Source: Pseudomonadota bacterium
Lineage (GTDB): Bacteria; Pseudomonadota; Gammaproteobacteria; Pseudomonadales; JADFDG01
Length of the DNA: 64,000 nt
Reading direction: 5' to 3'
Assembly (NCBI GenBank): GCA_049324475.1
Contig: JBMOOO010000011.1
Coordinates: 163,557-227,556, forward strand
The translations under genes were made by a program, and so were the position numbers. Shown here piece after piece: positions 1 to 64,000 of this stretch (its first letter is position 1; each line of letters begins with the position of its first letter). The notes under the pieces are model-generated. The model had not been told where the DNA came from, did not search any database, and saw only the letters and a program-made list of their open reading frames with translations.

Positions 1-124
1 CACGGACCGGCAGTTCGAAGACGATGCCGCCCGTCGGACCCTGATCGAGATATTCGACATGCTGGGACGTGACGATCCGCTGACGGCGCAGTACCGTCGG
101 CGCATGGCCAATGCCCTGAATTGA
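1..124 (+). CDS. 3' end of a thioredoxin-like TPR co-chaperone gene (YbbN/CnoX-like), truncated by the window edge
   Basis: Frame 2 is open from the window edge to TGA 122-124 and reads TDRQFEDDAARRTLIEIFDMLGRDDPLTAQYRRRMANALN*. The tail resembles the C-terminus of YbbN-type proteins. Only 40 codons are visible, so the family call is tentative. Confidence 0.35.
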   Translation, partial: TDRQFEDDAARRTLIEIFDMLGRDDPLTAQYRRRMANALN

Positions 125-240
125 CGCATGGCCCCCGGAACCGGGGAGACCGGTTCCGGTGTGACAGGAAAGCACTGGCCGGCGCCCTGCTGCGGGCTAT
201 ACTCCGGCTCGCCCATGGATTCGGCTGCAGGTATTTCCCC

Positions 241-1587
241 ATGCAAACCCCCCCACGATTCCATCCGATTGTGCGATCGGCCCTCTTTCTGACCATGCTT
301 GCGGTTGCCCTGCCTGCGCACGCAGACAGCGTCGATGAACTGCATGCGCTGGTCGATGCAAACGACACCGCTGCCTGGGATATGGCGCAACGCATGGAGC
401 CTGACCATGCCGGCGATCCCGAGTTTGATTTCTGGTACGGCCTGGCGGCGAAAGCTGCCGGCAACAAGCAGAAAGCGATCTTTGCCTTCGAGCGCGTTGT
501 GATCAGCCAGCCCCAGAATGGCCGTGCCAAGCTTGAGCTGGCCGATGCCCATGCCGCCTATGGCAATACCCGCGAGGCAAAACGCCTGTTCCGGGAGGTG
601 CTCGCCACGACGCCGCCGGAACCGGTGCAGCAGCGTATCCGCACCTATCTGGGCGCGATTGATGCTGCGGACAGCAAGCAGAAAACCCGGGTCAGCAGTT
701 TCATCACCCTGGGCGGTGGTTACGATTCGAACGTCAACAGTGCGCCGGCACTGGCTGACCATGAAGTCGGCCCGCTGACGTTCACGCTGACGTCGGCTTC
801 GCTGGAAACCGATGCAGGCTTCGTCGATGTGCTGGCCGGTGTCGACGTGGTGAATCCGGTCAACCAGCGCACCCTGCGTTTCCTCAATGCCTCGGTGCAG
901 CGTCGCGACAACAACGAGATTTTCTCCGGCGGCAACTTCGATTATTCACAGGCCACACTTTCCGGTGGCTGGATGCTCAGGCGGGGCGCCGCCACCTGGC
1001 GTCTGCCGCTGACGGTGCAGGGCCTGTGGGTGGAAAGTGCCAGCGGCCCCGGCGCAGTCGTCAACGATGACCGTTTCGTCTTCTCTGCCGGCGCCGAATA
1101 CAACAAGCCGCTGTCGGCGCGCACGGCCGTGACCTGGTTTGGCCAGGCCGGCACGATGCACTATCCGTCCGAAGAGGACCGCGACGCCGACATCCTGTAT
1201 GTCGGCGGTGCCTGGATCTGGCAATCCGCCTCCAGCCCGCTGCGCCTCACCACCACGGGTCGCCTCGGCACCGAGCCGGCCGACGAGGACTTCAACAGCC
1301 GTGATTACCTGGCCCTGCGCCTGAATGCGCGCTGGGCCCTGTCGGCGACCCGCTCGGTCTACGGGGCGCTCGGTGTGCAGCAGTCGATGTACCAGGGCGA
1401 TCACCCGGTACTGACCTACGAACGCGAGGACACCCTGGTGGATGCATCGCTGGGCTGGCAGTGGCAGGTGGACAGTGACTGGAACCTGAATGTCGACCTG
1501 TCGTTTGCCGACAACAACTCGACCGACAACACGCTCTACGATTTCAACCGGGCCCAGTTCAAACTGGGTTCCACCTGGCGCTTCTGA
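241..1587 (+). CDS. Slam/DUF560-type outer-membrane protein (signal peptide, TPR region, C-terminal beta-barrel; type XI secretion-like translocon)
   Basis: ORF 121..1587. ATG 241 is preferred because it gives a signal peptide (MQTPPRFHPIVRSALFLTMLAVALPAHA|DS). TPR-like helix pairs (FDFWYGLAAKAAGNKQKAIFAFERVV; AKLELADAHAAYGNTREAKRLFREVL) are followed by a beta-strand-patterned region that starts FITLGGGYDSNVNSAP and ends with the OMP-type terminus FKLGSTWRF. Confidence 0.6.
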   Translation: MQTPPRFHPIVRSALFLTMLAVALPAHADSVDELHALVDANDTAAWDMAQRMEPDHAGDPEFDFWYGLAAKAAGNKQKAIFAFERVVISQPQNGRAKLELADAHAAYGNTREAKRLFREVLATTPPEPVQQRIRTYLGAIDAADSKQKTRVSSFITLGGGYDSNVNSAPALADHEVGPLTFTLTSASLETDAGFVDVLAGVDVVNPVNQRTLRFLNASVQRRDNNEIFSGGNFDYSQATLSGGWMLRRGAATWRLPLTVQGLWVESASGPGAVVNDDRFVFSAGAEYNKPLSARTAVTWFGQAGTMHYPSEEDRDADILYVGGAWIWQSASSPLRLTTTGRLGTEPADEDFNSRDYLALRLNARWALSATRSVYGALGVQQSMYQGDHPVLTYEREDTLVDASLGWQWQVDSDWNLNVDLSFADNNSTDNTLYDFNRAQFKLGSTWRF

Positions 1588-1601
1588 GCGGAGGACGAGA
1601 C

Positions 1602-3197
1602 ATGAAACAGGAATTCAGGCTGCGCCCGCTGGCGGCGCTGATCGTGGGCAGTGTCATGTTCGCTCCGGTGTCGGCCATCGCCGCCGAGCAGGCCGGCGTG
1701 CTGCTGGTCTCTTCCGGCGGTGTGAAGGCGATCGATGGCAGCGGCAATGCCCGCGACCTCAACCGCAAGTCGGCGGTCTACAGCGGTGACAAGCTGAAGA
1801 CCGGGTCCGGCGCGCGCGCGCAGATCAAGTTCACCGACGGTGCCATCGTCGGCCTGCGTCCGAACAGCGAGCTGCGCATCGACGAATATTCCTACACCGG
1901 TGATTCCGCCTCGAAGAGCTTCATGTCGTTGCTGAAAGGCGGGTTCCGGACCGTGAGCGGTGCCATCGGCAAGGCCGGTGGCGGCGACTACAAGGTGACG
2001 ACGCCGGTGGCCACCATCGGTATCCGCGGCACCTTGTGGGATGGCGAATACGACCCGGAAACCGGGCTGGACCTGGCCGTGTGGGACGGTGGTATCTCCG
2101 CCTGCGCGGCGGCCGGTGGCGGCTGTCTGGATCTGGGCGGTGATGTCGATTACCGCTACGGCCATGTCAGCCCGGACGGAACCATGACGGGCCTGAAGGA
2201 ATCACCGATCGACGAAGACGAAGATGACGAAGGCAACAGCGGTGCGGAGTACGACACCGTTTTCGACCAGCAGGAAAGCGACATGCTGGACGAGGACATC
2301 ACGCTGTTCCTGCCGTCGGACCATCTCTCCCGTGAGCGCTATCCGCTGGCCGGCTTCGGTGTCGCCAGCGGCAGCCGCTTCCCGTCGAGCCTGCTGCACC
2401 TGGACTTCGCCCGTTTCGATTCCGCGGCGTACATGGCCAATGCGTACGGCGGCTGGGGCGCGTTCCGGGAGTCGTCGACGGGGCAGTTCCTGATTCCGGG
2501 CTCGAGGTACGAGATCTGTGACGGGGAGTGCTATGTCTACGACAGCGGTTTCTCCGGCTCGGTTCAGGAGATCACCCTGGGACAGGATCCGGACACGGAT
2601 ATCATCTGGGGCTACTGGAACTACAACGGCATGTCACTGAGTGGCAGTGACGGCGATCCGACCCTGGATGCCCTGGATAACTACGGTCTGTTCGTACTCG
2701 GCTACAACGCAACCCCGGCGGTTGTGGCGACACTGACCGGCAATGCCTCGTTCACGCTGAGCAACCTCCAGATCCTGGATTCCAGCGGTTCTCCGAGCAC
2801 CGTGTCCGGTACCGGTTCCCTGAGCATGAACATGGATACCGGCAGTGCCTATGGCGGCATGTCCTTCCAGGACACCGGTTTCGACAGCTGGACCCTGGAT
2901 TTCTCGGGTACGGTGTCGAATGACGGCCTGAGCCTGGCGATGCTGACGGATACCGCCAACGCGACCAATGCGTCCTATTACATGTCCTATGGCGGCGCGG
3001 TGACGGCGCCCGTCCAGGGCACGGTGGAAGCGTCTTTCGTCGGCCAGACCTTTGTGGAGGCCGTCATCGGCGGATTCCAGGCGGACGCTGTGGATGCCGT
3101 GGATCCGACCACCGTTATCGACAGCGTCAAAGGCGTGTTCGTCATGCCGAATGACAATCCGCCCGTCATCATCGTGACGGAACCCCCCGCCAACTGA
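1602..3197 (+). CDS. Secreted FecR-domain protein with a C-terminal TbpB-like beta-barrel-type segment (candidate Slam cargo)
   Basis: GGAGGA 1589-1594 precedes ATG 1602. The signal peptide has no Cys (MKQEFRLRPLAALIVGSVMFAPVSAIAAEQ). FecR-type domain: SAVYSGDKLKTGSGARAQIKFTDGAIVGLRPNSELRIDEY ... YKVTTPVATIGIRGTLW. The C-terminal strand pattern GNASFTLSNLQ..GSLSMNMDTGSAYGGMSF..WTLDFSGTVSNDGLSL..GTVEASFVGQTFVEAVIGGFQA resembles TbpB-type barrel domains. Confidence 0.6.
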   Translation: MKQEFRLRPLAALIVGSVMFAPVSAIAAEQAGVLLVSSGGVKAIDGSGNARDLNRKSAVYSGDKLKTGSGARAQIKFTDGAIVGLRPNSELRIDEYSYTGDSASKSFMSLLKGGFRTVSGAIGKAGGGDYKVTTPVATIGIRGTLWDGEYDPETGLDLAVWDGGISACAAAGGGCLDLGGDVDYRYGHVSPDGTMTGLKESPIDEDEDDEGNSGAEYDTVFDQQESDMLDEDITLFLPSDHLSRERYPLAGFGVASGSRFPSSLLHLDFARFDSAAYMANAYGGWGAFRESSTGQFLIPGSRYEICDGECYVYDSGFSGSVQEITLGQDPDTDIIWGYWNYNGMSLSGSDGDPTLDALDNYGLFVLGYNATPAVVATLTGNASFTLSNLQILDSSGSPSTVSGTGSLSMNMDTGSAYGGMSFQDTGFDSWTLDFSGTVSNDGLSLAMLTDTANATNASYYMSYGGAVTAPVQGTVEASFVGQTFVEAVIGGFQADAVDAVDPTTVIDSVKGVFVMPNDNPPVIIVTEPPAN

Positions 3198-3217
3198 CGG
3201 GGTGCTGGGCCTCAGCG

Positions 3218-3245
3218 ACGGCGCCTTCGGGCGCCGTTTCTGTTT
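3218..3245 (+). terminator. Rho-independent terminator after the FecR-domain gene
   Basis: Stem ACGGCGCC (3218-3225), loop TTCG, stem GGCGCCGT (3230-3237), followed by TTCTGTTT. Confidence 0.7.
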
Positions 3246-3322
3246 CCGGGGCGAACCATATCGGTGCGATCCGGGGTGCAGCGCCCGATATTGGGGCGAT
3301 TCCGGGCGATCGCATCGCCTAA

Positions 3323-3790
<468 letters not shown>

Positions 3791-3800
3791 GGAGCCCTCC

Positions 3801-5108
3801 ATGAAAAAGATTCTCGCCGCGCTGCTGGCCGCAGCGCCGGCCGGCGCTTTTGCGGCCGACGGTATTGATCCGGGCGCCAGTGCCTGGCTGCTGACCGCCA
3901 CCGGTCTGGTGCTGTTCATGACCCTGCCGGGCCTCGCGCTGTTCTACGGCGGTCTGGTCCGCAGCAAGAACGTGCTGTCCGTGCTCATGCAGTGTTTCGC
4001 CATTGCCTGCGTCGCCACGCTGCTGTGGTTCGCCGTCGGCTACACGATGGCCTTCGGTGCCGGTGGCAACGGGTTCATCGGCGGTTTCGGCAATGTGTTC
4101 TTCGCGCAGATTGCCGAAGGTACGCTGACGCCGACGCTGTCCGCATCCGTGCTGGTGCCGGAATCGCTGTTCGCGCTCTTCCAGATGACCTTCGCCATCA
4201 TCACGCCGGCGCTGATCGTCGGCGCCTATGCCGAGCGCATGCGCTTCGGCGCCATGCTGCTGTTCAGCGCACTGTGGCTGCTGGCGGTGTACGCGCCGAT
4301 CACGCACTGGGTCTGGCACAGCGACGGCTGGCTGTTCAAGCAGGGGCTGCTGGATTTTGCCGGCGGCACGGTGGTTCACATCACGGCCGGTGTGGCGGCG
4401 CTGGTGTGCGCGCTGGTGCTCGGTCCGCGCAAGGGCTTCCCGCAGCAGCCGATGCCGCCGCACAACCTCACCATGGCCATGACCGGCGCCGGCATGCTGT
4501 GGGTGGGCTGGTTCGGTTTCAACGCCGGCTCCGCGCTGGCGGCCGACGGCAACGCCGCGATGGCGCTGGCGTCCACGCAGATTTCTGCGGCGGCGGGCGC
4601 TTTTGCCTGGATGTGCATCGAGTGGATCAGGCACGGCAAGCCGAGCGCGCTGGGCATCATCACCGGCATGGTGGCCGGCCTGGGCACCATCACGCCGGCG
4701 TCCGGCTACGTCGGCCCGGCCGGTGCGCTGGTGATCGGCCTGTCGGCCGGTGTGGTCTGCTTCTTTGCCACCATGGCGATCAAGCGCAAGCTGAAGATCG
4801 ACGATTCCCTCGACGTGTTCCCGGTACACGGCGTCGGCGGCATCCTCGGCACGTTCATGGCGGGCATTTTTGCGTCCGGCGCGCTGGGCATTTTCAGCGG
4901 CCAGGGCTATGCCGAAGGCGTGACCATGGGCAGCCAGCTCACGGTCCAGCTGACCGGCATTGCCGCCACCGGCCTGTACACGGCGGTGGTGACCTGGGTG
5001 CTGCTCAAGGCGGTTGGCCTGGTGACGGCCCTGCGGGTGACCCCGGACGAGGAAACCGAAGGTCTGGACCTCGTGCTGCACGATGAGCGCGGCTACGACA
5101 TCCGTTGA
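3801..5108 (+). CDS. amtB: Ammonium transporter AmtB
   Basis: 435 aa with a signal-like N-terminus and about 11 TM segments. Amt motifs: FYGGLVRSKNVLS, DFAGGTVVHITAGVAAL, WFGFNAGSA, VHGVGGILGT. AGGAG lies upstream of the ATG. Confidence 0.95.
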   Translation: MKKILAALLAAAPAGAFAADGIDPGASAWLLTATGLVLFMTLPGLALFYGGLVRSKNVLSVLMQCFAIACVATLLWFAVGYTMAFGAGGNGFIGGFGNVFFAQIAEGTLTPTLSASVLVPESLFALFQMTFAIITPALIVGAYAERMRFGAMLLFSALWLLAVYAPITHWVWHSDGWLFKQGLLDFAGGTVVHITAGVAALVCALVLGPRKGFPQQPMPPHNLTMAMTGAGMLWVGWFGFNAGSALAADGNAAMALASTQISAAAGAFAWMCIEWIRHGKPSALGIITGMVAGLGTITPASGYVGPAGALVIGLSAGVVCFFATMAIKRKLKIDDSLDVFPVHGVGGILGTFMAGIFASGALGIFSGQGYAEGVTMGSQLTVQLTGIAATGLYTAVVTWVLLKAVGLVTALRVTPDEETEGLDLVLHDERGYDIR

Positions 5109-5150
5109 GATCGCCGTGACATCCGGCAAGGCCGGAAGCGTGAACCGGAA

Positions 5151-5176
5151 CGGGGCCTGCGGGCCCCGCTTTCGTT
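5151..5176 (+). terminator. Rho-independent terminator after amtB
   Basis: CGGGGCC-TGC-GGGCCCCG hairpin (5151-5168) followed by CTTTCGTT. Confidence 0.6.
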
Positions 5177-5325
5177 GGCCGGCTCATTGACCGGATGTGC
5201 AGGGGGGGTGAACGAAAAGGCTATTGCCAAGGGGAGGGGGCGTCAGTAGGTTTGACCCTCGCTTCGAACACCCGTTTGAACGGATTCACCCCCACGATTC
5301 ATCCACCCGCGAGGAGACAGCACAC

Positions 5326-5715
5326 ATGGCCAAGTTCATGACCGACGCCTGGTTCACCGAAGTAGAGAAACTGATCGCCGCCGCCGGCGACCTGCAGCCG
5401 CCGGCTGCCCTGGCCGATCTCGTGCTGAACGTCACCGTGACCGGCACTTCCGAAGGTGACAAGCCGATGGCGATCGTTGCCGGCAAGTTCCAGAAAGGCC
5501 ACCAGTCGGGCGCCCCGACCCACCTGATCCTGCCGGTCGAGCTGGCCCAGCGCATCTTCATCGACAACGACCAGTCTGCCGGCATGCAGGGCTTCATGAG
5601 CGGCCAGATCAAGATCGAAGGCGACATGAGCCGCCTGATGGTCATGAACACCGTTCAGCCGTCCGCTCCGCAGAAAGACCTGCAGGGCAAGATCAAGGCG
5701 ATGACCACCGCCTGA
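5326..5715 (+). CDS. SCP2 (sterol/lipid carrier) domain protein
   Basis: GAGGAG 5311-5316 precedes ATG 5326. The 129-aa product reads MAKFMTDAWFTEVEKL...LNVTVTG... and ends with the SCP2-type FMSGQIKIEGDMSRLMVM. The longer ORF from 5224 lacks an RBS. Confidence 0.7.
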   Translation: MAKFMTDAWFTEVEKLIAAAGDLQPPAALADLVLNVTVTGTSEGDKPMAIVAGKFQKGHQSGAPTHLILPVELAQRIFIDNDQSAGMQGFMSGQIKIEGDMSRLMVMNTVQPSAPQKDLQGKIKAMTTA

Positions 5716-5732
5716 TTTGCACATGTGCAATG

Positions 5733-5760
5733 AAAAGGGCCCTGCGGGGCCCTTTTTGTT
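5733..5760. terminator. Bidirectional hairpin terminator between convergent genes
   Basis: AAAAGGGCCC-TGCG-GGGCCCTTTTTG is a perfect GC stem flanked by an A-run and a T-run. It lies between the stop at 5715 (+) and the stop at 5770 (-). Confidence 0.8.
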
Positions 5761-5769
5761 TTCCGGCGC

Positions 5770-6834
5770 TTACGAAGCGTTTTGCCGGCCTGCCTGCCGC
5801 ATTGGCAGCTGCAGTACCGGTGCTTCTTCCAGCGTGTTGCCGGCCCGCCGGTAACGGCCGGGGCTGGTGCCCGTCCAGGCGCTGAAGGCCTTGCTGAAGC
5901 TGGCCTGGTCGCCATAGCCGACCTGTTCCGCGATTTCCTCGATCGGCAGGCTGGAACCGCGCAGCAGCCGGCGTGCGAATTCCAGCCGCACGCAATTGCG
6001 GATGTCGGTGAAGCTCTGGCCGGTTTCCTGCAGATGCCGGCGCAGCGAGCGGGCACTCAGACCCATGCGCTCGGCCACAGACTCCAGCGTGCAGTCACGC
6101 CCCGGATTCGACAGCACGCACCGGCGCAGCCGCAGCACGATTTCCGCTTCATCGGTGATGCCGGTTTCATGTGCGCCCAGTTTGGCGATGAGTTCCGGCG
6201 CGCGGTTTTCCTCCTGCCAGGCCGGGCGGCTGTGGTAGGTCAGCGTCGCCCGGCAGGCGGCCTGTCCGAACACCACCTGCCCGCGGTCCAGGCCGTGGAA
6301 GCCGCGGGTCGTGCGTGGCGCCGCGCAATCGAACTCGAGCCGGAGATCGCGTGTGGCCAGCGAGGCGATCGACAGAATGCTGCCCAGGTACATGCCGGTG
6401 ACGAAGTGACGGGTCGTTCCCAGGTCCCAGGTGTCTTCCATCTGCAGGTGCTGGCGCGGGCCGTCCTCGGTCAGCCGGATGTCCAGCAGTGGCAACCGGA
6501 CCCGGATGACGGTGACCACCATGCCGACCAGTTCACGCAGACGTTCGCGCCGCAGGATGCTGAAGCCGAGCAGCCCGTGTGCCGACAGATCGATGGTTCG
6601 TCCGAATTCGAAGCCCAGCGACTCGCGGGGCACCAGCCGGCAGGCCTGCTCGATCAGCCGCTGGATCTGCGCCACCGACAGGTAGACCTCGGGTTCGCGC
6701 AGGGCGGAAATGGGAACGCCCGTACCATCCAGCAGGACTTCCGGCGAAATGCCCTCACGCTGCATGTAGCGTGCAAGCACGGCGGCATAGTGGGCCGAGA
6801 TCATCGGGAAATTGCGTTCGTAGGCGTGTTTCAT
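5770..6834 (-). CDS. AraC-family transcriptional regulator (N-terminal effector domain plus C-terminal HTH)
   Basis: C-terminal AraC HTH: LSARSLRRHLQETGQSFTDIRNCVRLEFARRLLRGSSLPIEEIAEQVGYGDQASFSKAFSAWTGTSPGRYRR. It is divergent from the 7165 operon across a 330-nt, less GC-rich spacer. Confidence 0.85.
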   Translation of the reverse strand: MKHAYERNFPMISAHYAAVLARYMQREGISPEVLLDGTGVPISALREPEVYLSVAQIQRLIEQACRLVPRESLGFEFGRTIDLSAHGLLGFSILRRERLRELVGMVVTVIRVRLPLLDIRLTEDGPRQHLQMEDTWDLGTTRHFVTGMYLGSILSIASLATRDLRLEFDCAAPRTTRGFHGLDRGQVVFGQAACRATLTYHSRPAWQEENRAPELIAKLGAHETGITDEAEIVLRLRRCVLSNPGRDCTLESVAERMGLSARSLRRHLQETGQSFTDIRNCVRLEFARRLLRGSSLPIEEIAEQVGYGDQASFSKAFSAWTGTSPGRYRRAGNTLEEAPVLQLPMRQAGRQNAS

Positions 6835-7164
6835 CGTCTTTTTCTTGTACTTGGGAAGAACACGTCCGTGAAATCTAGACAGCCTTGCTGCGGCGTCAAC
6901 GCTATTCGTGTAGCGATCTGCAAACGTGATGCGGACTCGTCGGTCACCGGTTTTATCCGGCCATGCGCATGAATTCCGGGTGAGAAAAAAGTCTCAGTGA
7001 TGGCGGAAATTCCTGCGCCTAAAGCATTGCTGTGCCGGAACTGACAAAAAACTGGCCGCGGTTCGACTACGGGCCGGACACCCCGGTTTTGATAATCCGC
7101 CGCCGTCCGTACAGGACATTGCACGTGTCATCCCCGCAAAAAAACAACAACGTGGGAGCCTGCC

Positions 7165-7950
7165 ATGACCGAACCACTGACCTGCCGCCATCATCATCTG
7201 GCCGAGGTGTCCGTGCGCGAGATCCGGCGCATGTACGACATCTTCACGCAGTACTACGACAATGCGCCGCTCGACGTCTTTCTGCGCGACCTCAGCCGCA
7301 AGAGCGGCGTTTTCCTGGTGCGCCGGCGCCGTGACGGTGAAATTGTCGGATTCTCGACCGTGCACCGCTTCGACATGCAGGTCGACGGCCGTCCGGCCAT
7401 CGGTGTTTTCTCCGGCGATACGCTGATCGAGCGGGCCTACTGGGGGTCGCGGGCGCTGCAGCTGGCATTCACCCGGTATGTGTTCCGGATCCGTCTGTGC
7501 AATCCGCTCACGCCGTTGTACTGGTGCCTGATCTCCAAGGGCTACAAGACCTTCCTGCTGCTGGCCAACAACTTTCCGCGCTATTACCCGCACCCGGAAG
7601 GCCGCCATCCGGAGCTGGGTTCCGTGGTGCGCCAGTATTGCGGGCAGCTGTTTCCGGGGAATCTCGACGCTGCCGGCATGCTGCTGTATTTCGGCGAGAA
7701 CGCGCAGCGGTTGCGTGAGGAAACGGCCCCGATCACCGAAGCCACCCGCCGGCGCTACGCCAAGGTGGCCTTTTTCGAGCAGTGCAATCCGACCTGGCAA
7801 TCGGGTACCGAGCTGCCCTGCATCGGCATGCTGGGCTGGACGGATTTCGCGATGTTTGCGCGCCGTGACCTGCTGAAACTGTTGCGGCGCCGGCGCGAGG
7901 CGCATCCGGAAATGCAGCTGGCGGCTGCCGACGGCGACATGGCGGACTGA
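7165..7950 (+). CDS. Hypothetical protein, possibly a GNAT-fold acyltransferase (first gene of the GH3 operon)
   Basis: GGGAG 7153-7157 precedes ATG 7165. 261 aa. The segment GEIVGFSTVHRFDMQVDGRPAIGVFSGDTLIERAYWGSRALQLAF looks like a GNAT beta4-alpha3 core. No signal peptide. The fold call is tentative. Confidence 0.4.
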   Translation: MTEPLTCRHHHLAEVSVREIRRMYDIFTQYYDNAPLDVFLRDLSRKSGVFLVRRRRDGEIVGFSTVHRFDMQVDGRPAIGVFSGDTLIERAYWGSRALQLAFTRYVFRIRLCNPLTPLYWCLISKGYKTFLLLANNFPRYYPHPEGRHPELGSVVRQYCGQLFPGNLDAAGMLLYFGENAQRLREETAPITEATRRRYAKVAFFEQCNPTWQSGTELPCIGMLGWTDFAMFARRDLLKLLRRRREAHPEMQLAAADGDMAD

Positions 7951-7953
7951 GCC

Positions 7954-9603
7954 GTGGCTGTGCAGGCTGGCAATGTCCGGGCCGGGCACTTTGCCCTGTC
8001 GCTGGCGGTTGCACCGGCGTATCGGCAGTTTGCGGCCGGTCTTGGCGATCCCGAGTCCGTGCAGCGGCAGCTGCTGGCGCAGTTGCTGAAGGCCGTGGCA
8101 CGCGCACACGGCAACCGCTTCCGCGTCGATGCCGGCTGGCGCTGGGAGGATTTCACGCGTCACGTTCCGGTGACGACCTGGCAGGACTGGCAGCTGGCCG
8201 TGGACGCGCAACTGCATGAGAAGCGTCGGCTGCTGGTGGATTCCCCCGTTGTGCGCTACCAGCCCACCAGCGGTTCCACCTCGGCGATCAAGCTGGTTCC
8301 GTACACGAAGCGGTTTCTCGGCGAGCTCGACGCAGCCATCGCACCATGGCTGGGTGATCTGTACCGGCAGTATCCGGCGATCCGGGGCGGCCGGCACTAC
8401 TGGTCGGTGTCATGGTTGCCGAACACGTTGCGTGAGCGTTTCCGTGCCGACCTGAACGATGACATGCAACTACTGGCTGCCGGCAAGCGCTGGCTCGCTG
8501 CACGCACACAATCGGTACCGCAGGAAACGTCGCTGGCCGATACCTCGGATGGTTCGCTGTTCGCCACCCTGGCATTTCTCGCAGCCGATGAACGTCTCGG
8601 CATGCTGTCGGTATGGAGCCCGACCTTCGGGCTGGCGCTGCTGGAAAGGCTGGCCGTGTGGCGCGATCCGCTGGCGGTGTGTCTGACAACCGGGGAGTGG
8701 CCGCGCGGTTTCGGCGAGTTCGGCGATCTGGCCTGCCCCCGCTCGCCGCGTGCGGCATCGCTGCTGCGGGGCTGGAACGGCCAGCAGGATCCGGAATTCT
8801 TTCGTGCCCTGTGGCCGGCGCTCGCGCTGGTCAGTGCCTGGGATACCGCGGCCGCGGCACCCTGGGCCGACGCATTGCGTGCGCGTTTGCCGCACACGGC
8901 ATTCCAGGGCAAGGGTTTGTGGGCCACGGAAGGTGTGGTCACCATCCCGTTCCGCAACGAGCACGTGCTGGCCTACCGCAGCCATGTGTATGAATTCGAG
9001 GATGCCGACACCGGCCGCATCTGCGCTCCCTGGGAGCTGCAGGCCGGGCAGTCGGTCATCCCCTTGCTGTCCACCGGCAGTGGCCTGCTGCGCTACCGCA
9101 TGAACGACGTGCTGGAAGTCGGCAGGAAAATGGGCGAGGTGCCCACGCTGCGCTTCCTCGGGCGCAATGACGGCGTCGATCTGGCCGGCGAGAAGATCAG
9201 CACGGCGGTTGCGCAGAAAGTGCTGGCAACCCTGGGTGCGCAACACGGCCTGCGTCCGCTGACGCTGCTGGCAGCACACGATGCCGGCAACGGCCGGCCG
9301 GGCTACCTGTTGCTGGCGGAAGCAGCCGACGCACGTGCGCGGATCCCGGAAACCCGGGTGGCTGCAGAACTGGAGCAGGCACTGCTGGCGCACTTCCACT
9401 ACCGGCTGGCCCGCGATCTCGGTCAGCTGGCACCGGCGCGGGTCGTGGTACGGGATGACATGCAGCTGCAGTACGTACGCATGCGGCAGGCAGCCGGCAT
9501 GATCGAGGGCAACGTCAAGGTCGAAGCGCTTACCGCATGGCGCCGGCCACTGCCGCCGGCACTGGCGTTGCCGGCGGAAACGGCCTTGCAGGTGTGTGCA
9601 TGA
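7954..9603 (+). CDS. GH3-family adenylate-forming acyl-acid amido synthetase
   Basis: GTG 7954 lies 3 nt after the upstream stop. GH3 motifs are present in order: PTSGSTSAIKLVPYT, GLWATEGVVTIP, GLLRYRMNDVLEVGRKMGEVPTLRFLGR. 549 aa. The exact start is uncertain. Confidence 0.75.
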   Translation: MAVQAGNVRAGHFALSLAVAPAYRQFAAGLGDPESVQRQLLAQLLKAVARAHGNRFRVDAGWRWEDFTRHVPVTTWQDWQLAVDAQLHEKRRLLVDSPVVRYQPTSGSTSAIKLVPYTKRFLGELDAAIAPWLGDLYRQYPAIRGGRHYWSVSWLPNTLRERFRADLNDDMQLLAAGKRWLAARTQSVPQETSLADTSDGSLFATLAFLAADERLGMLSVWSPTFGLALLERLAVWRDPLAVCLTTGEWPRGFGEFGDLACPRSPRAASLLRGWNGQQDPEFFRALWPALALVSAWDTAAAAPWADALRARLPHTAFQGKGLWATEGVVTIPFRNEHVLAYRSHVYEFEDADTGRICAPWELQAGQSVIPLLSTGSGLLRYRMNDVLEVGRKMGEVPTLRFLGRNDGVDLAGEKISTAVAQKVLATLGAQHGLRPLTLLAAHDAGNGRPGYLLLAEAADARARIPETRVAAELEQALLAHFHYRLARDLGQLAPARVVVRDDMQLQYVRMRQAAGMIEGNVKVEALTAWRRPLPPALALPAETALQVCA

Positions 9604-10691
9604 CAGCCTGCATCCGGCCGGCTGCGATGACCGACGGGCCGCGCATTCTGGATCTGATCGGGCGCACGCCGCAGCGCGGTCTGGTGACGCTCAACTTCGA
9701 GCGCAATCCGGATTTCTTCATCGGTGCCCGTGTGAGCTGCGAGGAGCCGGACGTCTGGGTTGCCGAAGAAGAGGCGGGGCGTTTGCTGGCGGTGTTCAAC
9801 ATCGGCCATCGTACGGTCTTTGTGAACGGTACACCGCGCCGCATCCGCTACGCGCACGATCTGAGGATTGACCCGGAAGCCCGCGGTACCCTGTTGCTGC
9901 ACCGCATGTTCCGCCGGCTGCGCCGGATGCTGTCCGATGGCGAGTGGATGCAGACCGTGATCCTGGCCGAGAACCGGGCGTCGATCGAAACGGTGGGTTC
10001 GGGGCGGGCCGGGTTGCCACGGTATTACCCGTGCGGGGATATCGAGACCTCGCTGGTGTCGACGTCATCTGCGCGCCCGCGGCCCGGCAACGGCATCGAG
10101 GTGTCCGCTGCCACCGCGGCGGACCTCCCGGCACTGCAGGCTTTCCTCGACACGGAAGCGCCGCTGCGGCAATTCTGTCCGCACTATCGTTTGTCCGGAT
10201 TGCTGTCCGACGACAGTTATTTCAACGGCCTGTTGCCCGGCAATTATCTGCTGGCGCGATACGCCGGCCGGATCGTCGGTGTGATGGGTGACTGGGACCA
10301 GGCCGCGTTCAAGAAAACGCGTGTGCTGTCCTATCCCGGCGCGCTGGCCTGGGCGCGGCCGCTCTACAACGCACTGCGTCCCTTTACCGGCGGGCTTCGT
10401 CTGCCGCCGGCGGGTGGTACGCTGCGCTACCGCATGCTGCATACGGTGCTGGTGCACGATCAGGACCCGGACGTGTTCCGGCTGTTGCTGGAATACCAGC
10501 GACATGCACACCGGGATACGGCGGATGCCCTGGTGGTCGGTGCGTTTGCCGGCGATCCGCTGCTGGCCGGCCTGCGTGGCCTGCGCCGGCGTACCCAGCG
10601 CAGCCATCACTATCTGGTCTGCTACGACGGCGACCCCCGCGAGCAGCTGCGGCCGGGTCCGGTGCCGCACATCGATCTGGCACGGCTCTAG
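9600..10691 (+). CDS. Tandem (double) GNAT-type N-acyltransferase
   Basis: ATG 9600 overlaps the GH3 stop (ATGA at 9600-9603); the alternative ATG is 9627. N-terminal GNAT core: RIRYAHDLRIDPEARGTLLLHRMFRRLRRM. A second GNAT-like half follows (LPALQAFLDTEAP...YAGRIVGVMGDW...). Confidence 0.6.
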   Translation: MTACIRPAAMTDGPRILDLIGRTPQRGLVTLNFERNPDFFIGARVSCEEPDVWVAEEEAGRLLAVFNIGHRTVFVNGTPRRIRYAHDLRIDPEARGTLLLHRMFRRLRRMLSDGEWMQTVILAENRASIETVGSGRAGLPRYYPCGDIETSLVSTSSARPRPGNGIEVSAATAADLPALQAFLDTEAPLRQFCPHYRLSGLLSDDSYFNGLLPGNYLLARYAGRIVGVMGDWDQAAFKKTRVLSYPGALAWARPLYNALRPFTGGLRLPPAGGTLRYRMLHTVLVHDQDPDVFRLLLEYQRHAHRDTADALVVGAFAGDPLLAGLRGLRRRTQRSHHYLVCYDGDPREQLRPGPVPHIDLARL

Positions 10692-10696
10692 AGGCA

Positions 10697-10726
10697 CAAA
10701 AAAGCCCGCACTCGGCGGGCTTTCTT
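10697..10726. terminator. Bidirectional hairpin terminator
   Basis: AAAAAAGCCCGC-ACTC-GGCGGGCTTTCTT lies between the stop at 10691 (+) and the stop at 10741 (-). Confidence 0.8.
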
Positions 10727-10740
10727 CGCGGGTACGGTTT

Positions 10741-11919
10741 TCAGGCCGTGACCGGTTTGCGCATCACTTCCTGGGCCAGGATATGCAGGCGCTGCTTTTG
10801 CATGCGCAGCGAGTATTCCAGTTCCTTCAGGCGGGTACGCATCGCGGTATTTTCCCAGCGGCCGGCGATTTCGCGGCGTTTCTGGTCGTACCGTTTCATC
10901 TGCAGTTCGGTGAAGGCGTTCAGCGTGCTGCGGAAGGCTTCGTATTCCTGCTCCACCAGCAGCTTCCAGCGCTCGACATTGCCGGACAGGGCTACCTGCT
11001 GCTCCACACGCTTGAACTGCATGCTGACGATGGCGCGCTGGATCTTGAAGTTGCTGACACGCTTCAGGTCCCAGGTGAGTCCGACCCAGGAACAGGCCTG
11101 GATCATCCACTTGGTCGGATCCCACTGATACCAGCGGATGCCGTTGCGGTAGTCGGTCTGGAAGATGTGGTGATAGTTGTGATACCCCTCGCCCCAGGTG
11201 AACAGTGCCAGCACATCGTTGTCGCGTGCGGTGTTCTCGTCGGTGTAGGGCTGACGGCCCCACATGTGGGCCAGTGAGTTGATGAAGAAGGTCACGTGAT
11301 GGCTGACCACGAGGCGCAGCACGCCGGCCAGCAGGAAATAACCGATGACGTCACCGGCCAGCAGGCCCAGGGCCACGGGAATGCCGATGTTGGTCAGCAG
11401 CACCAGTGGCAGGTAGTAGTTGTGCTGGAACATCACGATCGGGTCGCGCTTCAGGTCGTTGACGTTGCTGAAGTCGACCTTGCCGCTCGGGTATTCGCGC
11501 AGCATCCAGCCGATATGCGAGAACCAGAAGCCGCGCTTCGCGGAATAGGGATCAAGGTCCACGTCATCGACGTGGCGGTGGTGGACGCGATGTCCCGAAG
11601 CCCAGATCAACGCGCTGTTCTGCAGGGCCATGGCGCCGAATACGGCGTAGAACACACGCAGCGACCAGTGCGCTTCGTAGGTCTTGTGTGCCCACAGCCG
11701 GTGATAGCCGCCGGTGATGGACATGCCGTTGGCCACCAGCAGCAGGCCGAAGGCAACCCAGGCGCCGAGGCTGTAGCCGTGCGCGAAGCCGTACCAGGGA
11801 ACAAGGGTGAGCGCGGCGATACCGGTGGCAGCGAACAGGATGGTGGTGGTCCAGATTCGCGGCGCGTGTTCTTTCTGCGTCGCAGTCAGGGAGTCGGCGG
11901 GCTTGCGCTCGTCGGTCAT
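10741..11919 (-). CDS. Membrane acyl-CoA (delta-9) fatty-acid desaturase
   Basis: The three His boxes HRLWAHKTY, HRVHHRHVDD and HNYHHIF are in the canonical order, with N-terminal TM pairs. The ATG at 11919 (MTDERKP) is preferred over 11955. Confidence 0.9.
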   Translation of the reverse strand: MTDERKPADSLTATQKEHAPRIWTTTILFAATGIAALTLVPWYGFAHGYSLGAWVAFGLLLVANGMSITGGYHRLWAHKTYEAHWSLRVFYAVFGAMALQNSALIWASGHRVHHRHVDDVDLDPYSAKRGFWFSHIGWMLREYPSGKVDFSNVNDLKRDPIVMFQHNYYLPLVLLTNIGIPVALGLLAGDVIGYFLLAGVLRLVVSHHVTFFINSLAHMWGRQPYTDENTARDNDVLALFTWGEGYHNYHHIFQTDYRNGIRWYQWDPTKWMIQACSWVGLTWDLKRVSNFKIQRAIVSMQFKRVEQQVALSGNVERWKLLVEQEYEAFRSTLNAFTELQMKRYDQKRREIAGRWENTAMRTRLKELEYSLRMQKQRLHILAQEVMRKPVTA

Positions 11920-12044
11920 CGTGATTCTCTCGGGAGGGCTGCGGGCGGCCGCCAACGGCGGACCGAGCCCGGATCATAGCACGCGGGATTCGCGTCCGAG
12001 CCGCCCCCTCCCTGTGGCGGGGCGACGTAACGTGTTGTTACACG

Positions 12045-12605
12045 TCAGGATTTTCCGTCACGCGGTTTCGTATCCCCGGTGCGCTGCTCGGCGTCGCGGC
12101 GCTCTGCCGACAGGCGGCGTGCCGATGGCGGATTGCGACCCATGATCACCTTCCAGAACGGGATGCGGCGGGTCAGCGAAGCCATCTCGTCAACCCGGTC
12201 GGACAGCCCGGACAGCTTGTCCACGGTATCGCGTACGCCGGCCAGTTCGTCCACGTCCTCGGCGATGCGGAACACCACCATGTAGAACTCCAGCAGGCCG
12301 CGCAGCAGCGAGGCCAGCACCACGAACGTGAGCGGGCCGGCGAAGAACAGGTAGAAGAACCCGCGCCAGTGGCTGCCGGAGGCGAAGGCCTCCACGATCA
12401 GGTAGATGATGCCCACGCCCATGGCGAACAGCAGCATGCCGTACAGGATCGGCAGCATCTGGATGATCATGTATTTCTCGAACGAGAAATCGAACAGCGC
12501 CTTCCAGTACTGGATCACCCACAGCCAGGCGCGGCGGGCGCGCTCCTGCAGGCTGCGTTGCCCTGCCGGCGGTTCCGGGTTCTTCATGTCGTCGTTCGTG
12601 CTCAT
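12045..12605 (-). CDS. DUF4282-type small membrane protein
   Basis: 186 aa. Motif LFDFSFEKYMIIQMLPILYG is followed by two or three TM helices. It lies 4 nt downstream of the DUF2804 gene on the same strand. Confidence 0.55.
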   Translation of the reverse strand: MSTNDDMKNPEPPAGQRSLQERARRAWLWVIQYWKALFDFSFEKYMIIQMLPILYGMLLFAMGVGIIYLIVEAFASGSHWRGFFYLFFAGPLTFVVLASLLRGLLEFYMVVFRIAEDVDELAGVRDTVDKLSGLSDRVDEMASLTRRIPFWKVIMGRNPPSARRLSAERRDAEQRTGDTKPRDGKS

Positions 12606-12609
12606 GCGA

Positions 12610-13653
12610 TCACCATTTGGCGTACTGCTCCTCGACGAATCCGGGCAGGCCGGCGACGGCCAGGGTCTCGTTGCCGACCATGACGGTACCGTGGAAATGC
12701 CCGAAGACCTGTTTGAAATCGGTGGCGAACAGCAGCAGGTTCATCTTCTCGGTGTGGGCGCCGGCCGGCCGGAAGGCCAGGTCGACCGAACCGTCGGCGG
12801 TACGTACCTGCCAGGGGCGGCCGACCGGGTCGCGGGCATCGTAGTCGAACCGGGTCAGGCCGGTGGCCACCCGTTGTCCGTCAAGCCAGAGGCAGTTCTC
12901 GCTGAAACTGGTCTCGTTGACCCCGCAGGACAAATTCAGGCCCAGCAGCCGTTCCCGGCCGCCGGTGCGAACCCGTCCTGACAGGCAGGCCCAGTTCCAG
13001 AAGGTTTCCCGGCGCATGTAGCCGGCCGAGAAGTCGTGGTGGCCGCAGGCGCCCAGTCCGGCCAGATCGTAGTCCTGGCCGGCGGCGGAGATGCGGCCGC
13101 TGACCGGCAGGCCTGCGACCTTGTTGGCGAAGGTCCAGCCGTTGATGCCGGTGCGGGTGCAGAGGGGCAGGGACCGGTAGGAGGCCGGTTCCGGCAGCTC
13201 GGCATCGATCGTCATGGGTGTACGGCCATGCAGCCGCACCTGCAGTGTTTTCAGCAGGCTGCCGTCGGCATGGCGGCGATAGCCGAGCCGGATGCCGGCC
13301 CCGGAGGCGGCCAGCCGGCTTTCTCCCTCGACCGGGGAGCGGCTCATGGCCAGGCCGCGGCCCAGCGGCAGGCGCAGGGTGCGCTCGGTCAGGGTGTTGG
13401 TGGCCAGGTCATGCACGTACACGAAGGCCAGCCCGACATAGCCGGTATGGGCCAGCGCGCAGCCGGCCAGCACGCGGTCGGCCAGCACACCGAAGTACTG
13501 GAACTGCTTGTAGTGAAGGTGCCGGGCCAGTGCGGACTGCGGGCGGCCCAGGGGGGTGCGGTAGTCGAAGTCGCGGCCATTGATGTCGGCCGGAGGACGC
13601 TCGAACAGGCCCAGGCGGACCTGGCCATCGGGGGTGATCAGGGTATCGGTCAT
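12610..13653 (-). CDS. DUF2804-family protein
   Basis: Start ATG 13653 (MTDTLITPDGQV...); the alternative is 13680. The remaining 5' part of the 873-aa ORF is antisense to the oxygenase gene and has no protein-like composition. Recognisable segments: HHDFSAGYMRRETFWNWA and LNLSCGVNETSFSENCLWLDG. Confidence 0.6.
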   Translation of the reverse strand: MTDTLITPDGQVRLGLFERPPADINGRDFDYRTPLGRPQSALARHLHYKQFQYFGVLADRVLAGCALAHTGYVGLAFVYVHDLATNTLTERTLRLPLGRGLAMSRSPVEGESRLAASGAGIRLGYRRHADGSLLKTLQVRLHGRTPMTIDAELPEPASYRSLPLCTRTGINGWTFANKVAGLPVSGRISAAGQDYDLAGLGACGHHDFSAGYMRRETFWNWACLSGRVRTGGRERLLGLNLSCGVNETSFSENCLWLDGQRVATGLTRFDYDARDPVGRPWQVRTADGSVDLAFRPAGAHTEKMNLLLFATDFKQVFGHFHGTVMVGNETLAVAGLPGFVEEQYAKW

Positions 13654-13797
13654 GCGCGGGGTTCCGGGGTGGAAACGCATGGTAAGCGCCGGTTGGCAGG
13701 GTGACCATCGGGTTCTATAGTCCGGACGGCAAAACCCGTCGGTTCGCGCAGCGCATGCCACGGGCCACCCGGAACACCACGCGCAGGGGACACGTCC

Positions 13798-15261
13798 ATG
13801 AACATCGCCCTGACCGGCCAGCGCCGCCTGACCCATGCCGATGTCGGCCTGCCTTCGCACACGCACCGCCGCGGCTTCGACGCCCTGGAAACCGAGCATG
13901 ACTACCGGGTGGAAACCGTGCAGGGCGGCCTGCCGGCGGATTTTGCCGGCACCCTCTTCCGCAACGGCCCGGGCCGCAACCGCATCGGTGGCCGCAAGTT
14001 CGGTCACTGGTTCGACGGCGACGGCATGCTGTCGCGCATTACGTTCCGCGACGGCGAAATCCATTACTGCAACCGCTATGTGCGCACGCCGAAATACATG
14101 GCCGAAACCGCGGCACAGAAAATCCTCTACCGGGGTTTCGGCACGCAGAAGCCGGGCGGTGTGCTGGCCAACATCGGCCGTCCGCCGGCCAACGTCGCCA
14201 ACACCAGCGTGGTGTATCACGCCGGGAAGCTGCTGACGCTGTGGGAAGGCGGGCATCCGTGGGAGATCGACCCGGCGACCATGAGCACGGTCGGGGAGTA
14301 CGACTACGACGGCGTCCTGAAATTCATGTGGCCGTTCAGCGCCCACGGCAAGCTGAACCCGGCCACCGGCGAGTACGTCAACTTCGGTGTGCAACCGGGC
14401 AAAACCTCGCGCATCAATGTGTACCGCATATCGCCGAAGGGGCAGGTGATCGCCACCGGGCACTTCCCGCTGAAGGCGCCGGTGTTCCTGCACGACTTTG
14501 CACTCACGGAAAACCACGCCGTGTTCTTCATCGGGCCGGTCGAGTTCCACCGCATGTGGCGCTTCCTGGGCGGTCTGGATTCGCTGGACCAGTGCATGGC
14601 ATTCAATCCGTCCCGCCCGTCGCGCGTGCTGGTGGTGGATCTGCGCACCATGAGCATGGTGGTCGACAGTGAAATCCCCGCCGGCGTGTTCATCCACTAC
14701 GGGAATTCGTTCGAGGAAAACGGAAAGATCGTCACGGAAGTGACCCGCTATCCGGATTTTGCGGTCGACAGTGCCCTGCGCGACGTATTCAACAGCGAGG
14801 TTCCCGAAGCCGGTGATTACTGGCGGTACACCATCGATCTGGCCAGCGGCAAGGTCGATGGAGCCCCGGTGCCGGGGCTGTTGCAGTGCGAGTTTCCGGT
14901 ATTCGATGCCCGGCTCGGCCTCAGACGTCACCGCTATACCTGGATGGCAACGATGGCCAACAACGGCACGCAGATTTTCTTCAATTCGCTGCAGAAGTAC
15001 GACGCCGTCACCGGCGATGTGCAGACCCACGACTTCGGGCCGGGCCGGTTTACCTCCGAGCCGCTGTTCATGCCACGCCACGAGACGTCCGGTGAAGACG
15101 AGGGCTATCTCGCCAGTGTCGTCTACGATTACCGCAAGGACCTCAGCGAAGTGGTCGTGCTCGACGCCGCCGACATCACGAAGACCGTGGCTGTCGCCAC
15201 CCTGAAGCACCATGTTCCGTTCGGATTCCACGGCTGTTACGTGCCGAAAACGTTTGCCTGA
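13798..15261 (+). CDS. Carotenoid/apocarotenoid (stilbene) cleavage oxygenase family protein
   Basis: FRNGPGRNRIGGRKFGHWFDGDGMLSRITFRDGEIHYCNRYVRTPKY. The four iron-ligand His contexts are present in order (FSAHGKLNP, FLHDFALTENH, FIHYGNSFEE, PFGFHGCYV). Confidence 0.85.
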   Translation: MNIALTGQRRLTHADVGLPSHTHRRGFDALETEHDYRVETVQGGLPADFAGTLFRNGPGRNRIGGRKFGHWFDGDGMLSRITFRDGEIHYCNRYVRTPKYMAETAAQKILYRGFGTQKPGGVLANIGRPPANVANTSVVYHAGKLLTLWEGGHPWEIDPATMSTVGEYDYDGVLKFMWPFSAHGKLNPATGEYVNFGVQPGKTSRINVYRISPKGQVIATGHFPLKAPVFLHDFALTENHAVFFIGPVEFHRMWRFLGGLDSLDQCMAFNPSRPSRVLVVDLRTMSMVVDSEIPAGVFIHYGNSFEENGKIVTEVTRYPDFAVDSALRDVFNSEVPEAGDYWRYTIDLASGKVDGAPVPGLLQCEFPVFDARLGLRRHRYTWMATMANNGTQIFFNSLQKYDAVTGDVQTHDFGPGRFTSEPLFMPRHETSGEDEGYLASVVYDYRKDLSEVVVLDAADITKTVAVATLKHHVPFGFHGCYVPKTFA

Positions 15262-15296
15262 TTGCAGTTTCCGGCCCCGCCGGCGAGGAGATATCG

Positions 15297-16886
15297 ATGC
15301 GTTACGATTACATCATCGTGGGTGCCGGTTCTGCCGGTTGCGTGCTGGCCAACCGCCTGACCGAAGATCCGGGAACCACGGTGCTGCTGCTGGAAGCCGG
15401 CATGAGCGACTGGCACCCGTTCATCCATATGCCGGCCGGTGTCGGCGAGCTGCTGAAGGGGAAACTGTTCAACTGGTACTTCGACACGGCACCGGAGAAG
15501 CACCTCGGTAACCGCCGGTTGTACTGGCCACGCGGCAAGGGTCTGGGCGGCTCGTCCAGCATGAACGGCATGGTGTATATCCGCGGCCACCGCAACGACT
15601 ACGAACACTGGGCCAACGATCTGGGTTGCACCGGCTGGTCGTATGCCGATGTGCTGCCGTACTTCAGGAAGAGCGAGAACTTCTTCGGCGGCGAGAACGA
15701 ATACCACGGCGCCGGTGGTCCGCTGGGCATCACCCAGGATCCCTCCGGCCACATGCTGTTCGGCGTGTTCAAGGACGCGGCGAAACAGGCCGGCTACAGC
15801 GAGACGAAGGACTTCAACGGCGCGCAGCAGGAGGGCTACGGCTCCTACCAGCTCACCATTGCCAATGGCGAGCGCCAGAGCACGGCAGTGACCTTCCTGA
15901 ATCCGGCGAAGTCGCGGCCCAACCTGACCGTGATCACGCGCGCACATGTGCGTTCCATCGATATCGACGGTGGTCGCGCCACCGGCGTCACTTTCCGGCA
16001 CGGTTTCGGATCGGAAACGGTGAAGGCCGTCAAGGAAGTCCTGCTGTGTGCCGGTGCCGTGCAGTCGCCGCAGGTGCTGATGCTGTCCGGTATCGGTGAT
16101 GGCGAGCAGCTGAAGCGTTTCGGCATTCCGGTGAAGCTGCACAAGCCGCAGGTGGGCCAGAACCTGCAGGATCACCTGGATGTCATGGTCCAGCAGAATT
16201 GCTCGCAGCCGGTCACGTTCTACGAGAACACCAAATTTCACCGCGTCATCATGACGCTCATCGAATACTACCGGACCCGTGGCGGCCTGGGCGCCACCAA
16301 TGCCCTGGAGGCGGGCGCCTTCGTGAAGACGGATCCGTCGCTGTCCATGCCGGATGTCCAGCTGCATTTCATCCCGGCCTTCATGCTGGATCACGCACGC
16401 GAGATCGGGCCGGGTCATGGCTACATGCTGCATGCCTGCCAGCTGCGTCCGCGCAGCCGCGGCTGGGTTGGCCTGGCGTCCGGCGACCCGTTCTCGGCGC
16501 CGGTGATCCAGCCGAATTACCTCTCCGATCCGTTCGATGTCGAGGTGCTGGTGAAGGCGGTGAAGATCGCGCGGAAGATCTTTGCACAGCCGGCTTTCGA
16601 CCCTTACCGCGGCCCGGAGCACATGCCGGGTCCTGCGGTGCAGACCGACGAACAGATCGTGGAGTGCGTACGCCAGAAAGCGGAGTCGATCTACCACCCG
16701 GTGGGCAGTTGCCGCATGGGCCCCGACGCCGATGCGGTAGTCGATCTCGATTGCCGCGTACGTGGCATCGGCGGCCTGCGTGTGGTCGATGCCTCGGTGA
16801 TGCCCGCGCTGATCGGCGGCAACACCAATGCCACCACCATCATGATTGCCGAGAAGATCGCCGACCGGATCCGCATGTCGGCCTGA
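15297..16886 (+). CDS. GMC-family FAD oxidoreductase (choline/alcohol dehydrogenase, AlkJ-like)
   Basis: FAD fingerprint YDYIIVGAGSAGCVLANRLTED, GMC signature GLGGSSSMNGMVYIRG, and C-terminal active-site region YHPVGSCRMG. Confidence 0.9.
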   Translation: MRYDYIIVGAGSAGCVLANRLTEDPGTTVLLLEAGMSDWHPFIHMPAGVGELLKGKLFNWYFDTAPEKHLGNRRLYWPRGKGLGGSSSMNGMVYIRGHRNDYEHWANDLGCTGWSYADVLPYFRKSENFFGGENEYHGAGGPLGITQDPSGHMLFGVFKDAAKQAGYSETKDFNGAQQEGYGSYQLTIANGERQSTAVTFLNPAKSRPNLTVITRAHVRSIDIDGGRATGVTFRHGFGSETVKAVKEVLLCAGAVQSPQVLMLSGIGDGEQLKRFGIPVKLHKPQVGQNLQDHLDVMVQQNCSQPVTFYENTKFHRVIMTLIEYYRTRGGLGATNALEAGAFVKTDPSLSMPDVQLHFIPAFMLDHAREIGPGHGYMLHACQLRPRSRGWVGLASGDPFSAPVIQPNYLSDPFDVEVLVKAVKIARKIFAQPAFDPYRGPEHMPGPAVQTDEQIVECVRQKAESIYHPVGSCRMGPDADAVVDLDCRVRGIGGLRVVDASVMPALIGGNTNATTIMIAEKIADRIRMSA

Positions 16887-16901
16887 TGCCTGCCGCCGGC
16901 G

Positions 16902-17510
16902 TCATCCGCCGGCGCGCAGCTCGCGCCGTGCCCGCCAGAAGGCAAGGGCGCACAGGGTAACGGCGCTGCCGATCACCAGTGCCGTGGTGTACTTGAAATA
17001 CAGCCGCGGCATGATCGACCAGGACGTATCTTCCGGGTAGTTGCGCCAGTTGTTGTTGTCAAACAACAAGGGGTGGAAAACCTCGCGCCAGAATGTGGTG
17101 AAGAAGGGCAGCACGGCGATGCAGGCGGCCACGCCCAGCATGCTCCACAGGGCGACCCGCGCGCGGGTCGCCGCATCGGCGTGCAGGAAGACCAGGGCGC
17201 CCAGCATGGCCAGTACCAGCAGCCGGTCCAGCAGCGTGCGGACCTCGGCCAGATGCGCGCGCTCCTTGCGGGTCCAGTCGAAAGCGGACAGCGTGCCCCG
17301 GTGTTGCATGAAATGCCGCAGTTCGGTGATGCGCTCCTGCGCCGCGCCATCGCCGTTTGAAATGTCGTAGTCGGCGCAGCGTTCGTGCCACTGGCAACTG
17401 AGCGTGTGCCAGCCCGGCAGATAGGTGATGGCGGCAATCGGCAACCAGAGCGAGAAAATCAGCAGGCCGGTCAGGGCGAGCAGGGTGCGGGCCGGTTGTG
17501 CTGTGGACAT
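16902..17510 (-). CDS. DUF1461-family integral membrane protein (the family of Lit, lipoprotein intramolecular transacylase)
   Basis: 202 aa with 4 TM segments. The segments RKERAHLAEVRTLLD and FWREVFHPLLFDNNNWRNYPEDTSWSIMPRLYF match my recollection of the DUF1461 pattern (H..DV and F..FH..FF.N..W). It is the last gene of a 4-gene minus-strand string. Confidence 0.5.
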   Translation of the reverse strand: MSTAQPARTLLALTGLLIFSLWLPIAAITYLPGWHTLSCQWHERCADYDISNGDGAAQERITELRHFMQHRGTLSAFDWTRKERAHLAEVRTLLDRLLVLAMLGALVFLHADAATRARVALWSMLGVAACIAVLPFFTTFWREVFHPLLFDNNNWRNYPEDTSWSIMPRLYFKYTTALVIGSAVTLCALAFWRARRELRAGG

Positions 17511-17534
17511 GGAATACCTCGGAACAACATGGAT

Positions 17535-18182
17535 TCAGCCGGCGAGCGTACGTCCGGCCAGTATCTGCAGGCGGGCATACAGGCCGGTGGCCGTATCGCC
17601 GGTCAGGGCCGCTTCCGGAAACTGGCGCGGCGTGTCGGCGAAGCGCCGGTGCGCGGTCAGCGCGCTGCCGGCATCCAGCCTGGCCTGTTCCGGATCCGCG
17701 TTTGCGTCGGCGAGTATGGCGCGTGCCGCGTGAAAGAAGAATCTCTGGACGGGGTCCAGCAATCTTTCGTCCAGGCCGGTCAGCAGTGATGCCGCATCGT
17801 CGTAGCGGTCGACCTGCTGGTGACCGGTGATGAAGGCGGCATACTCCACGGCGATCTGCACGCCCGGATCGGTCACGCTCCGGCAGGCCAGGGCTGCCCG
17901 CCAGGCATCATGCGCCTGCGGCATCCGGCGACAGCGGGCCGATGCCCGTGCCAGCCCGCGCAGGGCATCGCGGCGATCCTGCAGGCGGCGCGCCTGCTCC
18001 GCGGCCATGACAAGCAGGTCGCACGCGGCTTCGGGATTGTTGTCGACGAGATGGTCTGCCTTGCGTCGCAGGTACTTTGCGGGATCGCGCACCGACGACA
18101 GCCGCAGGAAGAATTTCTCCCGGGCCGGAAGTGTCCACTCGCTGTTGCGGCACCAGTCCTTACGGACTTGCGACATAGCCAC
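17535..18182 (-). CDS. Hypothetical all-alpha cytoplasmic protein
   Basis: 215-aa ORF with no signal peptide and no motif I recognise. Its start overlaps the upstream lipoprotein gene by 23 nt, which argues for co-translation in an operon. Confidence 0.45.
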   Translation of the reverse strand: MAMSQVRKDWCRNSEWTLPAREKFFLRLSSVRDPAKYLRRKADHLVDNNPEAACDLLVMAAEQARRLQDRRDALRGLARASARCRRMPQAHDAWRAALACRSVTDPGVQIAVEYAAFITGHQQVDRYDDAASLLTGLDERLLDPVQRFFFHAARAILADANADPEQARLDAGSALTAHRRFADTPRQFPEAALTGDTATGLYARLQILAGRTLAG

Positions 18183-18792
18183 GTTCGCGCATGGCGGCGA
18201 TCAGCGCGCGTGCGTGGGAACGCGCGACCTGGGCCGGATCGTTGGCCTCACGGGTGCGGGTGAGCACGGTCCACAGCAGGGTGCGTGCCGGCAGCGCGTA
18301 GAGATTGGCTTCCAGGTCGACGTGATAGACGCTGCCACGCACGTCGCCGCCTGCCGGTGCGTTGAGCCGGATGTCGACGCCGCCGATCCGGCCGCTGGCG
18401 GGCGCGCTGTCGGCCGGCAGGTCCTGCGGTGACCAGGTCGGTTGCTGCACCAGACCCACCAGCTGTACATGCAGTGCGGCATCGGCACGGTCGGCATACG
18501 TGTGCATGCGTTCGCGGATGTCCTGCATGGAAAGGCCGTTCAGCGTCGGTACCAGGTCGCTGCTGGCAATGCCGGTGATGCCGGCAGCGGCGAGTTCGTG
18601 CACAAAGGCCTGCTCGTAGCGGCGGCGCAGGGCATCGTCGGTGCTGACGCCGACCACCACCAGGCTGCGCGCCGGCCTGGCAGCCGGCTGTTCGTCACTG
18701 CTGCGCAGCAATTCCGTGGTTGGTGCACAGGCGGCCAGCAGGGCGGCTGACATCAGCAGTACGAGGGCCGGCAAACGGTTAAGACATGACAT
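18160..18792 (-). CDS. Lipoprotein of unknown function
   Basis: Signal peptide with lipobox MSCLNRLPALVLLMSAALLAAC|APT. 210 aa. Confidence 0.6.
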   Translation of the reverse strand: MSCLNRLPALVLLMSAALLAACAPTTELLRSSDEQPAARPARSLVVVGVSTDDALRRRYEQAFVHELAAAGITGIASSDLVPTLNGLSMQDIRERMHTYADRADAALHVQLVGLVQQPTWSPQDLPADSAPASGRIGGVDIRLNAPAGGDVRGSVYHVDLEANLYALPARTLLWTVLTRTREANDPAQVARSHARALIAAMRERGYVASP

Positions 18793-18821
18793 GACGACGA
18801 CTCCTGTGACGGCCCGGCGAT

Positions 18822-20879
18822 TCAGCGGGGGAACTGCGGTGACTGCCAGACCGGCAGACCCGCGCGTGGCTGTACGCTGAAACGGAAGCGGAAATTCGGT
18901 GACGCCGGCGGATTGTTCCAGCGCAGCTCGTAGTTGGCCATGCCCGGGCCGGCATCGGCCAGCCAGCGGATCTGCAGATCATTGTGCCACTGGTCGTTGA
19001 GCGGGCGCCCGTTGCTGGCCAGCGGTACCCAGGTATCCGGCTCGCGCAGTGCCTCGATGCCGAGCAGCGGTTCGTGCAGGTCGAGACTGCCGGGTGCGAC
19101 ATCGCGATACACCACCGACCAGTACGGTTCCTGCGTGCCTGCGCCGGGGAAGAAAGACGGGCCGGAGACCAGTTCGCGTTTGCCCTGCGGCGTGACCGGT
19201 TGTGGCCAGTAGCTGCGCGTGGCAAGCCGGAACTGCCAGCGTGCGGGCAGATCGGCAACGGTCGTGTTGTGCGCCATGTCAGCGGCCAGCCGCGCGCCTT
19301 GCCGGGCCAGGAATTCCGTGGTGCCCGGGCCGTACAGGGTGTGGCCGCCTTCATAGAACTGCCGGCTGTATTCTTCCGGCGTGGTGGCATAGCCGAAGTA
19401 GCCATTGGCATGGCTGGCAACCACCACGCGTGCCGGGCTGCCGGAATCCTTGAAGGCGGCGGTCACGCGTTCGTTGATGCGTTGCCCGGCTTCCAGCGTG
19501 ATTTCCCAGGGCAGGTTCACCAGCGCGATTTCGTTGATGCGCAGTATCTGGATCGCGGCCAGATGCGGGAAGCGATCGGCCGGCATCACCAGCGGCTGCA
19601 CCTGCGAAAGCAGCCATTGTTTTTCGGCCTGGCAACCGTCGGCGAACCAGCGTCTCGGCCAGTCTTCCTTGAAATAGGGCAGGTAGCCCACCGGGAACAT
19701 CTCGTCGCCGTTGGCAGCGCCGACCGTGGCAGCGCCCATGATGGCGCGATCGCACAGCGGGAAGCGCACCTCGGATGGCGCCTTCAGCAGATCGATTTCC
19801 CGCATGCCGCCCTGGATGACGGCCTCGCTGCCCATTTGCCCGTCCAGGGCGTTGAACACCCGTGAAGCGATGCCGGCCAGTTCATTGCCGATGCGCCGTG
19901 TTTCGTCACTGCCACGCCAGCCGTCGCGCCAGCGCGGGTTGTTGTCACCGTGCGTTCCTTCGAAAACGGCGTGCGCCACCGGCCACGGCGGATCGAAGCG
20001 CGCACGGATGGCCCATTCGATTTCCTGCTCGAATGCCGCCCAGACATCGGCGTGCCAGCTGCCGCTGTCGGAGGGAATGCCGGTGCCGTGGATGGAGAAG
20101 GATGTGATGGCACCGGCCGGCAGCCAGCGGCCGTCGTCGGTGCGCAGATCAATGCGGATCAGTGTCAGTACCGGATTGACCGCTTCCAGCGAGCGGTCTT
20201 CGTCGGTGTGCTTGTCCAGCACGTTGTAGTTTGACGTCCAGGCCGGCAGTGAACGGTTGCGGGTCAGGCCCCAGACGCTGGTCTGGCCGATGCCGATGCG
20301 TGCCGTGCGCCGGTGCGTGCAGGCTTCGGTAACGGCATCGGCCATGCGGCCGGACAGGAACTCGAACAGCTGTGGATCGAAGCCGGGGCGGTTGGCGCCG
20401 AACGTGTTGTAGAAATCGCTTTCCAGGTACTGTCCGGGCCCGCTGTGGGTGTGCGTGGCCAGCACGGCCAGATTCTGTGCCGGCAGATCGGTGAGTGCGG
20501 CCACCCGTTCTGCGATACGGTGATGCAGGAGCAGCGAGCTGGCGCCGAGATCGGCCTGCAGGATGGCAACCGGTGCGCCCTGTGCCGGTTTCAGGCAGAA
20601 GGCGCGCGCGCGCAGCCGGGTACGGAAGCCGTCGGCGTCGCGTGCCATTGCCGAGTAGCCGAATTTCGGCAGCCCGATCGGTGGTGTGATGTCGCGTACG
20701 GCGACACCGGCCTCGAGACCGGGACGGTCCACGGCGGGCCGGGGTTCGACGCGGGTGATCTCCAGTTCGGTTTCCGGCAGCAGCCAGAACGGCCAGGTGG
20801 CGATGCCGCCGGCGACCAGGAACAGCACGGGCACGGCAATCAGCAGGATGAGCAGCCAGCGGCGCAGACGTCGGAACAT
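18822..20879 (-). CDS. Neutral/alkaline ceramidase-like hydrolase with an N-terminal membrane anchor
   Basis: Start ATG 20879 (MFRRLRRWLLILLIAVPVLFLVAG); the ORF extension to 21116 overlaps ybbP. Ceramidase N-domain pattern: AGVAVRDITPPIGLPKFGYS...RLRARAFCL...LATHTHSGPGQY. Confidence 0.7.
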   Translation of the reverse strand: MFRRLRRWLLILLIAVPVLFLVAGGIATWPFWLLPETELEITRVEPRPAVDRPGLEAGVAVRDITPPIGLPKFGYSAMARDADGFRTRLRARAFCLKPAQGAPVAILQADLGASSLLLHHRIAERVAALTDLPAQNLAVLATHTHSGPGQYLESDFYNTFGANRPGFDPQLFEFLSGRMADAVTEACTHRRTARIGIGQTSVWGLTRNRSLPAWTSNYNVLDKHTDEDRSLEAVNPVLTLIRIDLRTDDGRWLPAGAITSFSIHGTGIPSDSGSWHADVWAAFEQEIEWAIRARFDPPWPVAHAVFEGTHGDNNPRWRDGWRGSDETRRIGNELAGIASRVFNALDGQMGSEAVIQGGMREIDLLKAPSEVRFPLCDRAIMGAATVGAANGDEMFPVGYLPYFKEDWPRRWFADGCQAEKQWLLSQVQPLVMPADRFPHLAAIQILRINEIALVNLPWEITLEAGQRINERVTAAFKDSGSPARVVVASHANGYFGYATTPEEYSRQFYEGGHTLYGPGTTEFLARQGARLAADMAHNTTVADLPARWQFRLATRSYWPQPVTPQGKRELVSGPSFFPGAGTQEPYWSVVYRDVAPGSLDLHEPLLGIEALREPDTWVPLASNGRPLNDQWHNDLQIRWLADAGPGMANYELRWNNPPASPNFRFRFSVQPRAGLPVWQSPQFPR

Positions 20880-20985
20880 GTGGAATCCGGATCCTTCCAG
20901 TGAAACGGCAGCCGCTATCGTACCTGCGCCGGCCGGGCGCCGCTGTTGTCGCCGCGTTAAGGATGCGTGCAGCCCCTTCGCACGA

Positions 20986-23511
20986 TCAGGTGCCGCGCAG
21001 TACCGGGCCGGCGCCGGAAGCCAGGCTGCGGCGTGCCGCCAGTGTGCCCAGCACCGCCAGCAGCAGGGCGCCGGCCAGGGGCAGGGCCAGCAGGGCCGGC
21101 AGGGGTGTCCAGGCAATTTCCATCACCTGCGTGTACAGCAGCCAGCGGGCGGTTTCCGCACCCAGCGCCGCCACCAGTCCGCTGCCGGCGCCCAGCAGCG
21201 CGAATTCGGCGGCCAGTGTCTGCCGCAGCAGGCGTCCGCGTGCACCCAGCACCCGCAGCAGGGCGGCTTCCGTCAAGCGTTCATCAAGCGTGGCGACCAC
21301 CGAGGCCGCCAGCAGCAGCGAGGCGGCACCGAGCAGCAGCACGGCGATGAATTCGATGCCGGCCGCCAGCCCGGACAGGAATTCCCCCAGACGTGCCAGC
21401 AGCGGTCCGACCTCCAGCACTGACAGTGCGGGGAATTCGGCACGCAGTTGCCGGACCAGCATGCGCGGCTGTTCGCTGCGGAAACTGGACAACCAGGTGT
21501 AGGGCGCATCGCGCAGTGTGCCCGGCGACAGCACCATGAAGAAGTTCGGCCGGAAACTGTCCCACTCGACGCGCCGGAATCCGGTCACGGTGGCGGTGAT
21601 CTCCTCGCCGGCGACCAGGAAGGTCAGGCGTTCGCCGATACGCAGGTCCATGTCGCGCGCCAGCTTTTCTTCCACCGACACCAGATTCGGCGCAGCGTCG
21701 GCAGCAAAGCCCCGGCCTTCGGTGACCGTGCCGGCATCGGTGGCTGCGCTGGTCAGGATCAGGTCGCGGTCCAGTGAGCGGCCGGTGTCGGATGCCGGAT
21801 CGACGCGCCCGGCCAGCGGGGTGTCACCGATGCGTATCAGACGCCCGGGCGTTACCGGATACAGCGTCGGCAGGGCAACGCCGTGTCGGGTGAGTGACGC
21901 CAGGAAGCTGTCGCGCTCGTGCGGCAGCAGGTTCATGGCGAACAGGTTCGGCGCATCGGCCGGCAGCTGTTTCTGCCAGCTGGCGAACAGGTCGTTGCGC
22001 AGCAGCGTGGCCAGGGCCAGGGTGGTGAAGATCAGCGCGAAGGCCACCAGCTGGGCGCCGGAACGCAACGGTACATGCGCAAGACGGTCGGCTGCCAGCC
22101 GCACCGGAAGTGCCAGCCGGCCGCGCCGGCGTGCCAGGGCACGCAGCGCTGCCGCGGCCAGCGGTATGCCGACCGCGATCAGGACCGCCACGCCGGCCAG
22201 CAGTGCCAGTGCCAGCGCCGGATCGCCGGACAGGATCACCAGCAACAGGGCCAGCAGACCCAGGCCCAGTGCGTAATGGCGGACGATGCGGGCCGACGGT
22301 GGCTCCAGATCGCGCCGCAGCACGCGCAGCGGTGATACGTCGGTCAGGCGTGCCAGCGGCGGCAGCAGGAAGGCCGGCAGGGCGATGAAGGCGCAGGCGA
22401 AGCCCGCGGCCGCTGCGCGCCAGCCTGCAGGCGGCAGCGCGACCGGCAGCAGATCGCCGAGCAGTCCGGTCAGCAGATGCTGGGCAACGTAGCCGAGCAG
22501 GGAGCCGATGCTGCCGGTGACCAGCGCGATGCTGATGACCTCGATCGCCAGCACCCGCCGCACGGCGCGCTGCGGCAGGCCGAGTGTGCGCAGCAGCGCC
22601 ACGGTATCGAACAGCCGGCGTGCCTGGCGGTCTGCCACCAGCGCGAGTGTGGCGCCGCACAGCAGAACGCCCAGCACGGAAGCCAGCGCCAGGAACTGCA
22701 TGGCGCGGCTCAGTGCGCTGGCTGTGCGCTGGTTGCCGCCCTGTACGTCCCGGAGCTCTTCGTCGGGCGCCAGCCGCACCGCCAGCGCGGCGCGCAGGGC
22801 TGCGATGGCGCTGTCGCTGCCGGCAAACATGACGCGATGGCGCACGCGGCTGCCCGGCTGTATCACGCCGGCAGCATCGAGGTCGTCGCGATGCATCAGC
22901 ACGCGGGGCGACAGTGCGGAGAAGTTGCCGGCGCGGTCCGGTTCCGTGATCACCAGTGCGGTTACCCGCAGCGGCTGTTCGCCGACCAGCACAACGGCGC
23001 CGGTCGTGATCGCCAGTTCTTCTGCGACCTGCGGCTCGATCCAGATTTCACCGGCGGCCGGGCCTGCGGCCACGCGCACGCTAGCGCCGTCGCGGATCTG
23101 CAGTTGCCCGCGCAGCGGGTAGCCGCTGTCGACGGCACGCACCGACACCAGCAGTACGTCGGGTGCGTCGCCGGATGCCGTTGCCGGAGGGAGTGCCGGT
23201 CCGCTGGCTGCCGGGGGCAGGGCGAGCATGGTGCTGAAATCAACGGCGTTGACGCTGACGGCACCGTACTGCCGCGCCAGTGCCGCAACATCCGCCGATG
23301 CCGGCCGGCTGCCGGCCAGCACAAGATCGGCGCCGAGCAGTTCTGCTGCCTTGCGCACCAGTCCGCGTTCCAGGCGGTCGCCGATGGCGGCAATCAGTGT
23401 GGTGATCGCCACGGCCAGCACACCGGCGGCCACGATCAGCCAGAGATCGCCGGCGCGCCATTGCCGGCTTGCCAGCCGGAACGCCAGCGTCAGTTCGTTC
23501 AGCGCGATCAC
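20986..23511 (-). CDS. ybbP: ABC transporter permease, FtsX-type double module (YbbP-like)
   Basis: 841 aa with two 4-TM FtsX-like modules separated by large periplasmic loops. Its start overlaps the ybbA stop (23508-23511). The tesA/ybbA/ybbP synteny matches E. coli. Confidence 0.8.
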   Translation of the reverse strand: MIALNELTLAFRLASRQWRAGDLWLIVAAGVLAVAITTLIAAIGDRLERGLVRKAAELLGADLVLAGSRPASADVAALARQYGAVSVNAVDFSTMLALPPAASGPALPPATASGDAPDVLLVSVRAVDSGYPLRGQLQIRDGASVRVAAGPAAGEIWIEPQVAEELAITTGAVVLVGEQPLRVTALVITEPDRAGNFSALSPRVLMHRDDLDAAGVIQPGSRVRHRVMFAGSDSAIAALRAALAVRLAPDEELRDVQGGNQRTASALSRAMQFLALASVLGVLLCGATLALVADRQARRLFDTVALLRTLGLPQRAVRRVLAIEVISIALVTGSIGSLLGYVAQHLLTGLLGDLLPVALPPAGWRAAAAGFACAFIALPAFLLPPLARLTDVSPLRVLRRDLEPPSARIVRHYALGLGLLALLLVILSGDPALALALLAGVAVLIAVGIPLAAAALRALARRRGRLALPVRLAADRLAHVPLRSGAQLVAFALIFTTLALATLLRNDLFASWQKQLPADAPNLFAMNLLPHERDSFLASLTRHGVALPTLYPVTPGRLIRIGDTPLAGRVDPASDTGRSLDRDLILTSAATDAGTVTEGRGFAADAAPNLVSVEEKLARDMDLRIGERLTFLVAGEEITATVTGFRRVEWDSFRPNFFMVLSPGTLRDAPYTWLSSFRSEQPRMLVRQLRAEFPALSVLEVGPLLARLGEFLSGLAAGIEFIAVLLLGAASLLLAASVVATLDERLTEAALLRVLGARGRLLRQTLAAEFALLGAGSGLVAALGAETARWLLYTQVMEIAWTPLPALLALPLAGALLLAVLGTLAARRSLASGAGPVLRGT

Positions 23512-24254
23512 GGCAGGCGTTCCGCGGGGCGGGAGTCATGTATCAGCCGCCCGGCTTCCAGATGCAGCTGCCGCGCGCAGCGCGCCGCCAGCGTCGTATC
23601 GTGCGTGACCAGGATCAGCGTGGTGCCGGCTTCACGGTTGCTGGCAAACAGCAGGTCGGCAATTTGCTGGCCGGTGCCGGTATCGAGGTTGCCGGTCGGT
23701 TCATCGGCGAACAGGATGGCCGGACGCACCGCGAAGGCGCGCGCGATCGCCACCCGTTGCTGTTCGCCGCCGGACAGCTGTCGCGGGTAATGGCCGGTGC
23801 GGTCGGCAAGACCGACCCGGTGCAGCCATTCGCGTGCCTGCGTCTCCGCATCGGCGTGACCGCCGATTTCCAGCGGCAGCATCACGTTCTCCAGCGCGGT
23901 CATGGCCGGCAGCAGCTGGAAGGACTGGAACACGAAGCCGACACGCCCGGCCCGCAGCGCGGCACGTGCATCCTCGTCGAGTCTGTCGATGCGTACGCCC
24001 GACAGCCAGGCCTCGCCGGCAGTGGGTGCATCCAGGCCTGCCAGCAGGGCCAGCAGGGTGGATTTGCCGGATCCGGAACGGCCGGTGACCGCGACCGATT
24101 CGCCGGCCGGGATGTGGAATGACACGTCGTCGAGAATTGCGAGGGCGCCGTCGCCGACGCGCTTGCCAAGCCCGATGGCCGACACTACGGTCGATGAAGC
24201 TGTCGACAGGGAGCCCGTGGTCGACCGGTCGTACCGTGCGGAGTCTGTGGTCAT
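23508..24254 (-). CDS. ybbA: ABC transporter ATP-binding protein (YbbA-like)
   Basis: Walker A GRSGSGKSTLL, signature LSGGEQQRVAIARA, Walker B ILFADEPTGNLD. The true start may be an internal GTG/TTG, because the ATG at 24254 interlocks with the tesA ATG. Confidence 0.85.
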   Translation of the reverse strand: MTTDSARYDRSTTGSLSTASSTVVSAIGLGKRVGDGALAILDDVSFHIPAGESVAVTGRSGSGKSTLLALLAGLDAPTAGEAWLSGVRIDRLDEDARAALRAGRVGFVFQSFQLLPAMTALENVMLPLEIGGHADAETQAREWLHRVGLADRTGHYPRQLSGGEQQRVAIARAFAVRPAILFADEPTGNLDTGTGQQIADLLFASNREAGTTLILVTHDTTLAARCARQLHLEAGRLIHDSRPAERLP

Positions 24255-24885
24255 GAGCCGTTTTCCTGTGCGCCTGTTGTTGCTGCTCGGCCTGCTGCTG
24301 GGCGCGGCAGGCTGGAGTTCCGCAGTATCCGGTGGTGTGGTGCTGGTCGTAGGCGACAGTATCAGTGCCGGTTACGGGGTACCACCGGCGAAAATCTGGG
24401 TGAATTCCCTGGCGGCAAAAGTGACCGCCGGCGGATATCCGTACACGGTGGTGAATGCATCGATCAGCGGCGATACCACAGCCGGCGGCGTTTCCCGCCT
24501 GCCGGCGTTGCTGCGTCAGCACAAGCCGGCGGTGGTCGTGCTCGAGCTGGGCGGCAACGACGGTCTGCGGGCGCTGCCGATGAAGGCGACGCGGAACAAC
24601 CTTTCCCAGATGGTGCGTCTGGCCCGCAAGAGCGGTGCCCGGGTGCTGCTGCTGGGCATGGATATCCCGCCCAATCTCGGCCAGAAATACGTTCAGGAAT
24701 TCCGCAGTCTGTATCCGCAGGTGGCGAAGGCCGAGGGTGCCCGCCTGGTGCCGGGCTTCATCGCCGACGTGGCCGTGCTGCCCGGCATGATGCAGGCCGA
24801 CGGCCTGCATCCGAACTCGCTCGCGCAGCCGAAGCTGGCCGACAAGGTGTGGGGCGAGCTGGAGCCGTTGCTGAAAGGGCAGTAA
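24253..24885 (+). CDS. tesA: Periplasmic SGNH arylesterase / acyl-CoA thioesterase I / lysophospholipase L1
   Basis: Signal peptide MSRFPVRLLLLLGLLLGAAG. SGNH blocks GDSISAGYG, NASISGDT, ELGGNDGLR and DGLHPN. The sequence is collinear with E. coli TesA. Confidence 0.9.
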   Translation: MSRFPVRLLLLLGLLLGAAGWSSAVSGGVVLVVGDSISAGYGVPPAKIWVNSLAAKVTAGGYPYTVVNASISGDTTAGGVSRLPALLRQHKPAVVVLELGGNDGLRALPMKATRNNLSQMVRLARKSGARVLLLGMDIPPNLGQKYVQEFRSLYPQVAKAEGARLVPGFIADVAVLPGMMQADGLHPNSLAQPKLADKVWGELEPLLKGQ

Positions 24886-24895
24886 CGGCTTCCGC

Positions 24896-27403
24896 TCAGG
24901 ACCCGAGCGCGCGCCGGAAACGTTCCTGCAGCGGGGTGCGCACGTCGGCCGTCACCGGCCCGGTCGACAGCCAGGCGTCTTCCAGTGCGCGTTTCGGATC
25001 GGCATTCCGGGGTTCCTGCGCGCTGCGATGACGCAACGCATCGTTCAGCCTGCCGATTTTTGCCTGCATGCGTGCCTGGGCAAGCTCCGGCGGTGACGGT
25101 ACATCGAGCAGGATTTCCAGTTCCAGGGTCAGCCGCGCCAGCGTATCGCCGTTGGTAGCAAGGGTGCGTGCATCCGGGCGGATACCGGTTGCCATGTGCT
25201 GCGCACGCTGGCGCAGGGACGTGACCAGAGGTGACTTGCCGGGCAGCGCTTCGATGCGGCCGGACACGGAGCCGTCCGCGGCCGTGCCGTCCAGCCAGGC
25301 GGACTCGGCCGTTGCCAGTGCCAGTGCGGCATCGATTTCCTCCTGCCGTGCTGCCCGCAGGGCCTGTGCCTGTGCTGCCCGGCGGGCGTCGTCATCGGCA
25401 CGCTTGCGTGCCGCTTCCGCGGCTTCCGCCTCACGGGCGGCGCGCTCCGCATCACGGGCAGCCCGTTCGGCATCGCGTGCCTGCTCGCGGCGGGCGAACA
25501 CCGCGTCGAGATGGCCGCGCAACTGTTGCCAGAGGGCACGATCGTCGCGCGGGTCGGTCCAGCCGATTTTCTTCCAGTCTTCCTGCAGGGCGCGTGCGGC
25601 GTTCAGGGCGGCCGGCAACGGTTCGTGGCTGATCAGGGCCTGTGCGCGTGCGACCAGGGCGCGTTTGGCGTCGGCATTGCGTCGCCGTTCGCCGTCCAGC
25701 AGTTTGCGCAGTTCGCCCAGCAGGGCATGGAAACGATCCTGGCCGGCCCGGGCTTCGGGCCAGCGCACCGGCTCCAGTGTTTTCCACTGTGCCCGCAGAT
25801 CACGCTCGCGATGTTCCAGCTTGCGCCAGCCGGCGGTGTCGGCCGGCGGTGCGGAGGTCAGTGTGGCCAGCTCGGCCGCCAGCGAATCGCACAGGGCGGC
25901 ACGCGCGGCCAGATTGTCGTCCTGTTTGCGGTGCTGGGCGTCGTACCAGGCTGCGCAGGGCGCGAAGGCCAGTTTTGCCGCGCGGTCGAAACGTGCACGC
26001 AATTCCGGATCGGCGTCCGGGTCGGCGGCACAGAGGGCATTCCAGCGTTCGCGCAGATCGCGCACTTCGGCTGCCCGGCCGGCAACCGCGTTGCTGTCGG
26101 TGAATGCATCCACGGCAGCCAGTGCCTCAATGCGCTCGCAAAGCTCGGTCTTGCGCGGTACCGAGGCGAATTCGTACCAGTCGTGAAGTTTTGCCAGGGC
26201 TTCCGTGAGCGGTGCCAGAGCGGCTTGTTCCTGTGCGGCTTCCCGTGCCGGCAGTTCCGCAATCCGCTTCTGCAGCCAGTGGTGCGTGCGTACGGCCACC
26301 CGCAACTGGCCTTCGTCGATCATGTGCCGCAGTGCACCGCGGCGCTTGCGCAGCTGCGCAAGCTGGTCGCGGACATCGGCCTGCAGTGCACGCCGTCTTT
26401 TCGCCAGTTGCTGCAGGGCTTCATCGATATCGGTCAGTGCCGGCGGTACCGCGCAGTGCTCGGGCCAATCGATACGTGCGCGCAGTTCTTCCAGGGTGTG
26501 CTGCCAGTCGTCGATGCGGTCGAGCCCGGCATCGGCATGCTCGCCCGCGTCGGCAAATACCGCGGCCGTTTCGGCACCGGCCCGGGCCAGCTCGGCCACA
26601 GCCGCCAGCCAGCGGTCGAGATGGCGTGCCGCCGCACGGAAACGGGCGGCCAGCGGCGCGTCGACGGCGGTGTGGACAGCAGCTTCGTCCCAGCGGGTCT
26701 GCTGGATGCTGCGCAGTGCGGCCACGGCGCTGACCGACGTGGACAGGTCCTCGCGTGCCAGTTGTCCGACGGTGGCTTCCAGTTCGCCGCAGGCGGCAAT
26801 CAGTTCCTGTTTTGCGGTGATGGCGTGTGCGCGGCCGGCCAGTTCCGCCGCATGGCGGTTGATGGTGTCCCGGCACAGCGCGGCCTGCTCGGCAAAGCGT
26901 TCCTGCTGGTCCGCGGCGGCCGCAGACGAGATTTCACGCCAGTGGCTTTCCAGCGAATCGAGTTTGGCTTCGTACAGGGGTTCGATGCCGCTGCGGCCGG
27001 CATGGTGGGCAATGGCGTCCAGCAGGTGCCGGATACGCTGCTGCAGTTCCTGCGCCGCGTTTTCCTGCTCGCGCAGGGCCTTGAGCGTGTCACGCACATG
27101 GCGTTGCACGGCCTTGTCGTTGCTTTCCCGGCGCAGCCGTTCCAGGGCGGTGACATCCTGCAGTTTCTCCGCTGCGGCCAGGCGGACCCGCGCCGCCTTG
27201 TCGTGCAGGGCGGCCTCCAGCAGGGCAGCGGTGTCCGTGCTGCGAACGATCTCCGCATGACGGCTTTCGATGTCGGCCTGTTGCTGTGCCCGCCGTGCTT
27301 CGGTTTCCGGATCGGAAGCCGGTGCCGGTTTTTCCGGGGCAACCGGCTGCCCGGTGTCTTCGTTGCCGTTGCGGCGGAACAGGCGGGAGATGCGGTCGAT
27401 CAT
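24896..27403 (-). CDS. DUF349 repeat protein
   Basis: Start ATG 27403 (MIDRISRLFRRNG). 835 aa of helical repeats of the type W..L..RF..A....F.RR (for example EDWKKIGWTDPRDDRALWQQLRGHLDAVFARR). The start overlaps the upstream stop (ATGA at 27400-27403). Confidence 0.7.
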   Translation of the reverse strand: MIDRISRLFRRNGNEDTGQPVAPEKPAPASDPETEARRAQQQADIESRHAEIVRSTDTAALLEAALHDKAARVRLAAAEKLQDVTALERLRRESNDKAVQRHVRDTLKALREQENAAQELQQRIRHLLDAIAHHAGRSGIEPLYEAKLDSLESHWREISSAAAADQQERFAEQAALCRDTINRHAAELAGRAHAITAKQELIAACGELEATVGQLAREDLSTSVSAVAALRSIQQTRWDEAAVHTAVDAPLAARFRAAARHLDRWLAAVAELARAGAETAAVFADAGEHADAGLDRIDDWQHTLEELRARIDWPEHCAVPPALTDIDEALQQLAKRRRALQADVRDQLAQLRKRRGALRHMIDEGQLRVAVRTHHWLQKRIAELPAREAAQEQAALAPLTEALAKLHDWYEFASVPRKTELCERIEALAAVDAFTDSNAVAGRAAEVRDLRERWNALCAADPDADPELRARFDRAAKLAFAPCAAWYDAQHRKQDDNLAARAALCDSLAAELATLTSAPPADTAGWRKLEHRERDLRAQWKTLEPVRWPEARAGQDRFHALLGELRKLLDGERRRNADAKRALVARAQALISHEPLPAALNAARALQEDWKKIGWTDPRDDRALWQQLRGHLDAVFARREQARDAERAARDAERAAREAEAAEAARKRADDDARRAAQAQALRAARQEEIDAALALATAESAWLDGTAADGSVSGRIEALPGKSPLVTSLRQRAQHMATGIRPDARTLATNGDTLARLTLELEILLDVPSPPELAQARMQAKIGRLNDALRHRSAQEPRNADPKRALEDAWLSTGPVTADVRTPLQERFRRALGS

Positions 27404-28320
27404 GGCGATGCCCCGGCATGCGCCGGCGCGTGCGCGGCGAGGCGGGCGATCAGGGCATTCTTCTCCGTCCACAGATCGGCCAGCCAGCGCTGGAAGCGCT
27501 CGCGGTAGGCGGGATCGTTTTCGTAGTCGCCGCCGAGCAGGTCGCGCGGGATCGGCAATTCACGGATCATCACCCGCACTTTCTGCAGGCGGCCGGACAC
27601 CATGTCGATGAAGGTGGGGCGGCCCTGCGGATAGACGATGGTGACGTCAACGATCGATTGCAGGATGTCACCCATCGAGTTCAGCACGAAGGCGACGCCG
27701 CCGGCTTTCGGCTTGAGCAGATGCGGCCACGGCGATTGCTGGCTGTCGCGTTTGCTTTCGGTGAAACGGGTGCCTTCCACGAAATTCATCACCGACACCG
27801 GTACGTGCCGGAATTTCTCGCATGCGGCACGGGTTGTTTCCAGGTCCTTGCCCTTGAGTTCCGGATGCTTTTCCAGCACTTCCTTCGAATGCCGTTTCAT
27901 GAACGGGAAGTCCAGTGCCCACCAGGCCAGCCCCAGCACGGGCACCCAGATCAGCTCCTGTTTCAGGAAAAATTTCAGGAACGGAATGCGCTTGTTGAAG
28001 GTGCGCTGCAGTACCGGGATATCGACCCAGCTCTGATGGTTGCTCACCACCAGGTAATGGCCCTCGTAACGCAGGCCATCATCGCCTTCCACCTGCCAGT
28101 CGATGCGGGTCAGCAGCGAGAAAGTGAAGCCGTTGACCGCGATCCAGCTTTCCGCAATCAGTATCAGCGCGCGTGACAGCAGGGTGCGCACGGCGTGGAC
28201 CGGTATCAGGAATTTCAGCAGTGCCAGAGCGAACAACGGCAGGCAATGCGCCAGCGTGTTGGTAATGAGGATCGCGAAGGCGAGCGGAATGCGCACGAAG
28301 GCGGGCAGGAAGCTGAACAT
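27400..28320 (-). CDS. Lysophospholipid acyltransferase, YihG-like (PlsC superfamily)
   Basis: HX4D motif NHQSWVDIP. Long collinear matches to E. coli YihG as I recall it (KFFLKQELIWVPVLGLAWWALDFPFMKR, NFVEGTRFT, LLKPKAGG). Confidence 0.8.
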   Translation of the reverse strand: MFSFLPAFVRIPLAFAILITNTLAHCLPLFALALLKFLIPVHAVRTLLSRALILIAESWIAVNGFTFSLLTRIDWQVEGDDGLRYEGHYLVVSNHQSWVDIPVLQRTFNKRIPFLKFFLKQELIWVPVLGLAWWALDFPFMKRHSKEVLEKHPELKGKDLETTRAACEKFRHVPVSVMNFVEGTRFTESKRDSQQSPWPHLLKPKAGGVAFVLNSMGDILQSIVDVTIVYPQGRPTFIDMVSGRLQKVRVMIRELPIPRDLLGGDYENDPAYRERFQRWLADLWTEKNALIARLAAHAPAHAGASP

Positions 28321-28331
28321 GGATTCCTCGG

Positions 28332-29372
28332 TCAGTCGGCGTCGTCGGGCGGGGCGTCGACGCGGTCAGGGCTTCCGTGCCGGTAGGCGCCGGGGGTGAG
28401 CCCGGTCCATTTCTTGAAGGCTCGGTGGAACGTGCTTGGTTCGGAAAAACCCATCAGCTGGGCAATCTCCATGATCGACAGCTGCGGGCGGGCCAGATAG
28501 CCGATGGCGGCATCGCGGCGGATATTGTCCTTGATTTCCTGGTAGGAAGCGCCTTCCTCGCGCAAACGGCGACGGAGTGTCTGCGGGGTCATGCGCAGGC
28601 GCAGCGCCACTTCCTCGAAATCGGGCAGTTCCCGGGAAAAATCCCGGCCGAGACTGGCACGTACCTGGGCCGTCATCGAATTGTCGTTGTCGGGGATGAC
28701 CAGCAGATTGCCCGGCGCCTGGCGCAGGAAGCGCCGCAAGGTGCGCGGTGTCTGGGCAATCGGCCAGGACAGGAACCGTGCCGGGAAGGAGATGGCGTTG
28801 CGGTTGGCCCCGAATTCCAGCGGGCAGTGGAACAGCATGCGGTACTCGTCGAGATGTCGCGGCGCCGGCCAGCGGAATTCGGCACGTGTCAGTGCAATCC
28901 TGTGGTCGACCAGCCAGCCGGCAAAGCGCTGGGCCAGCACCAGCAGCACCTCCACCAGCACGTGATCCGGATCGACGGATTCGTCGTCGAGTGCTACCAC
29001 GATATGGGCGTTTTCACCGTCGCGATGCAGTGACAGGCGCATGTCCGGCAACAGGGTGTCGTAGAAGTGCAACGCATGCACCAGCGCCCGTTGCAGGGTG
29101 GGTTCGTGAATGACGCCGCGACACATCAGCGGGAAGGTTCCCATGGCTGTGCGTCGTACGCCGCCCTGCAGCATGAATTCGTCGTTCAGTGCCCGCATGG
29201 CTGTCAGCGTCAGCGCCAGATACTGATCGTGCGACACCCGGGCACGTGCTTCCTCCAGCACGGCCGGCGGGATGCCTGACTGCGCGAGCAGCGTCGGCAC
29301 GTCGAGACCCGCAGCACGGGCCGAGGACAGTGCGGTGCGGATGTAATTGATGGCGACGCTGCTTTCGGTCAT
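28332..29372 (-). CDS. AraC-family transcriptional regulator (paralog of 41176..42246)
   Basis: C-terminal [74 protein letters not shown]. It is divergent from the CoA-transferase gene. Confidence 0.85.
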   Translation of the reverse strand: MTESSVAINYIRTALSSARAAGLDVPTLLAQSGIPPAVLEEARARVSHDQYLALTLTAMRALNDEFMLQGGVRRTAMGTFPLMCRGVIHEPTLQRALVHALHFYDTLLPDMRLSLHRDGENAHIVVALDDESVDPDHVLVEVLLVLAQRFAGWLVDHRIALTRAEFRWPAPRHLDEYRMLFHCPLEFGANRNAISFPARFLSWPIAQTPRTLRRFLRQAPGNLLVIPDNDNSMTAQVRASLGRDFSRELPDFEEVALRLRMTPQTLRRRLREEGASYQEIKDNIRRDAAIGYLARPQLSIMEIAQLMGFSEPSTFHRAFKKWTGLTPGAYRHGSPDRVDAPPDDAD

Positions 29373-29567
29373 GGCAGGGGATCGGGGTCGGGCGGCCGAC
29401 AGGATATCGACGCCGGCTTGCCAGCGGCAATGTTCTGCATCCGGTCTGCTGACGGCGGACAGGCCTGCTGGCGGGCCCGGTCAGGGATTTGAGCATCCCG
29501 GTCATGGGCCGGCCGGGGTGCGGTCCGTACATTGACGGCGTTTCCGTCCTGTACTCCGGAGTTGCCC

Positions 29568-30761
29568 ATGCCCGCCCAGTCGTCCGGCCCGCTGTCGTCC
29601 CTGAAAGTTCTCGATTTCAGCGCCCTGCTGCCGGGCCCGTTCGGAACCATGGTGCTGGCCGATCTCGGCGCGGAGGTGGTACGCCTGGAATCGCCGAACC
29701 GGCCGGACATGGTCCGCGCCCTGCCGCCGATGGAGGACAATATCTCGGCCTGCCACGCCTACCTGAACCGGTCCAAGAAATCGCTGGCCGTCGATCTCAA
29801 GAAGCCGGAAGGCGTCGAGCTGGTGAAGCGCCTGGTGATGGACTACGACATCGTGGTCGAGCAGTTCCGGCCGGGCGTGATGGATCGGCTCGGTGTCGGC
29901 TACGAAGCCCTGAAGGCAGTCAATCCGCGGATCATTTATTGCGCGATCACCGGCTATGGGCAGGACGGTCCGTACAAGGATCGCGCCGGCCACGATCTCA
30001 ACTATCTGTCGATTGCCGGTGTGACCGGCTACAACGGCCGCAAGGGCAGCGGACCGGCGCCGATCAACGTGCAGGTGGCGGATGTCGCCGGCGGTTCCTT
30101 CCACGCGGTGATGGGCATTCTGGCCGCGGTGATCCACCGGCATCAGACCGGTGAGGGCCAGTTCGTCGATATTTCCATGACGGATGCCGCGTTCTCCATG
30201 CATGCGCTGACGGCACCGCCGGCGCTGGTGGGCGGCATTGAGCCCGAGCTGGAAACGACCCAGCTCAACGGCGGCAGTTTCTATGACTGCTATGAAACGA
30301 AGGACGGCCGCTGGTTCTCGGTGGGCGGTCTGGAACCGCAGTTCTTCGTGCAGTTCTGCGCCGCCATCGGCAAGCCGCAGCTGAGCAGCAAGGGGCTGGT
30401 GCTGCTGCCGGAAATCGTGGCGGAGACCAAGCGGGAAATCGCCGAAGCCATGAGGCAGAAAACGTATGCCGAATGGCAGCAGGTATTTGCGGCGATCGAT
30501 TCCTGCACCGAGCCGGTCCTGACCTTCCTGGAAGCCTGCGAACATCCGCAGCTGAAGGCGCGTGGCATGCTGGTGGACGTACCCAGGCCGGGCGGCGGCA
30601 GCCAGAAGCAGATCGCCAGCGCGATCCGGTTCTCGAAAACGAAGCCCCGCTACGATTACATCGGCGCGCCGCTGGGTGCACACACCGACGCTATCCTGAC
30701 AGCGGCCGGAATGACCGCCGATCAGTTGGCAGCCCTGAGAAAAAGCGGCGTTATCGCCTGA
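29568..30761 (+). CDS. Family III CoA-transferase (CaiB/BaiF; alpha-methylacyl-CoA racemase-like)
   Basis: GGAG 29558-29561 precedes ATG 29568. N-terminal fingerprint LKVLDFSALLPGPFGTMVLADLGAEVVRLE, then GYGQDGPYKDRAGHDLNY and DISMTDA. Confidence 0.8.
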   Translation: MPAQSSGPLSSLKVLDFSALLPGPFGTMVLADLGAEVVRLESPNRPDMVRALPPMEDNISACHAYLNRSKKSLAVDLKKPEGVELVKRLVMDYDIVVEQFRPGVMDRLGVGYEALKAVNPRIIYCAITGYGQDGPYKDRAGHDLNYLSIAGVTGYNGRKGSGPAPINVQVADVAGGSFHAVMGILAAVIHRHQTGEGQFVDISMTDAAFSMHALTAPPALVGGIEPELETTQLNGGSFYDCYETKDGRWFSVGGLEPQFFVQFCAAIGKPQLSSKGLVLLPEIVAETKREIAEAMRQKTYAEWQQVFAAIDSCTEPVLTFLEACEHPQLKARGMLVDVPRPGGGSQKQIASAIRFSKTKPRYDYIGAPLGAHTDAILTAAGMTADQLAALRKSGVIA

Positions 30762-30801
30762 TACCTTCCGCCGGTGACGGCTTTGCCCGTAGGCTTCGGG
30801 C

Positions 30802-31962
30802 ATGGCCCTGCGTTCCCGTTGTGTCCTGCTGTTGCTGGTCCTGTCAGCGCCGGCCGTCGCCGGTGCGACGGCTCCCTGCGGCAACGCGCCTACCGGCCAT
30901 GCACGCTGGTTCGACCACGCCCAGGGCTACTTTTCCGAGCGCGCCTGCGTACCGGCCGTGTGGTTCGACCGGTTTTTCGGGGACGAGCGGGAAGACGATG
31001 TGGCATCTGCCTTTGTGCGGGTGATTCCCTCCGCCCAGTACAGCCAGCGTGACGGATTCGAGTACGGCGTCCGCTTCAAGGCACGGGTGTCGCTGCCGAA
31101 CCTGCGCGACCGCTTCAGCCGGGAACGTCTTAGCCTGGTCGTGGACGATACCGACGAAGATGACAGCCTGTTGCCGGGCGAAGCCGACAGGCCCGGCGGT
31201 ACACCGGGGCTGCGGGAAGGGACATCGGCGGCGTTGCGCTACCTGGTGCGTCTGGGCGACGGCTCCCGCTTCGATATCGATCTCGGTCTGCGCTCGCTGA
31301 AATTCTTTGCGCGGGCCCGCTATGTCACCAGCTGGCAGCATTCACCGATCCTGCAGACCCGCTATACGCAATCGTTCCAGTTCCTGGACGGCGATGGCTT
31401 CGGCGAAACCTCGCTGATCGAAGTGGAGCGCATCCTGCGCTCCGACACGTTGTTGCGCTGGAGTACCCAGGCCACGGTATCGGAAGCCGCCAACGGCCTG
31501 GCCTTGCGCGAAGGCGTGCAGGTCCGGCATCAGCTGGATCCCGATCGCGCGATCAGCTGGGGCATTGCCACCACCATCAATTCCGATCCGGCCTGGAAGG
31601 CCAACAGCTATTCCGCCAGCGTGCGTTACCGGCAGCGCATGTTCCGGCCCTGGTTCTTTGTCGAGGCGGAGCCTTATCTGGACTGGATACGTGCCGACCG
31701 TTTCAACACCAATCCGGGCATCGCGCTGCGGGTCGAGTTCTGGTTCGGTGATACCGGCCGACGCAGGGGCGATACGGCACCGGAAGGCGAAGGCGCCACG
31801 GAGCCGGCAGCACCGCTCCCGGAAGCGCCGGCGCCTGTCGGCGAGCCTGTGCCGGAGGCGGCGGAGTCGCCCGTGGCCGCACCGGAAGACGGTGCAGCAG
31901 CGCCGTCACTCACCGACCCGACGAGCGCCGCCCCGGCTGACGCGCCAGCAGCCAGCCAATGA
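30802..31962 (+). CDS. Exported beta-rich hypothetical protein with an acidic Pro/Ala/Glu-rich tail
   Basis: Signal peptide MALRSRCVLLLLVLSAPAVAGA. Alternating-hydrophobicity segments are present (FDIDLGLRSLKFFARARYV, IALRVEFWFG). C-terminal low complexity: EGATEPAAPLPEAPAPVGEPVPEAAESPVAAPEDGAAAP. The last 53 nt overlap the convergent SH3 gene. Confidence 0.5.
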   Translation: MALRSRCVLLLLVLSAPAVAGATAPCGNAPTGHARWFDHAQGYFSERACVPAVWFDRFFGDEREDDVASAFVRVIPSAQYSQRDGFEYGVRFKARVSLPNLRDRFSRERLSLVVDDTDEDDSLLPGEADRPGGTPGLREGTSAALRYLVRLGDGSRFDIDLGLRSLKFFARARYVTSWQHSPILQTRYTQSFQFLDGDGFGETSLIEVERILRSDTLLRWSTQATVSEAANGLALREGVQVRHQLDPDRAISWGIATTINSDPAWKANSYSASVRYRQRMFRPWFFVEAEPYLDWIRADRFNTNPGIALRVEFWFGDTGRRRGDTAPEGEGATEPAAPLPEAPAPVGEPVPEAAESPVAAPEDGAAAPSLTDPTSAAPADAPAASQ

Positions 31963-32575
31963 TGATGCCGCCGAACACGATCAGCCCGCCGTAGAGCAGG
32001 AAGTCGGAGCGTTCCGAGCTGCCCAGGCGCTCGACTTCGGCCTTCAGTTTCTCGTTGTCGATGCCGAGCGTGACTGCGCGTGCATTCAGCTCGCGATTGG
32101 ATTCCGCGATGCGCTGCGGGCCGGCGGCGTTGAGCTTGAGGTCGCCGAGCTGCTGCAGCGCACTGTCACGTTCTGCCTGGGTCTGGGCCAGGGCCGCGCG
32201 CAGCGACTGCGTCTCCGCTTCCAGATCCTTCAGGCGCGAGCCGCCGGTTTTCTGCTCCCGGTCGATGGCATCGAACCGGGCCTGCAGCTCCAGCAGGCGA
32301 TCGCGTGCGGCCTGTTCTTTCTGCAATTGCGCAGTACTGATCCAGCCTTCCACCTGCTGGAAGCGCACCCGTGCCCATTTGCCGTCCGGCGAGCGCTGCA
32401 GTACTTCCACCGGATTGCCGGAGCTGAGCGGATTGCCGACGGCTTTTGCATCGTTCACCGGGCTGGCGCGCAGCGTGACGGTGATGGAATCCGTGATGTA
32501 CTGCACGTCGGCGTGTGCCGGTGCAATCGCGCACAGCAGGGCAACAAACGGCAGCAGGGACAGGGAACGCAGCAT
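31910..32575 (-). CDS. SH3-domain / coiled-coil / C-terminal TM protein (YgiM-like, TIGR04211-type)
   Basis: Signal peptide, then SH3-like YITDSITVTLRASP...GNPVEVLQRSPDGKWARVRFQQVEGWISTAQL, a long coiled coil, and the TM anchor LLYGGLIVFGGIIIGWLL. Confidence 0.7.
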   Translation of the reverse strand: MLRSLSLLPFVALLCAIAPAHADVQYITDSITVTLRASPVNDAKAVGNPLSSGNPVEVLQRSPDGKWARVRFQQVEGWISTAQLQKEQAARDRLLELQARFDAIDREQKTGGSRLKDLEAETQSLRAALAQTQAERDSALQQLGDLKLNAAGPQRIAESNRELNARAVTLGIDNEKLKAEVERLGSSERSDFLLYGGLIVFGGIIIGWLLARQPGRRSSGR

Positions 32576-32583
32576 CGGGCACC

Positions 32584-32883
32584 TCAGGGCAGTACGCGCC
32601 GGAACGGTTTGACGGTGACGGTACGGAAGACGCCGGCCTCGACATAGGGATCGGCGTCGGCCCAGGCCTGCGCCGCGGCGAGCGACGCGAATTCCGCCAC
32701 GATCAGGCTGCCGGTGAAGCCTGCCGGCCCGGGATTTTCGCTGTCGATGGCCGGATGCGGCCCCGCCAGCACCAGGCGGCCGGCGTCGCGCAGTGCCTCA
32801 AGGCGTGCCAGGTGCGCAGGGCGTGCGGCGAGACGCTTGTCCAGCGAACCCGGGTGGTCTTCACCGGCAATGGCATACAGCAT
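32584..32883 (-). CDS. YciI-family protein
   Basis: 99 aa: [31 protein letters not shown]...[11 protein letters not shown]. It is adjacent to yciB, as in enterobacteria. Confidence 0.8.
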
Positions 32884-32885
32884 GT

Positions 32886-33506
32886 TCAGGTCCGTGGTGT
32901 GGAGTCAGGAGGGGTGGCGTCGGCCGGGTTCTCCGCTGCCGTTTCCGGTTCGATCACATGCCGCCACAGCCAGGCGATCAGCGCCACCATGAACACGATG
33001 TTCAGCAGCGGATAGCCGAAGGTCTTGATGTTGACCCAGGTGGCGGTGTCGTAATGTTCAATCACCCAGAGATTGAGCAGTGCGCAGCCGACGAAGAAGA
33101 CGATCGCTGCGGCATTGATCCAGCGCCAGGTGGCGGCCGGCGCCTCGATGCGGGCGCCTTCTCCGATGCGCTCGACTGCCGCCTCGGCGCCGATCCGCAG
33201 CAGGTTGCGGGCGCCGACGAACTCGCTGCCCAGCAGCACGGCAGCGATGATCAGGTCGACGATGGTCGGCTTCCACTTGATGAACTGCTCGTCATGCAGG
33301 GCCAGCGTCAGGCCGCCGAACACCAGCACCACGCCGAATACCGCCAGATGCATGCGGTCGAAACGTCCGAAGGCGGCCCGGCCCAGGACGACCTGCACGG
33401 CACAGGCGGCCATCAGCGCGGCCGTGGCGGTTATGATGTCCTTTCCGGTGAAAGTGAAGACCGCGAAAAACACCAGTGCGGGAAACAGTTCAAACAGGAA
33501 TTTCAT
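32886..33506 (-). CDS. yciB: Inner-membrane septation/phospholipid-homeostasis protein YciB (IspZ)
   Basis: Start ATG 33506. [17 protein letters not shown]...[20 protein letters not shown]...VNIKTFG is collinear with E. coli YciB. Confidence 0.9.
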
Positions 33507-33539
33507 GGGCAGCCGCAAGACGACAAACGGGGCGGGGCG

Positions 33540-34364
33540 ATGATAGCGGACCTGCACTGCCACTCCCACCGCTCGGACGGCACGCTGGCGCCGGCCGAGG
33601 TGGTGGCGCGTGCCGTGCGGCGCGGCGTCGGGCTGCTGGCCCTGACCGACCACGACACCCTGGACGGCATCGCCGAGGCGCGTGCCGCGGCCATGGCGGC
33701 AGGCCTGCGTTTTGTGGCCGGGGTGGAGATTTCCTGCCGCTGGAACGGCCACGACATCCACGTGGTGGGTCTGAACGTGGATCCGGAGCAGCCGGTACTG
33801 AAGGCCGGCCTGGACGGCCAGCACCGGGCCCGCAGCGAGCGGGGGCGGACCATCGGCGAACGGCTGGCCCGGGCCGGCGTGCCGGGCTGCTGGGAAAAGG
33901 CCTGTGATCTGGCCGGCAACGACCGTCCGGGGCGGCCGCATTTTGCCCGGGCGCTGGTCGAGGCCGGTGCGGCACGGGACGTCGAGCACGCCTTCAACCG
34001 CTTCCTGAAGCAGGGCCAGGTGGCCTATGTGCCCACCCCCTGGGCCACCATCCCGGATGCCGTGGCCTGGATACGCGCGGCCGGCGGCGTGGCGGTGATC
34101 GCCCACCCGGCCCGCTACAAGCTCACCCGCTCGAAACTGCGCCGGCTGGTATCGGAATTCGCGGCGGCCGGCGGCGGTGCCCTGGAAGTGCAGTTGCCGG
34201 GGCAGCAGCCGAACCAGGTGCAGGCCATGGTGCTGCTGGCCAACCAGTTCGGGCTCGCCGGATCCGTGGCCAGCGATTTCCACGGCGGCAGCACGCCCTG
34301 GGCGGAGCTGGGTGCCGCCGGCGAACTGGTTGCCGGCGTACGTCCGGTCTGGGAGTTGTTTTGA
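33540..34364 (+). CDS. yciV: PHP-domain phosphoesterase YciV/TrpH (RNase AM-type)
   Basis: ATG 33540. MIADLHCHSHRSDGTL...LALTDHDTLDG...AHPARY. Confidence 0.85.
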   Translation: MIADLHCHSHRSDGTLAPAEVVARAVRRGVGLLALTDHDTLDGIAEARAAAMAAGLRFVAGVEISCRWNGHDIHVVGLNVDPEQPVLKAGLDGQHRARSERGRTIGERLARAGVPGCWEKACDLAGNDRPGRPHFARALVEAGAARDVEHAFNRFLKQGQVAYVPTPWATIPDAVAWIRAAGGVAVIAHPARYKLTRSKLRRLVSEFAAAGGGALEVQLPGQQPNQVQAMVLLANQFGLAGSVASDFHGGSTPWAELGAAGELVAGVRPVWELF

Positions 34365-34407
34365 CGACGGTTTGCGCTATCGTGCCGGCTGCGTCGAGCG
34401 AGCACCC

Positions 34408-35028
34408 GTGAGCCAGTATTTCAGCATCCACCCCGACAATCCCCAGCACCGGCTGATCAGGCAGGCGGCCGACATCGCGCGTGCCGGTGGCGTGATTGTC
34501 TATCCCACCGACACGGCCTATGCCATCGGCTGCCATCTGGCGGACAAGCAGGCACTGGAGCGCATCGTGCGCATCCGGCGCCTGGATGAGAAACACCTGT
34601 TCACGCTGCTGTGCCGGGACCTCTCCGAAATCGCCACCTATGCGAAGGTCGACAACAGCCAGTTCCGCTTCCTGAAGGCGCACACGCCCGGTGCCTACAC
34701 CTTCGTGCTGCAGGGCACCAATGAAGTGCCGCGCCGGTTGATGCACGAGAAGCGCAAGACCATCGGCATACGGGTGCCGGACAATGTCATCTGCCAGGCC
34801 CTGCTGGCCGAATTGGGCGAGCCGCTGATCACCACCACGTTGCTGTTGCCGGGTGAGGAGTTCCCGCGCACCGATCCGGAGGAGATCCGCGACGCGCTGC
34901 AGAAGCAGGTCGATCTGGTCATCGACGGCGGTTTCGGTTCGCTGGAAGAAACCTCGGTGGTCAGTCTTACCGACGGCGCACCGCAGGTGCTGCGTGCCGG
35001 CGCAGGACCGGTCGATGCCTTTGCCTGA
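34408..35028 (+). CDS. yciO: YrdC/Sua5-fold protein YciO
   Basis: GTG 34408. VSQYFSIHPDNPQHRLIRQAADIARAGGVIVYPTDTAYAIGC...KRKTIGIRVP is near-collinear with E. coli YciO. Confidence 0.9.
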   Translation: MSQYFSIHPDNPQHRLIRQAADIARAGGVIVYPTDTAYAIGCHLADKQALERIVRIRRLDEKHLFTLLCRDLSEIATYAKVDNSQFRFLKAHTPGAYTFVLQGTNEVPRRLMHEKRKTIGIRVPDNVICQALLAELGEPLITTTLLLPGEEFPRTDPEEIRDALQKQVDLVIDGGFGSLEETSVVSLTDGAPQVLRAGAGPVDAFA

Positions 35029-35785
35029 TTTTTTCCGTCGTCGTACCGGTGCCAGCCGCACGCCCGTGAAACGGGGCTGGCGTGCCGCGCTCTGGCGCTG
35101 GTGTCGCCGGCTGGCGGTGCTCGGCATCGTGGTGCTGTTCGTCCTGCCCGTGCTCTGGTTCGTGGTGTTCCGCTTCGTGCCGGTGCCGGTAACCAGCTTC
35201 ATGATCCGTGGCACGGTGACCGGCTGGCTGGAGGACAAGCCCTATACGCTGCACCACGACTGGGTGCCGCTGGCAGACATCAATCCGCACCTGCAGCGGG
35301 CGGTGATCGCCAGCGAAGACCAGAAATTCGCGGAGCACTACGGACTGGACATCGAGGCCATGGAGAAGGCATTGGTCCACAACAAGCGCAGCAAGCGTGT
35401 GCGTGGTGGCAGCACCATCTCCCAGCAGACGGCCAAGAACATTTTCCTCTGGCCCGGCCGCAGCTATGTGCGCAAGGGGCTGGAGGCCTACCTCACCGTG
35501 CTGATGGAAACCCTGTGGAGCAAGGAACGCATCCTCGAGGTTTATCTGAACAGCGCGGAGTTCGGCCGGGGCGTGTATGGCGCCGAAGCGGCTGCCAGGG
35601 TGTATTTCCGCAAACCGGCGGGGAAGCTCACATCCAGGGAATCGGCATTGCTGGCTGCCGTGTTGCCGGCACCGCGCAAGCGAAACCCTGCCCGTCCGTC
35701 ACCGCTGGTGATTTCTCGCGCTGCCTGGATACAGGGGCAGATGGCGCGGCTCGGACCGGTCGAAAAGGCATTCACCGCCGACTGA
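35015..35785 (+). CDS. mtgA: Monofunctional peptidoglycan glycosyltransferase
   Basis: ATG 35015 overlaps the yciO 3' end by 14 nt. GT51 motifs EDQKFAEHYGLD and RGGSTISQQTAKN, with an N-terminal TM segment. Confidence 0.9.
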   Translation: MPLPDFFRRRTGASRTPVKRGWRAALWRWCRRLAVLGIVVLFVLPVLWFVVFRFVPVPVTSFMIRGTVTGWLEDKPYTLHHDWVPLADINPHLQRAVIASEDQKFAEHYGLDIEAMEKALVHNKRSKRVRGGSTISQQTAKNIFLWPGRSYVRKGLEAYLTVLMETLWSKERILEVYLNSAEFGRGVYGAEAAARVYFRKPAGKLTSRESALLAAVLPAPRKRNPARPSPLVISRAAWIQGQMARLGPVEKAFTAD

Positions 35786-35944
35786 CTGCGGTGCTTTCCC
35801 ACGTCGGGTGATGTTTTCGTCTGCTGTCGTCGTTCCGTGCGATGACCACAATGACTGCCGCGCCATGATTCATCCAGGGAGCATGGCGTGCCATCCCTGC
35901 GGATTCATGCAGGGCCGGGTCATCCACACAGGGAGAGTCGTTCC

Positions 35945-36217
35945 ATGAAAGGCATGCTGAAAATCGTTCCGCTCGTTGCCGTACTGCTGTCACTGGGCAT
36001 GGCCGTGCCGGCCACCGCGGCGCCGGTCAACGTCAACAAGGCCAGTGCCGAGGAAATCGATGCTGCGCTCAAGGGCATCGGCCTGAAGACGGCGCGTGCC
36101 ATTGTCACTTTCCGCGAGCAGCAGGGGCCGTTCAAATCGGTCGAGCAGCTGGGTGATGTGAAGGGCGTCGGTGCCAAGACCATCGAGAAGAACCGCGCCA
36201 ACATCAAGCTGCAGTGA
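35945..36217 (+). CDS. ComEA-type helix-hairpin-helix periplasmic DNA-binding protein
   Basis: GGGAGAG lies upstream of ATG 35945. Signal peptide, then VNVNKASAEEIDAALKGIGLKTARAIVTFREQQGPFKSVEQLGDVKGVGAKTIEKN. Confidence 0.8.
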   Translation: MKGMLKIVPLVAVLLSLGMAVPATAAPVNVNKASAEEIDAALKGIGLKTARAIVTFREQQGPFKSVEQLGDVKGVGAKTIEKNRANIKLQ

Positions 36218-36224
36218 GTGTCAG

Positions 36225-36249
36225 CGGGCCGGGCGTGATGTCCGGCCCG
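36225..36249. terminator. Hairpin between convergent genes
   Basis: CGGGCCGG (36225-36232), 9-nt loop, CCGGCCCG (36242-36249), followed by TTCCCTC. It lies between the stops at 36217 (+) and 36255 (-). Confidence 0.5.
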
Positions 36250-36254
36250 TTCCC

Positions 36255-36668
36255 TCAACGGCCGGCCCGTGTGGCCTGCTGCAGTGCTTCGATGCGCCGG
36301 GTTCTTTCCGCCGCCTCGTAGGGCTGCGCCGTGCCGCGTCCCCAGACCGGAGCCGGCCACTCGCTGTCAGTACGGAACCGGGCCACATGGTGCACATGCA
36401 GTTGCGGCACCAGATTGCCGATGGCCGCGACATTCAGTTTGTCCGGCGAGAACAGCTCCCGCAGTGCGCGCTGCAGGGCGACTGATTCGCGGTGCAACTG
36501 GTCGATGTCGGCCGGCTCCAGATCGATGATGTCACGCATGCCATCCCGACGGGGCACCAGGATGCACCATGGAAAGCGCGCATCGTTCATCAGCAGCAGT
36601 TCGCACAACGGCAGGCTGCCGATGCGCACGGTGTCTGCAGCAAGACGTTCGTGAAGCCGGAATGTCAT
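36255..36668 (-). CDS. HIT-family (histidine triad) nucleotide hydrolase
   Basis: ATG 36668 is preceded by AGGAG on the minus strand. Histidine triad: NLVPQLHVHHVAR. Confidence 0.85.
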   Translation of the reverse strand: MTFRLHERLAADTVRIGSLPLCELLLMNDARFPWCILVPRRDGMRDIIDLEPADIDQLHRESVALQRALRELFSPDKLNVAAIGNLVPQLHVHHVARFRTDSEWPAPVWGRGTAQPYEAAERTRRIEALQQATRAGR

Positions 36669-36973
36669 GCGGGTCTCCTGTCTGTACTGGCCGGATGGCG
36701 GGACATTATGCCTGCGCCCCGATTCGGGGCAATTCCGGGAATTGTGCCCCAATATCAGGCGCGCATGCGTGCGCGTGCGCGCATTGCCACAGGTGTCATC
36801 CGGACGGCCGTTGATCGCGTTTTTGCCGGCAATCGCTTGATCCCGTTTGTTGCTGGCCTAGGATTGCTGCTGACCGCGCCTTACGGTGGCAACGAAGCTA
36901 CCGGAAAAATCCTGTCCGGTGCGGTGACGATCGGTGCCAGCCGATTCCGAGAACAAAAACAGGACTCCGTGTC

Positions 36974-37249
36974 ATGGATCAGCAGACACTGCAGAAATTG
37001 TCCCGCCTCCGCATTCTTGCCGGCAAGGAAGGCAAGGAAATGGACCTCGTCAGGTTCGTCTCCGATCGCGACTATGCCCGGGAAGCCCTGACCCGCATCC
37101 TGAGCAGCGACAAGGAAGACGTGGTCCTGCTCGGCATGGAGGTCATGGACATCATGGGGTTGATTCCGGCGCAGCCGGCAGCGGCACCTGCCGCCGGGCC
37201 GAAGGCGGAAGAACCGGCGCCCGACAAGTACGTCCGTTCGCTGCGCTGA
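36974..37249 (+). CDS. Small acidic hypothetical protein
   Basis: 91-aa ORF (MDQQTLQKLSRLRILAGKEGKEMDLVRFVSDRDYAREAL...) with coding-like composition after a less GC-rich spacer. No recognised motif. Confidence 0.4.
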   Translation: MDQQTLQKLSRLRILAGKEGKEMDLVRFVSDRDYAREALTRILSSDKEDVVLLGMEVMDIMGLIPAQPAAAPAAGPKAEEPAPDKYVRSLR

Positions 37250-37261
37250 CCAGACGGCGCT

Positions 37262-37606
37262 CTAGGGGACAATCCGCAGTGCGCGCGCCCGCGCGCGCAG
37301 GCGGATATCGTCCGTGGTATGCCGCGAGAGTGCGAACGCGAGCAGTGTCATGGCCACGATGTCGTCGCCGAAGCCGAGCAGCGGCAGCAGGTCGGTGATG
37401 AAGTCGAAAGGAAACAGGAAATAGGCCACAACCAGCAGGCTGGCCAGTTTCAGCCTGCGCGGCGTGCCGGGCGCACGTGCCGTGTAGTAAAGCCTCAGCA
37501 GCCGTTCGAGCGTACCGCGCAGGAAGCCGCGGAACAGGCCGGGGTGGGGCGGTGGCAGGTCGTTGGTGCCGTTCATGCCGCGCATCATAGACGGCAGGGC
37601 GGGCAA
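37262..37606 (-). CDS. YkvA/DUF1232-family membrane protein
   Basis: Hallmark YFLFPFDFITDLLPLLGFGDDIVAMTLL. The start is uncertain (37606, or ATG 37576). Confidence 0.7.
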   Translation of the reverse strand: MPALPSMMRGMNGTNDLPPPHPGLFRGFLRGTLERLLRLYYTARAPGTPRRLKLASLLVVAYFLFPFDFITDLLPLLGFGDDIVAMTLLAFALSRHTTDDIRLRARARALRIVP

Positions 37607-37611
37607 ACAAG

Positions 37612-37633
37612 AAGGCCGCCCGGAGGCGGCCTT
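37612..37633 (-). terminator. Terminator of the beta-oxidation operon
   Basis: AAGGCCGCC-CGGA-GGCGGCCTT. On the minus strand it is followed by CTTGTTTGCC. It lies 33 nt downstream of the thiolase stop. Confidence 0.65.
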
Positions 37634-37665
37634 TATCGTACCCGTGGAGGGTCATCGACGCGGCA

Positions 37666-38856
37666 TCAGCCGCGTCGATACATCGTCACGACGCAGGCGC
37701 CGCCGATGCCGATGTTGTGCTGCAGGGCGACCTTCGCACCGGCCACCTGACGCTTGTCGGCACTGCCGCGCAGCTGGTGTACCAGCTCGTAGCACTGCGC
37801 GAGGCCGGTTGCGCCCAGCGGGTGGCCTTTCGAGAGCAGACCGCCCGACGGGTTGACCACGACCTTGCCGCCGTGGGTGTTGTTGCCGTCGTTGATGAAC
37901 TTCTCGGCCGTGCCTTCCGGCGTCAGGCCGAGTGCTTCATAGGTGATCAGCTCGTTGGCGGTGAAGCAGTCGTGCAGTTCCACGACGTTCACGTCCTGCG
38001 GGCCGATGCCGGCGGCTTCGTACACGGCTTTCGAGGCGCGCTGCGCCATGCCGTAGCCGACCATGTCCATCATGCTGTCCTTGAAGGAGTCCGGCTTGTC
38101 GGTCTCCATATGCTGGGCGGCGATGTACACGGCCTTGCTGACATCAATGCCGTTTTTCCGGCAGAAATCCTCGCTGGCCAGGATGGCAGCGCCGGCGCCG
38201 CAGGTCGGCGGACAGCACTGCAGACGGGTCAGCGGGCCGTACTGGTGCGGCGACGCCAGGACTTCCTCGACCGTCACCTGCTCGGTGAACAGGGCCTTCG
38301 GGTTGTGCTGGGCGTGTTGACGGGCCTTCACCTGGATTTTCGCGAACGTCTCGTTCTTCGCGCCATATTTCTTCTGGTACTCGGCGCCGGCACCGCCGAA
38401 CATCTGCGCCGCCGGCGGGGCGGGCTTGAACTCCTGCAGGCGCATCATGGTCATGGCATGCAGTTCCATCGGATTCATCCGATCGTTCCACTTCGACATG
38501 AGCATGCCTTTTTCCATCTTCTCGAAACCGAGTGCGAGTGCGCAGTCGACTGCGCCGCTCTGCACGGCCTGACGGGCACCGAACAGTGCCGACGAGCCGG
38601 TCGAGCAGTTGGAGTTGACGTTGAAGATCGGAATGCCGGTCTGGCCGACTTCGTAGACGGCGCGCATGCCGCAGCAGCTGTCACCGTACACGTAGCCGGT
38701 CCAGGCTTGCTGAACCTTGTCGTAACCGACACCGGCATCAGCCAGTGCCTCGAGAATCGCCTCCTTGCCGGCGATATGGTAGTCCGGTGCTGCCGGATCC
38801 CCCGGCTTGGTGAACTTCGTCATGCCGACGCCGATCACATAGACTTTCTTGCTCAT
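37666..38856 (-). CDS. SCPx-type thiolase (nonspecific lipid-transfer-protein-like 3-ketoacyl-CoA thiolase)
   Basis: MSKKVYVIGVGMTKFTKPG N-terminus typical of SCP2/SCPx thiolases. Active-site region NVNSNCSTGSSAL, plus GHPLGATG and NIGIGGACVV. Confidence 0.8.
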   Translation of the reverse strand: MSKKVYVIGVGMTKFTKPGDPAAPDYHIAGKEAILEALADAGVGYDKVQQAWTGYVYGDSCCGMRAVYEVGQTGIPIFNVNSNCSTGSSALFGARQAVQSGAVDCALALGFEKMEKGMLMSKWNDRMNPMELHAMTMMRLQEFKPAPPAAQMFGGAGAEYQKKYGAKNETFAKIQVKARQHAQHNPKALFTEQVTVEEVLASPHQYGPLTRLQCCPPTCGAGAAILASEDFCRKNGIDVSKAVYIAAQHMETDKPDSFKDSMMDMVGYGMAQRASKAVYEAAGIGPQDVNVVELHDCFTANELITYEALGLTPEGTAEKFINDGNNTHGGKVVVNPSGGLLSKGHPLGATGLAQCYELVHQLRGSADKRQVAGAKVALQHNIGIGGACVVTMYRRG

Positions 38857-38868
38857 GGTCGTGGCCTC

Positions 38869-39771
38869 TTATTTGTTCTGCAGGTTCTGCATGATCTGCA
38901 TCAGCGCTTCCTGGCCCGAGCCCGGGTAGGAGGACTTGCTGAAGTCGGTGATCGCTGCCCACTGGTCATTGATCTGTTCCGGGGTCAGTTCCTTCGTGAT
39001 CGGGAAGCCGTGGCCCAGGGTACGGTTCCAGCGCAGCTTGCCGATCCAGCCGGCGCCGACCTCGTACAGGCCGCCGGTCTCGGTGTGGCCTTCGGCAGCC
39101 AGCTTCAGGACCAGCGGCGACACGAATTCCGGCTTCAGTTGCTCGAGGATCTGCGGCGGCATGATGGTCGCCGTAAGGCGCGAGCCGGCGATCGGTGCGA
39201 TGGTGTTGGACGTGATGTTGTACTTCTTGCCTTCCAGCGCCAGGGTCTGGCTCAGGCCGTGCAGTGCCAGCTTGGCCATGGAGTAGTTGGCCTGGCCGAA
39301 GTTGCCGTAGATGCCGGCGGCAGAGGCGGTGAAGATCACGCGGCCGTAGGACTTGTCGCGCATGTGCGGCCAGGCAGCGTGGGTCACCTTGTAGGCGCCG
39401 CGCACGTGCACGTTGTACACCAGATCCCAGTCGGCGTCGGTCATCTTGTGGAAGGACACGTCGCGCAGGATGCCGGCGTTGTTGATGACCACGTCGACCT
39501 TGCCGAAATTGTCCAGGGCGCACTGCACGATCTTGTCGCCGTCGGTGACCGAGTCGTAGTTGGCGGCGGCTTCGCCGCCCAGGGCCTTGATCTCGTCGAC
39601 CACGGTCTGCGCCGCGGTTTTCGAGGCGCCTTCGCCGTGGGCAGAGCCGCCCAGGTCATTGACGATCACCTTGGCACCGCGCTTCGCGAACGCGAGAGCA
39701 TGGCTCTTGCCCAGGCCGTTGCCGGCGCCGGTGACGATGACGACGCGGTCGTCAAAACGGACTTGCGACAT
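38869..39771 (-). CDS. SDR 3-hydroxyacyl-CoA dehydrogenase, MFE-2 (peroxisomal multifunctional enzyme 2) dehydrogenase-domain type
   Basis: VIVTGAGNGLGKSHALAFAKRGAKVIVNDLGG, NNAGILRD, and catalytic YSMAKLAL (Y-x3-K). The sequence is collinear with the N-terminal domain of eukaryotic MFE-2 as I recall it. Confidence 0.75.
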   Translation of the reverse strand: MSQVRFDDRVVIVTGAGNGLGKSHALAFAKRGAKVIVNDLGGSAHGEGASKTAAQTVVDEIKALGGEAAANYDSVTDGDKIVQCALDNFGKVDVVINNAGILRDVSFHKMTDADWDLVYNVHVRGAYKVTHAAWPHMRDKSYGRVIFTASAAGIYGNFGQANYSMAKLALHGLSQTLALEGKKYNITSNTIAPIAGSRLTATIMPPQILEQLKPEFVSPLVLKLAAEGHTETGGLYEVGAGWIGKLRWNRTLGHGFPITKELTPEQINDQWAAITDFSKSSYPGSGQEALMQIMQNLQNK

Positions 39772-39805
39772 GTGTGCTTCTCCTTGTGATCCGTAAAGTG
39801 GTCGA

Positions 39806-40939
39806 TTACAGGCCCATACCGCGGCCGATCATTTCCTTCATGATTTCGTTGGTGCCGGCGAAGATGGTGGTGATGCGCGCGTCGGTGTAGGCGCGTGCGA
39901 TCGGGTATTCCATCATGTAGCCGTAGCCGCCATGCAGCTGGACGCCGTTGTAGACGACCTTGTTGAGCAGGTCGGTGGTCCAGTACTTGGCCATGAACGC
40001 GTCGTCCGGGGTGATGGTGCCGTTGACGCATTTCATCACGCACTGGTCGACGAAAGTCTGGCCGATGGTGATCTCGGTCTTCATCTCGGCCATGGTGAAG
40101 CGGTTGGCCTGGAAGGAGCCGATCGCCTTGCCGAACGCCTTGCGTTCCTTGACGTATTTCAGGGTTTCCTCGAAGGCGTACTGGGCACCGGAGATGGCGC
40201 CGATGGCGCAGACAATGCGCTCCTGGGCCAGCTTCTGCATCAGGTACATGAAGCCCATGCCCGGCTGGCCGAGGATGTTGGCCTTGGGCACCTTCACGTC
40301 CTCGAAGAACAGCTCGGCGGTGTCCTGCGAGTGCATGCCCATCTTGTCGAGCTTGCGGCCACGCTTGAAGCCTTCCATGCCGCGCTCGACCACGACCAGG
40401 GTCACGCCCTTGCCTTCCCACTGGGCGGCAACGATCACGATGTCGGAGAGGATGCCGTTGGAGATGAAGGTCTTGGCACCGTTGAGGAGGAGGTAATCGC
40501 CCTTGTCCTCGACGCGGGTCTTGATGCTCTTCAGGTCGGAACCGGTGCCCGGTTCGGTCATGGCAACCGCGAGGATCTTCTCCCCGGAGATGATGCCCGG
40601 CATCCAGCGTGCTTTCTGTTCGTCGTTGGCAAAGGAGTCGAGGTACACGCCGATCACGTCACTGTGCAGTGACATGGCAAAGCCCGACTCGCCGATACGG
40701 GACATTTCCTCGATCTGGATCTGGGTGTAGCGGAAGTCCTTCAGGCCCAGGCCGCCCCACTTCTCGTCCACGTACATGCACAGGTAGCCGGCTTCGCCCG
40801 CCTTCTTCCACGCCTCGCGGGAGACGATGCGGTCCTTCAGCCACTGTTCCTGGTGCGGCTTGACCTCGGCCTCGAGGAACTTGCGGAAGTTGTCGCGAAA
40901 GATGTTGTGGTCCTGTTCGAAGATGGCGCGGTTGCTCAT
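39806..40939 (-). CDS. Acyl-CoA dehydrogenase
   Basis: Start ATG 40939 (MSNRAIFEQDHNIFRDNFRKFLEAEV). Typical ACAD segments: AMTEPGTGSDL, and the C-terminal catalytic-base region at the position of the usual YEGTNEI motif (here ITTIFAGTNEIMKEMIGR). Confidence 0.9.
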   Translation of the reverse strand: MSNRAIFEQDHNIFRDNFRKFLEAEVKPHQEQWLKDRIVSREAWKKAGEAGYLCMYVDEKWGGLGLKDFRYTQIQIEEMSRIGESGFAMSLHSDVIGVYLDSFANDEQKARWMPGIISGEKILAVAMTEPGTGSDLKSIKTRVEDKGDYLLLNGAKTFISNGILSDIVIVAAQWEGKGVTLVVVERGMEGFKRGRKLDKMGMHSQDTAELFFEDVKVPKANILGQPGMGFMYLMQKLAQERIVCAIGAISGAQYAFEETLKYVKERKAFGKAIGSFQANRFTMAEMKTEITIGQTFVDQCVMKCVNGTITPDDAFMAKYWTTDLLNKVVYNGVQLHGGYGYMMEYPIARAYTDARITTIFAGTNEIMKEMIGRGMGL

Positions 40940-41175
40940 GGCGTATCCCTGACGGTGCGTACAGCCGCTCCGGGCGGCAGGCTCTGTATAATCAACGGGT
41001 TGCGTGCGGACCTGCGGGGAAACGGGGCAGGGGCCGGCATGGTCGGAGATGGTGTCGGCGGGGGGTGGTACCGGCAATGACGCAATGTGCCAAATTGGTT
41101 GACATTAACTATCATGGCGCGGGCCAATTTTCCCTGTAATTCCGGGACGTTGCGCCAACACCCGCGGCCATCGCG

Positions 41176-42246
41176 ATGCCGCGGCAGACCATCGACGGGA
41201 GAGCGCTTTTGACCCTGGTGCAGAAAAGCATCGTGTCCGGTACCACACTGCCGGTCGCTGTTGCCCTGAGAGTGCTTCAGGGCGCTGCACGCAGTGGCGT
41301 GGATCTCGCGCGGCTGTTTGCCGACATCGGCATCGACCCGCGCGTGCTGGACGATCCCTCCGCGCGCATTGACCGCCGCAAGTTCATTGATCTCATGCTG
41401 GCCGTGATGCAGCAGACCGAAGACGAGTTCATGGGCTTCGGTCAGGGTTATCGTACCCGCCCGGGCACTTTCTCGATGATGGCGCACGCGGTCATCAACT
41501 CCGCGACGCTGGAGAAAGCGATGCGTCGTGCGCTCAACTTCTACGAGTTGTTCGGTGTCGACACCGTGGCCAGGCTGGAGTTGCGGGAGCACGAGGCGGT
41601 GATCCTGTTCAATGTCGGCCCGGTGGAGTTCCGCGAGTTCATCGTGGAAACACTGGTGTTCCTCACCATCCGCTTTTTCGGCTGGCTGATCGGCAAGCCG
41701 ATCGTACCCATGCGCATCACCCTGGATTTCCCGCCGTCCGAGGGTGCCGAGCAGTACAAGGAACTGTTCCCGTCACCGGTCCTGTACGGGCAATCGAAGA
41801 GCCAGATCGTGCTGGACCGTTCCTACATGGACCTGCCGCTGGTGCAGAACGCACTGTCGCTGTCCCGTTTCCTGAAGGATTCGCTGGCCCAGCTGATCGA
41901 CGGCAACTTCCACAGTGTCGGCCTGCCTGCCCAGATCCGCGCCATCATCTCCAAGGAGTACGGCAATAATTTTCCCGATTTCCAGGTGATCTGCGAAAAG
42001 CTGAACATGACGCCGCAGACCCTGCGACGGCGCCTGAAGGAAGGCAATACCAGCTACCAGGAAATCAAGGATTCGATCCGCAAGGACGCGTCCATCTATT
42101 ACCTGTCCAAGCCCGATCTCTCGATCGACGAGATCGCCATGCTCATGGGCTTTTCCGAAGCCAGCTCCTTCCACCGTGCCTTCAAGAAGTGGACCGGCAA
42201 GACGCCGTCTGCCTTCCGCAAGGAAATGTTCAACGATCCGGACTGA
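41176..42246 (+). CDS. AraC-family transcriptional regulator (paralog of 28332..29372)
   Basis: C-terminal [74 protein letters not shown]. It is divergent from the ACAD operon across a 236-nt spacer. Confidence 0.85.
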
Positions 42247-42247
42247 C

Positions 42248-43126
42248 ATGCAAACCAACGGTACCCAGGAAACCACTGCGCGCCTGCTGATCACCTGCCC
42301 GGATCGCCCGGGCATTGTCAGTGCGGTATCCACCTTCTTCTACAACCACGGTGCCAACATCACCGATCTGGACCAGCACTCCTCGGATGCCGAGGGCGGC
42401 ACTTTCTTCATGCGGCTGGAATTCCAGACCCCGCACCTCGACGTGTCCCGCGACGTGCTGCGTGGCGGCTTCCAGAAGGCTGTGGCGGAAAAGCACGACA
42501 TGAAGTGGCACATTTCATATGCGGTCGACCGCAAGAAAATGGCGCTGCTGGTTTCGAAGTACGATCATGCGCTCATGGAACTTCTGTGGCAGGTGCGGCG
42601 CGGTGATCTGGTGGCGCACATCCCGATGGTGATTTCCAACCATGAGGATTTCCGGGCCGATGTCGAGGCCTTCGGCATCCCCTTTCACTGCGTGCCGGTG
42701 ACGAAGGACGGCAAGGCGGCTGCCGAGCAGAAAATGCTGGAGCTGCTGGCGGGCAAAGCGGATGTCATTGTGCTGGCGCGCTACATGCAGGTGCTGTCAG
42801 CGGATTTCGTACGGCATTATCCGAACCGCATCATCAACATCCATCACTCGTTCCTGCCGGCCTTCGCTGGTGCCAATCCGTACCGGCAGGCGTACGACAA
42901 GGGTGTGAAGCTCATCGGCGCGACGAGTCATTACGTCACCGCGGATCTCGATCAGGGCCCGATCATCGAGCAGGATGTGGCAAGGGTGTCGCACCGGCAC
43001 TCCGCGGATGAACTGCGGGTGCTGGGCCAGGAAGTCGAGCGTCGGGTGCTGGCCCGGGCGGTTCGCTGGCATCTGGAAGACCGGGTGATTGTCGACGGCA
43101 ACAAGACCGTCGTTTTCGTCAAATGA
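42248..43126 (+). CDS. purU: Formyltetrahydrofolate deformylase
   Basis: ACT-type N-terminus [21 protein letters not shown]. Formyltransferase core [18 protein letters not shown] and [17 protein letters not shown]. Confidence 0.9.
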
Positions 43127-43146
43127 GCGTGTACGGAGGGTGACTC

Positions 43147-43359
43147 ATGCTGCGCATATTGCTCGGCATGGCGCTGATTTTCGGCGCCCTGTGGTTCTAC
43201 CTGAAAGCGGGCAGCGAGAGTCAGGTTGCCGGTGAACAGCAGAAAAAGATGATCGACTCTGCGCAGGAGGCGGTACAGGCCACGGAAGAGGCTGCCGCGC
43301 TCATGGCCAGACAGGCGGACGCCGCGCGTGATGCCGCCGGTGAGGCAGCCGGCCGTTGA
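43147..43359 (+). CDS. Small single-TM hypothetical protein
   Basis: 70 aa: MLRILLGMALIFGALWFYL followed by an Ala/Glu-rich helix. GGAGGG lies upstream. Confidence 0.4.
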   Translation: MLRILLGMALIFGALWFYLKAGSESQVAGEQQKKMIDSAQEAVQATEEAAALMARQADAARDAAGEAAGR

Positions 43360-43395
43360 CGATCCGTCTGCTGATGCGGGCGGAGCCGTGCAGGA

Positions 43396-44262
43396 TCAGA
43401 AGTTGAGCAGGAATCCGAGCGCGGATACACCAACGGTACCGCGATCGGTGTTGTAGCTGCCGTATTCGATGTACAGCGATGGCACCGTGCCGAGCCTGAC
43501 CGCCAGACCAATCGTGGCAAACAGGTCGAGACCCACATCCGATGCGGACTGGTTGGGTTGGACGTCGTCCGGCAGCGGCGGTGGATCCAGCGGCCCCGGC
43601 TCGTAAGAGAAAGTGATCTGACGGTTGTCGGTGATGTGGTAGAAGTGCGCGCCGGCGCGCACCTGGGCTTCGACCGGGCCGAACAACCGGTAGTCGCTGC
43701 GTACACCGAACTGCAGCGTGGACATGTCCAGCTTCCGTTCCTCCGTCCGGATGTTCCAGTAGCCCTGGATCGGGGAATTCAGCGTGCGGGTGACGCTTTC
43801 CTCCATCGCACGGCCGATGCGCAGATATCCGACCTCCGGCGCCAGCGACCATCGTGTGTGGTTGAAGTGCTCCAGGCGGAAACCGGCGATGAATCGGTAG
43901 CCACCGGGCGTTTCGCTGTAGCCGGCGCTTCCGATGTCGGAGTCCGTGAAGGCGACATCGAAATAGGCGTCGATGCGCGGCGGCTTGTAATCGGGGCCAG
44001 CCGGAATGGCTGCAGCCGGCGCTGCTTCGGGAATTTCCGGCAGGGTGGCGTCGAATTCCTCGTTGTAGAAAAGCCCGCCACCCGTCTGCCCCTGCTCAGC
44101 AGGCGCATCGAAGGGAGCGTCGAAGGGCGTCTCCGGAGACGGGGCGGGTTCTGCCGGCGCGGTGTCGTCCGCCCTTGCCGGGGCAGCGGCCAGCATGGCC
44201 AGCAGCGGCAGCAACAGGGCCACGCGGCCGGCAGCCGCAACACATGAGGTCCGGGCAGTCAT
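43396..44262 (-). CDS. Outer-membrane beta-barrel protein (unknown function)
   Basis: Start ATG 44262 gives the signal peptide MTARTSCVAAAGRVALLLPLLAMLAAAPARA|DD. Alternating beta-strand pattern with the OMP terminus ALGFLLNF. Confidence 0.65.
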   Translation of the reverse strand: MTARTSCVAAAGRVALLLPLLAMLAAAPARADDTAPAEPAPSPETPFDAPFDAPAEQGQTGGGLFYNEEFDATLPEIPEAAPAAAIPAGPDYKPPRIDAYFDVAFTDSDIGSAGYSETPGGYRFIAGFRLEHFNHTRWSLAPEVGYLRIGRAMEESVTRTLNSPIQGYWNIRTEERKLDMSTLQFGVRSDYRLFGPVEAQVRAGAHFYHITDNRQITFSYEPGPLDPPPLPDDVQPNQSASDVGLDLFATIGLAVRLGTVPSLYIEYGSYNTDRGTVGVSALGFLLNF

Positions 44263-44350
44263 TTCGTCTCGGGGGTGTCCTGCGATCATGGGGGCGATCA
44301 TACTGGCCGACCCCGCCCCCTTTATAGTTAAAAACCGTAAACCGTCCCTC

Positions 44351-45430
44351 ATGCCGTCGCTGTTTGCCGTTTGCCGTCCGGGTTTCGAGAAGGAATGCAT
44401 TGCCGCTCTGGGTGAAGCCTGTGCCCGGCGTGGTGTGGCCGGGTTCGGGAGGGCGCGGCCGGAAACCGGCTACGCGCAGTTCGTGCTGCAGGAGACGGCG
44501 GACGGCCCGGTCGATGCGGCTGCGTTGCTGGCATCGCTGCACTGTGACGAGCTGGTCTTCGCACGTGATCTCTTTCTCGCCTCCGACCCGGTTGCCATCG
44601 AGCCACCGGACCGGTTGCTGGGCATACGGCCACATCTGGCCGGGTTGCCGCCACTGGCATCCGTGCAACTCGGCGCGCCCGACACCAACGACGGGCGCGA
44701 ACTGGCGGCCCTGCTGCGCCAGCTGGAGCGCCCCCTGCGCGCAGCACTGGCAGAGCAGGGCGTGCGCACCGGCGATCGATACCAGACGCGGCTGCTCCTG
44801 TTTCTGGCCGACGGTGCAACGGCGTTCATCTGTACCGGCCGCATGGACCAGGCGCCGCCCTGGCCGCTGGGCGTGCCGCGGCTGAAACTGTTGCGCGAGG
44901 CGCCCAGCCGTTCTGCCCTGAAGCTGGAGGAAGCCTGGCACCTGTTCATTCCACGCCAGGAGTGGGCGACCCGGCTCGGCCCCGGGCGCACGGCTGTCGA
45001 TCTTGGCGCTGCTCCCGGCGGCTGGACCTGGCAGATGATCCGCCGCGGCATGCGGGTGGAGGCCGTCGACAACGGACCGCTGGCACCGGTGGTGGCCGAC
45101 GATCCGCTGGTGACACACCACCGTGCCGACGGCTTCACGTTCCAGCCGAAACGGCCGGTCGACTGGCTGGTGTGCGACATGGTGGAAAAGCCGGCCCGCG
45201 TCACGGCGCTGATTGCCCGCTGGCTGGTGCGCGGCTGGACCCGCCAGGCCATTTTCAACCTCAAGCTGCCGATGAAAAGCCGTCATGCGGAAACGCAGCT
45301 CAATCTCGCGCGGCTGGCCGATGAACTCGAGGCTGCCGGACTGGCGTTCGAGCTGCAGGCCCGGCAGCTGTATCACGACCGTGAGGAAATCACCGTGTGC
45401 GTGCGGGTGACGGGCAGGACAGCACCGTGA
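44351..45430 (+). CDS. rlmM: 23S rRNA (cytidine2498-2'-O)-methyltransferase
   Basis: MPSLFAVCRPGFEKECIAAL (THUMP-like N-terminus as in E. coli RlmM), the SAM motif VDLGAAPGGWT, and WLVCDMVEKP. Confidence 0.85.
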   Translation: MPSLFAVCRPGFEKECIAALGEACARRGVAGFGRARPETGYAQFVLQETADGPVDAAALLASLHCDELVFARDLFLASDPVAIEPPDRLLGIRPHLAGLPPLASVQLGAPDTNDGRELAALLRQLERPLRAALAEQGVRTGDRYQTRLLLFLADGATAFICTGRMDQAPPWPLGVPRLKLLREAPSRSALKLEEAWHLFIPRQEWATRLGPGRTAVDLGAAPGGWTWQMIRRGMRVEAVDNGPLAPVVADDPLVTHHRADGFTFQPKRPVDWLVCDMVEKPARVTALIARWLVRGWTRQAIFNLKLPMKSRHAETQLNLARLADELEAAGLAFELQARQLYHDREEITVCVRVTGRTAP

Positions 45431-46677
45431 CGCAGCCCGGGCGTTACGGTATTGCCGATGCGCGCCTGCTCGGCCTGCTGGCCTGTCTTTACTTCGCGCA
45501 GGGTCTGCCGTCCGGGCTGCTCGGCAAGGCGTTGCCGGCGCTGCTGCGTGAGCACGGTGTCTCGCTGTCGGCCATCGGGTTCACCGCCATGCTGGCGGCA
45601 CCCTGGGCGCTGAAGTTCCTGTGGGCGCCTTTTCTCGACCGTTACGGCACACGCCGGCAATGGCTGCTGGTGCTGAATGCCGTCACGTTTGCCCTGATGC
45701 TGTTGCTGGCCGCGCAGGATATCGGCGTCTGGATCCGCGAGCTGTTCCTGCCGCTCATGGCGATACTGTTCCTGCTCAATCTGGTGGCGGCCACCCAGGA
45801 CATCGCCACCGACGGTCTGGCCGTCAGTCGTCTGGACTCGCGCCTGCGCGGTCTGGGCAACAGTGTGCAGGTGATCGGCTACAAGCTCGGCATGGTGCTG
45901 GGCGGTGGTTTCCTGCTGGTGCTGGTCGAGCGCCATGGCTGGTCGCTGTCCTATGCAGGACTTGCCATGCTGATCCTGCTGGTATTGCTGCCCCTGGCGT
46001 TCATGCGGGAAACGCCGTCTGCCGTCGCGGCGAGCCACAGCCACTGGCAGGGCGCACGCGGATACCGGCGCCTGTTCCGGGAATTCGTATCGGCACCCGG
46101 CATGTTGTGGTGGCTGCTTGCCGTGGCCGCCTTCAAGACCGGCGATGCGCTGGCCTCGCGCATGATCGGACCGCTGCTGAGCGATCGCGGCATGAGCCTG
46201 GGCGACATCGGTGTGCTGACCGGCGTGACCGGATCGATGGCAGGCATGGCCGGCGCCCTGCTGGGTGGCGTGTTGCTGCTGCGGCTGGGTTACCGTACGG
46301 CGCTGGTGCTGTCCGGCTGCCTGCAGGCCTGCGGCCTGTTTGCCTATCTGCTGGTGGTGGATGCGCTGCCGTCCCTGCCGATGCTGTATGCCATCGTGTG
46401 TTTCGAGCAGTTTGCCGATGGTCTGTCCACGGTGGCGTTGTTCACCGCCATGATGGCTGTATGCCGTGCGCATTCACCCGGCACGGATTACACGCTGCAG
46501 GCCTCCCTGCAGGTGACGCTGGCCGGTCTGGTGGTGCTGGTATCCGGTGTGGTGGCGGAACAGTCGGGTTACGGCGTGGTGTTTGCCGCCGGCGGCATGC
46601 TCACCCTGCTGGCCCTGGTCCCGGTCGTGCTGTCCTTCCGTGAACGCACGTTGAACGCGATGCGGACGCCGACATGA
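45427..46677 (+). CDS. AmpG-family MFS permease
   Basis: GTG 45427 overlaps the rlmM stop (GTGA). YFAQGLPSGLL...LAAPWALKFLWAPFLDRYG resembles the AmpG signature. About 12 TM segments. Confidence 0.65.
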   Translation: MTQPGRYGIADARLLGLLACLYFAQGLPSGLLGKALPALLREHGVSLSAIGFTAMLAAPWALKFLWAPFLDRYGTRRQWLLVLNAVTFALMLLLAAQDIGVWIRELFLPLMAILFLLNLVAATQDIATDGLAVSRLDSRLRGLGNSVQVIGYKLGMVLGGGFLLVLVERHGWSLSYAGLAMLILLVLLPLAFMRETPSAVAASHSHWQGARGYRRLFREFVSAPGMLWWLLAVAAFKTGDALASRMIGPLLSDRGMSLGDIGVLTGVTGSMAGMAGALLGGVLLLRLGYRTALVLSGCLQACGLFAYLLVVDALPSLPMLYAIVCFEQFADGLSTVALFTAMMAVCRAHSPGTDYTLQASLQVTLAGLVVLVSGVVAEQSGYGVVFAAGGMLTLLALVPVVLSFRERTLNAMRTPT

Positions 46678-46904
46678 AACATGATCATGAACTCGATACC
46701 CGTGGCCTGCGTTGCCCGGAACCGGTGATGCTGCTGCACGCATGCCTGCGGCGTGCAAAGGCAGGAGAGGTCATACGGCTGATGGCGGACGATCCGGCCA
46801 CGCAGCGCGACATCCCGGCGCTGTGCAGCAATCTTGGCCACACCTTGCTGGACAGCACCGAGAGCGACGGCGTCTGGTGCTACTTCGTGCGCAAGCGCGA
46901 CTGA
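46674..46904 (+). CDS. tusA: Sulfur-carrier protein TusA family
   Basis: ATGA overlap with the MFS stop. LDTRGLRCPEPVMLLHACLRRAKAGEVIRLMADDPATQRDIPALC contains the CPxP active site and is collinear with E. coli TusA. Confidence 0.85.
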   Translation: MKHDHELDTRGLRCPEPVMLLHACLRRAKAGEVIRLMADDPATQRDIPALCSNLGHTLLDSTESDGVWCYFVRKRD

Positions 46905-46905
46905 G

Positions 46906-47637
46906 TCACTCCGGCACGGCAACACCGCCGCCGGCCAGAACGGCCAGACAGGCCAGTGCGTCTGGATCGTGGCGCTTCAGCTGGTTGGCGACCGTGTGCT
47001 GGAAGAAATACCGGAACGACGGGTGTTCCTGCGCGGGGAACAGGCACCGGTCGGTGGCGAGTATGGGCGTGTCGGTGACCTGCTCACCATCGGCCAGCAT
47101 GGCCAGCACGCGACCGTCGCCGCGCAATTGCCAGGCCACCACCTCGACCAGATTGACGGTGTGGAAACCGTCCGCCGACATCACCGCGTGCGTGCCCGGC
47201 GAGTCCGGAATGGTCTGCACGACAACGCGGTGATCGTCGCGTGCGGTCCCGAAAAATTCCAGGGCCGATTCCAGTTCCGCCACCTTGTGCGACGGCGCAT
47301 CCGGCAGCAGCCGCTCGCCGTGCGGGTCCCAGTAACCCTCGCAGTGGCCGTTCAGCGGATCGGCCAGCTGTACCGCCGACACCACATCCTTCAGCCAGGG
47401 CACCAGCGCACTGACTTCACCGGTCTCGTGCAGGGCCCAGCCGACGATGTCGAGGGAAACGAGGCGGTCGGGGTGACGGTCATTGCCGTAGAGGGTGCGG
47501 ATGCCGTCGTTTTCCGGCGCGATGCGGACGATGCGCCCGGCCCGGCGCGGACGCCGGGAATCCAGTTCGATGACCTTGCCGCCTGCAGCCGGAGATTTGC
47601 CGTCCGGTGTCCTGCGATGCAGCGTTTTCATAGTCAC
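46906..47637 (-). CDS. Hypothetical protein (243 aa, no recognised domain)
   Basis: The ORF has coding-like composition (MTMKTLHRRTPDGKSPAAGGKVIELDSRRP...), no signal peptide and no TM segment. It is convergent with tusA, with a 1-nt gap. Confidence 0.45.
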   Translation of the reverse strand: MTMKTLHRRTPDGKSPAAGGKVIELDSRRPRRAGRIVRIAPENDGIRTLYGNDRHPDRLVSLDIVGWALHETGEVSALVPWLKDVVSAVQLADPLNGHCEGYWDPHGERLLPDAPSHKVAELESALEFFGTARDDHRVVVQTIPDSPGTHAVMSADGFHTVNLVEVVAWQLRGDGRVLAMLADGEQVTDTPILATDRCLFPAQEHPSFRYFFQHTVANQLKRHDPDALACLAVLAGGGVAVPE

Positions 47638-47813
47638 CTGCCTGCGTGACGCATCAGGCCCGCGGCGAGTTACCGCAGAGCGGAATCACGCTCGAAGGAA
47701 CATAGCGCCGACGCGGCGCCTGCTCAAGCCGGCAACCGGCCGGCGGCACGGCCGGCCGGACGGGACGCTGCCGGTTCGTGACCGGTGTCGCAGCCGACGG
47801 CAGAATGCCGGGC

Positions 47814-48305
47814 ATGGACGATCGTCTGTATTTCGCCTACGGCTCCAACATGAACCCGGCCCGGATGGCGGCACTGGGTGTGTCCTGGCAGCGGCGGGAG
47901 GCGGCCATCCTGCCGGGCTGGCGCCTGTCGTTCAGCAAACGTGCCAGCGATGCGCCGCCGGCGCTGCCGGCTGCCTATGCCACCGTGGTGGCAGACGCGG
48001 GGGCGTGGACGGAAGGCGTGCTGTACACACTGGCCGCCGATGCCGACTGGCTCCTGCTGGATGCCTTCGAGAACCTGTATGAACGTCGCCGGGTCCGTGT
48101 CGTGACGGGCGGGACAGCGGGTGCCGCAAACGCACGCACCTGCGAAGCGGATGTCTACGTGGCGCTGCCCTCCGTCTGCGCGGACGGATTGTTGCCGGAG
48201 TGCTGGTACGTCGGACATCTGCTGCAGGCCTGCGACCTGTTATCGCCGGCGTGGTGCCGGAATCTGCGCGCGCTGTCGATGCTTCAGTCCGTGCCGCGCT
48301 GGTAG
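47814..48305 (+). CDS. Gamma-glutamylcyclotransferase-fold (AIG2/GGACT-like) protein
   Basis: ATG 47814. MDDRLYFAYGSNMNPARM carries the YGSN motif. 163 aa. Confidence 0.7.
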   Translation: MDDRLYFAYGSNMNPARMAALGVSWQRREAAILPGWRLSFSKRASDAPPALPAAYATVVADAGAWTEGVLYTLAADADWLLLDAFENLYERRRVRVVTGGTAGAANARTCEADVYVALPSVCADGLLPECWYVGHLLQACDLLSPAWCRNLRALSMLQSVPRW

Positions 48306-49711
48306 CCGGCGGGGTCGGCGAGGAAGCGTGCCAGCCTCAGGTTCAGCATCAGCGCCGCCACGGCGAGTCCGGCCACCAGGCCGACCCAGAATCCCTGTGG
48401 CCCCAGCGGAGTGATCAGGGGCATGCCGAAGAGGGTGCCGAAGCCGAGCAGCCAGCCGACCGGCAAGCCGATGCACCAGTAGGCAAACAGCGTGATCCAC
48501 ATCGGGCGCCGTGTGTCATGAAAGCCCCGCAGTGCGCCGTTGGCGGTCACCTGCAGCGCATCCGGCAACTGGAAAATGGCCGCATACACCAGCAACGCGG
48601 CAGCCAGTGCACGCACGGCAGCATCTTCGGTGTAGAGCGCCGGTATGGCATGGCGGCCCAGCAACAGCACCAGTGCGTTGAACAGTGCAATGGCGGTGGA
48701 CAGGGCCAGCCCGACCTGCACGGCGCGTCGTGCAGCGGCCTGATCGCCGGCACCGGCCGCCAGCCCGGTGCGCACCGTGAGCGCGAGACCCACCGACAAC
48801 GGCAGCATGAATGTCAGTGAAGCAAAATTGAGCGCGATCTGGTGACCGGCAACCACCTGCTCGCCCAGCCGGGCCAGCAGGATGGCGATGACCGAAAAGA
48901 TGCTGACCTCGAAAAAGATCGCCATGCCGATGGGCAGGCCCAGCGCCAGCATGGCCAGCAATGCGCGCGGATCCGGGCCATGCAGGCGGCCGTCGATGTG
49001 CGTGCCTGGCGGTGTACGGGTCCGGTAGTGCGTGCCGTGTCGTACGTAAAACCACATCAGCACGGCCATCAGCCACATCACGATGGCGGTGGCGACGCCG
49101 CAGCCGGGACCGCCCATGGCCGGCATCCCGAACAGGCCGTGTATGAAGATGTAGTTGAGCGGGATGTTGGCCAGCAGGCCGATCAGGCTGATCACCAGCA
49201 CCGGCTTCGGATGCGACAGTGACTCGCTGTAGCTGCGCATGCCGATGAACAGGGCGACGCCCGGCAGCCCCCATGACAATCCGTTCAGGTACTCCGCTGT
49301 CATGTCGCGCAGGCGCGATGGCACATCCAGGGCATCGAACAGCAGCACGGCATGACGCGCTGCAATGAATCCCAGGATCCCGACGGCCAGTGCCAGCCAC
49401 AAGGCCTGCCAGGCGGTGGGCACGACACGTTCATGCCGGCCGGCGCCGATATGCTGCGACAGGATCGGCGTGGCGGCGATGATCACACCGACCATGAACA
49501 GGAACAGGGGAACCCAGATGCTGGCGCCGATCGCGACTGCCGCCAGATCCGCCGGGCTGACCGCGCCGGCCATGACCGTATCGACAAACCCGTTGGCGGT
49601 CTGCGCGACCTGGCCACCCAGTATCGGAATCACCAGCGACAGCAGCGCACGCAGCTCGCTGCGATGACTGTCCGGATTGACCGGCGGGTCTTGAGCGGGA
49701 GGACAGGTCAC
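48284..49711 (-). CDS. MATE-family multidrug efflux transporter (NorM-like)
   Basis: 475 aa, 12 TM segments. N-terminus LRALLSLVIPILGGQVAQTANGFVDTVMAG. The 3' end overlaps the convergent GGCT gene by 22 nt. Confidence 0.85.
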   Translation of the reverse strand: MTCPPAQDPPVNPDSHRSELRALLSLVIPILGGQVAQTANGFVDTVMAGAVSPADLAAVAIGASIWVPLFLFMVGVIIAATPILSQHIGAGRHERVVPTAWQALWLALAVGILGFIAARHAVLLFDALDVPSRLRDMTAEYLNGLSWGLPGVALFIGMRSYSESLSHPKPVLVISLIGLLANIPLNYIFIHGLFGMPAMGGPGCGVATAIVMWLMAVLMWFYVRHGTHYRTRTPPGTHIDGRLHGPDPRALLAMLALGLPIGMAIFFEVSIFSVIAILLARLGEQVVAGHQIALNFASLTFMLPLSVGLALTVRTGLAAGAGDQAAARRAVQVGLALSTAIALFNALVLLLGRHAIPALYTEDAAVRALAAALLVYAAIFQLPDALQVTANGALRGFHDTRRPMWITLFAYWCIGLPVGWLLGFGTLFGMPLITPLGPQGFWVGLVAGLAVAALMLNLRLARFLADPAGYQRGTD

Positions 49712-49780
49712 GATAGGGTGCGCGCGGCTGCGGGAAAGGGCTGCATTCTATCAGCCGCCACGCAGTGGTCGTTCATCGCC

Positions 49781-50356
49781 ATGCATCCGGAACTTGCCAG
49801 ACTGCTCGACGTGTTCGCTCGCGAATTCGCGGGCAGCCATCGCACGCGCCTGGTGGCGGGAGGCGATGAGCCGCTGTACCGGCCGGCTGCAGATGGCGAT
49901 GGCTGGAACGAAATCGTGTTCCGCCACGACTATGTCCAGAGTGCGCTGCATGAAATTGCGCACTGGTGCGTGGCCGGAGAACAGCGCCGACGCCTGGTCG
50001 ACTACGGGTACTGGTACCACCCGGATGGTCGCACGCGTGCCCAGCAGGAAGTGTTCGAGAAAGTGGAGGCGCGGCCGCAGGCGGTCGAATGGCTGCTGAG
50101 CGCAGCCTGCGGACGGGGTTTCCGGGTCAGCCTCGACAACCTCGATTCCGGTGAGCCGCTGGACGAGGGTTCGCTGTGGCGTGCCGTACACCGTGCCGTG
50201 CAGCACTGTCTTGATCATGGCCTTCCACCGCGTGCGGAACGGCTGGCACGTGCGCTGGCGCATGAATGCGGCAACGTGTGGCCGCTGCCGGCCGACCGGT
50301 TCGTGCTGCCGGCAGAGTACCGTGATGGCGGAGGCGATCAGGCCGGCACACACTGA
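49781..50356 (+). CDS. epmC: Elongation factor P hydroxylase
   Basis: ATG 49781. RTRLVAGGDEPLYRPA...SALHEIAHWCVAGEQRRRLVDYGYWYHPDGR...EARPQAVEWL is collinear with E. coli EpmC (YfcM). Confidence 0.85.
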   Translation: MHPELARLLDVFAREFAGSHRTRLVAGGDEPLYRPAADGDGWNEIVFRHDYVQSALHEIAHWCVAGEQRRRLVDYGYWYHPDGRTRAQQEVFEKVEARPQAVEWLLSAACGRGFRVSLDNLDSGEPLDEGSLWRAVHRAVQHCLDHGLPPRAERLARALAHECGNVWPLPADRFVLPAEYRDGGGDQAGTH

Positions 50357-50422
50357 CGGCGGCCGGGACGCTGGCGTCCCGGGCCGTTGCCGGAAAGTGA
50401 AAGTGCTGTCAGGTGCGGGCGG

Positions 50423-50695
50423 TCATTTCGGGGGAAAGCTGACCGTGTATTTGTCGTCCCACGGCAGGACATCCTTGATCGAACCGAACTTGATGGCCTT
50501 GATGCGTGCAGCCAGCTTCTGTTCGGTTTCGGGATCGGCCAGCTCCGAGGAAACGATTTCAGCCGTTGATACCGAGCCGTCGGGTTCAACGACAAGGCGG
50601 AAGACGACAGCGCCCTTGAGCGCCGGTTTGCTGCGCAGCGCATCCTGCCAGATTGCCTGCAACGCGCCGTTGTTGTGTCCCATGATCGCGCGGAT
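50423..50695 (-). repeat. Paralogous 273-nt segment, copy A (3' end of the lipoprotein gene)
   Basis: It aligns without gaps to 51450..51722, and both start at the stop codon TCA on the plus strand. I counted 44 identities in the first 60 aligned positions. Confidence 0.7.
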
Positions 50696-51319
50696 GCCGT
50701 CCGGGGTTCGCTCCAGTCCGCCCTCGGCGTTTCTGCGCACGCCGGTGATGTCGCTGTCGGCAATGACCAGTGCTTCGGCAGCCCGGGCGGGTGCCGGCGT
50801 TGCCGGCTTGAGCGGAATCAGGTCCTTGGGTGGCGTGAATTCCACCGTGTAGGTGTCGGACCAGGCAGGCACGGCTTCCAGTGCGCCGAAACCGATGGTG
50901 CGCACATAGGCCACGACCTGGCGGGTGAATTCCGCGTCATGGATATCCGACGAGGCAATGTCGGCAGCCTGGACGCTGCCGTCGGGTGCGATGATCAGGC
51001 GCAGTACCACATTGCCTTTCAGCGATGCGTCCTCGGCCAGCCGGCGCTGGTACAGCGTCTGCAGGCCGGGGTTGTAGCGGGCCATGACCAGTTTGACGCC
51101 GCACTCGCTGCGTTTGCGGGTGGGCACTTCCGTGACCGGAACACAGTCGGATTGTGAAACAGGAAGCACCGGTGCGTTGGTGACCACGCGCGCTGCCTCG
51201 GCGCCCGGTTTGCGGTAGATCGGGCCGGAGTAATCCACGCCGATATCGGCGGGTGGCGGGATGCAGCCGGCCAGCAGCGTCAGCATGGCGACAGGCGCGA
51301 TGGTTCGGGTGGTCAGCAT
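50423..51319 (-). CDS. Lipoprotein with two tandem TonB-C-like (AgmX/PglI-type) domains
   Basis: Start ATG 51319 gives the lipobox MLTTRTIAPVAMLTLLAGC|IPP. There are two copies of a ~90-aa module (..LKGNVVLRLIIAPDGSVQAADIASS.. and ..LKGAVVFRLVVEPDGSVSTAEIVSS..LPWDDKYTVSFPPK). Confidence 0.65.
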   Translation of the reverse strand: MLTTRTIAPVAMLTLLAGCIPPPADIGVDYSGPIYRKPGAEAARVVTNAPVLPVSQSDCVPVTEVPTRKRSECGVKLVMARYNPGLQTLYQRRLAEDASLKGNVVLRLIIAPDGSVQAADIASSDIHDAEFTRQVVAYVRTIGFGALEAVPAWSDTYTVEFTPPKDLIPLKPATPAPARAAEALVIADSDITGVRRNAEGGLERTPDGIRAIMGHNNGALQAIWQDALRSKPALKGAVVFRLVVEPDGSVSTAEIVSSELADPETEQKLAARIKAIKFGSIKDVLPWDDKYTVSFPPK

Positions 51320-51389
51320 GGCGGTTTCCGGTGGGAGCGGTATACGCGGGTCGGGCAACGATACCGCAAATTCCCGGCAGAAATAACAA

Positions 51390-51407
51390 GGGGCGCCGAA
51401 GCGCCCC
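51390..51407 (-). terminator. Hairpin after the TonB-like gene
   Basis: GGGGCGC-CGAA-GCGCCCC. On the minus strand it is followed by CTTGTTATTTC. It lies 43 nt downstream of the stop at 51450. Confidence 0.55.
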
Positions 51408-51449
51408 CTGCCTGTTTCACCGGAACATCGTGCCGGCCGGTCACCACGA

Positions 51450-51722
51450 TCAGCTCGGGAAGAAGTTGAGTGTGTACTTGTCATCCCACGGCAAGACACC
51501 TTCGATGGCACCGAAGTTGATGGCCCGGATACGGGTAATCAGCTTCTTCTCGGTTTCCGGGTCACCCAGCTCCGACGACAGGATGTCTGCTGTCGAAACC
51601 GATCCGTCCGGAGCAATCACCAGGCGGATCACGATGGCACCCTTGAGCGTGGGGTTGTTGCGCAGCGCGCGCTGGTAGATGGCCTGGAGTGCACCGTTGT
51701 TGCGGTCCATGATCCGGCGGAT
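51450..51722 (-). repeat. Paralogous 273-nt segment, copy B (3' end of the TonB-like gene)
   Basis: See copy A. It encodes NGALQAIYQRALRNNPTLKGAIVIRLVIAPDGSVSTADILSSELGDPETEKKLITRIRAINFGAIEGVLPWDDKYTLNFFPS, versus NGALQAIWQDALRSKPALKGAVVFRLVVEPDGSVSTAEIVSSELADPETEQKLAARIKAIKFGSIKDVLPWDDKYTVSFPPK in copy A. Confidence 0.7.
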
Positions 51723-52427
51723 TTCTTCCTGCGTGCGCTCCAGTTTGCCACTGGCATTCTTGCGCACGACACCGGTACCGCCTTCGGTGATGGTGGACGT
51801 CACCTTGGTGCCGGCCACGGCAGCCAGCTTGCCGCCGCCCGCCACACCGTAACCGCCGCCGCCACTGGATGCCGCACCCATGGTCACACCGCCGGAGCCC
51901 TTGCCCGCCCGGCTGGTGATCATGTCGCGCGACACACTGCCAGGACCGCCGGGGCCAACCACGCCGGTACCCTTGGTGAGCTGCTGATCACCCATGTCGA
52001 AGGCCGATGCGAGATCCTGCATGGCAGAAATCTCGGCCTCGGCTTCGGCAAAGGCCTTCCTGGCTTTTTCCTTGGCCTTGGTCACCTGGACTTCGGTCGG
52101 TTTCTCCGGCTTCGGTTCATCCGGTTTCGGCTCTTCCGGTTTTTCCTCCTTCACCTCTTCCTTTGGCGGAGGCGGCGGAGGCGGCTCGAGCTTTTTCTGC
52201 ATCACCAGCTTGGCCAGACGTTCCGGCACCTTCTCGGCGGCGGCCCGATCCGGTTTGGGCACCTCGACACTGCTCATCACGTACGACAGTGTGAACGTGA
52301 GCAGCAGTGCCAGCAGTGCCAGCCAGCGGTTGCGCTTGCGATCGCCACCGACGCTGTCCCAGGCGAGATACGAGCCGGGGATGTAGTGATCTTTCGGAGT
52401 GATGCTGTCAAACGGTTTTGCCGTCAT
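51450..52427 (-). CDS. TonB-architecture energy transducer with an AgmX/PglI-type C-terminal domain
   Basis: N-terminal TM segment (WLALLALLLTFTLSYVM), Pro/Glu/Lys linker PPPPPPPKEEVKEEKPEEPKPDEPKPEKP, a Gly-rich spacer, and the C-terminal domain NGALQAIYQRALRNNPTLKGAIVIRLVIAPDGSVSTADILSS...LPWDDKYTLNFFPS. ATGA overlap with the upstream exbD-like gene. Confidence 0.75.
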   Translation of the reverse strand: MTAKPFDSITPKDHYIPGSYLAWDSVGGDRKRNRWLALLALLLTFTLSYVMSSVEVPKPDRAAAEKVPERLAKLVMQKKLEPPPPPPPKEEVKEEKPEEPKPDEPKPEKPTEVQVTKAKEKARKAFAEAEAEISAMQDLASAFDMGDQQLTKGTGVVGPGGPGSVSRDMITSRAGKGSGGVTMGAASSGGGGYGVAGGGKLAAVAGTKVTSTITEGGTGVVRKNASGKLERTQEEIRRIMDRNNGALQAIYQRALRNNPTLKGAIVIRLVIAPDGSVSTADILSSELGDPETEKKLITRIRAINFGAIEGVLPWDDKYTLNFFPS

Positions 52428-52927
52428 GACGCGTCCTCCTTCTTGCGCAGCACGGCGAAGGAGATTTTCGAGTAATCGTTCTCGCTGCAGGTGGCCATGA
52501 TCTTGCGCAGCAGGGCATAGGGGATGCCCTTGTCGCCGATGATCATGACTTCGCGCTCGGGGATACCCTGGTCATTGAGCTTGGGCGGCGTCTTGGAAGC
52601 GCGATACTGCAGTTCCTGGGCAAGACCGGGGATGGTCGCGCTTTTGGAACGGGCAATTTCCGCGATATCCGCCACCTTCACGCCCTGAACAAGGATGTAG
52701 TCCTTGTTGACCATGATTGCCAGCGATTCTCCGGGCATCTGCTCGGAAGTGGAGCGCGGCAACTGCAGGTCTTCGCTGCCCGGGATCTGCGTGACGTTCT
52801 GCTGGTTGACCAGCAGGAAGAACACCAGAACCGTCAGGATGTCGATCAGCGACGTCAGCTGGATGATCGCCGGCTTCATGAACTTGTGCCGGCGTTCCAT
52901 GCGTTTGGCGCGGGCTGACTTCTTCAT
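52424..52927 (-). CDS. ExbD/TolR-family protein (second paralog)
   Basis: 167 aa. Basic N-terminus, TM segment LTSLIDILTVLVFFLLV (the family's conserved TM Asp is in LIDIL), and a periplasmic domain. ATGA overlaps at both ends (52924-52927, 52424-52427). Confidence 0.8.
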   Translation of the reverse strand: MKKSARAKRMERRHKFMKPAIIQLTSLIDILTVLVFFLLVNQQNVTQIPGSEDLQLPRSTSEQMPGESLAIMVNKDYILVQGVKVADIAEIARSKSATIPGLAQELQYRASKTPPKLNDQGIPEREVMIIGDKGIPYALLRKIMATCSENDYSKISFAVLRKKEDAS

Positions 52928-53457
52928 TCCGCACCTCCCGCTGCAGGTGCAGCCGGGGCTGAAGAAGATGCCGGCACGGCATCGCCGATGCTGATGTCGG
53001 GGAACAGGGCGGCCTTGATCTGCTTGCCGTTCACCATCTTCGGCTTGTAGCGCACGGCATCCATCCCGCTGATCAGGACTTCATACGGCGTATCCGGTTC
53101 GAGCATCACGGAGACTTCCGTCACCGAGGGATACTCGTCCTTGAGCTCGATGAGATAGGCCTTCAGGCCCTTGTAATCGAGCACGCCGCCGGGCAGCGCC
53201 GGAAACTCCTTCAGGGGACCGGTCGTCTGGTTGGCGACGAGGATGTGGTCCTTGTAGAAGCTGACTTCCAGCACCAGCGGTGGTTTGTTGTTGTCGGTCG
53301 ACTGGCCGTCCCCGGGTGCAGGCAGATTCACGTCGAGTCGGGTGACTTCGGTGAACACCGCGCTGACCAGCAGGAACGCGAGCAGAACCACCATCAGGTT
53401 GATGAAGGTGGTCATGTCCAGATCGGCCTCCATTTCGCGAGGCTTCTTGGCCCTCAT
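52924..53457 (-). CDS. ExbD/TolR-family protein (first paralog)
   Basis: 177 aa. ADLDMTTFINLMVVLLAFLLV (Asp-containing TM) followed by a periplasmic domain. Confidence 0.8.
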   Translation of the reverse strand: MRAKKPREMEADLDMTTFINLMVVLLAFLLVSAVFTEVTRLDVNLPAPGDGQSTDNNKPPLVLEVSFYKDHILVANQTTGPLKEFPALPGGVLDYKGLKAYLIELKDEYPSVTEVSVMLEPDTPYEVLISGMDAVRYKPKMVNGKQIKAALFPDISIGDAVPASSSAPAAPAAGGAE

Positions 53458-53487
53458 AACGACTCCTGGCGTTCGGTCTGAGGGGGC

Positions 53488-54150
53488 TTACTCGGTGCGG
53501 CCGCTGATCTGGCGGATGACGTTCAGGCATTTGACCGACGCAGCCTCGAAGCTGGCCACGGTCTCGCCGGCCTTGGATTGCAGGAAGGAGAACAGCACCA
53601 GCATCGGGATCGCGGTGACGAGACCGAAGGCCGTACAGTTCATGGCTTCGCCCACGGCGGCAGACAGCATGTTGGCTTTTTCGGCCGGGTCGGCGCTGGC
53701 GACGGCGGTAAACGCGTGGATCAGACCGATGATGGTGCCGAGCAGGCCGAGCAGGGTGGCTACGTTGGCCAGCGTCGACAGGTAGTGGGTGCGCTTCTCG
53801 ATGCGCGGCAGCACTTCCATCAGGGCTTCTTCCATGGCCAGCTCGATGTCTTCGGTGCGGCGCGCGGTGGCGGCACGGGTCAGGCCGGAAGCGATGATGT
53901 TGCCCATGAAGCTGTTGGAGTTCTTGGCGACTTCCAGGGCCTGCTTGAAGTTGCCCTTGGTCATGACCGGATAGAGCTCGTCCCAGACCTTGCTGTTGCG
54001 GCTGGCCATGTTGGCCAGGAAGAAATAACGCTCAAGGCCGATGAAGATACCGGCGATCAGGGTCAGCAGGATGGGGTACATCCAGAAGCCGCCCACCTGG
54101 AAAAACTCGATGGTGCTCATGATCAGGCCGGGTTCGTTCGCGGTTGCCAT
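53488..54150 (-). CDS. MotA/TolQ/ExbB-family proton channel subunit
   Basis: 220 aa, 3 TM segments. Conserved C-terminal pair LSTLANVATLLGLLGTIIGLIHAF and GEAMNCTAFGLVTAIPMLVLFSFL. Confidence 0.85.
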   Translation of the reverse strand: MATANEPGLIMSTIEFFQVGGFWMYPILLTLIAGIFIGLERYFFLANMASRNSKVWDELYPVMTKGNFKQALEVAKNSNSFMGNIIASGLTRAATARRTEDIELAMEEALMEVLPRIEKRTHYLSTLANVATLLGLLGTIIGLIHAFTAVASADPAEKANMLSAAVGEAMNCTAFGLVTAIPMLVLFSFLQSKAGETVASFEAASVKCLNVIRQISGRTE

Positions 54151-54207
54151 TGCTGTTCTCCTGTGTAATTCGATGTGGATCTGTGATGGATGCCTGGATC
54201 AGGGCGG

Positions 54208-54567
54208 TTACTGGGTCTGTTCCTGCAGACTGCGGAAGTACTGCACCTCCCGGCGCAGTACATCACGGTCCAGCGGTTGCAGGACCTGATTGAGAATCGA
54301 CGTGGTCGGCGATTTCTTCTCGAGTTTCACTTCCTTGTCTTTCCACGGTACGACGTTCAGTACCGTGGGGGCCTCCTGCGAGCCGACGACGTTGGTCACC
54401 AGCTCGCTTTCGGGTTTGGCATCGGCCGGCTGCTTTTTTGCCGCCGCGTTGGCGGCATTGGCGAAATTGCCGGCAGCGGCAGCCGGCTTCGCCGGGTCGG
54501 CAGCGAAAACCGGTGAGACGGAGAGAAGGGCGGCAACCAGTGTTGCCATGACGAGACGATGCTTCAT
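54208..54567 (-). CDS. Small secreted protein of unknown function
   Basis: 119 aa. Signal peptide MKHRLVMATLVAALLSVSPVFA|AD, an Ala/Lys/Pro-rich stretch, then VLNVVPWKDKEVKLEKK. The start overlaps the upstream stop (ATGA at 54564-54567). Confidence 0.55.
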   Translation of the reverse strand: MKHRLVMATLVAALLSVSPVFAADPAKPAAAAGNFANAANAAAKKQPADAKPESELVTNVVGSQEAPTVLNVVPWKDKEVKLEKKSPTTSILNQVLQPLDRDVLRREVQYFRSLQEQTQ

Positions 54568-55352
54568 GACGACTGACCTGTTGCAGGAGTGGCCGCAGGT
54601 GCGGCGGCCGGCGCGGATTGTTCGGCCGGAGCGGCGGGCGGAGTGGCCGGCGCCGGTGCGGCAATGCCCAGGCGGTTGCGCAGGTCGCCGATCCAGTTGC
54701 CTACCGCCTGGTCCGGTTTGCGTTGCAGGGCCTGATAGCGCTCATAGTGTTTCAGCGCGAGGTTGAGGTCCTGCAGGTACAAGTCAGCCAGCACGCCAAG
54801 ATTGAAGTGGGCCTTGGCGTAGTTGCCGTCGATGGCCAGCGCCTTCTCGTAGGCGGCGCGCGCTTCCTTGAATTTGCCCTGCTCGCGCAGGACGATGCCG
54901 CGCATGTTCCAGGCGAACGGGTTTTTCGGGTTCACCTTGAGTGTCTGGTCGATGCTGTCCAGGGCGTCTTCCCATTTTTCCTGGCGTATGTAGATCAGCG
55001 CCTGGTTGACCAGCGGGCCGGACAACACCGGGTGCTGGGCGGAAATGGCCTGGAATCCGACCAGGGCGTCGTTCAGCTTGCCGGCTTTCATGGCCTGCAC
55101 GGCGGCGAAGTATTCGCCGATCGCCTGCTGGGCTGCGGCCTGCGCCTGGCTCGATGCCGTGACGGTGGTCTGGTGTACCGAATCGCTGGCAGCAACGGCG
55201 GGTGCCGTCGGTTGCTGACGTACCGAGCGGACGACATTGACGTTGTCGACTTCCGGCTTGGGCTTCGGTGTCGATGAGCAGGCCGCCAGCGTGGCTGCCA
55301 GCAACAGCCACGCGGCACGCCAGGGACGGAAATCAGTAGATGACATCGACAT
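54564..55352 (-). CDS. TPR-repeat lipoprotein
   Basis: Start ATG 55352 (or 55346). Lipobox WLLLAATLAAC|SS. At least four TPR units (for example PKNPFAWNMRGIVLREQGKFKEARAAYEKALAIDGNYAKAHFNLGVLADLY). Confidence 0.7.
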   Translation of the reverse strand: MSMSSTDFRPWRAAWLLLAATLAACSSTPKPKPEVDNVNVVRSVRQQPTAPAVAASDSVHQTTVTASSQAQAAAQQAIGEYFAAVQAMKAGKLNDALVGFQAISAQHPVLSGPLVNQALIYIRQEKWEDALDSIDQTLKVNPKNPFAWNMRGIVLREQGKFKEARAAYEKALAIDGNYAKAHFNLGVLADLYLQDLNLALKHYERYQALQRKPDQAVGNWIGDLRNRLGIAAPAPATPPAAPAEQSAPAAAPAATPATGQSS

Positions 55353-58300
55353 ATTCTTCCGTCTGTTCTTTCTTGGCGAAGCGGCCCGGTTGCAGGACGG
55401 ACAGGGCCTTGAAGCTCTTCTTGACCCAGTCATCGTAGATGTCCTGTTTCACCAGGTCGGTGTTCTGCGTGTACAGGGTGATGGCCTGGTCTTCGAACGG
55501 CAGCGCCTGCTCTTCCAGCAGCAGGTCGTACTGCTCCAGTTCCAGTTCGTCGAGACCGCGCGGGCGCTCGGAAGACATCAGGTCGGCAGCCAGGATCCGG
55601 TACACCTCGGCGGTGCGGAACTGGGCCGCAGATGCGAATTCAGCCACGCCGAGTTTGGCGGTTGTCGCATAGGAATCGAGCGCGGCCTGCATCAGCCGGC
55701 GTTTTTCGGCCAGCGAGGTCTTCAGCGGCGCTTTCAGCTTGTACTCGGTGAAACGCTGGAAGACCGGCTCGGCCACGGTGAACGATGCAAAGGCGCCGAG
55801 ATAGTTGGTGCGCGGTGTGGCTGCCGGGCCGGCATTCTTCGCGCCGGAGGCCAGCGCTGCCAGCAGGGTGTCGCGGGAGCGGAGGTCGCCACGTTTCTCG
55901 GCGATCTTCAGCAGCCGGTACTGCGCTTCCATGCGGGCTTCCAGCGGTTGCGGGTTCTCCGCGATGTACTTGTTGTAGAGCCGGATCACACCGTCCTCGT
56001 TGCCGGTCTTCTCCGTGAACTCGGCGGCCTGCCACAAGGCATTGCGGGCAAGCTCCGGGTCGGTCTTGAGATTGGTGTCGTGGATGGTTTCCATCTCGCG
56101 GGCGGCGCCGGCGAAGTTGCCGGTCTTCTCGTAGGCAACGGCCAGCTTGTCCGGGATGGTGTCGCCCAGGGTGTTTTTCGGGTAGCGGACGCGGAACTGT
56201 TCCAGCACCGGAATGGCGGCGTTCCACTGTTCCTTTTTCAGGTAAATGGTGGCCGCGTCGAACTCCGCGTTGGCCCGGATCCCGGCATCGGGAACCACCG
56301 TGCCCACGCGCATGTATTCCTTCGCACCTTCCAGTTCCTTGCCTTCGGCGATCAGTTTCTCGCCCTGTTTGTAGATGCTGGCGGCCAGGCGCTCGTTGTA
56401 GGTCTTGCGATCAGCCGGTGTCAGGTCGTTGAAGGCCAGCACCTTGGTGAAGGCAAACTCGGCGACCTTGTGGCGGCCGAGGTCGAATTCGCCGTTGGCA
56501 ATGGTCTGCCAGCCGTACTTCTGCAGGGCAGGCGGTGGCGGTGGATTGAGTGATACCAGCAGGCCGGCAGTGCTGATGGCACCGGCCACATCCTTCTTGG
56601 CGAGCTGGTCCTCGACGATGTTCTGCAGCACGCCAGGTGCCTTTTCATGCCCCTGGAAGGTGCGCGCGAACTTCAGGCCGGCATCGATCTTGCGGGTCAG
56701 CAACTGCTTGTATTCGTTGTCCCGCTTCGGATCGCCTTTCATCTCGTCACCGTAGGCCTGGTAGGCCACCAGGCCGAAGTAGGCTGCTTCGGCAGCCTTG
56801 TCGTAGCCCGGATATTCGTACGCGGTACGTTCGAATTCGCGGACCGACTTCACGAACTCGCGACCGGAGAACAGGGCCTCGGCATACAGATGGTTGATGG
56901 TGGCGGCACCCGGATCCTTCGGATCGGTTTCCAGCAGCTGTTTGTACCAGCCGGCGGCCACCAGGAATTCGGCCGTGTCGTTACCCTTCTGGGCGGTGGC
57001 GTGATGGTGCTTGGCCAGATCCAGCAGGTGCGACTTCAGCAGCGGCAGGTACTCGGTGCGCTGCTTCTCGTGCGAGCCCCAGTATTTGCTGTTGATGCCA
57101 TAGGCCTTGACGAAACGTTCCTTGGCCGGCAGTACCTGGGTCGGGAAGCCACCGTCCTGCAGGGCCTTGATGGCGCTGGAGGAGAATTCCGGTGCCAGAT
57201 CGCTGTCGGGATACAGCAGCACGAAGGTTTCGAAAGTGTCGGCGGCATCCACGAAGCGTTCCTGCTTGACGTAGACCTCGCCAAGGGCGCGGTAGATCTT
57301 GTGCTCGTAGCCGCGCCGGCCGTTCTTCCTGAACCAGGCCGTCACCGACTTGGCGCCGTCCAGATTGTTGAACGACATGGAAGCCACGCGGAACGTATCG
57401 TCGAGCAGACGCTGGTTGCGGTCCGCTTCCTTGCCTTCGGCCTGTACCTTGTCCAGCAGATCGATCAGCGCGAAGAAATCGACCAGTGCTTTTTCGTATT
57501 CGGAAACCTTGTAGTAGCCCCAGCCACGCTTGTAGATCGACTGTTCGTAGAAGGTGGTGGCACTGCCGGCCCGGATGACTTCGCTGTAGGCGCCGATCGA
57601 GAGATCGTATTCACCCTCGGAGAAATAGCTCTCACCCAGGCGGAACTGCGCTTCCAGATAGAACGTGCTGTTGGGGTACTGCCTGCCCAGCTCCTTGAGG
57701 GTGGCGACAGACTCTTCATGCTTGCCGGCAATGTCGTAGGCCTTGGCCAGCAGGTAGAAAGCTTCGGCTTTTTCGGCAGGGTCCTGACTGTTCTTGATGA
57801 CGGTCTGGTACAGCAGGATGGCCGTCTCGTAGTTGGCGGCGAGATCGCTGCCTTCCAGCTCCGGCACGATGCCGCCGGCCAGGTCCAGCATGCGGTAGCG
57901 CTCTTCCTGGGTCTTCGCGTCCTGTGCGCCCTGCATGAAGCTCTTGAACAGCATGGCGTCGATTTCGCGGTCGAGTTTGACCTCTTCCGCTTCCGACAGC
58001 TGGGCGGGGACGACCGGTGCTTCCTCGAGGGAAACGCCTTCGCCTTCCTTCTCGGTCGAGGCGGCCATCGCAAGGTCGGCCATCCGGCGCAGCGACTCAA
58101 CACGCTTTTCCGGATCGTTGAACAGTTGCACTGCCTGCTTGTAGTTCACCAGGGCGCCTTCGATCGACGCTTCGTCGATCGAACCCTCCGTGACTTCGAT
58201 CTCCACGTTTTCCAGATCGGCCAGCGTCTGCGATGCGTAGCGGCTTTCCTTGGCCTGCGGGGCAGCGGCCGGTGCCGGTTCGGCCTTGCGTGAAGTCTTC

Positions 58301-58407
58301 CCGGAGACTGTTTTCTCGCTTGCCGGTTGCGACGCGCAGCCGGCGGCAATCATGGCCACCAGTGCGATGCGGACGAAGCGACTGCCGGGGGGCGCCGAAA
58401 ACATCAC
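55333..58407 (-). CDS. Large (about 1020 aa) TPR-repeat lipoprotein
   Basis: GTG 58407 / ATG 58404. Lipobox-like RIALVAMIAAGC|AS. TPR-like repeats run throughout (EAFYLLAKAYDIAGKHEESVATLKEL, YLEAQFRLGESYFSEGEYDLSIGAY, ...). The start overlaps the upstream stop (TGATG). Confidence 0.7.
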   Translation of the reverse strand: MMFSAPPGSRFVRIALVAMIAAGCASQPASEKTVSGKTSRKAEPAPAAAPQAKESRYASQTLADLENVEIEVTEGSIDEASIEGALVNYKQAVQLFNDPEKRVESLRRMADLAMAASTEKEGEGVSLEEAPVVPAQLSEAEEVKLDREIDAMLFKSFMQGAQDAKTQEERYRMLDLAGGIVPELEGSDLAANYETAILLYQTVIKNSQDPAEKAEAFYLLAKAYDIAGKHEESVATLKELGRQYPNSTFYLEAQFRLGESYFSEGEYDLSIGAYSEVIRAGSATTFYEQSIYKRGWGYYKVSEYEKALVDFFALIDLLDKVQAEGKEADRNQRLLDDTFRVASMSFNNLDGAKSVTAWFRKNGRRGYEHKIYRALGEVYVKQERFVDAADTFETFVLLYPDSDLAPEFSSSAIKALQDGGFPTQVLPAKERFVKAYGINSKYWGSHEKQRTEYLPLLKSHLLDLAKHHHATAQKGNDTAEFLVAAGWYKQLLETDPKDPGAATINHLYAEALFSGREFVKSVREFERTAYEYPGYDKAAEAAYFGLVAYQAYGDEMKGDPKRDNEYKQLLTRKIDAGLKFARTFQGHEKAPGVLQNIVEDQLAKKDVAGAISTAGLLVSLNPPPPPALQKYGWQTIANGEFDLGRHKVAEFAFTKVLAFNDLTPADRKTYNERLAASIYKQGEKLIAEGKELEGAKEYMRVGTVVPDAGIRANAEFDAATIYLKKEQWNAAIPVLEQFRVRYPKNTLGDTIPDKLAVAYEKTGNFAGAAREMETIHDTNLKTDPELARNALWQAAEFTEKTGNEDGVIRLYNKYIAENPQPLEARMEAQYRLLKIAEKRGDLRSRDTLLAALASGAKNAGPAATPRTNYLGAFASFTVAEPVFQRFTEYKLKAPLKTSLAEKRRLMQAALDSYATTAKLGVAEFASAAQFRTAEVYRILAADLMSSERPRGLDELELEQYDLLLEEQALPFEDQAITLYTQNTDLVKQDIYDDWVKKSFKALSVLQPGRFAKKEQTEEYVDVIY

Positions 58408-60338
58408 TGGCGTTTCCTCTTCTCGATGGCGTCACTGACCGATGCATCCTGCAGGCGGGCAATGGACAGGTGTGTTTCTGCCAGCTGTGCGCCGATGTTG
58501 CGGCGGTTTTCCTGCAGAACGACCAGTGCCTGGTTCTGCAGTGCCAGTGTCTGTTTCTGCAGGCGCGTGATGACTTCGTCCTTCATGGCCTGCAGGCGCT
58601 GGGCCTGGGCGGTCAGCTGGCGGTCGTATTCGGGGCCGGTGCGGAAGGCAATCTCGTCGCGCTGGCGCTGCAGGGCCTCGACATGCAGTTCCGCCATGTC
58701 GAGATCCGACTTCAGGATCTCGATGTCCTTGATGGCCTGCTGCTGCTGGGCCGTGGCGCTGACGGCGATGTCCCAGATAATCAGGCCCTTGACGCGGCGC
58801 AGACGCTCGCGCAATACCGGGCTTGCACCCAGTTGCGCCTCGACGGCGCGGGCACGGTCCAGCTGGTTGAGCTGTTCCAGGGTTGCGGTCTGCTCGAGAT
58901 CGCCTTTTCGGATGGCGGTTTCGATGCGGGCCTGCAGCGGCGGAATGCGGGCACGCAGGGCCTGTATGTCACGGGTCCGGCGGGCAATGGTGTCCTCGAT
59001 CTTCGGACGCAGGGCCAGCAGACGGCCACGGTGTTCGCCGAGCAGTGACTGGTAGATCGGGATCTGGTCACGCCAGTAGTCGATCAGCTTCTCGGTGCGT
59101 TTCAGCTCCAGGTACAGCTGGTAGTCCTCGGCGAACACGTTCGAGGCAAACAGCGAGTAGAGGTACGGCGCTTCCGGGATGTTGGCCGGCGTGTAGTTGG
59201 TGACCGGTGCCAGCGGGTCGATGGAAACGGCAGCGTCCTTGGCGGTTTCCGGGCTGAGTGAGTCCAGCCAGTCGCTTTCACGCACGCGCAGGATGGTGCG
59301 CTCAACTTTCTTGAGCTCGTTGCGCAGGGTGTCGGCGGCGTAGCGGTAGCCGAACAGTGCCTGGGGCAGGGCGTTCAGTTCTTCATAGGCGCGCGGCGCC
59401 AGCATCAACGCTTCCTGCACCGTGGTGTCGGACGTGTTGCGCTGCAGCAGTTCCAGCCACAGGGGCAGGGCCTTCTTGTAATCGGCCCGCTGGAAGTTCG
59501 CGTAACCGAGGCCGAGCATGGCCTGGTTGGTGAAGGGGCCGTCCATGCGGATGGTGAGCAGCGAATCGCGCGCCAGATCGTTGTTGCCCTTCTGCAGCCA
59601 GGTGAAACCCATGGCGAGCGCAGCGCGGTCCTTGAGTGCGTTGGTCTCCTCGTCACCGGGCGGCAGGTCACGTACACGCTTCAGCAGCGGGAAGCCACGC
59701 TCGGTCTCGCCGGAACGGATGAAGGCGACACCGGCGTTGTACAGCGCATAGGCCCCGATGACATCGTCGGCCTTGACCGTGGCCAGCATGTCGGCGGCTT
59801 TCTGGTACTCACCGCGGCCGATGTAGATGTTGCCCAGCATGACCAGCCGCTCTTTTTCGATGGCGGGCGTGATGTTGGCGATCCGGTTTTCCAGGATCCG
59901 GGCGGCTTCGTCGTATTTGCCCTGCTTGTACTGGACCTCGGCGGTGCGGAACCAGGTTTCGTTGCGGGTCTTGGCCAGGATGTCCCGCTTCATCAGACGC
60001 GAGAAGGTGATCTCCGCGCTGTTGAACAGGCCGAAGTTGGTGTACAGGTTGCCGAGGACCACATCGGAAAAATCGTCGCGTTCGGAGAACACGCCCTGCT
60101 GGCGGGCCATCAGCAGGTTGGTGATGGCCGGCAGGTTGCGGTTGTTGTAGAAGTCGAACATCACCTCGCCGAACAGGATGCTGGCGGGGTCGGCCGGTTC
60201 GACATAGTCGTCCGGTATGAAGCTCTTTTTGGGTGGTGCGGCAGGCGCGGCGAAAGCGGTGCTGCAGACCAGCGCAGCCACGGCTGCCGCCAGCCCCGTA
60301 CGCATCAGCAGGGGAAGGCTCCGGCGGGAATTCAACAT
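58404..60338 (-). CDS. Secreted TPR plus long coiled-coil protein
   Basis: 644 aa. Signal peptide MLNSRRSLPLLMRTGLAAAVAALVCSTAFA|AP. The N-terminal half is TPR-like (WFRTAEVQYKQGKYDEAARILE, LVMLGNIYIGRGEYQKAADML). The C-terminal half has heptad-rich helices (IQALRARIPPLQARIETAIRKGDLEQTATLEQLNQLDRARAVEAQL...). Confidence 0.6.
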   Translation of the reverse strand: MLNSRRSLPLLMRTGLAAAVAALVCSTAFAAPAAPPKKSFIPDDYVEPADPASILFGEVMFDFYNNRNLPAITNLLMARQQGVFSERDDFSDVVLGNLYTNFGLFNSAEITFSRLMKRDILAKTRNETWFRTAEVQYKQGKYDEAARILENRIANITPAIEKERLVMLGNIYIGRGEYQKAADMLATVKADDVIGAYALYNAGVAFIRSGETERGFPLLKRVRDLPPGDEETNALKDRAALAMGFTWLQKGNNDLARDSLLTIRMDGPFTNQAMLGLGYANFQRADYKKALPLWLELLQRNTSDTTVQEALMLAPRAYEELNALPQALFGYRYAADTLRNELKKVERTILRVRESDWLDSLSPETAKDAAVSIDPLAPVTNYTPANIPEAPYLYSLFASNVFAEDYQLYLELKRTEKLIDYWRDQIPIYQSLLGEHRGRLLALRPKIEDTIARRTRDIQALRARIPPLQARIETAIRKGDLEQTATLEQLNQLDRARAVEAQLGASPVLRERLRRVKGLIIWDIAVSATAQQQQAIKDIEILKSDLDMAELHVEALQRQRDEIAFRTGPEYDRQLTAQAQRLQAMKDEVITRLQKQTLALQNQALVVLQENRRNIGAQLAETHLSIARLQDASVSDAIEKRKRQ

Positions 60339-60375
60339 GCTCGGCAGGCTCTGACCGGTGACGGGGAGCGGCGGC

Positions 60376-60891
60376 TTACTCGCTCCATTCCTTGAACTCG
60401 AACTTGTGCTGACGCGTTTCCACGTCGTCCACGACCTTGAGCTCGATCATCTTGCGGCCGGCGCCCTTGACGAACTTGTAGGCGGTGCTGCGCTGGTAAT
60501 CCTTGCCCTGCGGATCGTAGCCGGTGATGGTCGCGCGCAGGGTGTGCTCACCGCTGGTGACGTTGCCGGTGTACAACCGGCTGATGCCGCCCTTGGTCAG
60601 GGCCTGGAATTCCTGGTCGGTGTAGAAGTGATAGCCGACGTTCTTGTTGTCGAGCACGAGGTTGATGTCGACCAGACGGATCGGCGTACCCACATCGATA
60701 GACAGGAACATGGCAACCTGTGTACTCGGATACAGCAGTTGCTGCTCGAGCGAGGTCAGTTCCTTGTTGACGTCGAGGACGCTCTGCTTGAGCGCCTGCA
60801 GGTCGCGGCTGGCAGCGTCCGCGGCGTGGGTGCCGGCGGAAACGAAAGCCAGCAGCAACGCCACAACGAGAGTACGGGCAGGGTGAGCCAT
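60376..60891 (-). CDS. Secreted 171-aa protein (short coiled coil plus beta-rich domain), first gene of the cluster
   Basis: Start ATG 60891 gives the signal peptide MAHPARTLVVALLLAFVSAGTHA|AD, then DLQALKQSVLDVNKELTSLEQQLLY and a beta-rich domain. The longer 271-aa ORF version is rejected because it has no signal peptide and its extension has odd composition. Confidence 0.55.
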   Translation of the reverse strand: MAHPARTLVVALLLAFVSAGTHAADAASRDLQALKQSVLDVNKELTSLEQQLLYPSTQVAMFLSIDVGTPIRLVDINLVLDNKNVGYHFYTDQEFQALTKGGISRLYTGNVTSGEHTLRATITGYDPQGKDYQRSTAYKFVKGAGRKMIELKVVDDVETRQHKFEFKEWSE

Positions 60892-61146
60892 TATTTTTGT
60901 TGTCCTGTGGTCGGCAGGTTCGGGTGTTGCGTCCGGGGCAACCGTAGCGTGGCCCGCGGCAGGATCGCACGCACACAAACCGGCCCTGAAGCGGGTTTGC
61001 ACCGCCCTTTCCCTGAGGCGAGCGGCGACCGAGTATAGCCAGAATTCATTAGCGAGATACATAGCCTTCCCCACGCAACGCCCTGAATTTACTGGAACTG
61101 TCGACATGTCCCTTTTCCCGTTGCGGGCCGGCGCGCCCGGTCTGCC

Positions 61147-62082
61147 ATGACGGTGCCGGACGGGTATCCGGCAGGCCGGAGCGGAGATCATCCCCTGCTG
61201 CTGGTGGACGCTTCGTCCTGTCTGTTCCGTGCCTGGTTCGGTGTTCCGGATGTCTTTTTCGATCGTCGGGGCAGACCGGTCAATGCCGTGGTCGGTTTCT
61301 CACGGACCCTGGCCCGGCTGCTGGCGGAAGCCCGCCCCGGAGCGGTGGCCGTAGCCTTCGACGAAGCGCTTTTCAGTGGATTCCGCCACCGCCTGGATCC
61401 GCTCTACAAGGCCAACCGTGCCCTGCCCGACAAGGATCTGGCGTACCAGATGAAGGCCTGCCGGGAGCTGGTCGAGAGCCTGGGGCTGGTGGCGGTGGCC
61501 AGCCGCGAGTTCGAGGCGGACGACCTGCTGGCCACCTTCGCCGCCCGGGGGCGGAGGGCCGGCCGGCCGGTCCTGGTGGTCAGCGAGGACAAGGACCTTG
61601 CCCAGATCCTGGCCGGTCCGGCGGACCGGCTCTGGCAGTTTGCCCGCAACCGCCTGCTGGATCGCGAGGCCGCCGGCCGCTGGCTGGGCATCGACCCGCT
61701 GCGGTTGCCGGAGTTGCAGGCGCTCACAGGCGATGCCGGCGACAACATCCCGGGCATTCCGGGGTTCGGGCCGGTGTCGGCCCGGGCCGTGCTGGCCTCC
61801 TGCACCCATATAAAGGAAGTGCTGGCGGATCCGGGGCCGGTCGCCGGCCTGCCTGTCAGGGGGGCGGCCCGGTTGGCGGCGGCACTGGCGGAGGGCCGGC
61901 AACGGGCGGCCCTGAACCTTCAGCTGGCCACGCTCTCCAGCCGGGCCAGTCCCGTGCCGGGCCTGCCGTCACTGCGTTTTCGGCCGCCATCCGGCGATAC
62001 CGTCTCTGCTACCCTGCGCGCCCTGGGCCTGCCGGCGGGCAGTGCCCGTGCCTGGGCCGATGTCACCGCACCGGAGTCCTGA
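61147..62082 (+). CDS. 5'-3' exonuclease / flap endonuclease (Xni/ExoIX-like, PIN plus H3TH)
   Basis: LLLVDASSCLFRAWFG..., AVAFDE...FRHRLDPLYKANR, EFEADDLLAT, VSEDKDLAQIL and LTGDAGDNIPGIPGFGPVSA (H3TH). Confidence 0.8.
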   Translation: MTVPDGYPAGRSGDHPLLLVDASSCLFRAWFGVPDVFFDRRGRPVNAVVGFSRTLARLLAEARPGAVAVAFDEALFSGFRHRLDPLYKANRALPDKDLAYQMKACRELVESLGLVAVASREFEADDLLATFAARGRRAGRPVLVVSEDKDLAQILAGPADRLWQFARNRLLDREAAGRWLGIDPLRLPELQALTGDAGDNIPGIPGFGPVSARAVLASCTHIKEVLADPGPVAGLPVRGAARLAAALAEGRQRAALNLQLATLSSRASPVPGLPSLRFRPPSGDTVSATLRALGLPAGSARAWADVTAPES

Positions 62083-63207
62083 ATGCTGATCGTGGCTGAT
62101 CGCAACATGCCGCTGCTGGACGAGTTTTTCGGGCCGCTCGGCGAGATCCGCCGGGTTGATGGCCGCAGCATGGGGCCGGACGATGTGGCCGGTGCCGACC
62201 TGTTGCTGGTGCGCTCGGTGACCCGTGTCGACCAGCACCTGCTGGCCCGCGCGCAGCCGGCCTTCGTCGGCTCCGCCACCATCGGGACCGATCATGTCGA
62301 TCTCGGATACCTGCGGGCGCGTGGCATTCCGTTTGCCAGCGCGCCCGGCTGCAATGCGATTGCGGTGGCGGAGTACGTGGCTACGGTGCTGGCGCTGCAT
62401 GCCGGGCGGCGTGCGATCGCGCCTGACCGTCTGAGGCTCGGTGTCGTGGGGTGTGGCAATGTCGGCCGCGCGGTGATTCCGCGTGCGCAGGCCATGGGGC
62501 TGGCGATCGGTGTCTGCGATCCCTTCGTGGACACATGGCTGGCCGGCACGCAGTCATTTCCGCTGGACGAATTGCTGGCCTGGGCGGACGTGCTGACCCT
62601 GCACGTTCCCCTGACACGGGACGGCGTCCATCCGACCCGGCATCTGCTCGATGCCCGGCGGCTGGCAGCCGGGCGCTGGCAGCTGCTCATCAACACGGCA
62701 CGCGGTCCGGTGGTGGACAACCGGGCGCTGGCGGAGCTGCTGGCGCGGGACCCGGACCGGTCGGCGGTGCTGGACGTCTGGGAAGACGAGCCGGCCGTGC
62801 CGCCGGCCCTGCTGGAGCGGGTCTGGCTGGGTTCGCCGCACATTGCCGGCTACAGCGTCGAGGGCAAATGGCGTGGCACTGCCATGGTGTACGAGGCTGC
62901 CTGCCGCGCACTGGGCATACCGCCGTCCACCACGCTGGCCGCCATCCGGGCGGCCAAGGGCGAAGAACCGCGCAGGTTGCCGGCGGCAGGGTCGCTGGCA
63001 GAGATCCTGACGGTCTGCTGCGATCTGCCCGGTGACGATGCCCGCCTGCGTGCCATCGTCACCGGGGACCCGGTCGCCACCGCGAAGGCCTTCGACGCCC
63101 TGCGTTCGGGCTATGGCGAGCGGCGCGAGTTTTCCGCCTGGCAGGTACCGGCAGAAACAAAAACGCCGCGAGCCATGCTCGCGGCGCTGGGGTTCACAAC
63201 CGGCTGA
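62083..63207 (+). CDS. pdxB: Erythronate-4-phosphate dehydrogenase
   Basis: The ATG immediately follows the upstream stop (TGAATG). MLIVADRNMPLLDEFFGPLGEI..., NAD motif VGCGNVGRAV, and HIAGYSVEGKWRGT. The sequence is collinear with E. coli PdxB. Confidence 0.9.
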   Translation: MLIVADRNMPLLDEFFGPLGEIRRVDGRSMGPDDVAGADLLLVRSVTRVDQHLLARAQPAFVGSATIGTDHVDLGYLRARGIPFASAPGCNAIAVAEYVATVLALHAGRRAIAPDRLRLGVVGCGNVGRAVIPRAQAMGLAIGVCDPFVDTWLAGTQSFPLDELLAWADVLTLHVPLTRDGVHPTRHLLDARRLAAGRWQLLINTARGPVVDNRALAELLARDPDRSAVLDVWEDEPAVPPALLERVWLGSPHIAGYSVEGKWRGTAMVYEAACRALGIPPSTTLAAIRAAKGEEPRRLPAAGSLAEILTVCCDLPGDDARLRAIVTGDPVATAKAFDALRSGYGERREFSAWQVPAETKTPRAMLAALGFTTG

Positions 63208-63209
63208 GT

Positions 63210-63401
63210 TCAGCGGGCGGGTGCGACCTGCGGCATGCGCGGGAACTGCCAGCTGCGGGCCAGTTCGTCGCAGGCACGTTCGATCATCGATTCGGTGATC
63301 GGCACTTCGTTGCCCTGCTCGTCGATGATGGCCGCGCCCCAGCCGACCGAGGCATCGCGGTGCGCCGGATGGCGGCTGTCGGTGTTGCGGATGCTGTTCA
63401 T
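63210..63401 (-). CDS. Small conserved hypothetical protein (possibly PA1571-like)
   Basis: ATG 63401 is preceded by GGAG on the minus strand. 63 aa: MNSIRNTDSRHPAHRDASVGWGAAIIDEQGNEVPITESMIERACDEL. The family assignment is from memory and uncertain. Confidence 0.45.
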   Translation of the reverse strand: MNSIRNTDSRHPAHRDASVGWGAAIIDEQGNEVPITESMIERACDELARSWQFPRMPQVAPAR

Positions 63402-63520
63402 GGGGGCTCCGTGTTCCTGGCGACGGCTGGGTACGGGCAAGCGGGACACGGATGAAATAGTAGACTGCCCGGCCTTTCCGGCCAGCCTTCTGCGGATACG
63501 CAATTGTTAGCAAGGTTTTC

Positions 63521-64000
63521 ATGCATGACAGGAACATGGCAGGAGCCGGTGCCGTGACGCGCCTGCGCATCGGTTTGCTGGTCAATCCCTGGGCCGGTAT
63601 CGGCGGTCCGGTGGGCCTGCGCGGCAGCGACGGCATGCGCGAGCAGGCACTGGCGCGCGGTGCACGCCCGGCCGCGACGGAGCGTGCCCTGCGTTTCTTG
63701 GCGACCCTGTCCGGCACCGGCATCGACTGGCTCACCTGGGGCGGTGGCATGGGGGCCGATGTGCTGGCCGTCGCCGGCTGCACCGGTGTCGTGGCCGGGC
63801 AACCGGCATCGGCCGTGACCTCTGCCGATGACACCCGGGCTGCCGCATGTGCACTGGCCGGGAAGGGCATCGATCTGCTGGTGTTTGTCGGCGGTGACGG
63901 TACGGCCCGCGATGTCTGCGCCGCGGTGGGTGGCAGCGTGCCGGTGCTCGGTGTGCCGGCCGGCGTGAAGATGTACTCCGGTGTGTTCGCGGTGTCGCCG
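63521..64000 (+). CDS. ATP-NAD kinase family protein (AcoX-like), 3'-truncated by the window edge
   Basis: This ORF is not in the supplied track because it runs off the window. My translation from ATG 63521/63536 gives (MHDRN)MAGAGAVTRLRIGLLVNPWAGIGGPVGLRGSDG...LLVFVGGDGTARDV...VLGVPAGVKMYSGVFAVSP, which contains the GGDGT motif of NAD/diacylglycerol kinases. Confidence 0.65.
   Translation, partial: MHDRNMAGAGAVTRLRIGLLVNPWAGIGGPVGLRGSDGMREQALARGARPAATERALRFLATLSGTGIDWLTWGGGMGADVLAVAGCTGVVAGQPASAVTSADDTRAAACALAGKGIDLLVFVGGDGTARDVCAAVGGSVPVLGVPAGVKMYSGVFAVSP

Follow-up and report, generated by a model that had tools for sequence, protein, structure and literature searches.

A ten-gene envelope cluster of a gammaproteobacterium as a probable member of the Agl/Glt-type core complex

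What kind of envelope machine is encoded by ten consecutive minus-strand genes that combine one TolQ-like subunit with two TolR-like subunits, TonB-like proteins and several tetratricopeptide repeat (TPR) proteins? The genes (here P1–P10) lie at positions 50423-60891 of the window, i.e. the whole 64,000-nucleotide stretch of gammaproteobacterial DNA that was analysed. An earlier note on this DNA had likened them to the core of the Agl/Glt gliding machinery of Myxococcus xanthus. Domains, gene order and gene sizes all match published core clusters and support that reading, to which we assign a probability of roughly 0.8: the locus would be a member of the Agl/Glt-type ‘core complex’, a proton-motive-force (PMF)-driven, envelope-spanning machine. 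It does not qualify as a canonical TonB, Tol-Pal or gliding system.

Gene content and the published core

All ten open reading frames were recovered at the coordinates originally reported, as were the overlap motifs (TGATG at 58406-58402; ATGA at 54567-54564, 52927-52924 and 52427-52424), and two metagenome contigs, whose genes were called independently, encode the same proteins. Pfam and NCBIfam profiles matched the domain content that had been claimed (one TolQ-like protein, two TolR-like proteins and TPR proteins), with MotA_ExbB in P6, ExbD in P7 and P8, and TPR families in P2, P3 and P4; lipoboxes are present in P3, P4 and P10.

The earlier note had cited a conserved core outside Myxococcales, and the text of the source bears this out (Luciano et al. 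2011; PMC3169522). There, the ‘core complex’ comprises aglR, aglQ, aglS, gltC, gltD, gltE, gltG and one gene without a Myxococcus homologue; it is encoded at a single locus in several Gammaproteobacteria, one betaproteobacterium, Geobacter and Fibrobacter, is described as being of ‘unknown function’, and is regarded as ancestral to the Myxococcus gliding motor. Carriers in Table S3 of that paper include Marinobacter, Cellvibrio, Shewanella, Saccharophagus, Hahella, Teredinibacter and Thioalkalivibrio, and two or three core copies per genome are reported for Marinobacter, Saccharophagus, Teredinibacter and Hahella. The gene order in Table S3 (GltC-GltD-GltE-extra gene-AglR-AglQ-AglS-GltG) matches P2 to P9, with near-identical sizes. 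Published loci (Marinobacter aquaeolei Maqu_1595-1602 and Maqu_1807-1814, Cellvibrio japonicus CJA_3313-3319, and Shewanella frigidimarina Sfri_1223-1230) share with the window a GltC-like protein of ~550-690 aa, a GltD-like protein of ~930-1020 aa, a GltE-like protein of ~160-260 aa, an unnamed small gene, an AglR-like protein of ~220 aa, two TolR-like proteins of ~165-185 aa and a GltG-like protein of ~320-335 aa. For Sfri_1223-1230, the listed sizes are 332, 177, 188, 217, a gap, 263, 1016 and 692 aa. Loci from Cellvibrio fontiphilus and Marinobacter carry collinear orthologues of the window genes, with sizes that agree with those published for C. japonicus and M. aquaeolei. The cluster is the published core, of a kind already known, and not a discovery. 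Relative to that core, the window has an extra tenth gene, P10; a P1-like gene is not listed in Table S3, where only homologues of M. xanthus genes appear.

The three TPR proteins follow the published pattern. P2 (58404-60338, minus strand; 644 aa, periplasmic, GltC-like) matches TPR_16 and other TPR families and has a helical C-terminal half; its orthologues in related loci are 22-37% identical over >90% of their length, and its position and size fit the genes assigned in Table S3 to MXAN_2541/GltC (550-692 aa). P3 (55333-58404, minus strand) is a GltD-like outer-membrane TPR lipoprotein or ‘pillar’ of 1023 aa from ATG (1024 aa from a GTG at 58407), the lipobox Cys24 of which is invariant in 30 homologues. 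In the AlphaFold2 (AF2) model of P3, residues 190-1010 form an all-alpha solenoid and the N-terminus is disordered; only generic TPR scaffolds in the PDB resemble it. The size of P3 fits the 933-1016-aa genes assigned to MXAN_4870/GltD in Table S3. The terms GltC-like and GltD-like rest on the assignment by Luciano et al. for orthologous clusters. P4 (54564-55352, minus strand) is a 262-aa, GltE-like TPR lipoprotein that matches TPR_1, TPR_2 and TPR_16 in Pfam and, weakly, gliding_GltE in NCBIfam (NF033758; E 2.2e-5, 23.6 bits, cut-off 225), and fits the 162-263-aa genes assigned to MXAN_4869/GltE in Table S3.

Two small secreted proteins accompany them. P5 (54208-54567, minus strand; 119 aa) matches no Pfam or NCBIfam family; its N-terminal half is of low complexity and its C-terminus carries the conserved motif ELPKVLYIVPWK ... 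LLDE.L.PVDR.VF.R. It is kept in 58 related loci, always between the GltE-like and AglR-like genes, and corresponds to the locus-tag gaps in Table S3 (Maqu_1599, Sfri_1227 and CJA_3316), i.e. to the ‘additional gene’ of the published core. The suggestion that it equals GltF found no support in homology, the likeness being positional only; gltF is confined to Myxococcales and Bdellovibrionales according to Luciano et al. P1 (60376-60891, minus strand; 171 aa, with signal peptide) had been described as a coiled-coil/beta protein, and its AF2 model (pLDDT 83 overall, >90 within the sandwich) indeed has one long N-terminal helix (residues 24-52) followed by an eight-strand beta-sandwich (57-171). 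P1 matches no Pfam or NCBIfam family, its 110 homologues are all annotated as ‘hypothetical’, and a Foldseek search of the model against the PDB gave nothing at E<1e-3. In most related loci, the gene immediately upstream of the GltC-like one is an orthologue of P1, the conserved first gene of the unit.

Among the 47 related loci with enough flanking sequence to be counted for synteny, 38 have P1 to P9 collinear, and because this order recurs so often the arrangement is far beyond chance. Not all ten genes form the conserved unit: it comprises the nine genes P1-P9, the 171-aa P1 included, and excludes P10. A relative occurs in at least 590 GTDB species, and collinear nine-gene loci occur in Moraxellaceae, Alcanivorax, Marinobacter, Cellvibrio, Kangiellaceae, Woeseiaceae, Steroidobacteraceae, Thioalkalivibrio, Thiodiazotropha and metagenome-assembled genomes of Desulfobacterales.

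Motor subunits and TonB-like proteins

P6 (53488-54150, minus strand) is a 220-aa, AglR-like proton-channel subunit of the MotA/TolQ/ExbB family (PF01618, 97 bits) in which the channel threonines T139 and T173 are invariant across the family. P7 (52924-53457, minus strand; 177 aa) and P8 (52424-52927, minus strand; 167 aa) belong to the ExbD/TolR family (PF02472) and are AglQ-like and AglS-like by position, respectively. The best NCBIfam matches of the three are TolQ and TolR, yet P6 scores 62.7 against the TolQ equivalog cut-off of 221, and P7 and P8 score 25-26 against 127 for TolR. Scores against ExbB (46.5 vs 206 and 35 vs 135) and ExbD (<=22 bits vs 123-216) are also below the cut-offs, and P6 is 27-29% identical to both TolQ and ExbB of Escherichia coli, over the C-terminal 100 aa only. 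P6-P8 are outside the TolQR and ExbBD equivalogs.

The TolR-like pair is asymmetric. When aligned with E. coli TolR and ExbD, the transmembrane (TM) helix of P7 has Asn20 in place of the proton-carrying aspartate (TolR D23, ExbD D25), and Asn occupies this site in 77 of 79 orthologues and in 140 of 147 representatives of 50%-identity clusters. P8, which has a long basic cytoplasmic tail, keeps the TM aspartate (D29), as do all 75 orthologues. In a homodimeric TolR or ExbD, the Asn of P7 would be inactivating. Only one paralogue of the window thus carries the TM aspartate, whereas both AglQ and AglS of M. xanthus do according to a review citing Sun 2011; in the literature searched we found no mention of an Asn-for-Asp replacement in the AglQ-like paralogue.

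P9 (51450-52427, minus strand; 325 aa) is a GltG-like transducer with the TonB architecture that had been claimed for it: a conserved LPW motif in its short cytoplasmic N-terminus, a single TM helix, a linker rich in Pro, Lys and Glu, and a C-terminal domain (CTD) of the TonB-CTD-like AgmX/PglI type that passes NF033768 (60.8 bits, cut-off 40). It also matches positions 414-632 of the gliding_GltG HMM (NF033760) at E 2e-12, with 46 bits against a cut-off of 650. No Pfam TonB_C match was found in P9 and no histidine in the TM helix of its orthologues; a 35-aa cytoplasmic stub stands in place of the two FHA domains of M. xanthus GltG. TonB and TolA bind their motors through the TM histidine; as neither this residue nor the FHA domains are present in P9, the coupling of P9 to P6 is assumed rather than evident.

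P10 (50423-51319, minus strand; 298 aa) is, as the earlier note had proposed, a lipoprotein with two further copies of this domain (NF033768 matched twice, 95 bits, cut-off 40). Domain 1 passes Pfam TonB_C (31.8 bits) and TIGR01352 and is 45% identical to the CTD of P9; for domain 2, the identity is 69%. A one-domain orthologue of 193-199 aa exists in sister lineages, and in all 80 other loci nothing but the CTD of the P9 orthologue matches P10. P10 is a lineage-specific addition.

Alternative readings

An additional canonical TonB-ExbB-ExbD system, with ExbD1/ExbD2 as in Xanthomonas and receptors encoded elsewhere in the genome, would share the motor family, the Pro-rich linker and the TonB-CTD-like fold, and the TonB_C and TIGR01352 matches of P10 fit it. 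The ExbB and ExbD scores, the AgmX/PglI subfamily of the P9 CTD and the lack of a TonB_C match and of a TM histidine in P9 speak against it, as does the constant linkage to three TPR proteins, P1 and P5, which is foreign to Ton systems; the neighbours and large window ORFs tested include no TonB-dependent receptor, as had been claimed, and none is a conserved neighbour in 80 loci. We consider this highly improbable. A functional gliding machine is less credible still. The window shares with the Agl-Glt gliding and Agl-Nfs spore-coat systems of M. xanthus one TolQ-like and two differing TolR-like subunits, a TM/Pro-rich/TonB-CTD-like transducer with the AgmX/PglI domain, GltD- and GltE-like TPR lipoproteins and a GltC-like TPR protein, but no Group A genes (gltA, B, F, H, I, J, K), the GltA/B/H barrels among them, or CglB-type adhesin lie in or near the cluster, the AglZ/MglA link is missing, P9 lacks the FHA domains that dock GltG to GltI, and the core is reported to be insufficient for motility, gliding being undocumented in most carriers (Luciano et al. 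2011; PMC3169522).

Two other readings concern what the machine does. A second, divergent Tol-Pal-like system, acting in outer-membrane (OM) tethering, lipid homeostasis or the coordination of envelope constriction with P3 in an expanded CpoB-like role and P9 as its TolA, is rather unlikely, although it draws on the TolQ and TolR best matches of P6-P8, a 5:2-type PMF motor family, a TM-anchored extended transducer, action on OM lipoproteins instead of a barrel, BamD-like and CpoB/YbgF-like TPR units in P3 (TIGR02795; 71.5 bits, cut-off 90.1), OM-side parts that are all lipoproteins or periplasmic proteins with no barrel, and a published comparison of AglR5QS-GltG to TolQ5R2-TolA (Cambillau & Mignot 2025). 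Against it stand the low TolQ/TolR scores, the heterodimeric TolR pair with one Asp, a transducer without the SHLS histidine and a much larger TPR content. In agreement with the earlier note, the window has no TolA, TolB or Pal; YbgC is likewise absent from it, and TolB, Pal and YbgC are not conserved neighbours. The two or three core copies per genome suit cargo-specific modules better than a housekeeping function. These paralogous copies fit a basal device for transport or secretion, driven by the PMF, by which an OM-associated protein or polymer encoded elsewhere is moved or exposed as cargo, the ancestral role proposed for Agl-Glt/Nfs by Mignot and colleagues. That proposal is purely speculative in the literature, and no cargo, barrel or secretin gene was found conserved with the nine genes in the related loci compared or near the cluster in the window; we regard it as a tentative possibility. 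Small OMP_b-brl genes and a DUF3570 barrel adjoin the unit in some related loci, which favours such a device. Against the core reading itself, scores lie far below the NCBIfam equivalog cut-offs for GltG, GltE and GltJ.

A model of the machine

Homology with TolQRA, with ExbBD-TonB and with the AglR5QS-GltG-GltD assembly modelled for M. xanthus suggests a mechanism. The proton channel in the inner membrane may consist of five P6 copies that enclose an Asn-type subunit (P7) and an Asp-type subunit (P8) as a heterodimer. Protons passing the single Asp would drive conformational work or rotation, to be handed on to the TM helix of P9. The P9 linker would cross the peptidoglycan and, with the CTD, grip P3, on which P4 and P2 would dock; P5 and P1 may serve as conserved accessory or adaptor subunits, and P10, confined to this lineage, would supply additional CTDs at the outer membrane. 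In M. xanthus, AglR and GltG interact by two-hybrid assay (PMC3169522), and AlphaFold models place an AglQ/AglS heterodimer inside AglR5, wrap GltG around GltD, bind GltE to the GltD C-terminus and connect GltC to the outer membrane (Cambillau & Mignot 2025). Stoichiometry, protein contacts, PMF dependence and output are all inferred here.

Neither an OM beta-barrel gene nor a cargo gene accompanies the unit across related loci, so the locus does not reveal its output; whatever cargo or process the machine acts on, the conserved unit does not encode it. The function is still called unknown (Wartel 2013; Islam 2020 preprint; Cambillau & Mignot 2025) and, consistent with the earlier note, we found no paper to 2026 assigning one to a gammaproteobacterial core. 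We lean towards movement or secretion of OM-associated cargo, or envelope maintenance, over nutrient import. To the published core, the present analysis adds a nine-gene unit that includes P1, the lineage-specific P10, and the Asn/Asp asymmetry of the TolR-like pair.

Gene content and match to the published core complex

Ten minus-strand open reading frames (ORFs) run from 60891 down to 50423 and are numbered here P1 to P10 in transcription order. The stop/start overlaps described in the earlier note lie where it placed them (TGATG at 58406–58402; ATGA at 54567–54564, 52927–52924, and 52427–52424), and two short metagenome contigs encoding an identical AglR-like protein yield the same products by independent gene calls. 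Also as described, a single MotA/TolQ/ExbB-type gene (P6; PF01618, MotA_ExbB, 97 bits) accompanies two different ExbD/TolR-type genes (P7 and P8; PF02472 in both), and the AgmX/PglI-type C-terminal domain (CTD) is present once in P9 (60.8 bits) and twice in P10 (95 bits) by the NCBIfam model NF033768 (cut-off 40). Many TPR families match P2, P3, and P4 in Pfam; P1, P5, and P9 have no Pfam match. Signal peptides precede P1, P2, and P5, and lipoboxes without aspartate at position +2 are found in P3, P4, and P10, with Cys24 of P3 invariant among 30 homologues. A promoter and terminator scan of 49.5–62 kb gave counts not above those of shuffled sequence.

Luciano et al. 2011 (PMC3169522) sorted the 14 gliding genes of Myxococcus xanthus into Group A, confined to Myxococcales and Bdellovibrionales, and Group B (gltC, gltD, gltE, gltG, aglR, aglQ, and aglS). 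The Group B genes and one further gene without a Myxococcus homologue share a single locus in one betaproteobacterium, several gammaproteobacteria, Geobacter, and Fibrobacter, and this locus was named the ‘core complex’. That paper, with its homologue table (Table S3), agrees with the earlier note's account of a conserved core outside Myxococcales. In Table S3, Sfri_1223 to 1230 have sizes of 332 (GltG), 177 (AglS), 188 (AglQ), 217 (AglR), a gap, 263 (GltE), 1016 (GltD), and 692 (GltC), and Maqu_1807 to 1814 have sizes of 324, 166, 170, 235, a gap, 189, 952, and 648 (PMC3169522). The corresponding sizes in the window, from P9 to P2, are 325, 167, 177, 220, [119], 262, 1023, and 644. Upstream of the motor genes stand three TPR genes as in the core, GltC-like (~600 aa), GltD-like (~950–1000 aa), and GltE-like (~200–260 aa), followed by a small gene. 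Because order and sizes agree with Table S3, we identify the cluster with the published core, and the earlier reading of it as resembling the Agl/Glt core is correct.

By tblastn of its proteins, the window cluster is collinear with loci of Cellvibrio fontiphilus (L040) and Marinobacter (L050 and L082), whose gene sizes agree with those published for C. japonicus and M. aquaeolei. Since Luciano et al. placed congeners of these bacteria in the clade of AglRQS and GltCDEG, we infer membership of the window cluster transitively, through their tables. NCBIfam apparently contains no model for AglR, GltC, or GltD that the window proteins match at E values up to 10. The locus is a further member of a kind whose occurrence in gammaproteobacteria has already been published. 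What this analysis adds is the nine-gene definition of the unit, an Asn/Asp asymmetry in its motor, leads from its neighbourhoods, and one lineage-specific extra gene.

P5 is the ‘additional gene’ of the published core, as it sits at the locus-tag gap in Table S3. It carries a conserved motif, ELPKVLYIVPWK...PVDR, after a low-complexity stretch. The earlier note lists a small GltF among the Glt core proteins; the equivalence of P5 to it is one of position only, and homology to GltF was rejected for lack of sequence evidence and because Luciano et al. assign gltF to Group A.

A conserved nine-gene unit and a lineage-specific tenth gene

One genome was searched for each GTDB species with an AglR-like alignment as the query, and at least 590 species have a relative of the AglR-like protein. 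The best 80 of these loci, all of the gamma type, were kept for comparison and belong to Moraxellaceae, Alcanivorax, Marinobacter, Cellvibrio, Kangiellaceae, Allohahella, Woeseiaceae, Steroidobacteraceae, Thioalkalivibrio, Thiogranum, Thiodiazotropha, Acidiferrobacterales, Thiotrichaceae, and metagenome-assembled genomes (MAGs) of Desulfobacterales. By tblastn with the ten window proteins, P1 to P9 are collinear in 38 of the 47 loci with enough flank, and the exceptions are mostly loci in which a short or divergent P5, P2, or P1 went undetected or in which the cluster is rearranged or duplicated. All-against-all clustering of ORFs from the related loci returned exactly nine widely shared families, with nothing else above 24 loci. 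From these families and the collinearity of P1 to P9, we define the conserved unit as nine genes, P1 included. The earlier proposal of a ten-gene unit thus holds for P1 to P9 but not for P10, and the synteny rules out chance clustering. P1 has no row in Table S3; that table lists only homologues of M. xanthus genes, so the absence is no sign that the gene was overlooked. One MAG (L021) carries two complete units side by side, and in four Desulfobacterales MAGs (L046, L049, L072, and L085) the GltG-like gene is immediately followed by an additional AglR-like gene.

P9, the GltG-like gene after the motor genes, has the architecture attributed to it earlier: a transmembrane (TM) helix, a proline-rich linker, and the AgmX/PglI CTD. 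The linker and CTD align with the equivalog model for M. xanthus GltG (HMM positions 414–632, E 2e-12), at a score far under its cut-off. P9 orthologues share an N-terminal LPW motif, and basic residues precede their TM helix. P10 (50423–51319) is a recent, lineage-specific addition. Its orthologue in two sister MAGs (AglR identity 85–89%) is a one-domain lipoprotein of 193–199 aa (L088:12749–13330 and L089:8033–8632); outside this lineage, its only match among the related loci by tblastn is the CTD of the P9 orthologue, and a PDB sequence search with it gave no match. C59 and C73 are conserved in its first domain. The second CTD of the window protein is 69% identical to the CTD of adjacent P9, which indicates a recent duplication of the domain inside the locus.

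The window comes from a MAG of an uncultured member of Pseudomonadota. Housekeeping genes flank the cluster: a 5′-3′ exonuclease gene and pdxB lie upstream, and epmC and genes for a MATE pump, an MFS transporter, and an AraC regulator follow downstream. Comparison of 61147–63207 and 45397–50356 with four related loci (L003, L004, L088, and L089) revealed a context common to Moraxellaceae MAGs and partly to Alcanivorax, with pdxB upstream and the MATE pump, tusA, an AmpG-like MFS gene, and an AraC regulator downstream; in the window lineage, the GltG-like gene is separated from the MATE gene by epmC and P10. Such a shared context points to vertical inheritance of the locus within this part of Gammaproteobacteria. 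Further ORFs in the window are unrelated to the cluster: a 764-aa protein with a neutral/alkaline ceramidase N-terminal domain (18822–21116, minus strand), an 873-aa protein ending in DUF2804 (12610–15231, minus strand), and an 858-aa DUF349 protein (24896–27472, minus strand). Two putative ORFs of 243 aa (46906–47637, minus strand) and 334 aa (43396–44400, minus strand) match no Pfam family at E ≤1e-5.

Motor subunits and comparison with known envelope systems

The AglR-like P6 is equally far from E. coli TolQ and ExbB (27–29% identity over the C-terminal 100 residues). A PDB sequence search with it returned TolQ and ExbB only (E ~1e-9), and its channel threonines, T139 and T173, are invariant. 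The two TolR-like proteins, AglQ- and AglS-like by position, are old paralogues that share only 22% identity. Aligned with E. coli TolR and ExbD, P8 keeps the canonical TM aspartate (LIDIL), as do all 75 of 75 orthologues, and P7 has asparagine at that position (FINLM), as do 77 of 79 orthologues and 140 of 147 cluster representatives (50% identity, from a set of 1.8 billion proteins). According to a review that cites Sun et al. 2011, M. xanthus AglQ and AglS both have the conserved Asp; if that is so, an axle formed by a heterodimer with a single Asp would be a feature of the gamma-type core. We found in the literature neither a mention of such an axle nor a description of a 5:2 motor with one Asp subunit and one conserved Asn subunit.

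The main alternative to the published suggestions of a transport or secretion role is that the cluster serves a Tol-Pal-like envelope role. A tblastn search with E. coli proteins gave a weak CpoB-TPR match inside P3 as the sole Tol-Pal match in the window, with no TolA, TolB, Pal, or YbgC, and this absence bears out the earlier description. Against the Tol models, P6 scores 62.7 bits versus the TolQ cut-off of 221 (TIGR02796), and P7 and P8 score 25.1 and 26.2 bits versus the TolR cut-off of 127 (TIGR02801). A canonical TonB function, in which the motor would energize a TonB-dependent receptor, is unlikely. The TonB_C model (PF03544) is passed only by domain 1 of P10 (31.8 bits) and is not matched by P9; P6 reaches 46.5 bits versus the ExbB cut-off of 206 (TIGR02797), and P7 and P8 at most 22 bits versus the ExbD cut-offs of 153 and 123 (TIGR02803/02804). 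TonB and TolA carry an SHLS motif with a conserved TM histidine (PMC12204202), whereas neither P9 nor its orthologues have a histidine in the TM helix. No TonB-dependent receptor was found among the window ORFs tested, again in line with the earlier note.

Gliding, suggested by the Group B composition itself, is likewise unlikely. The Group A parts of the M. xanthus machine (the GltA/B/H barrels, GltK, GltF, GltI, and GltJ) and the CglB adhesin are absent from the ten proteins and their neighbours. Scores fall below the cut-offs for GltJ (20.6 bits versus 450), GltG (46.4 for P9 and 60.8 for P10 versus 650), and GltE (23.6 for P4 versus 225), and GltG has FHA domains, whereas P9 orthologues lack them. 

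The roles suggested in the literature are a basal transport machine and protein secretion. The conserved nine-gene unit contains no barrel, secretin, adhesin, or enzyme, so the output of the machine is not encoded within the unit; that several species have several copies per genome favours a cargo-specific use.

Proposed working scheme, candidate partners, and significance

In their AlphaFold model of M. xanthus Agl-Glt, Cambillau and Mignot 2025 place five AglR subunits around an AglQ/AglS heterodimer. The TM helix of GltG is bound to AglR and its periplasmic segment is wrapped around GltD; GltE occupies the C-terminus of GltD, and GltC joins the outer membrane (OM) module. By analogy with this model and by homology to TolQRA and ExbBD-TonB, the most likely working scheme is one in which a P6(5):P7:P8 motor would convert proton flow into movement of P9, which in turn would pull or turn an OM-anchored P3-P4-P2 scaffold. 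We infer all of the protein contacts, the stoichiometry, and the proton-motive force (PMF) dependence. P3 is predicted to form an alpha-solenoid of ~800 residues with CpoB/BamD-like TPR units behind a disordered N-terminal stretch of 190 residues, and designed TPRs were its matches in a PDB sequence search. P1 is confidently predicted as one long helix and an eight-strand beta-sandwich, a fold with no significant PDB neighbour. As a hypothesis only, P5 may supply a TonB-box-like strand to the CTD.

Candidate partners come from the neighbourhoods of related loci. Directly upstream of the P1 orthologue and on the same strand, 24 loci, about half of those with upstream flank, have a gene for a TlpA-like thiol:disulfide oxidoreductase; ApbE is encoded in 22 loci, its gene lying either upstream or immediately behind the GltG-like gene, and 10 loci encode DUF3570 (examples are L018:574–3513, L033:449–3501, L030:33–2635, L061:1764–3639, and L005:2152–2670 and 12909–13880). 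Together, these genes make up the ApbE/DUF3570/thioredoxin-like/DUF4266 module, which Meheust et al. 2021 (PMC8238504) described as associated with flavinylation and which is absent from the vicinity of the window cluster. In Marinobacter, some Woeseiaceae, and other loci (only five to six in all), two small OM beta-barrel genes lie ahead of the unit, upstream of the P1 orthologue (L050:1–1493; L075:105–860; L082; L078; L026). One encodes an SH3 and OMP_b-brl protein (~251 aa) and the other an OMP_b-brl protein (~215 aa); neither has a homologue in the window. By analogy, these barrels could be OM partners comparable to GltA and GltB.

The most far-reaching reading, to which we assign a probability of roughly 0.3, is that the nine-gene unit may be a third class of Tol/Ton-like envelope machine, autonomous and with an obligate heterodimer axle of one subunit bearing a proton-carrying Asp (P8) and one bearing a conserved Asn (P7). 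Rather than gating receptors or mobilising Pal, it would exert force on an OM lipoprotein TPR scaffold and so move a putative cargo, which in many lineages could have a link with the neighbouring ApbE/DUF3570/thioredoxin-like redox module or with the small OM barrels.

Fifteen years after its description, we found no function assigned to the core complex in the literature, and searches for its published genes by locus tag, or for gliding protein names in gammaproteobacterial genera, returned no relevant work. The window does not open the question or make it newly testable, as cultured carriers have been known since 2011. It sharpens the question through the nine-gene unit, the cultured carriers in which deletions are feasible (Marinobacter, Cellvibrio, Alcanivorax, and Aliikangiella), and the Asn/Asp asymmetry of P7 and P8, which is directly testable by N-to-D and D-to-N swaps. 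The Myxococcus gliding and spore-coat machines presumably descend from the core complex, which is carried by at least several hundred gammaproteobacterial species and by some Desulfobacterales. Its function, once known, would establish a third functional class beside Ton and Tol-Pal for transducing PMF into force at the outer membrane, and would explain the origin of gliding.
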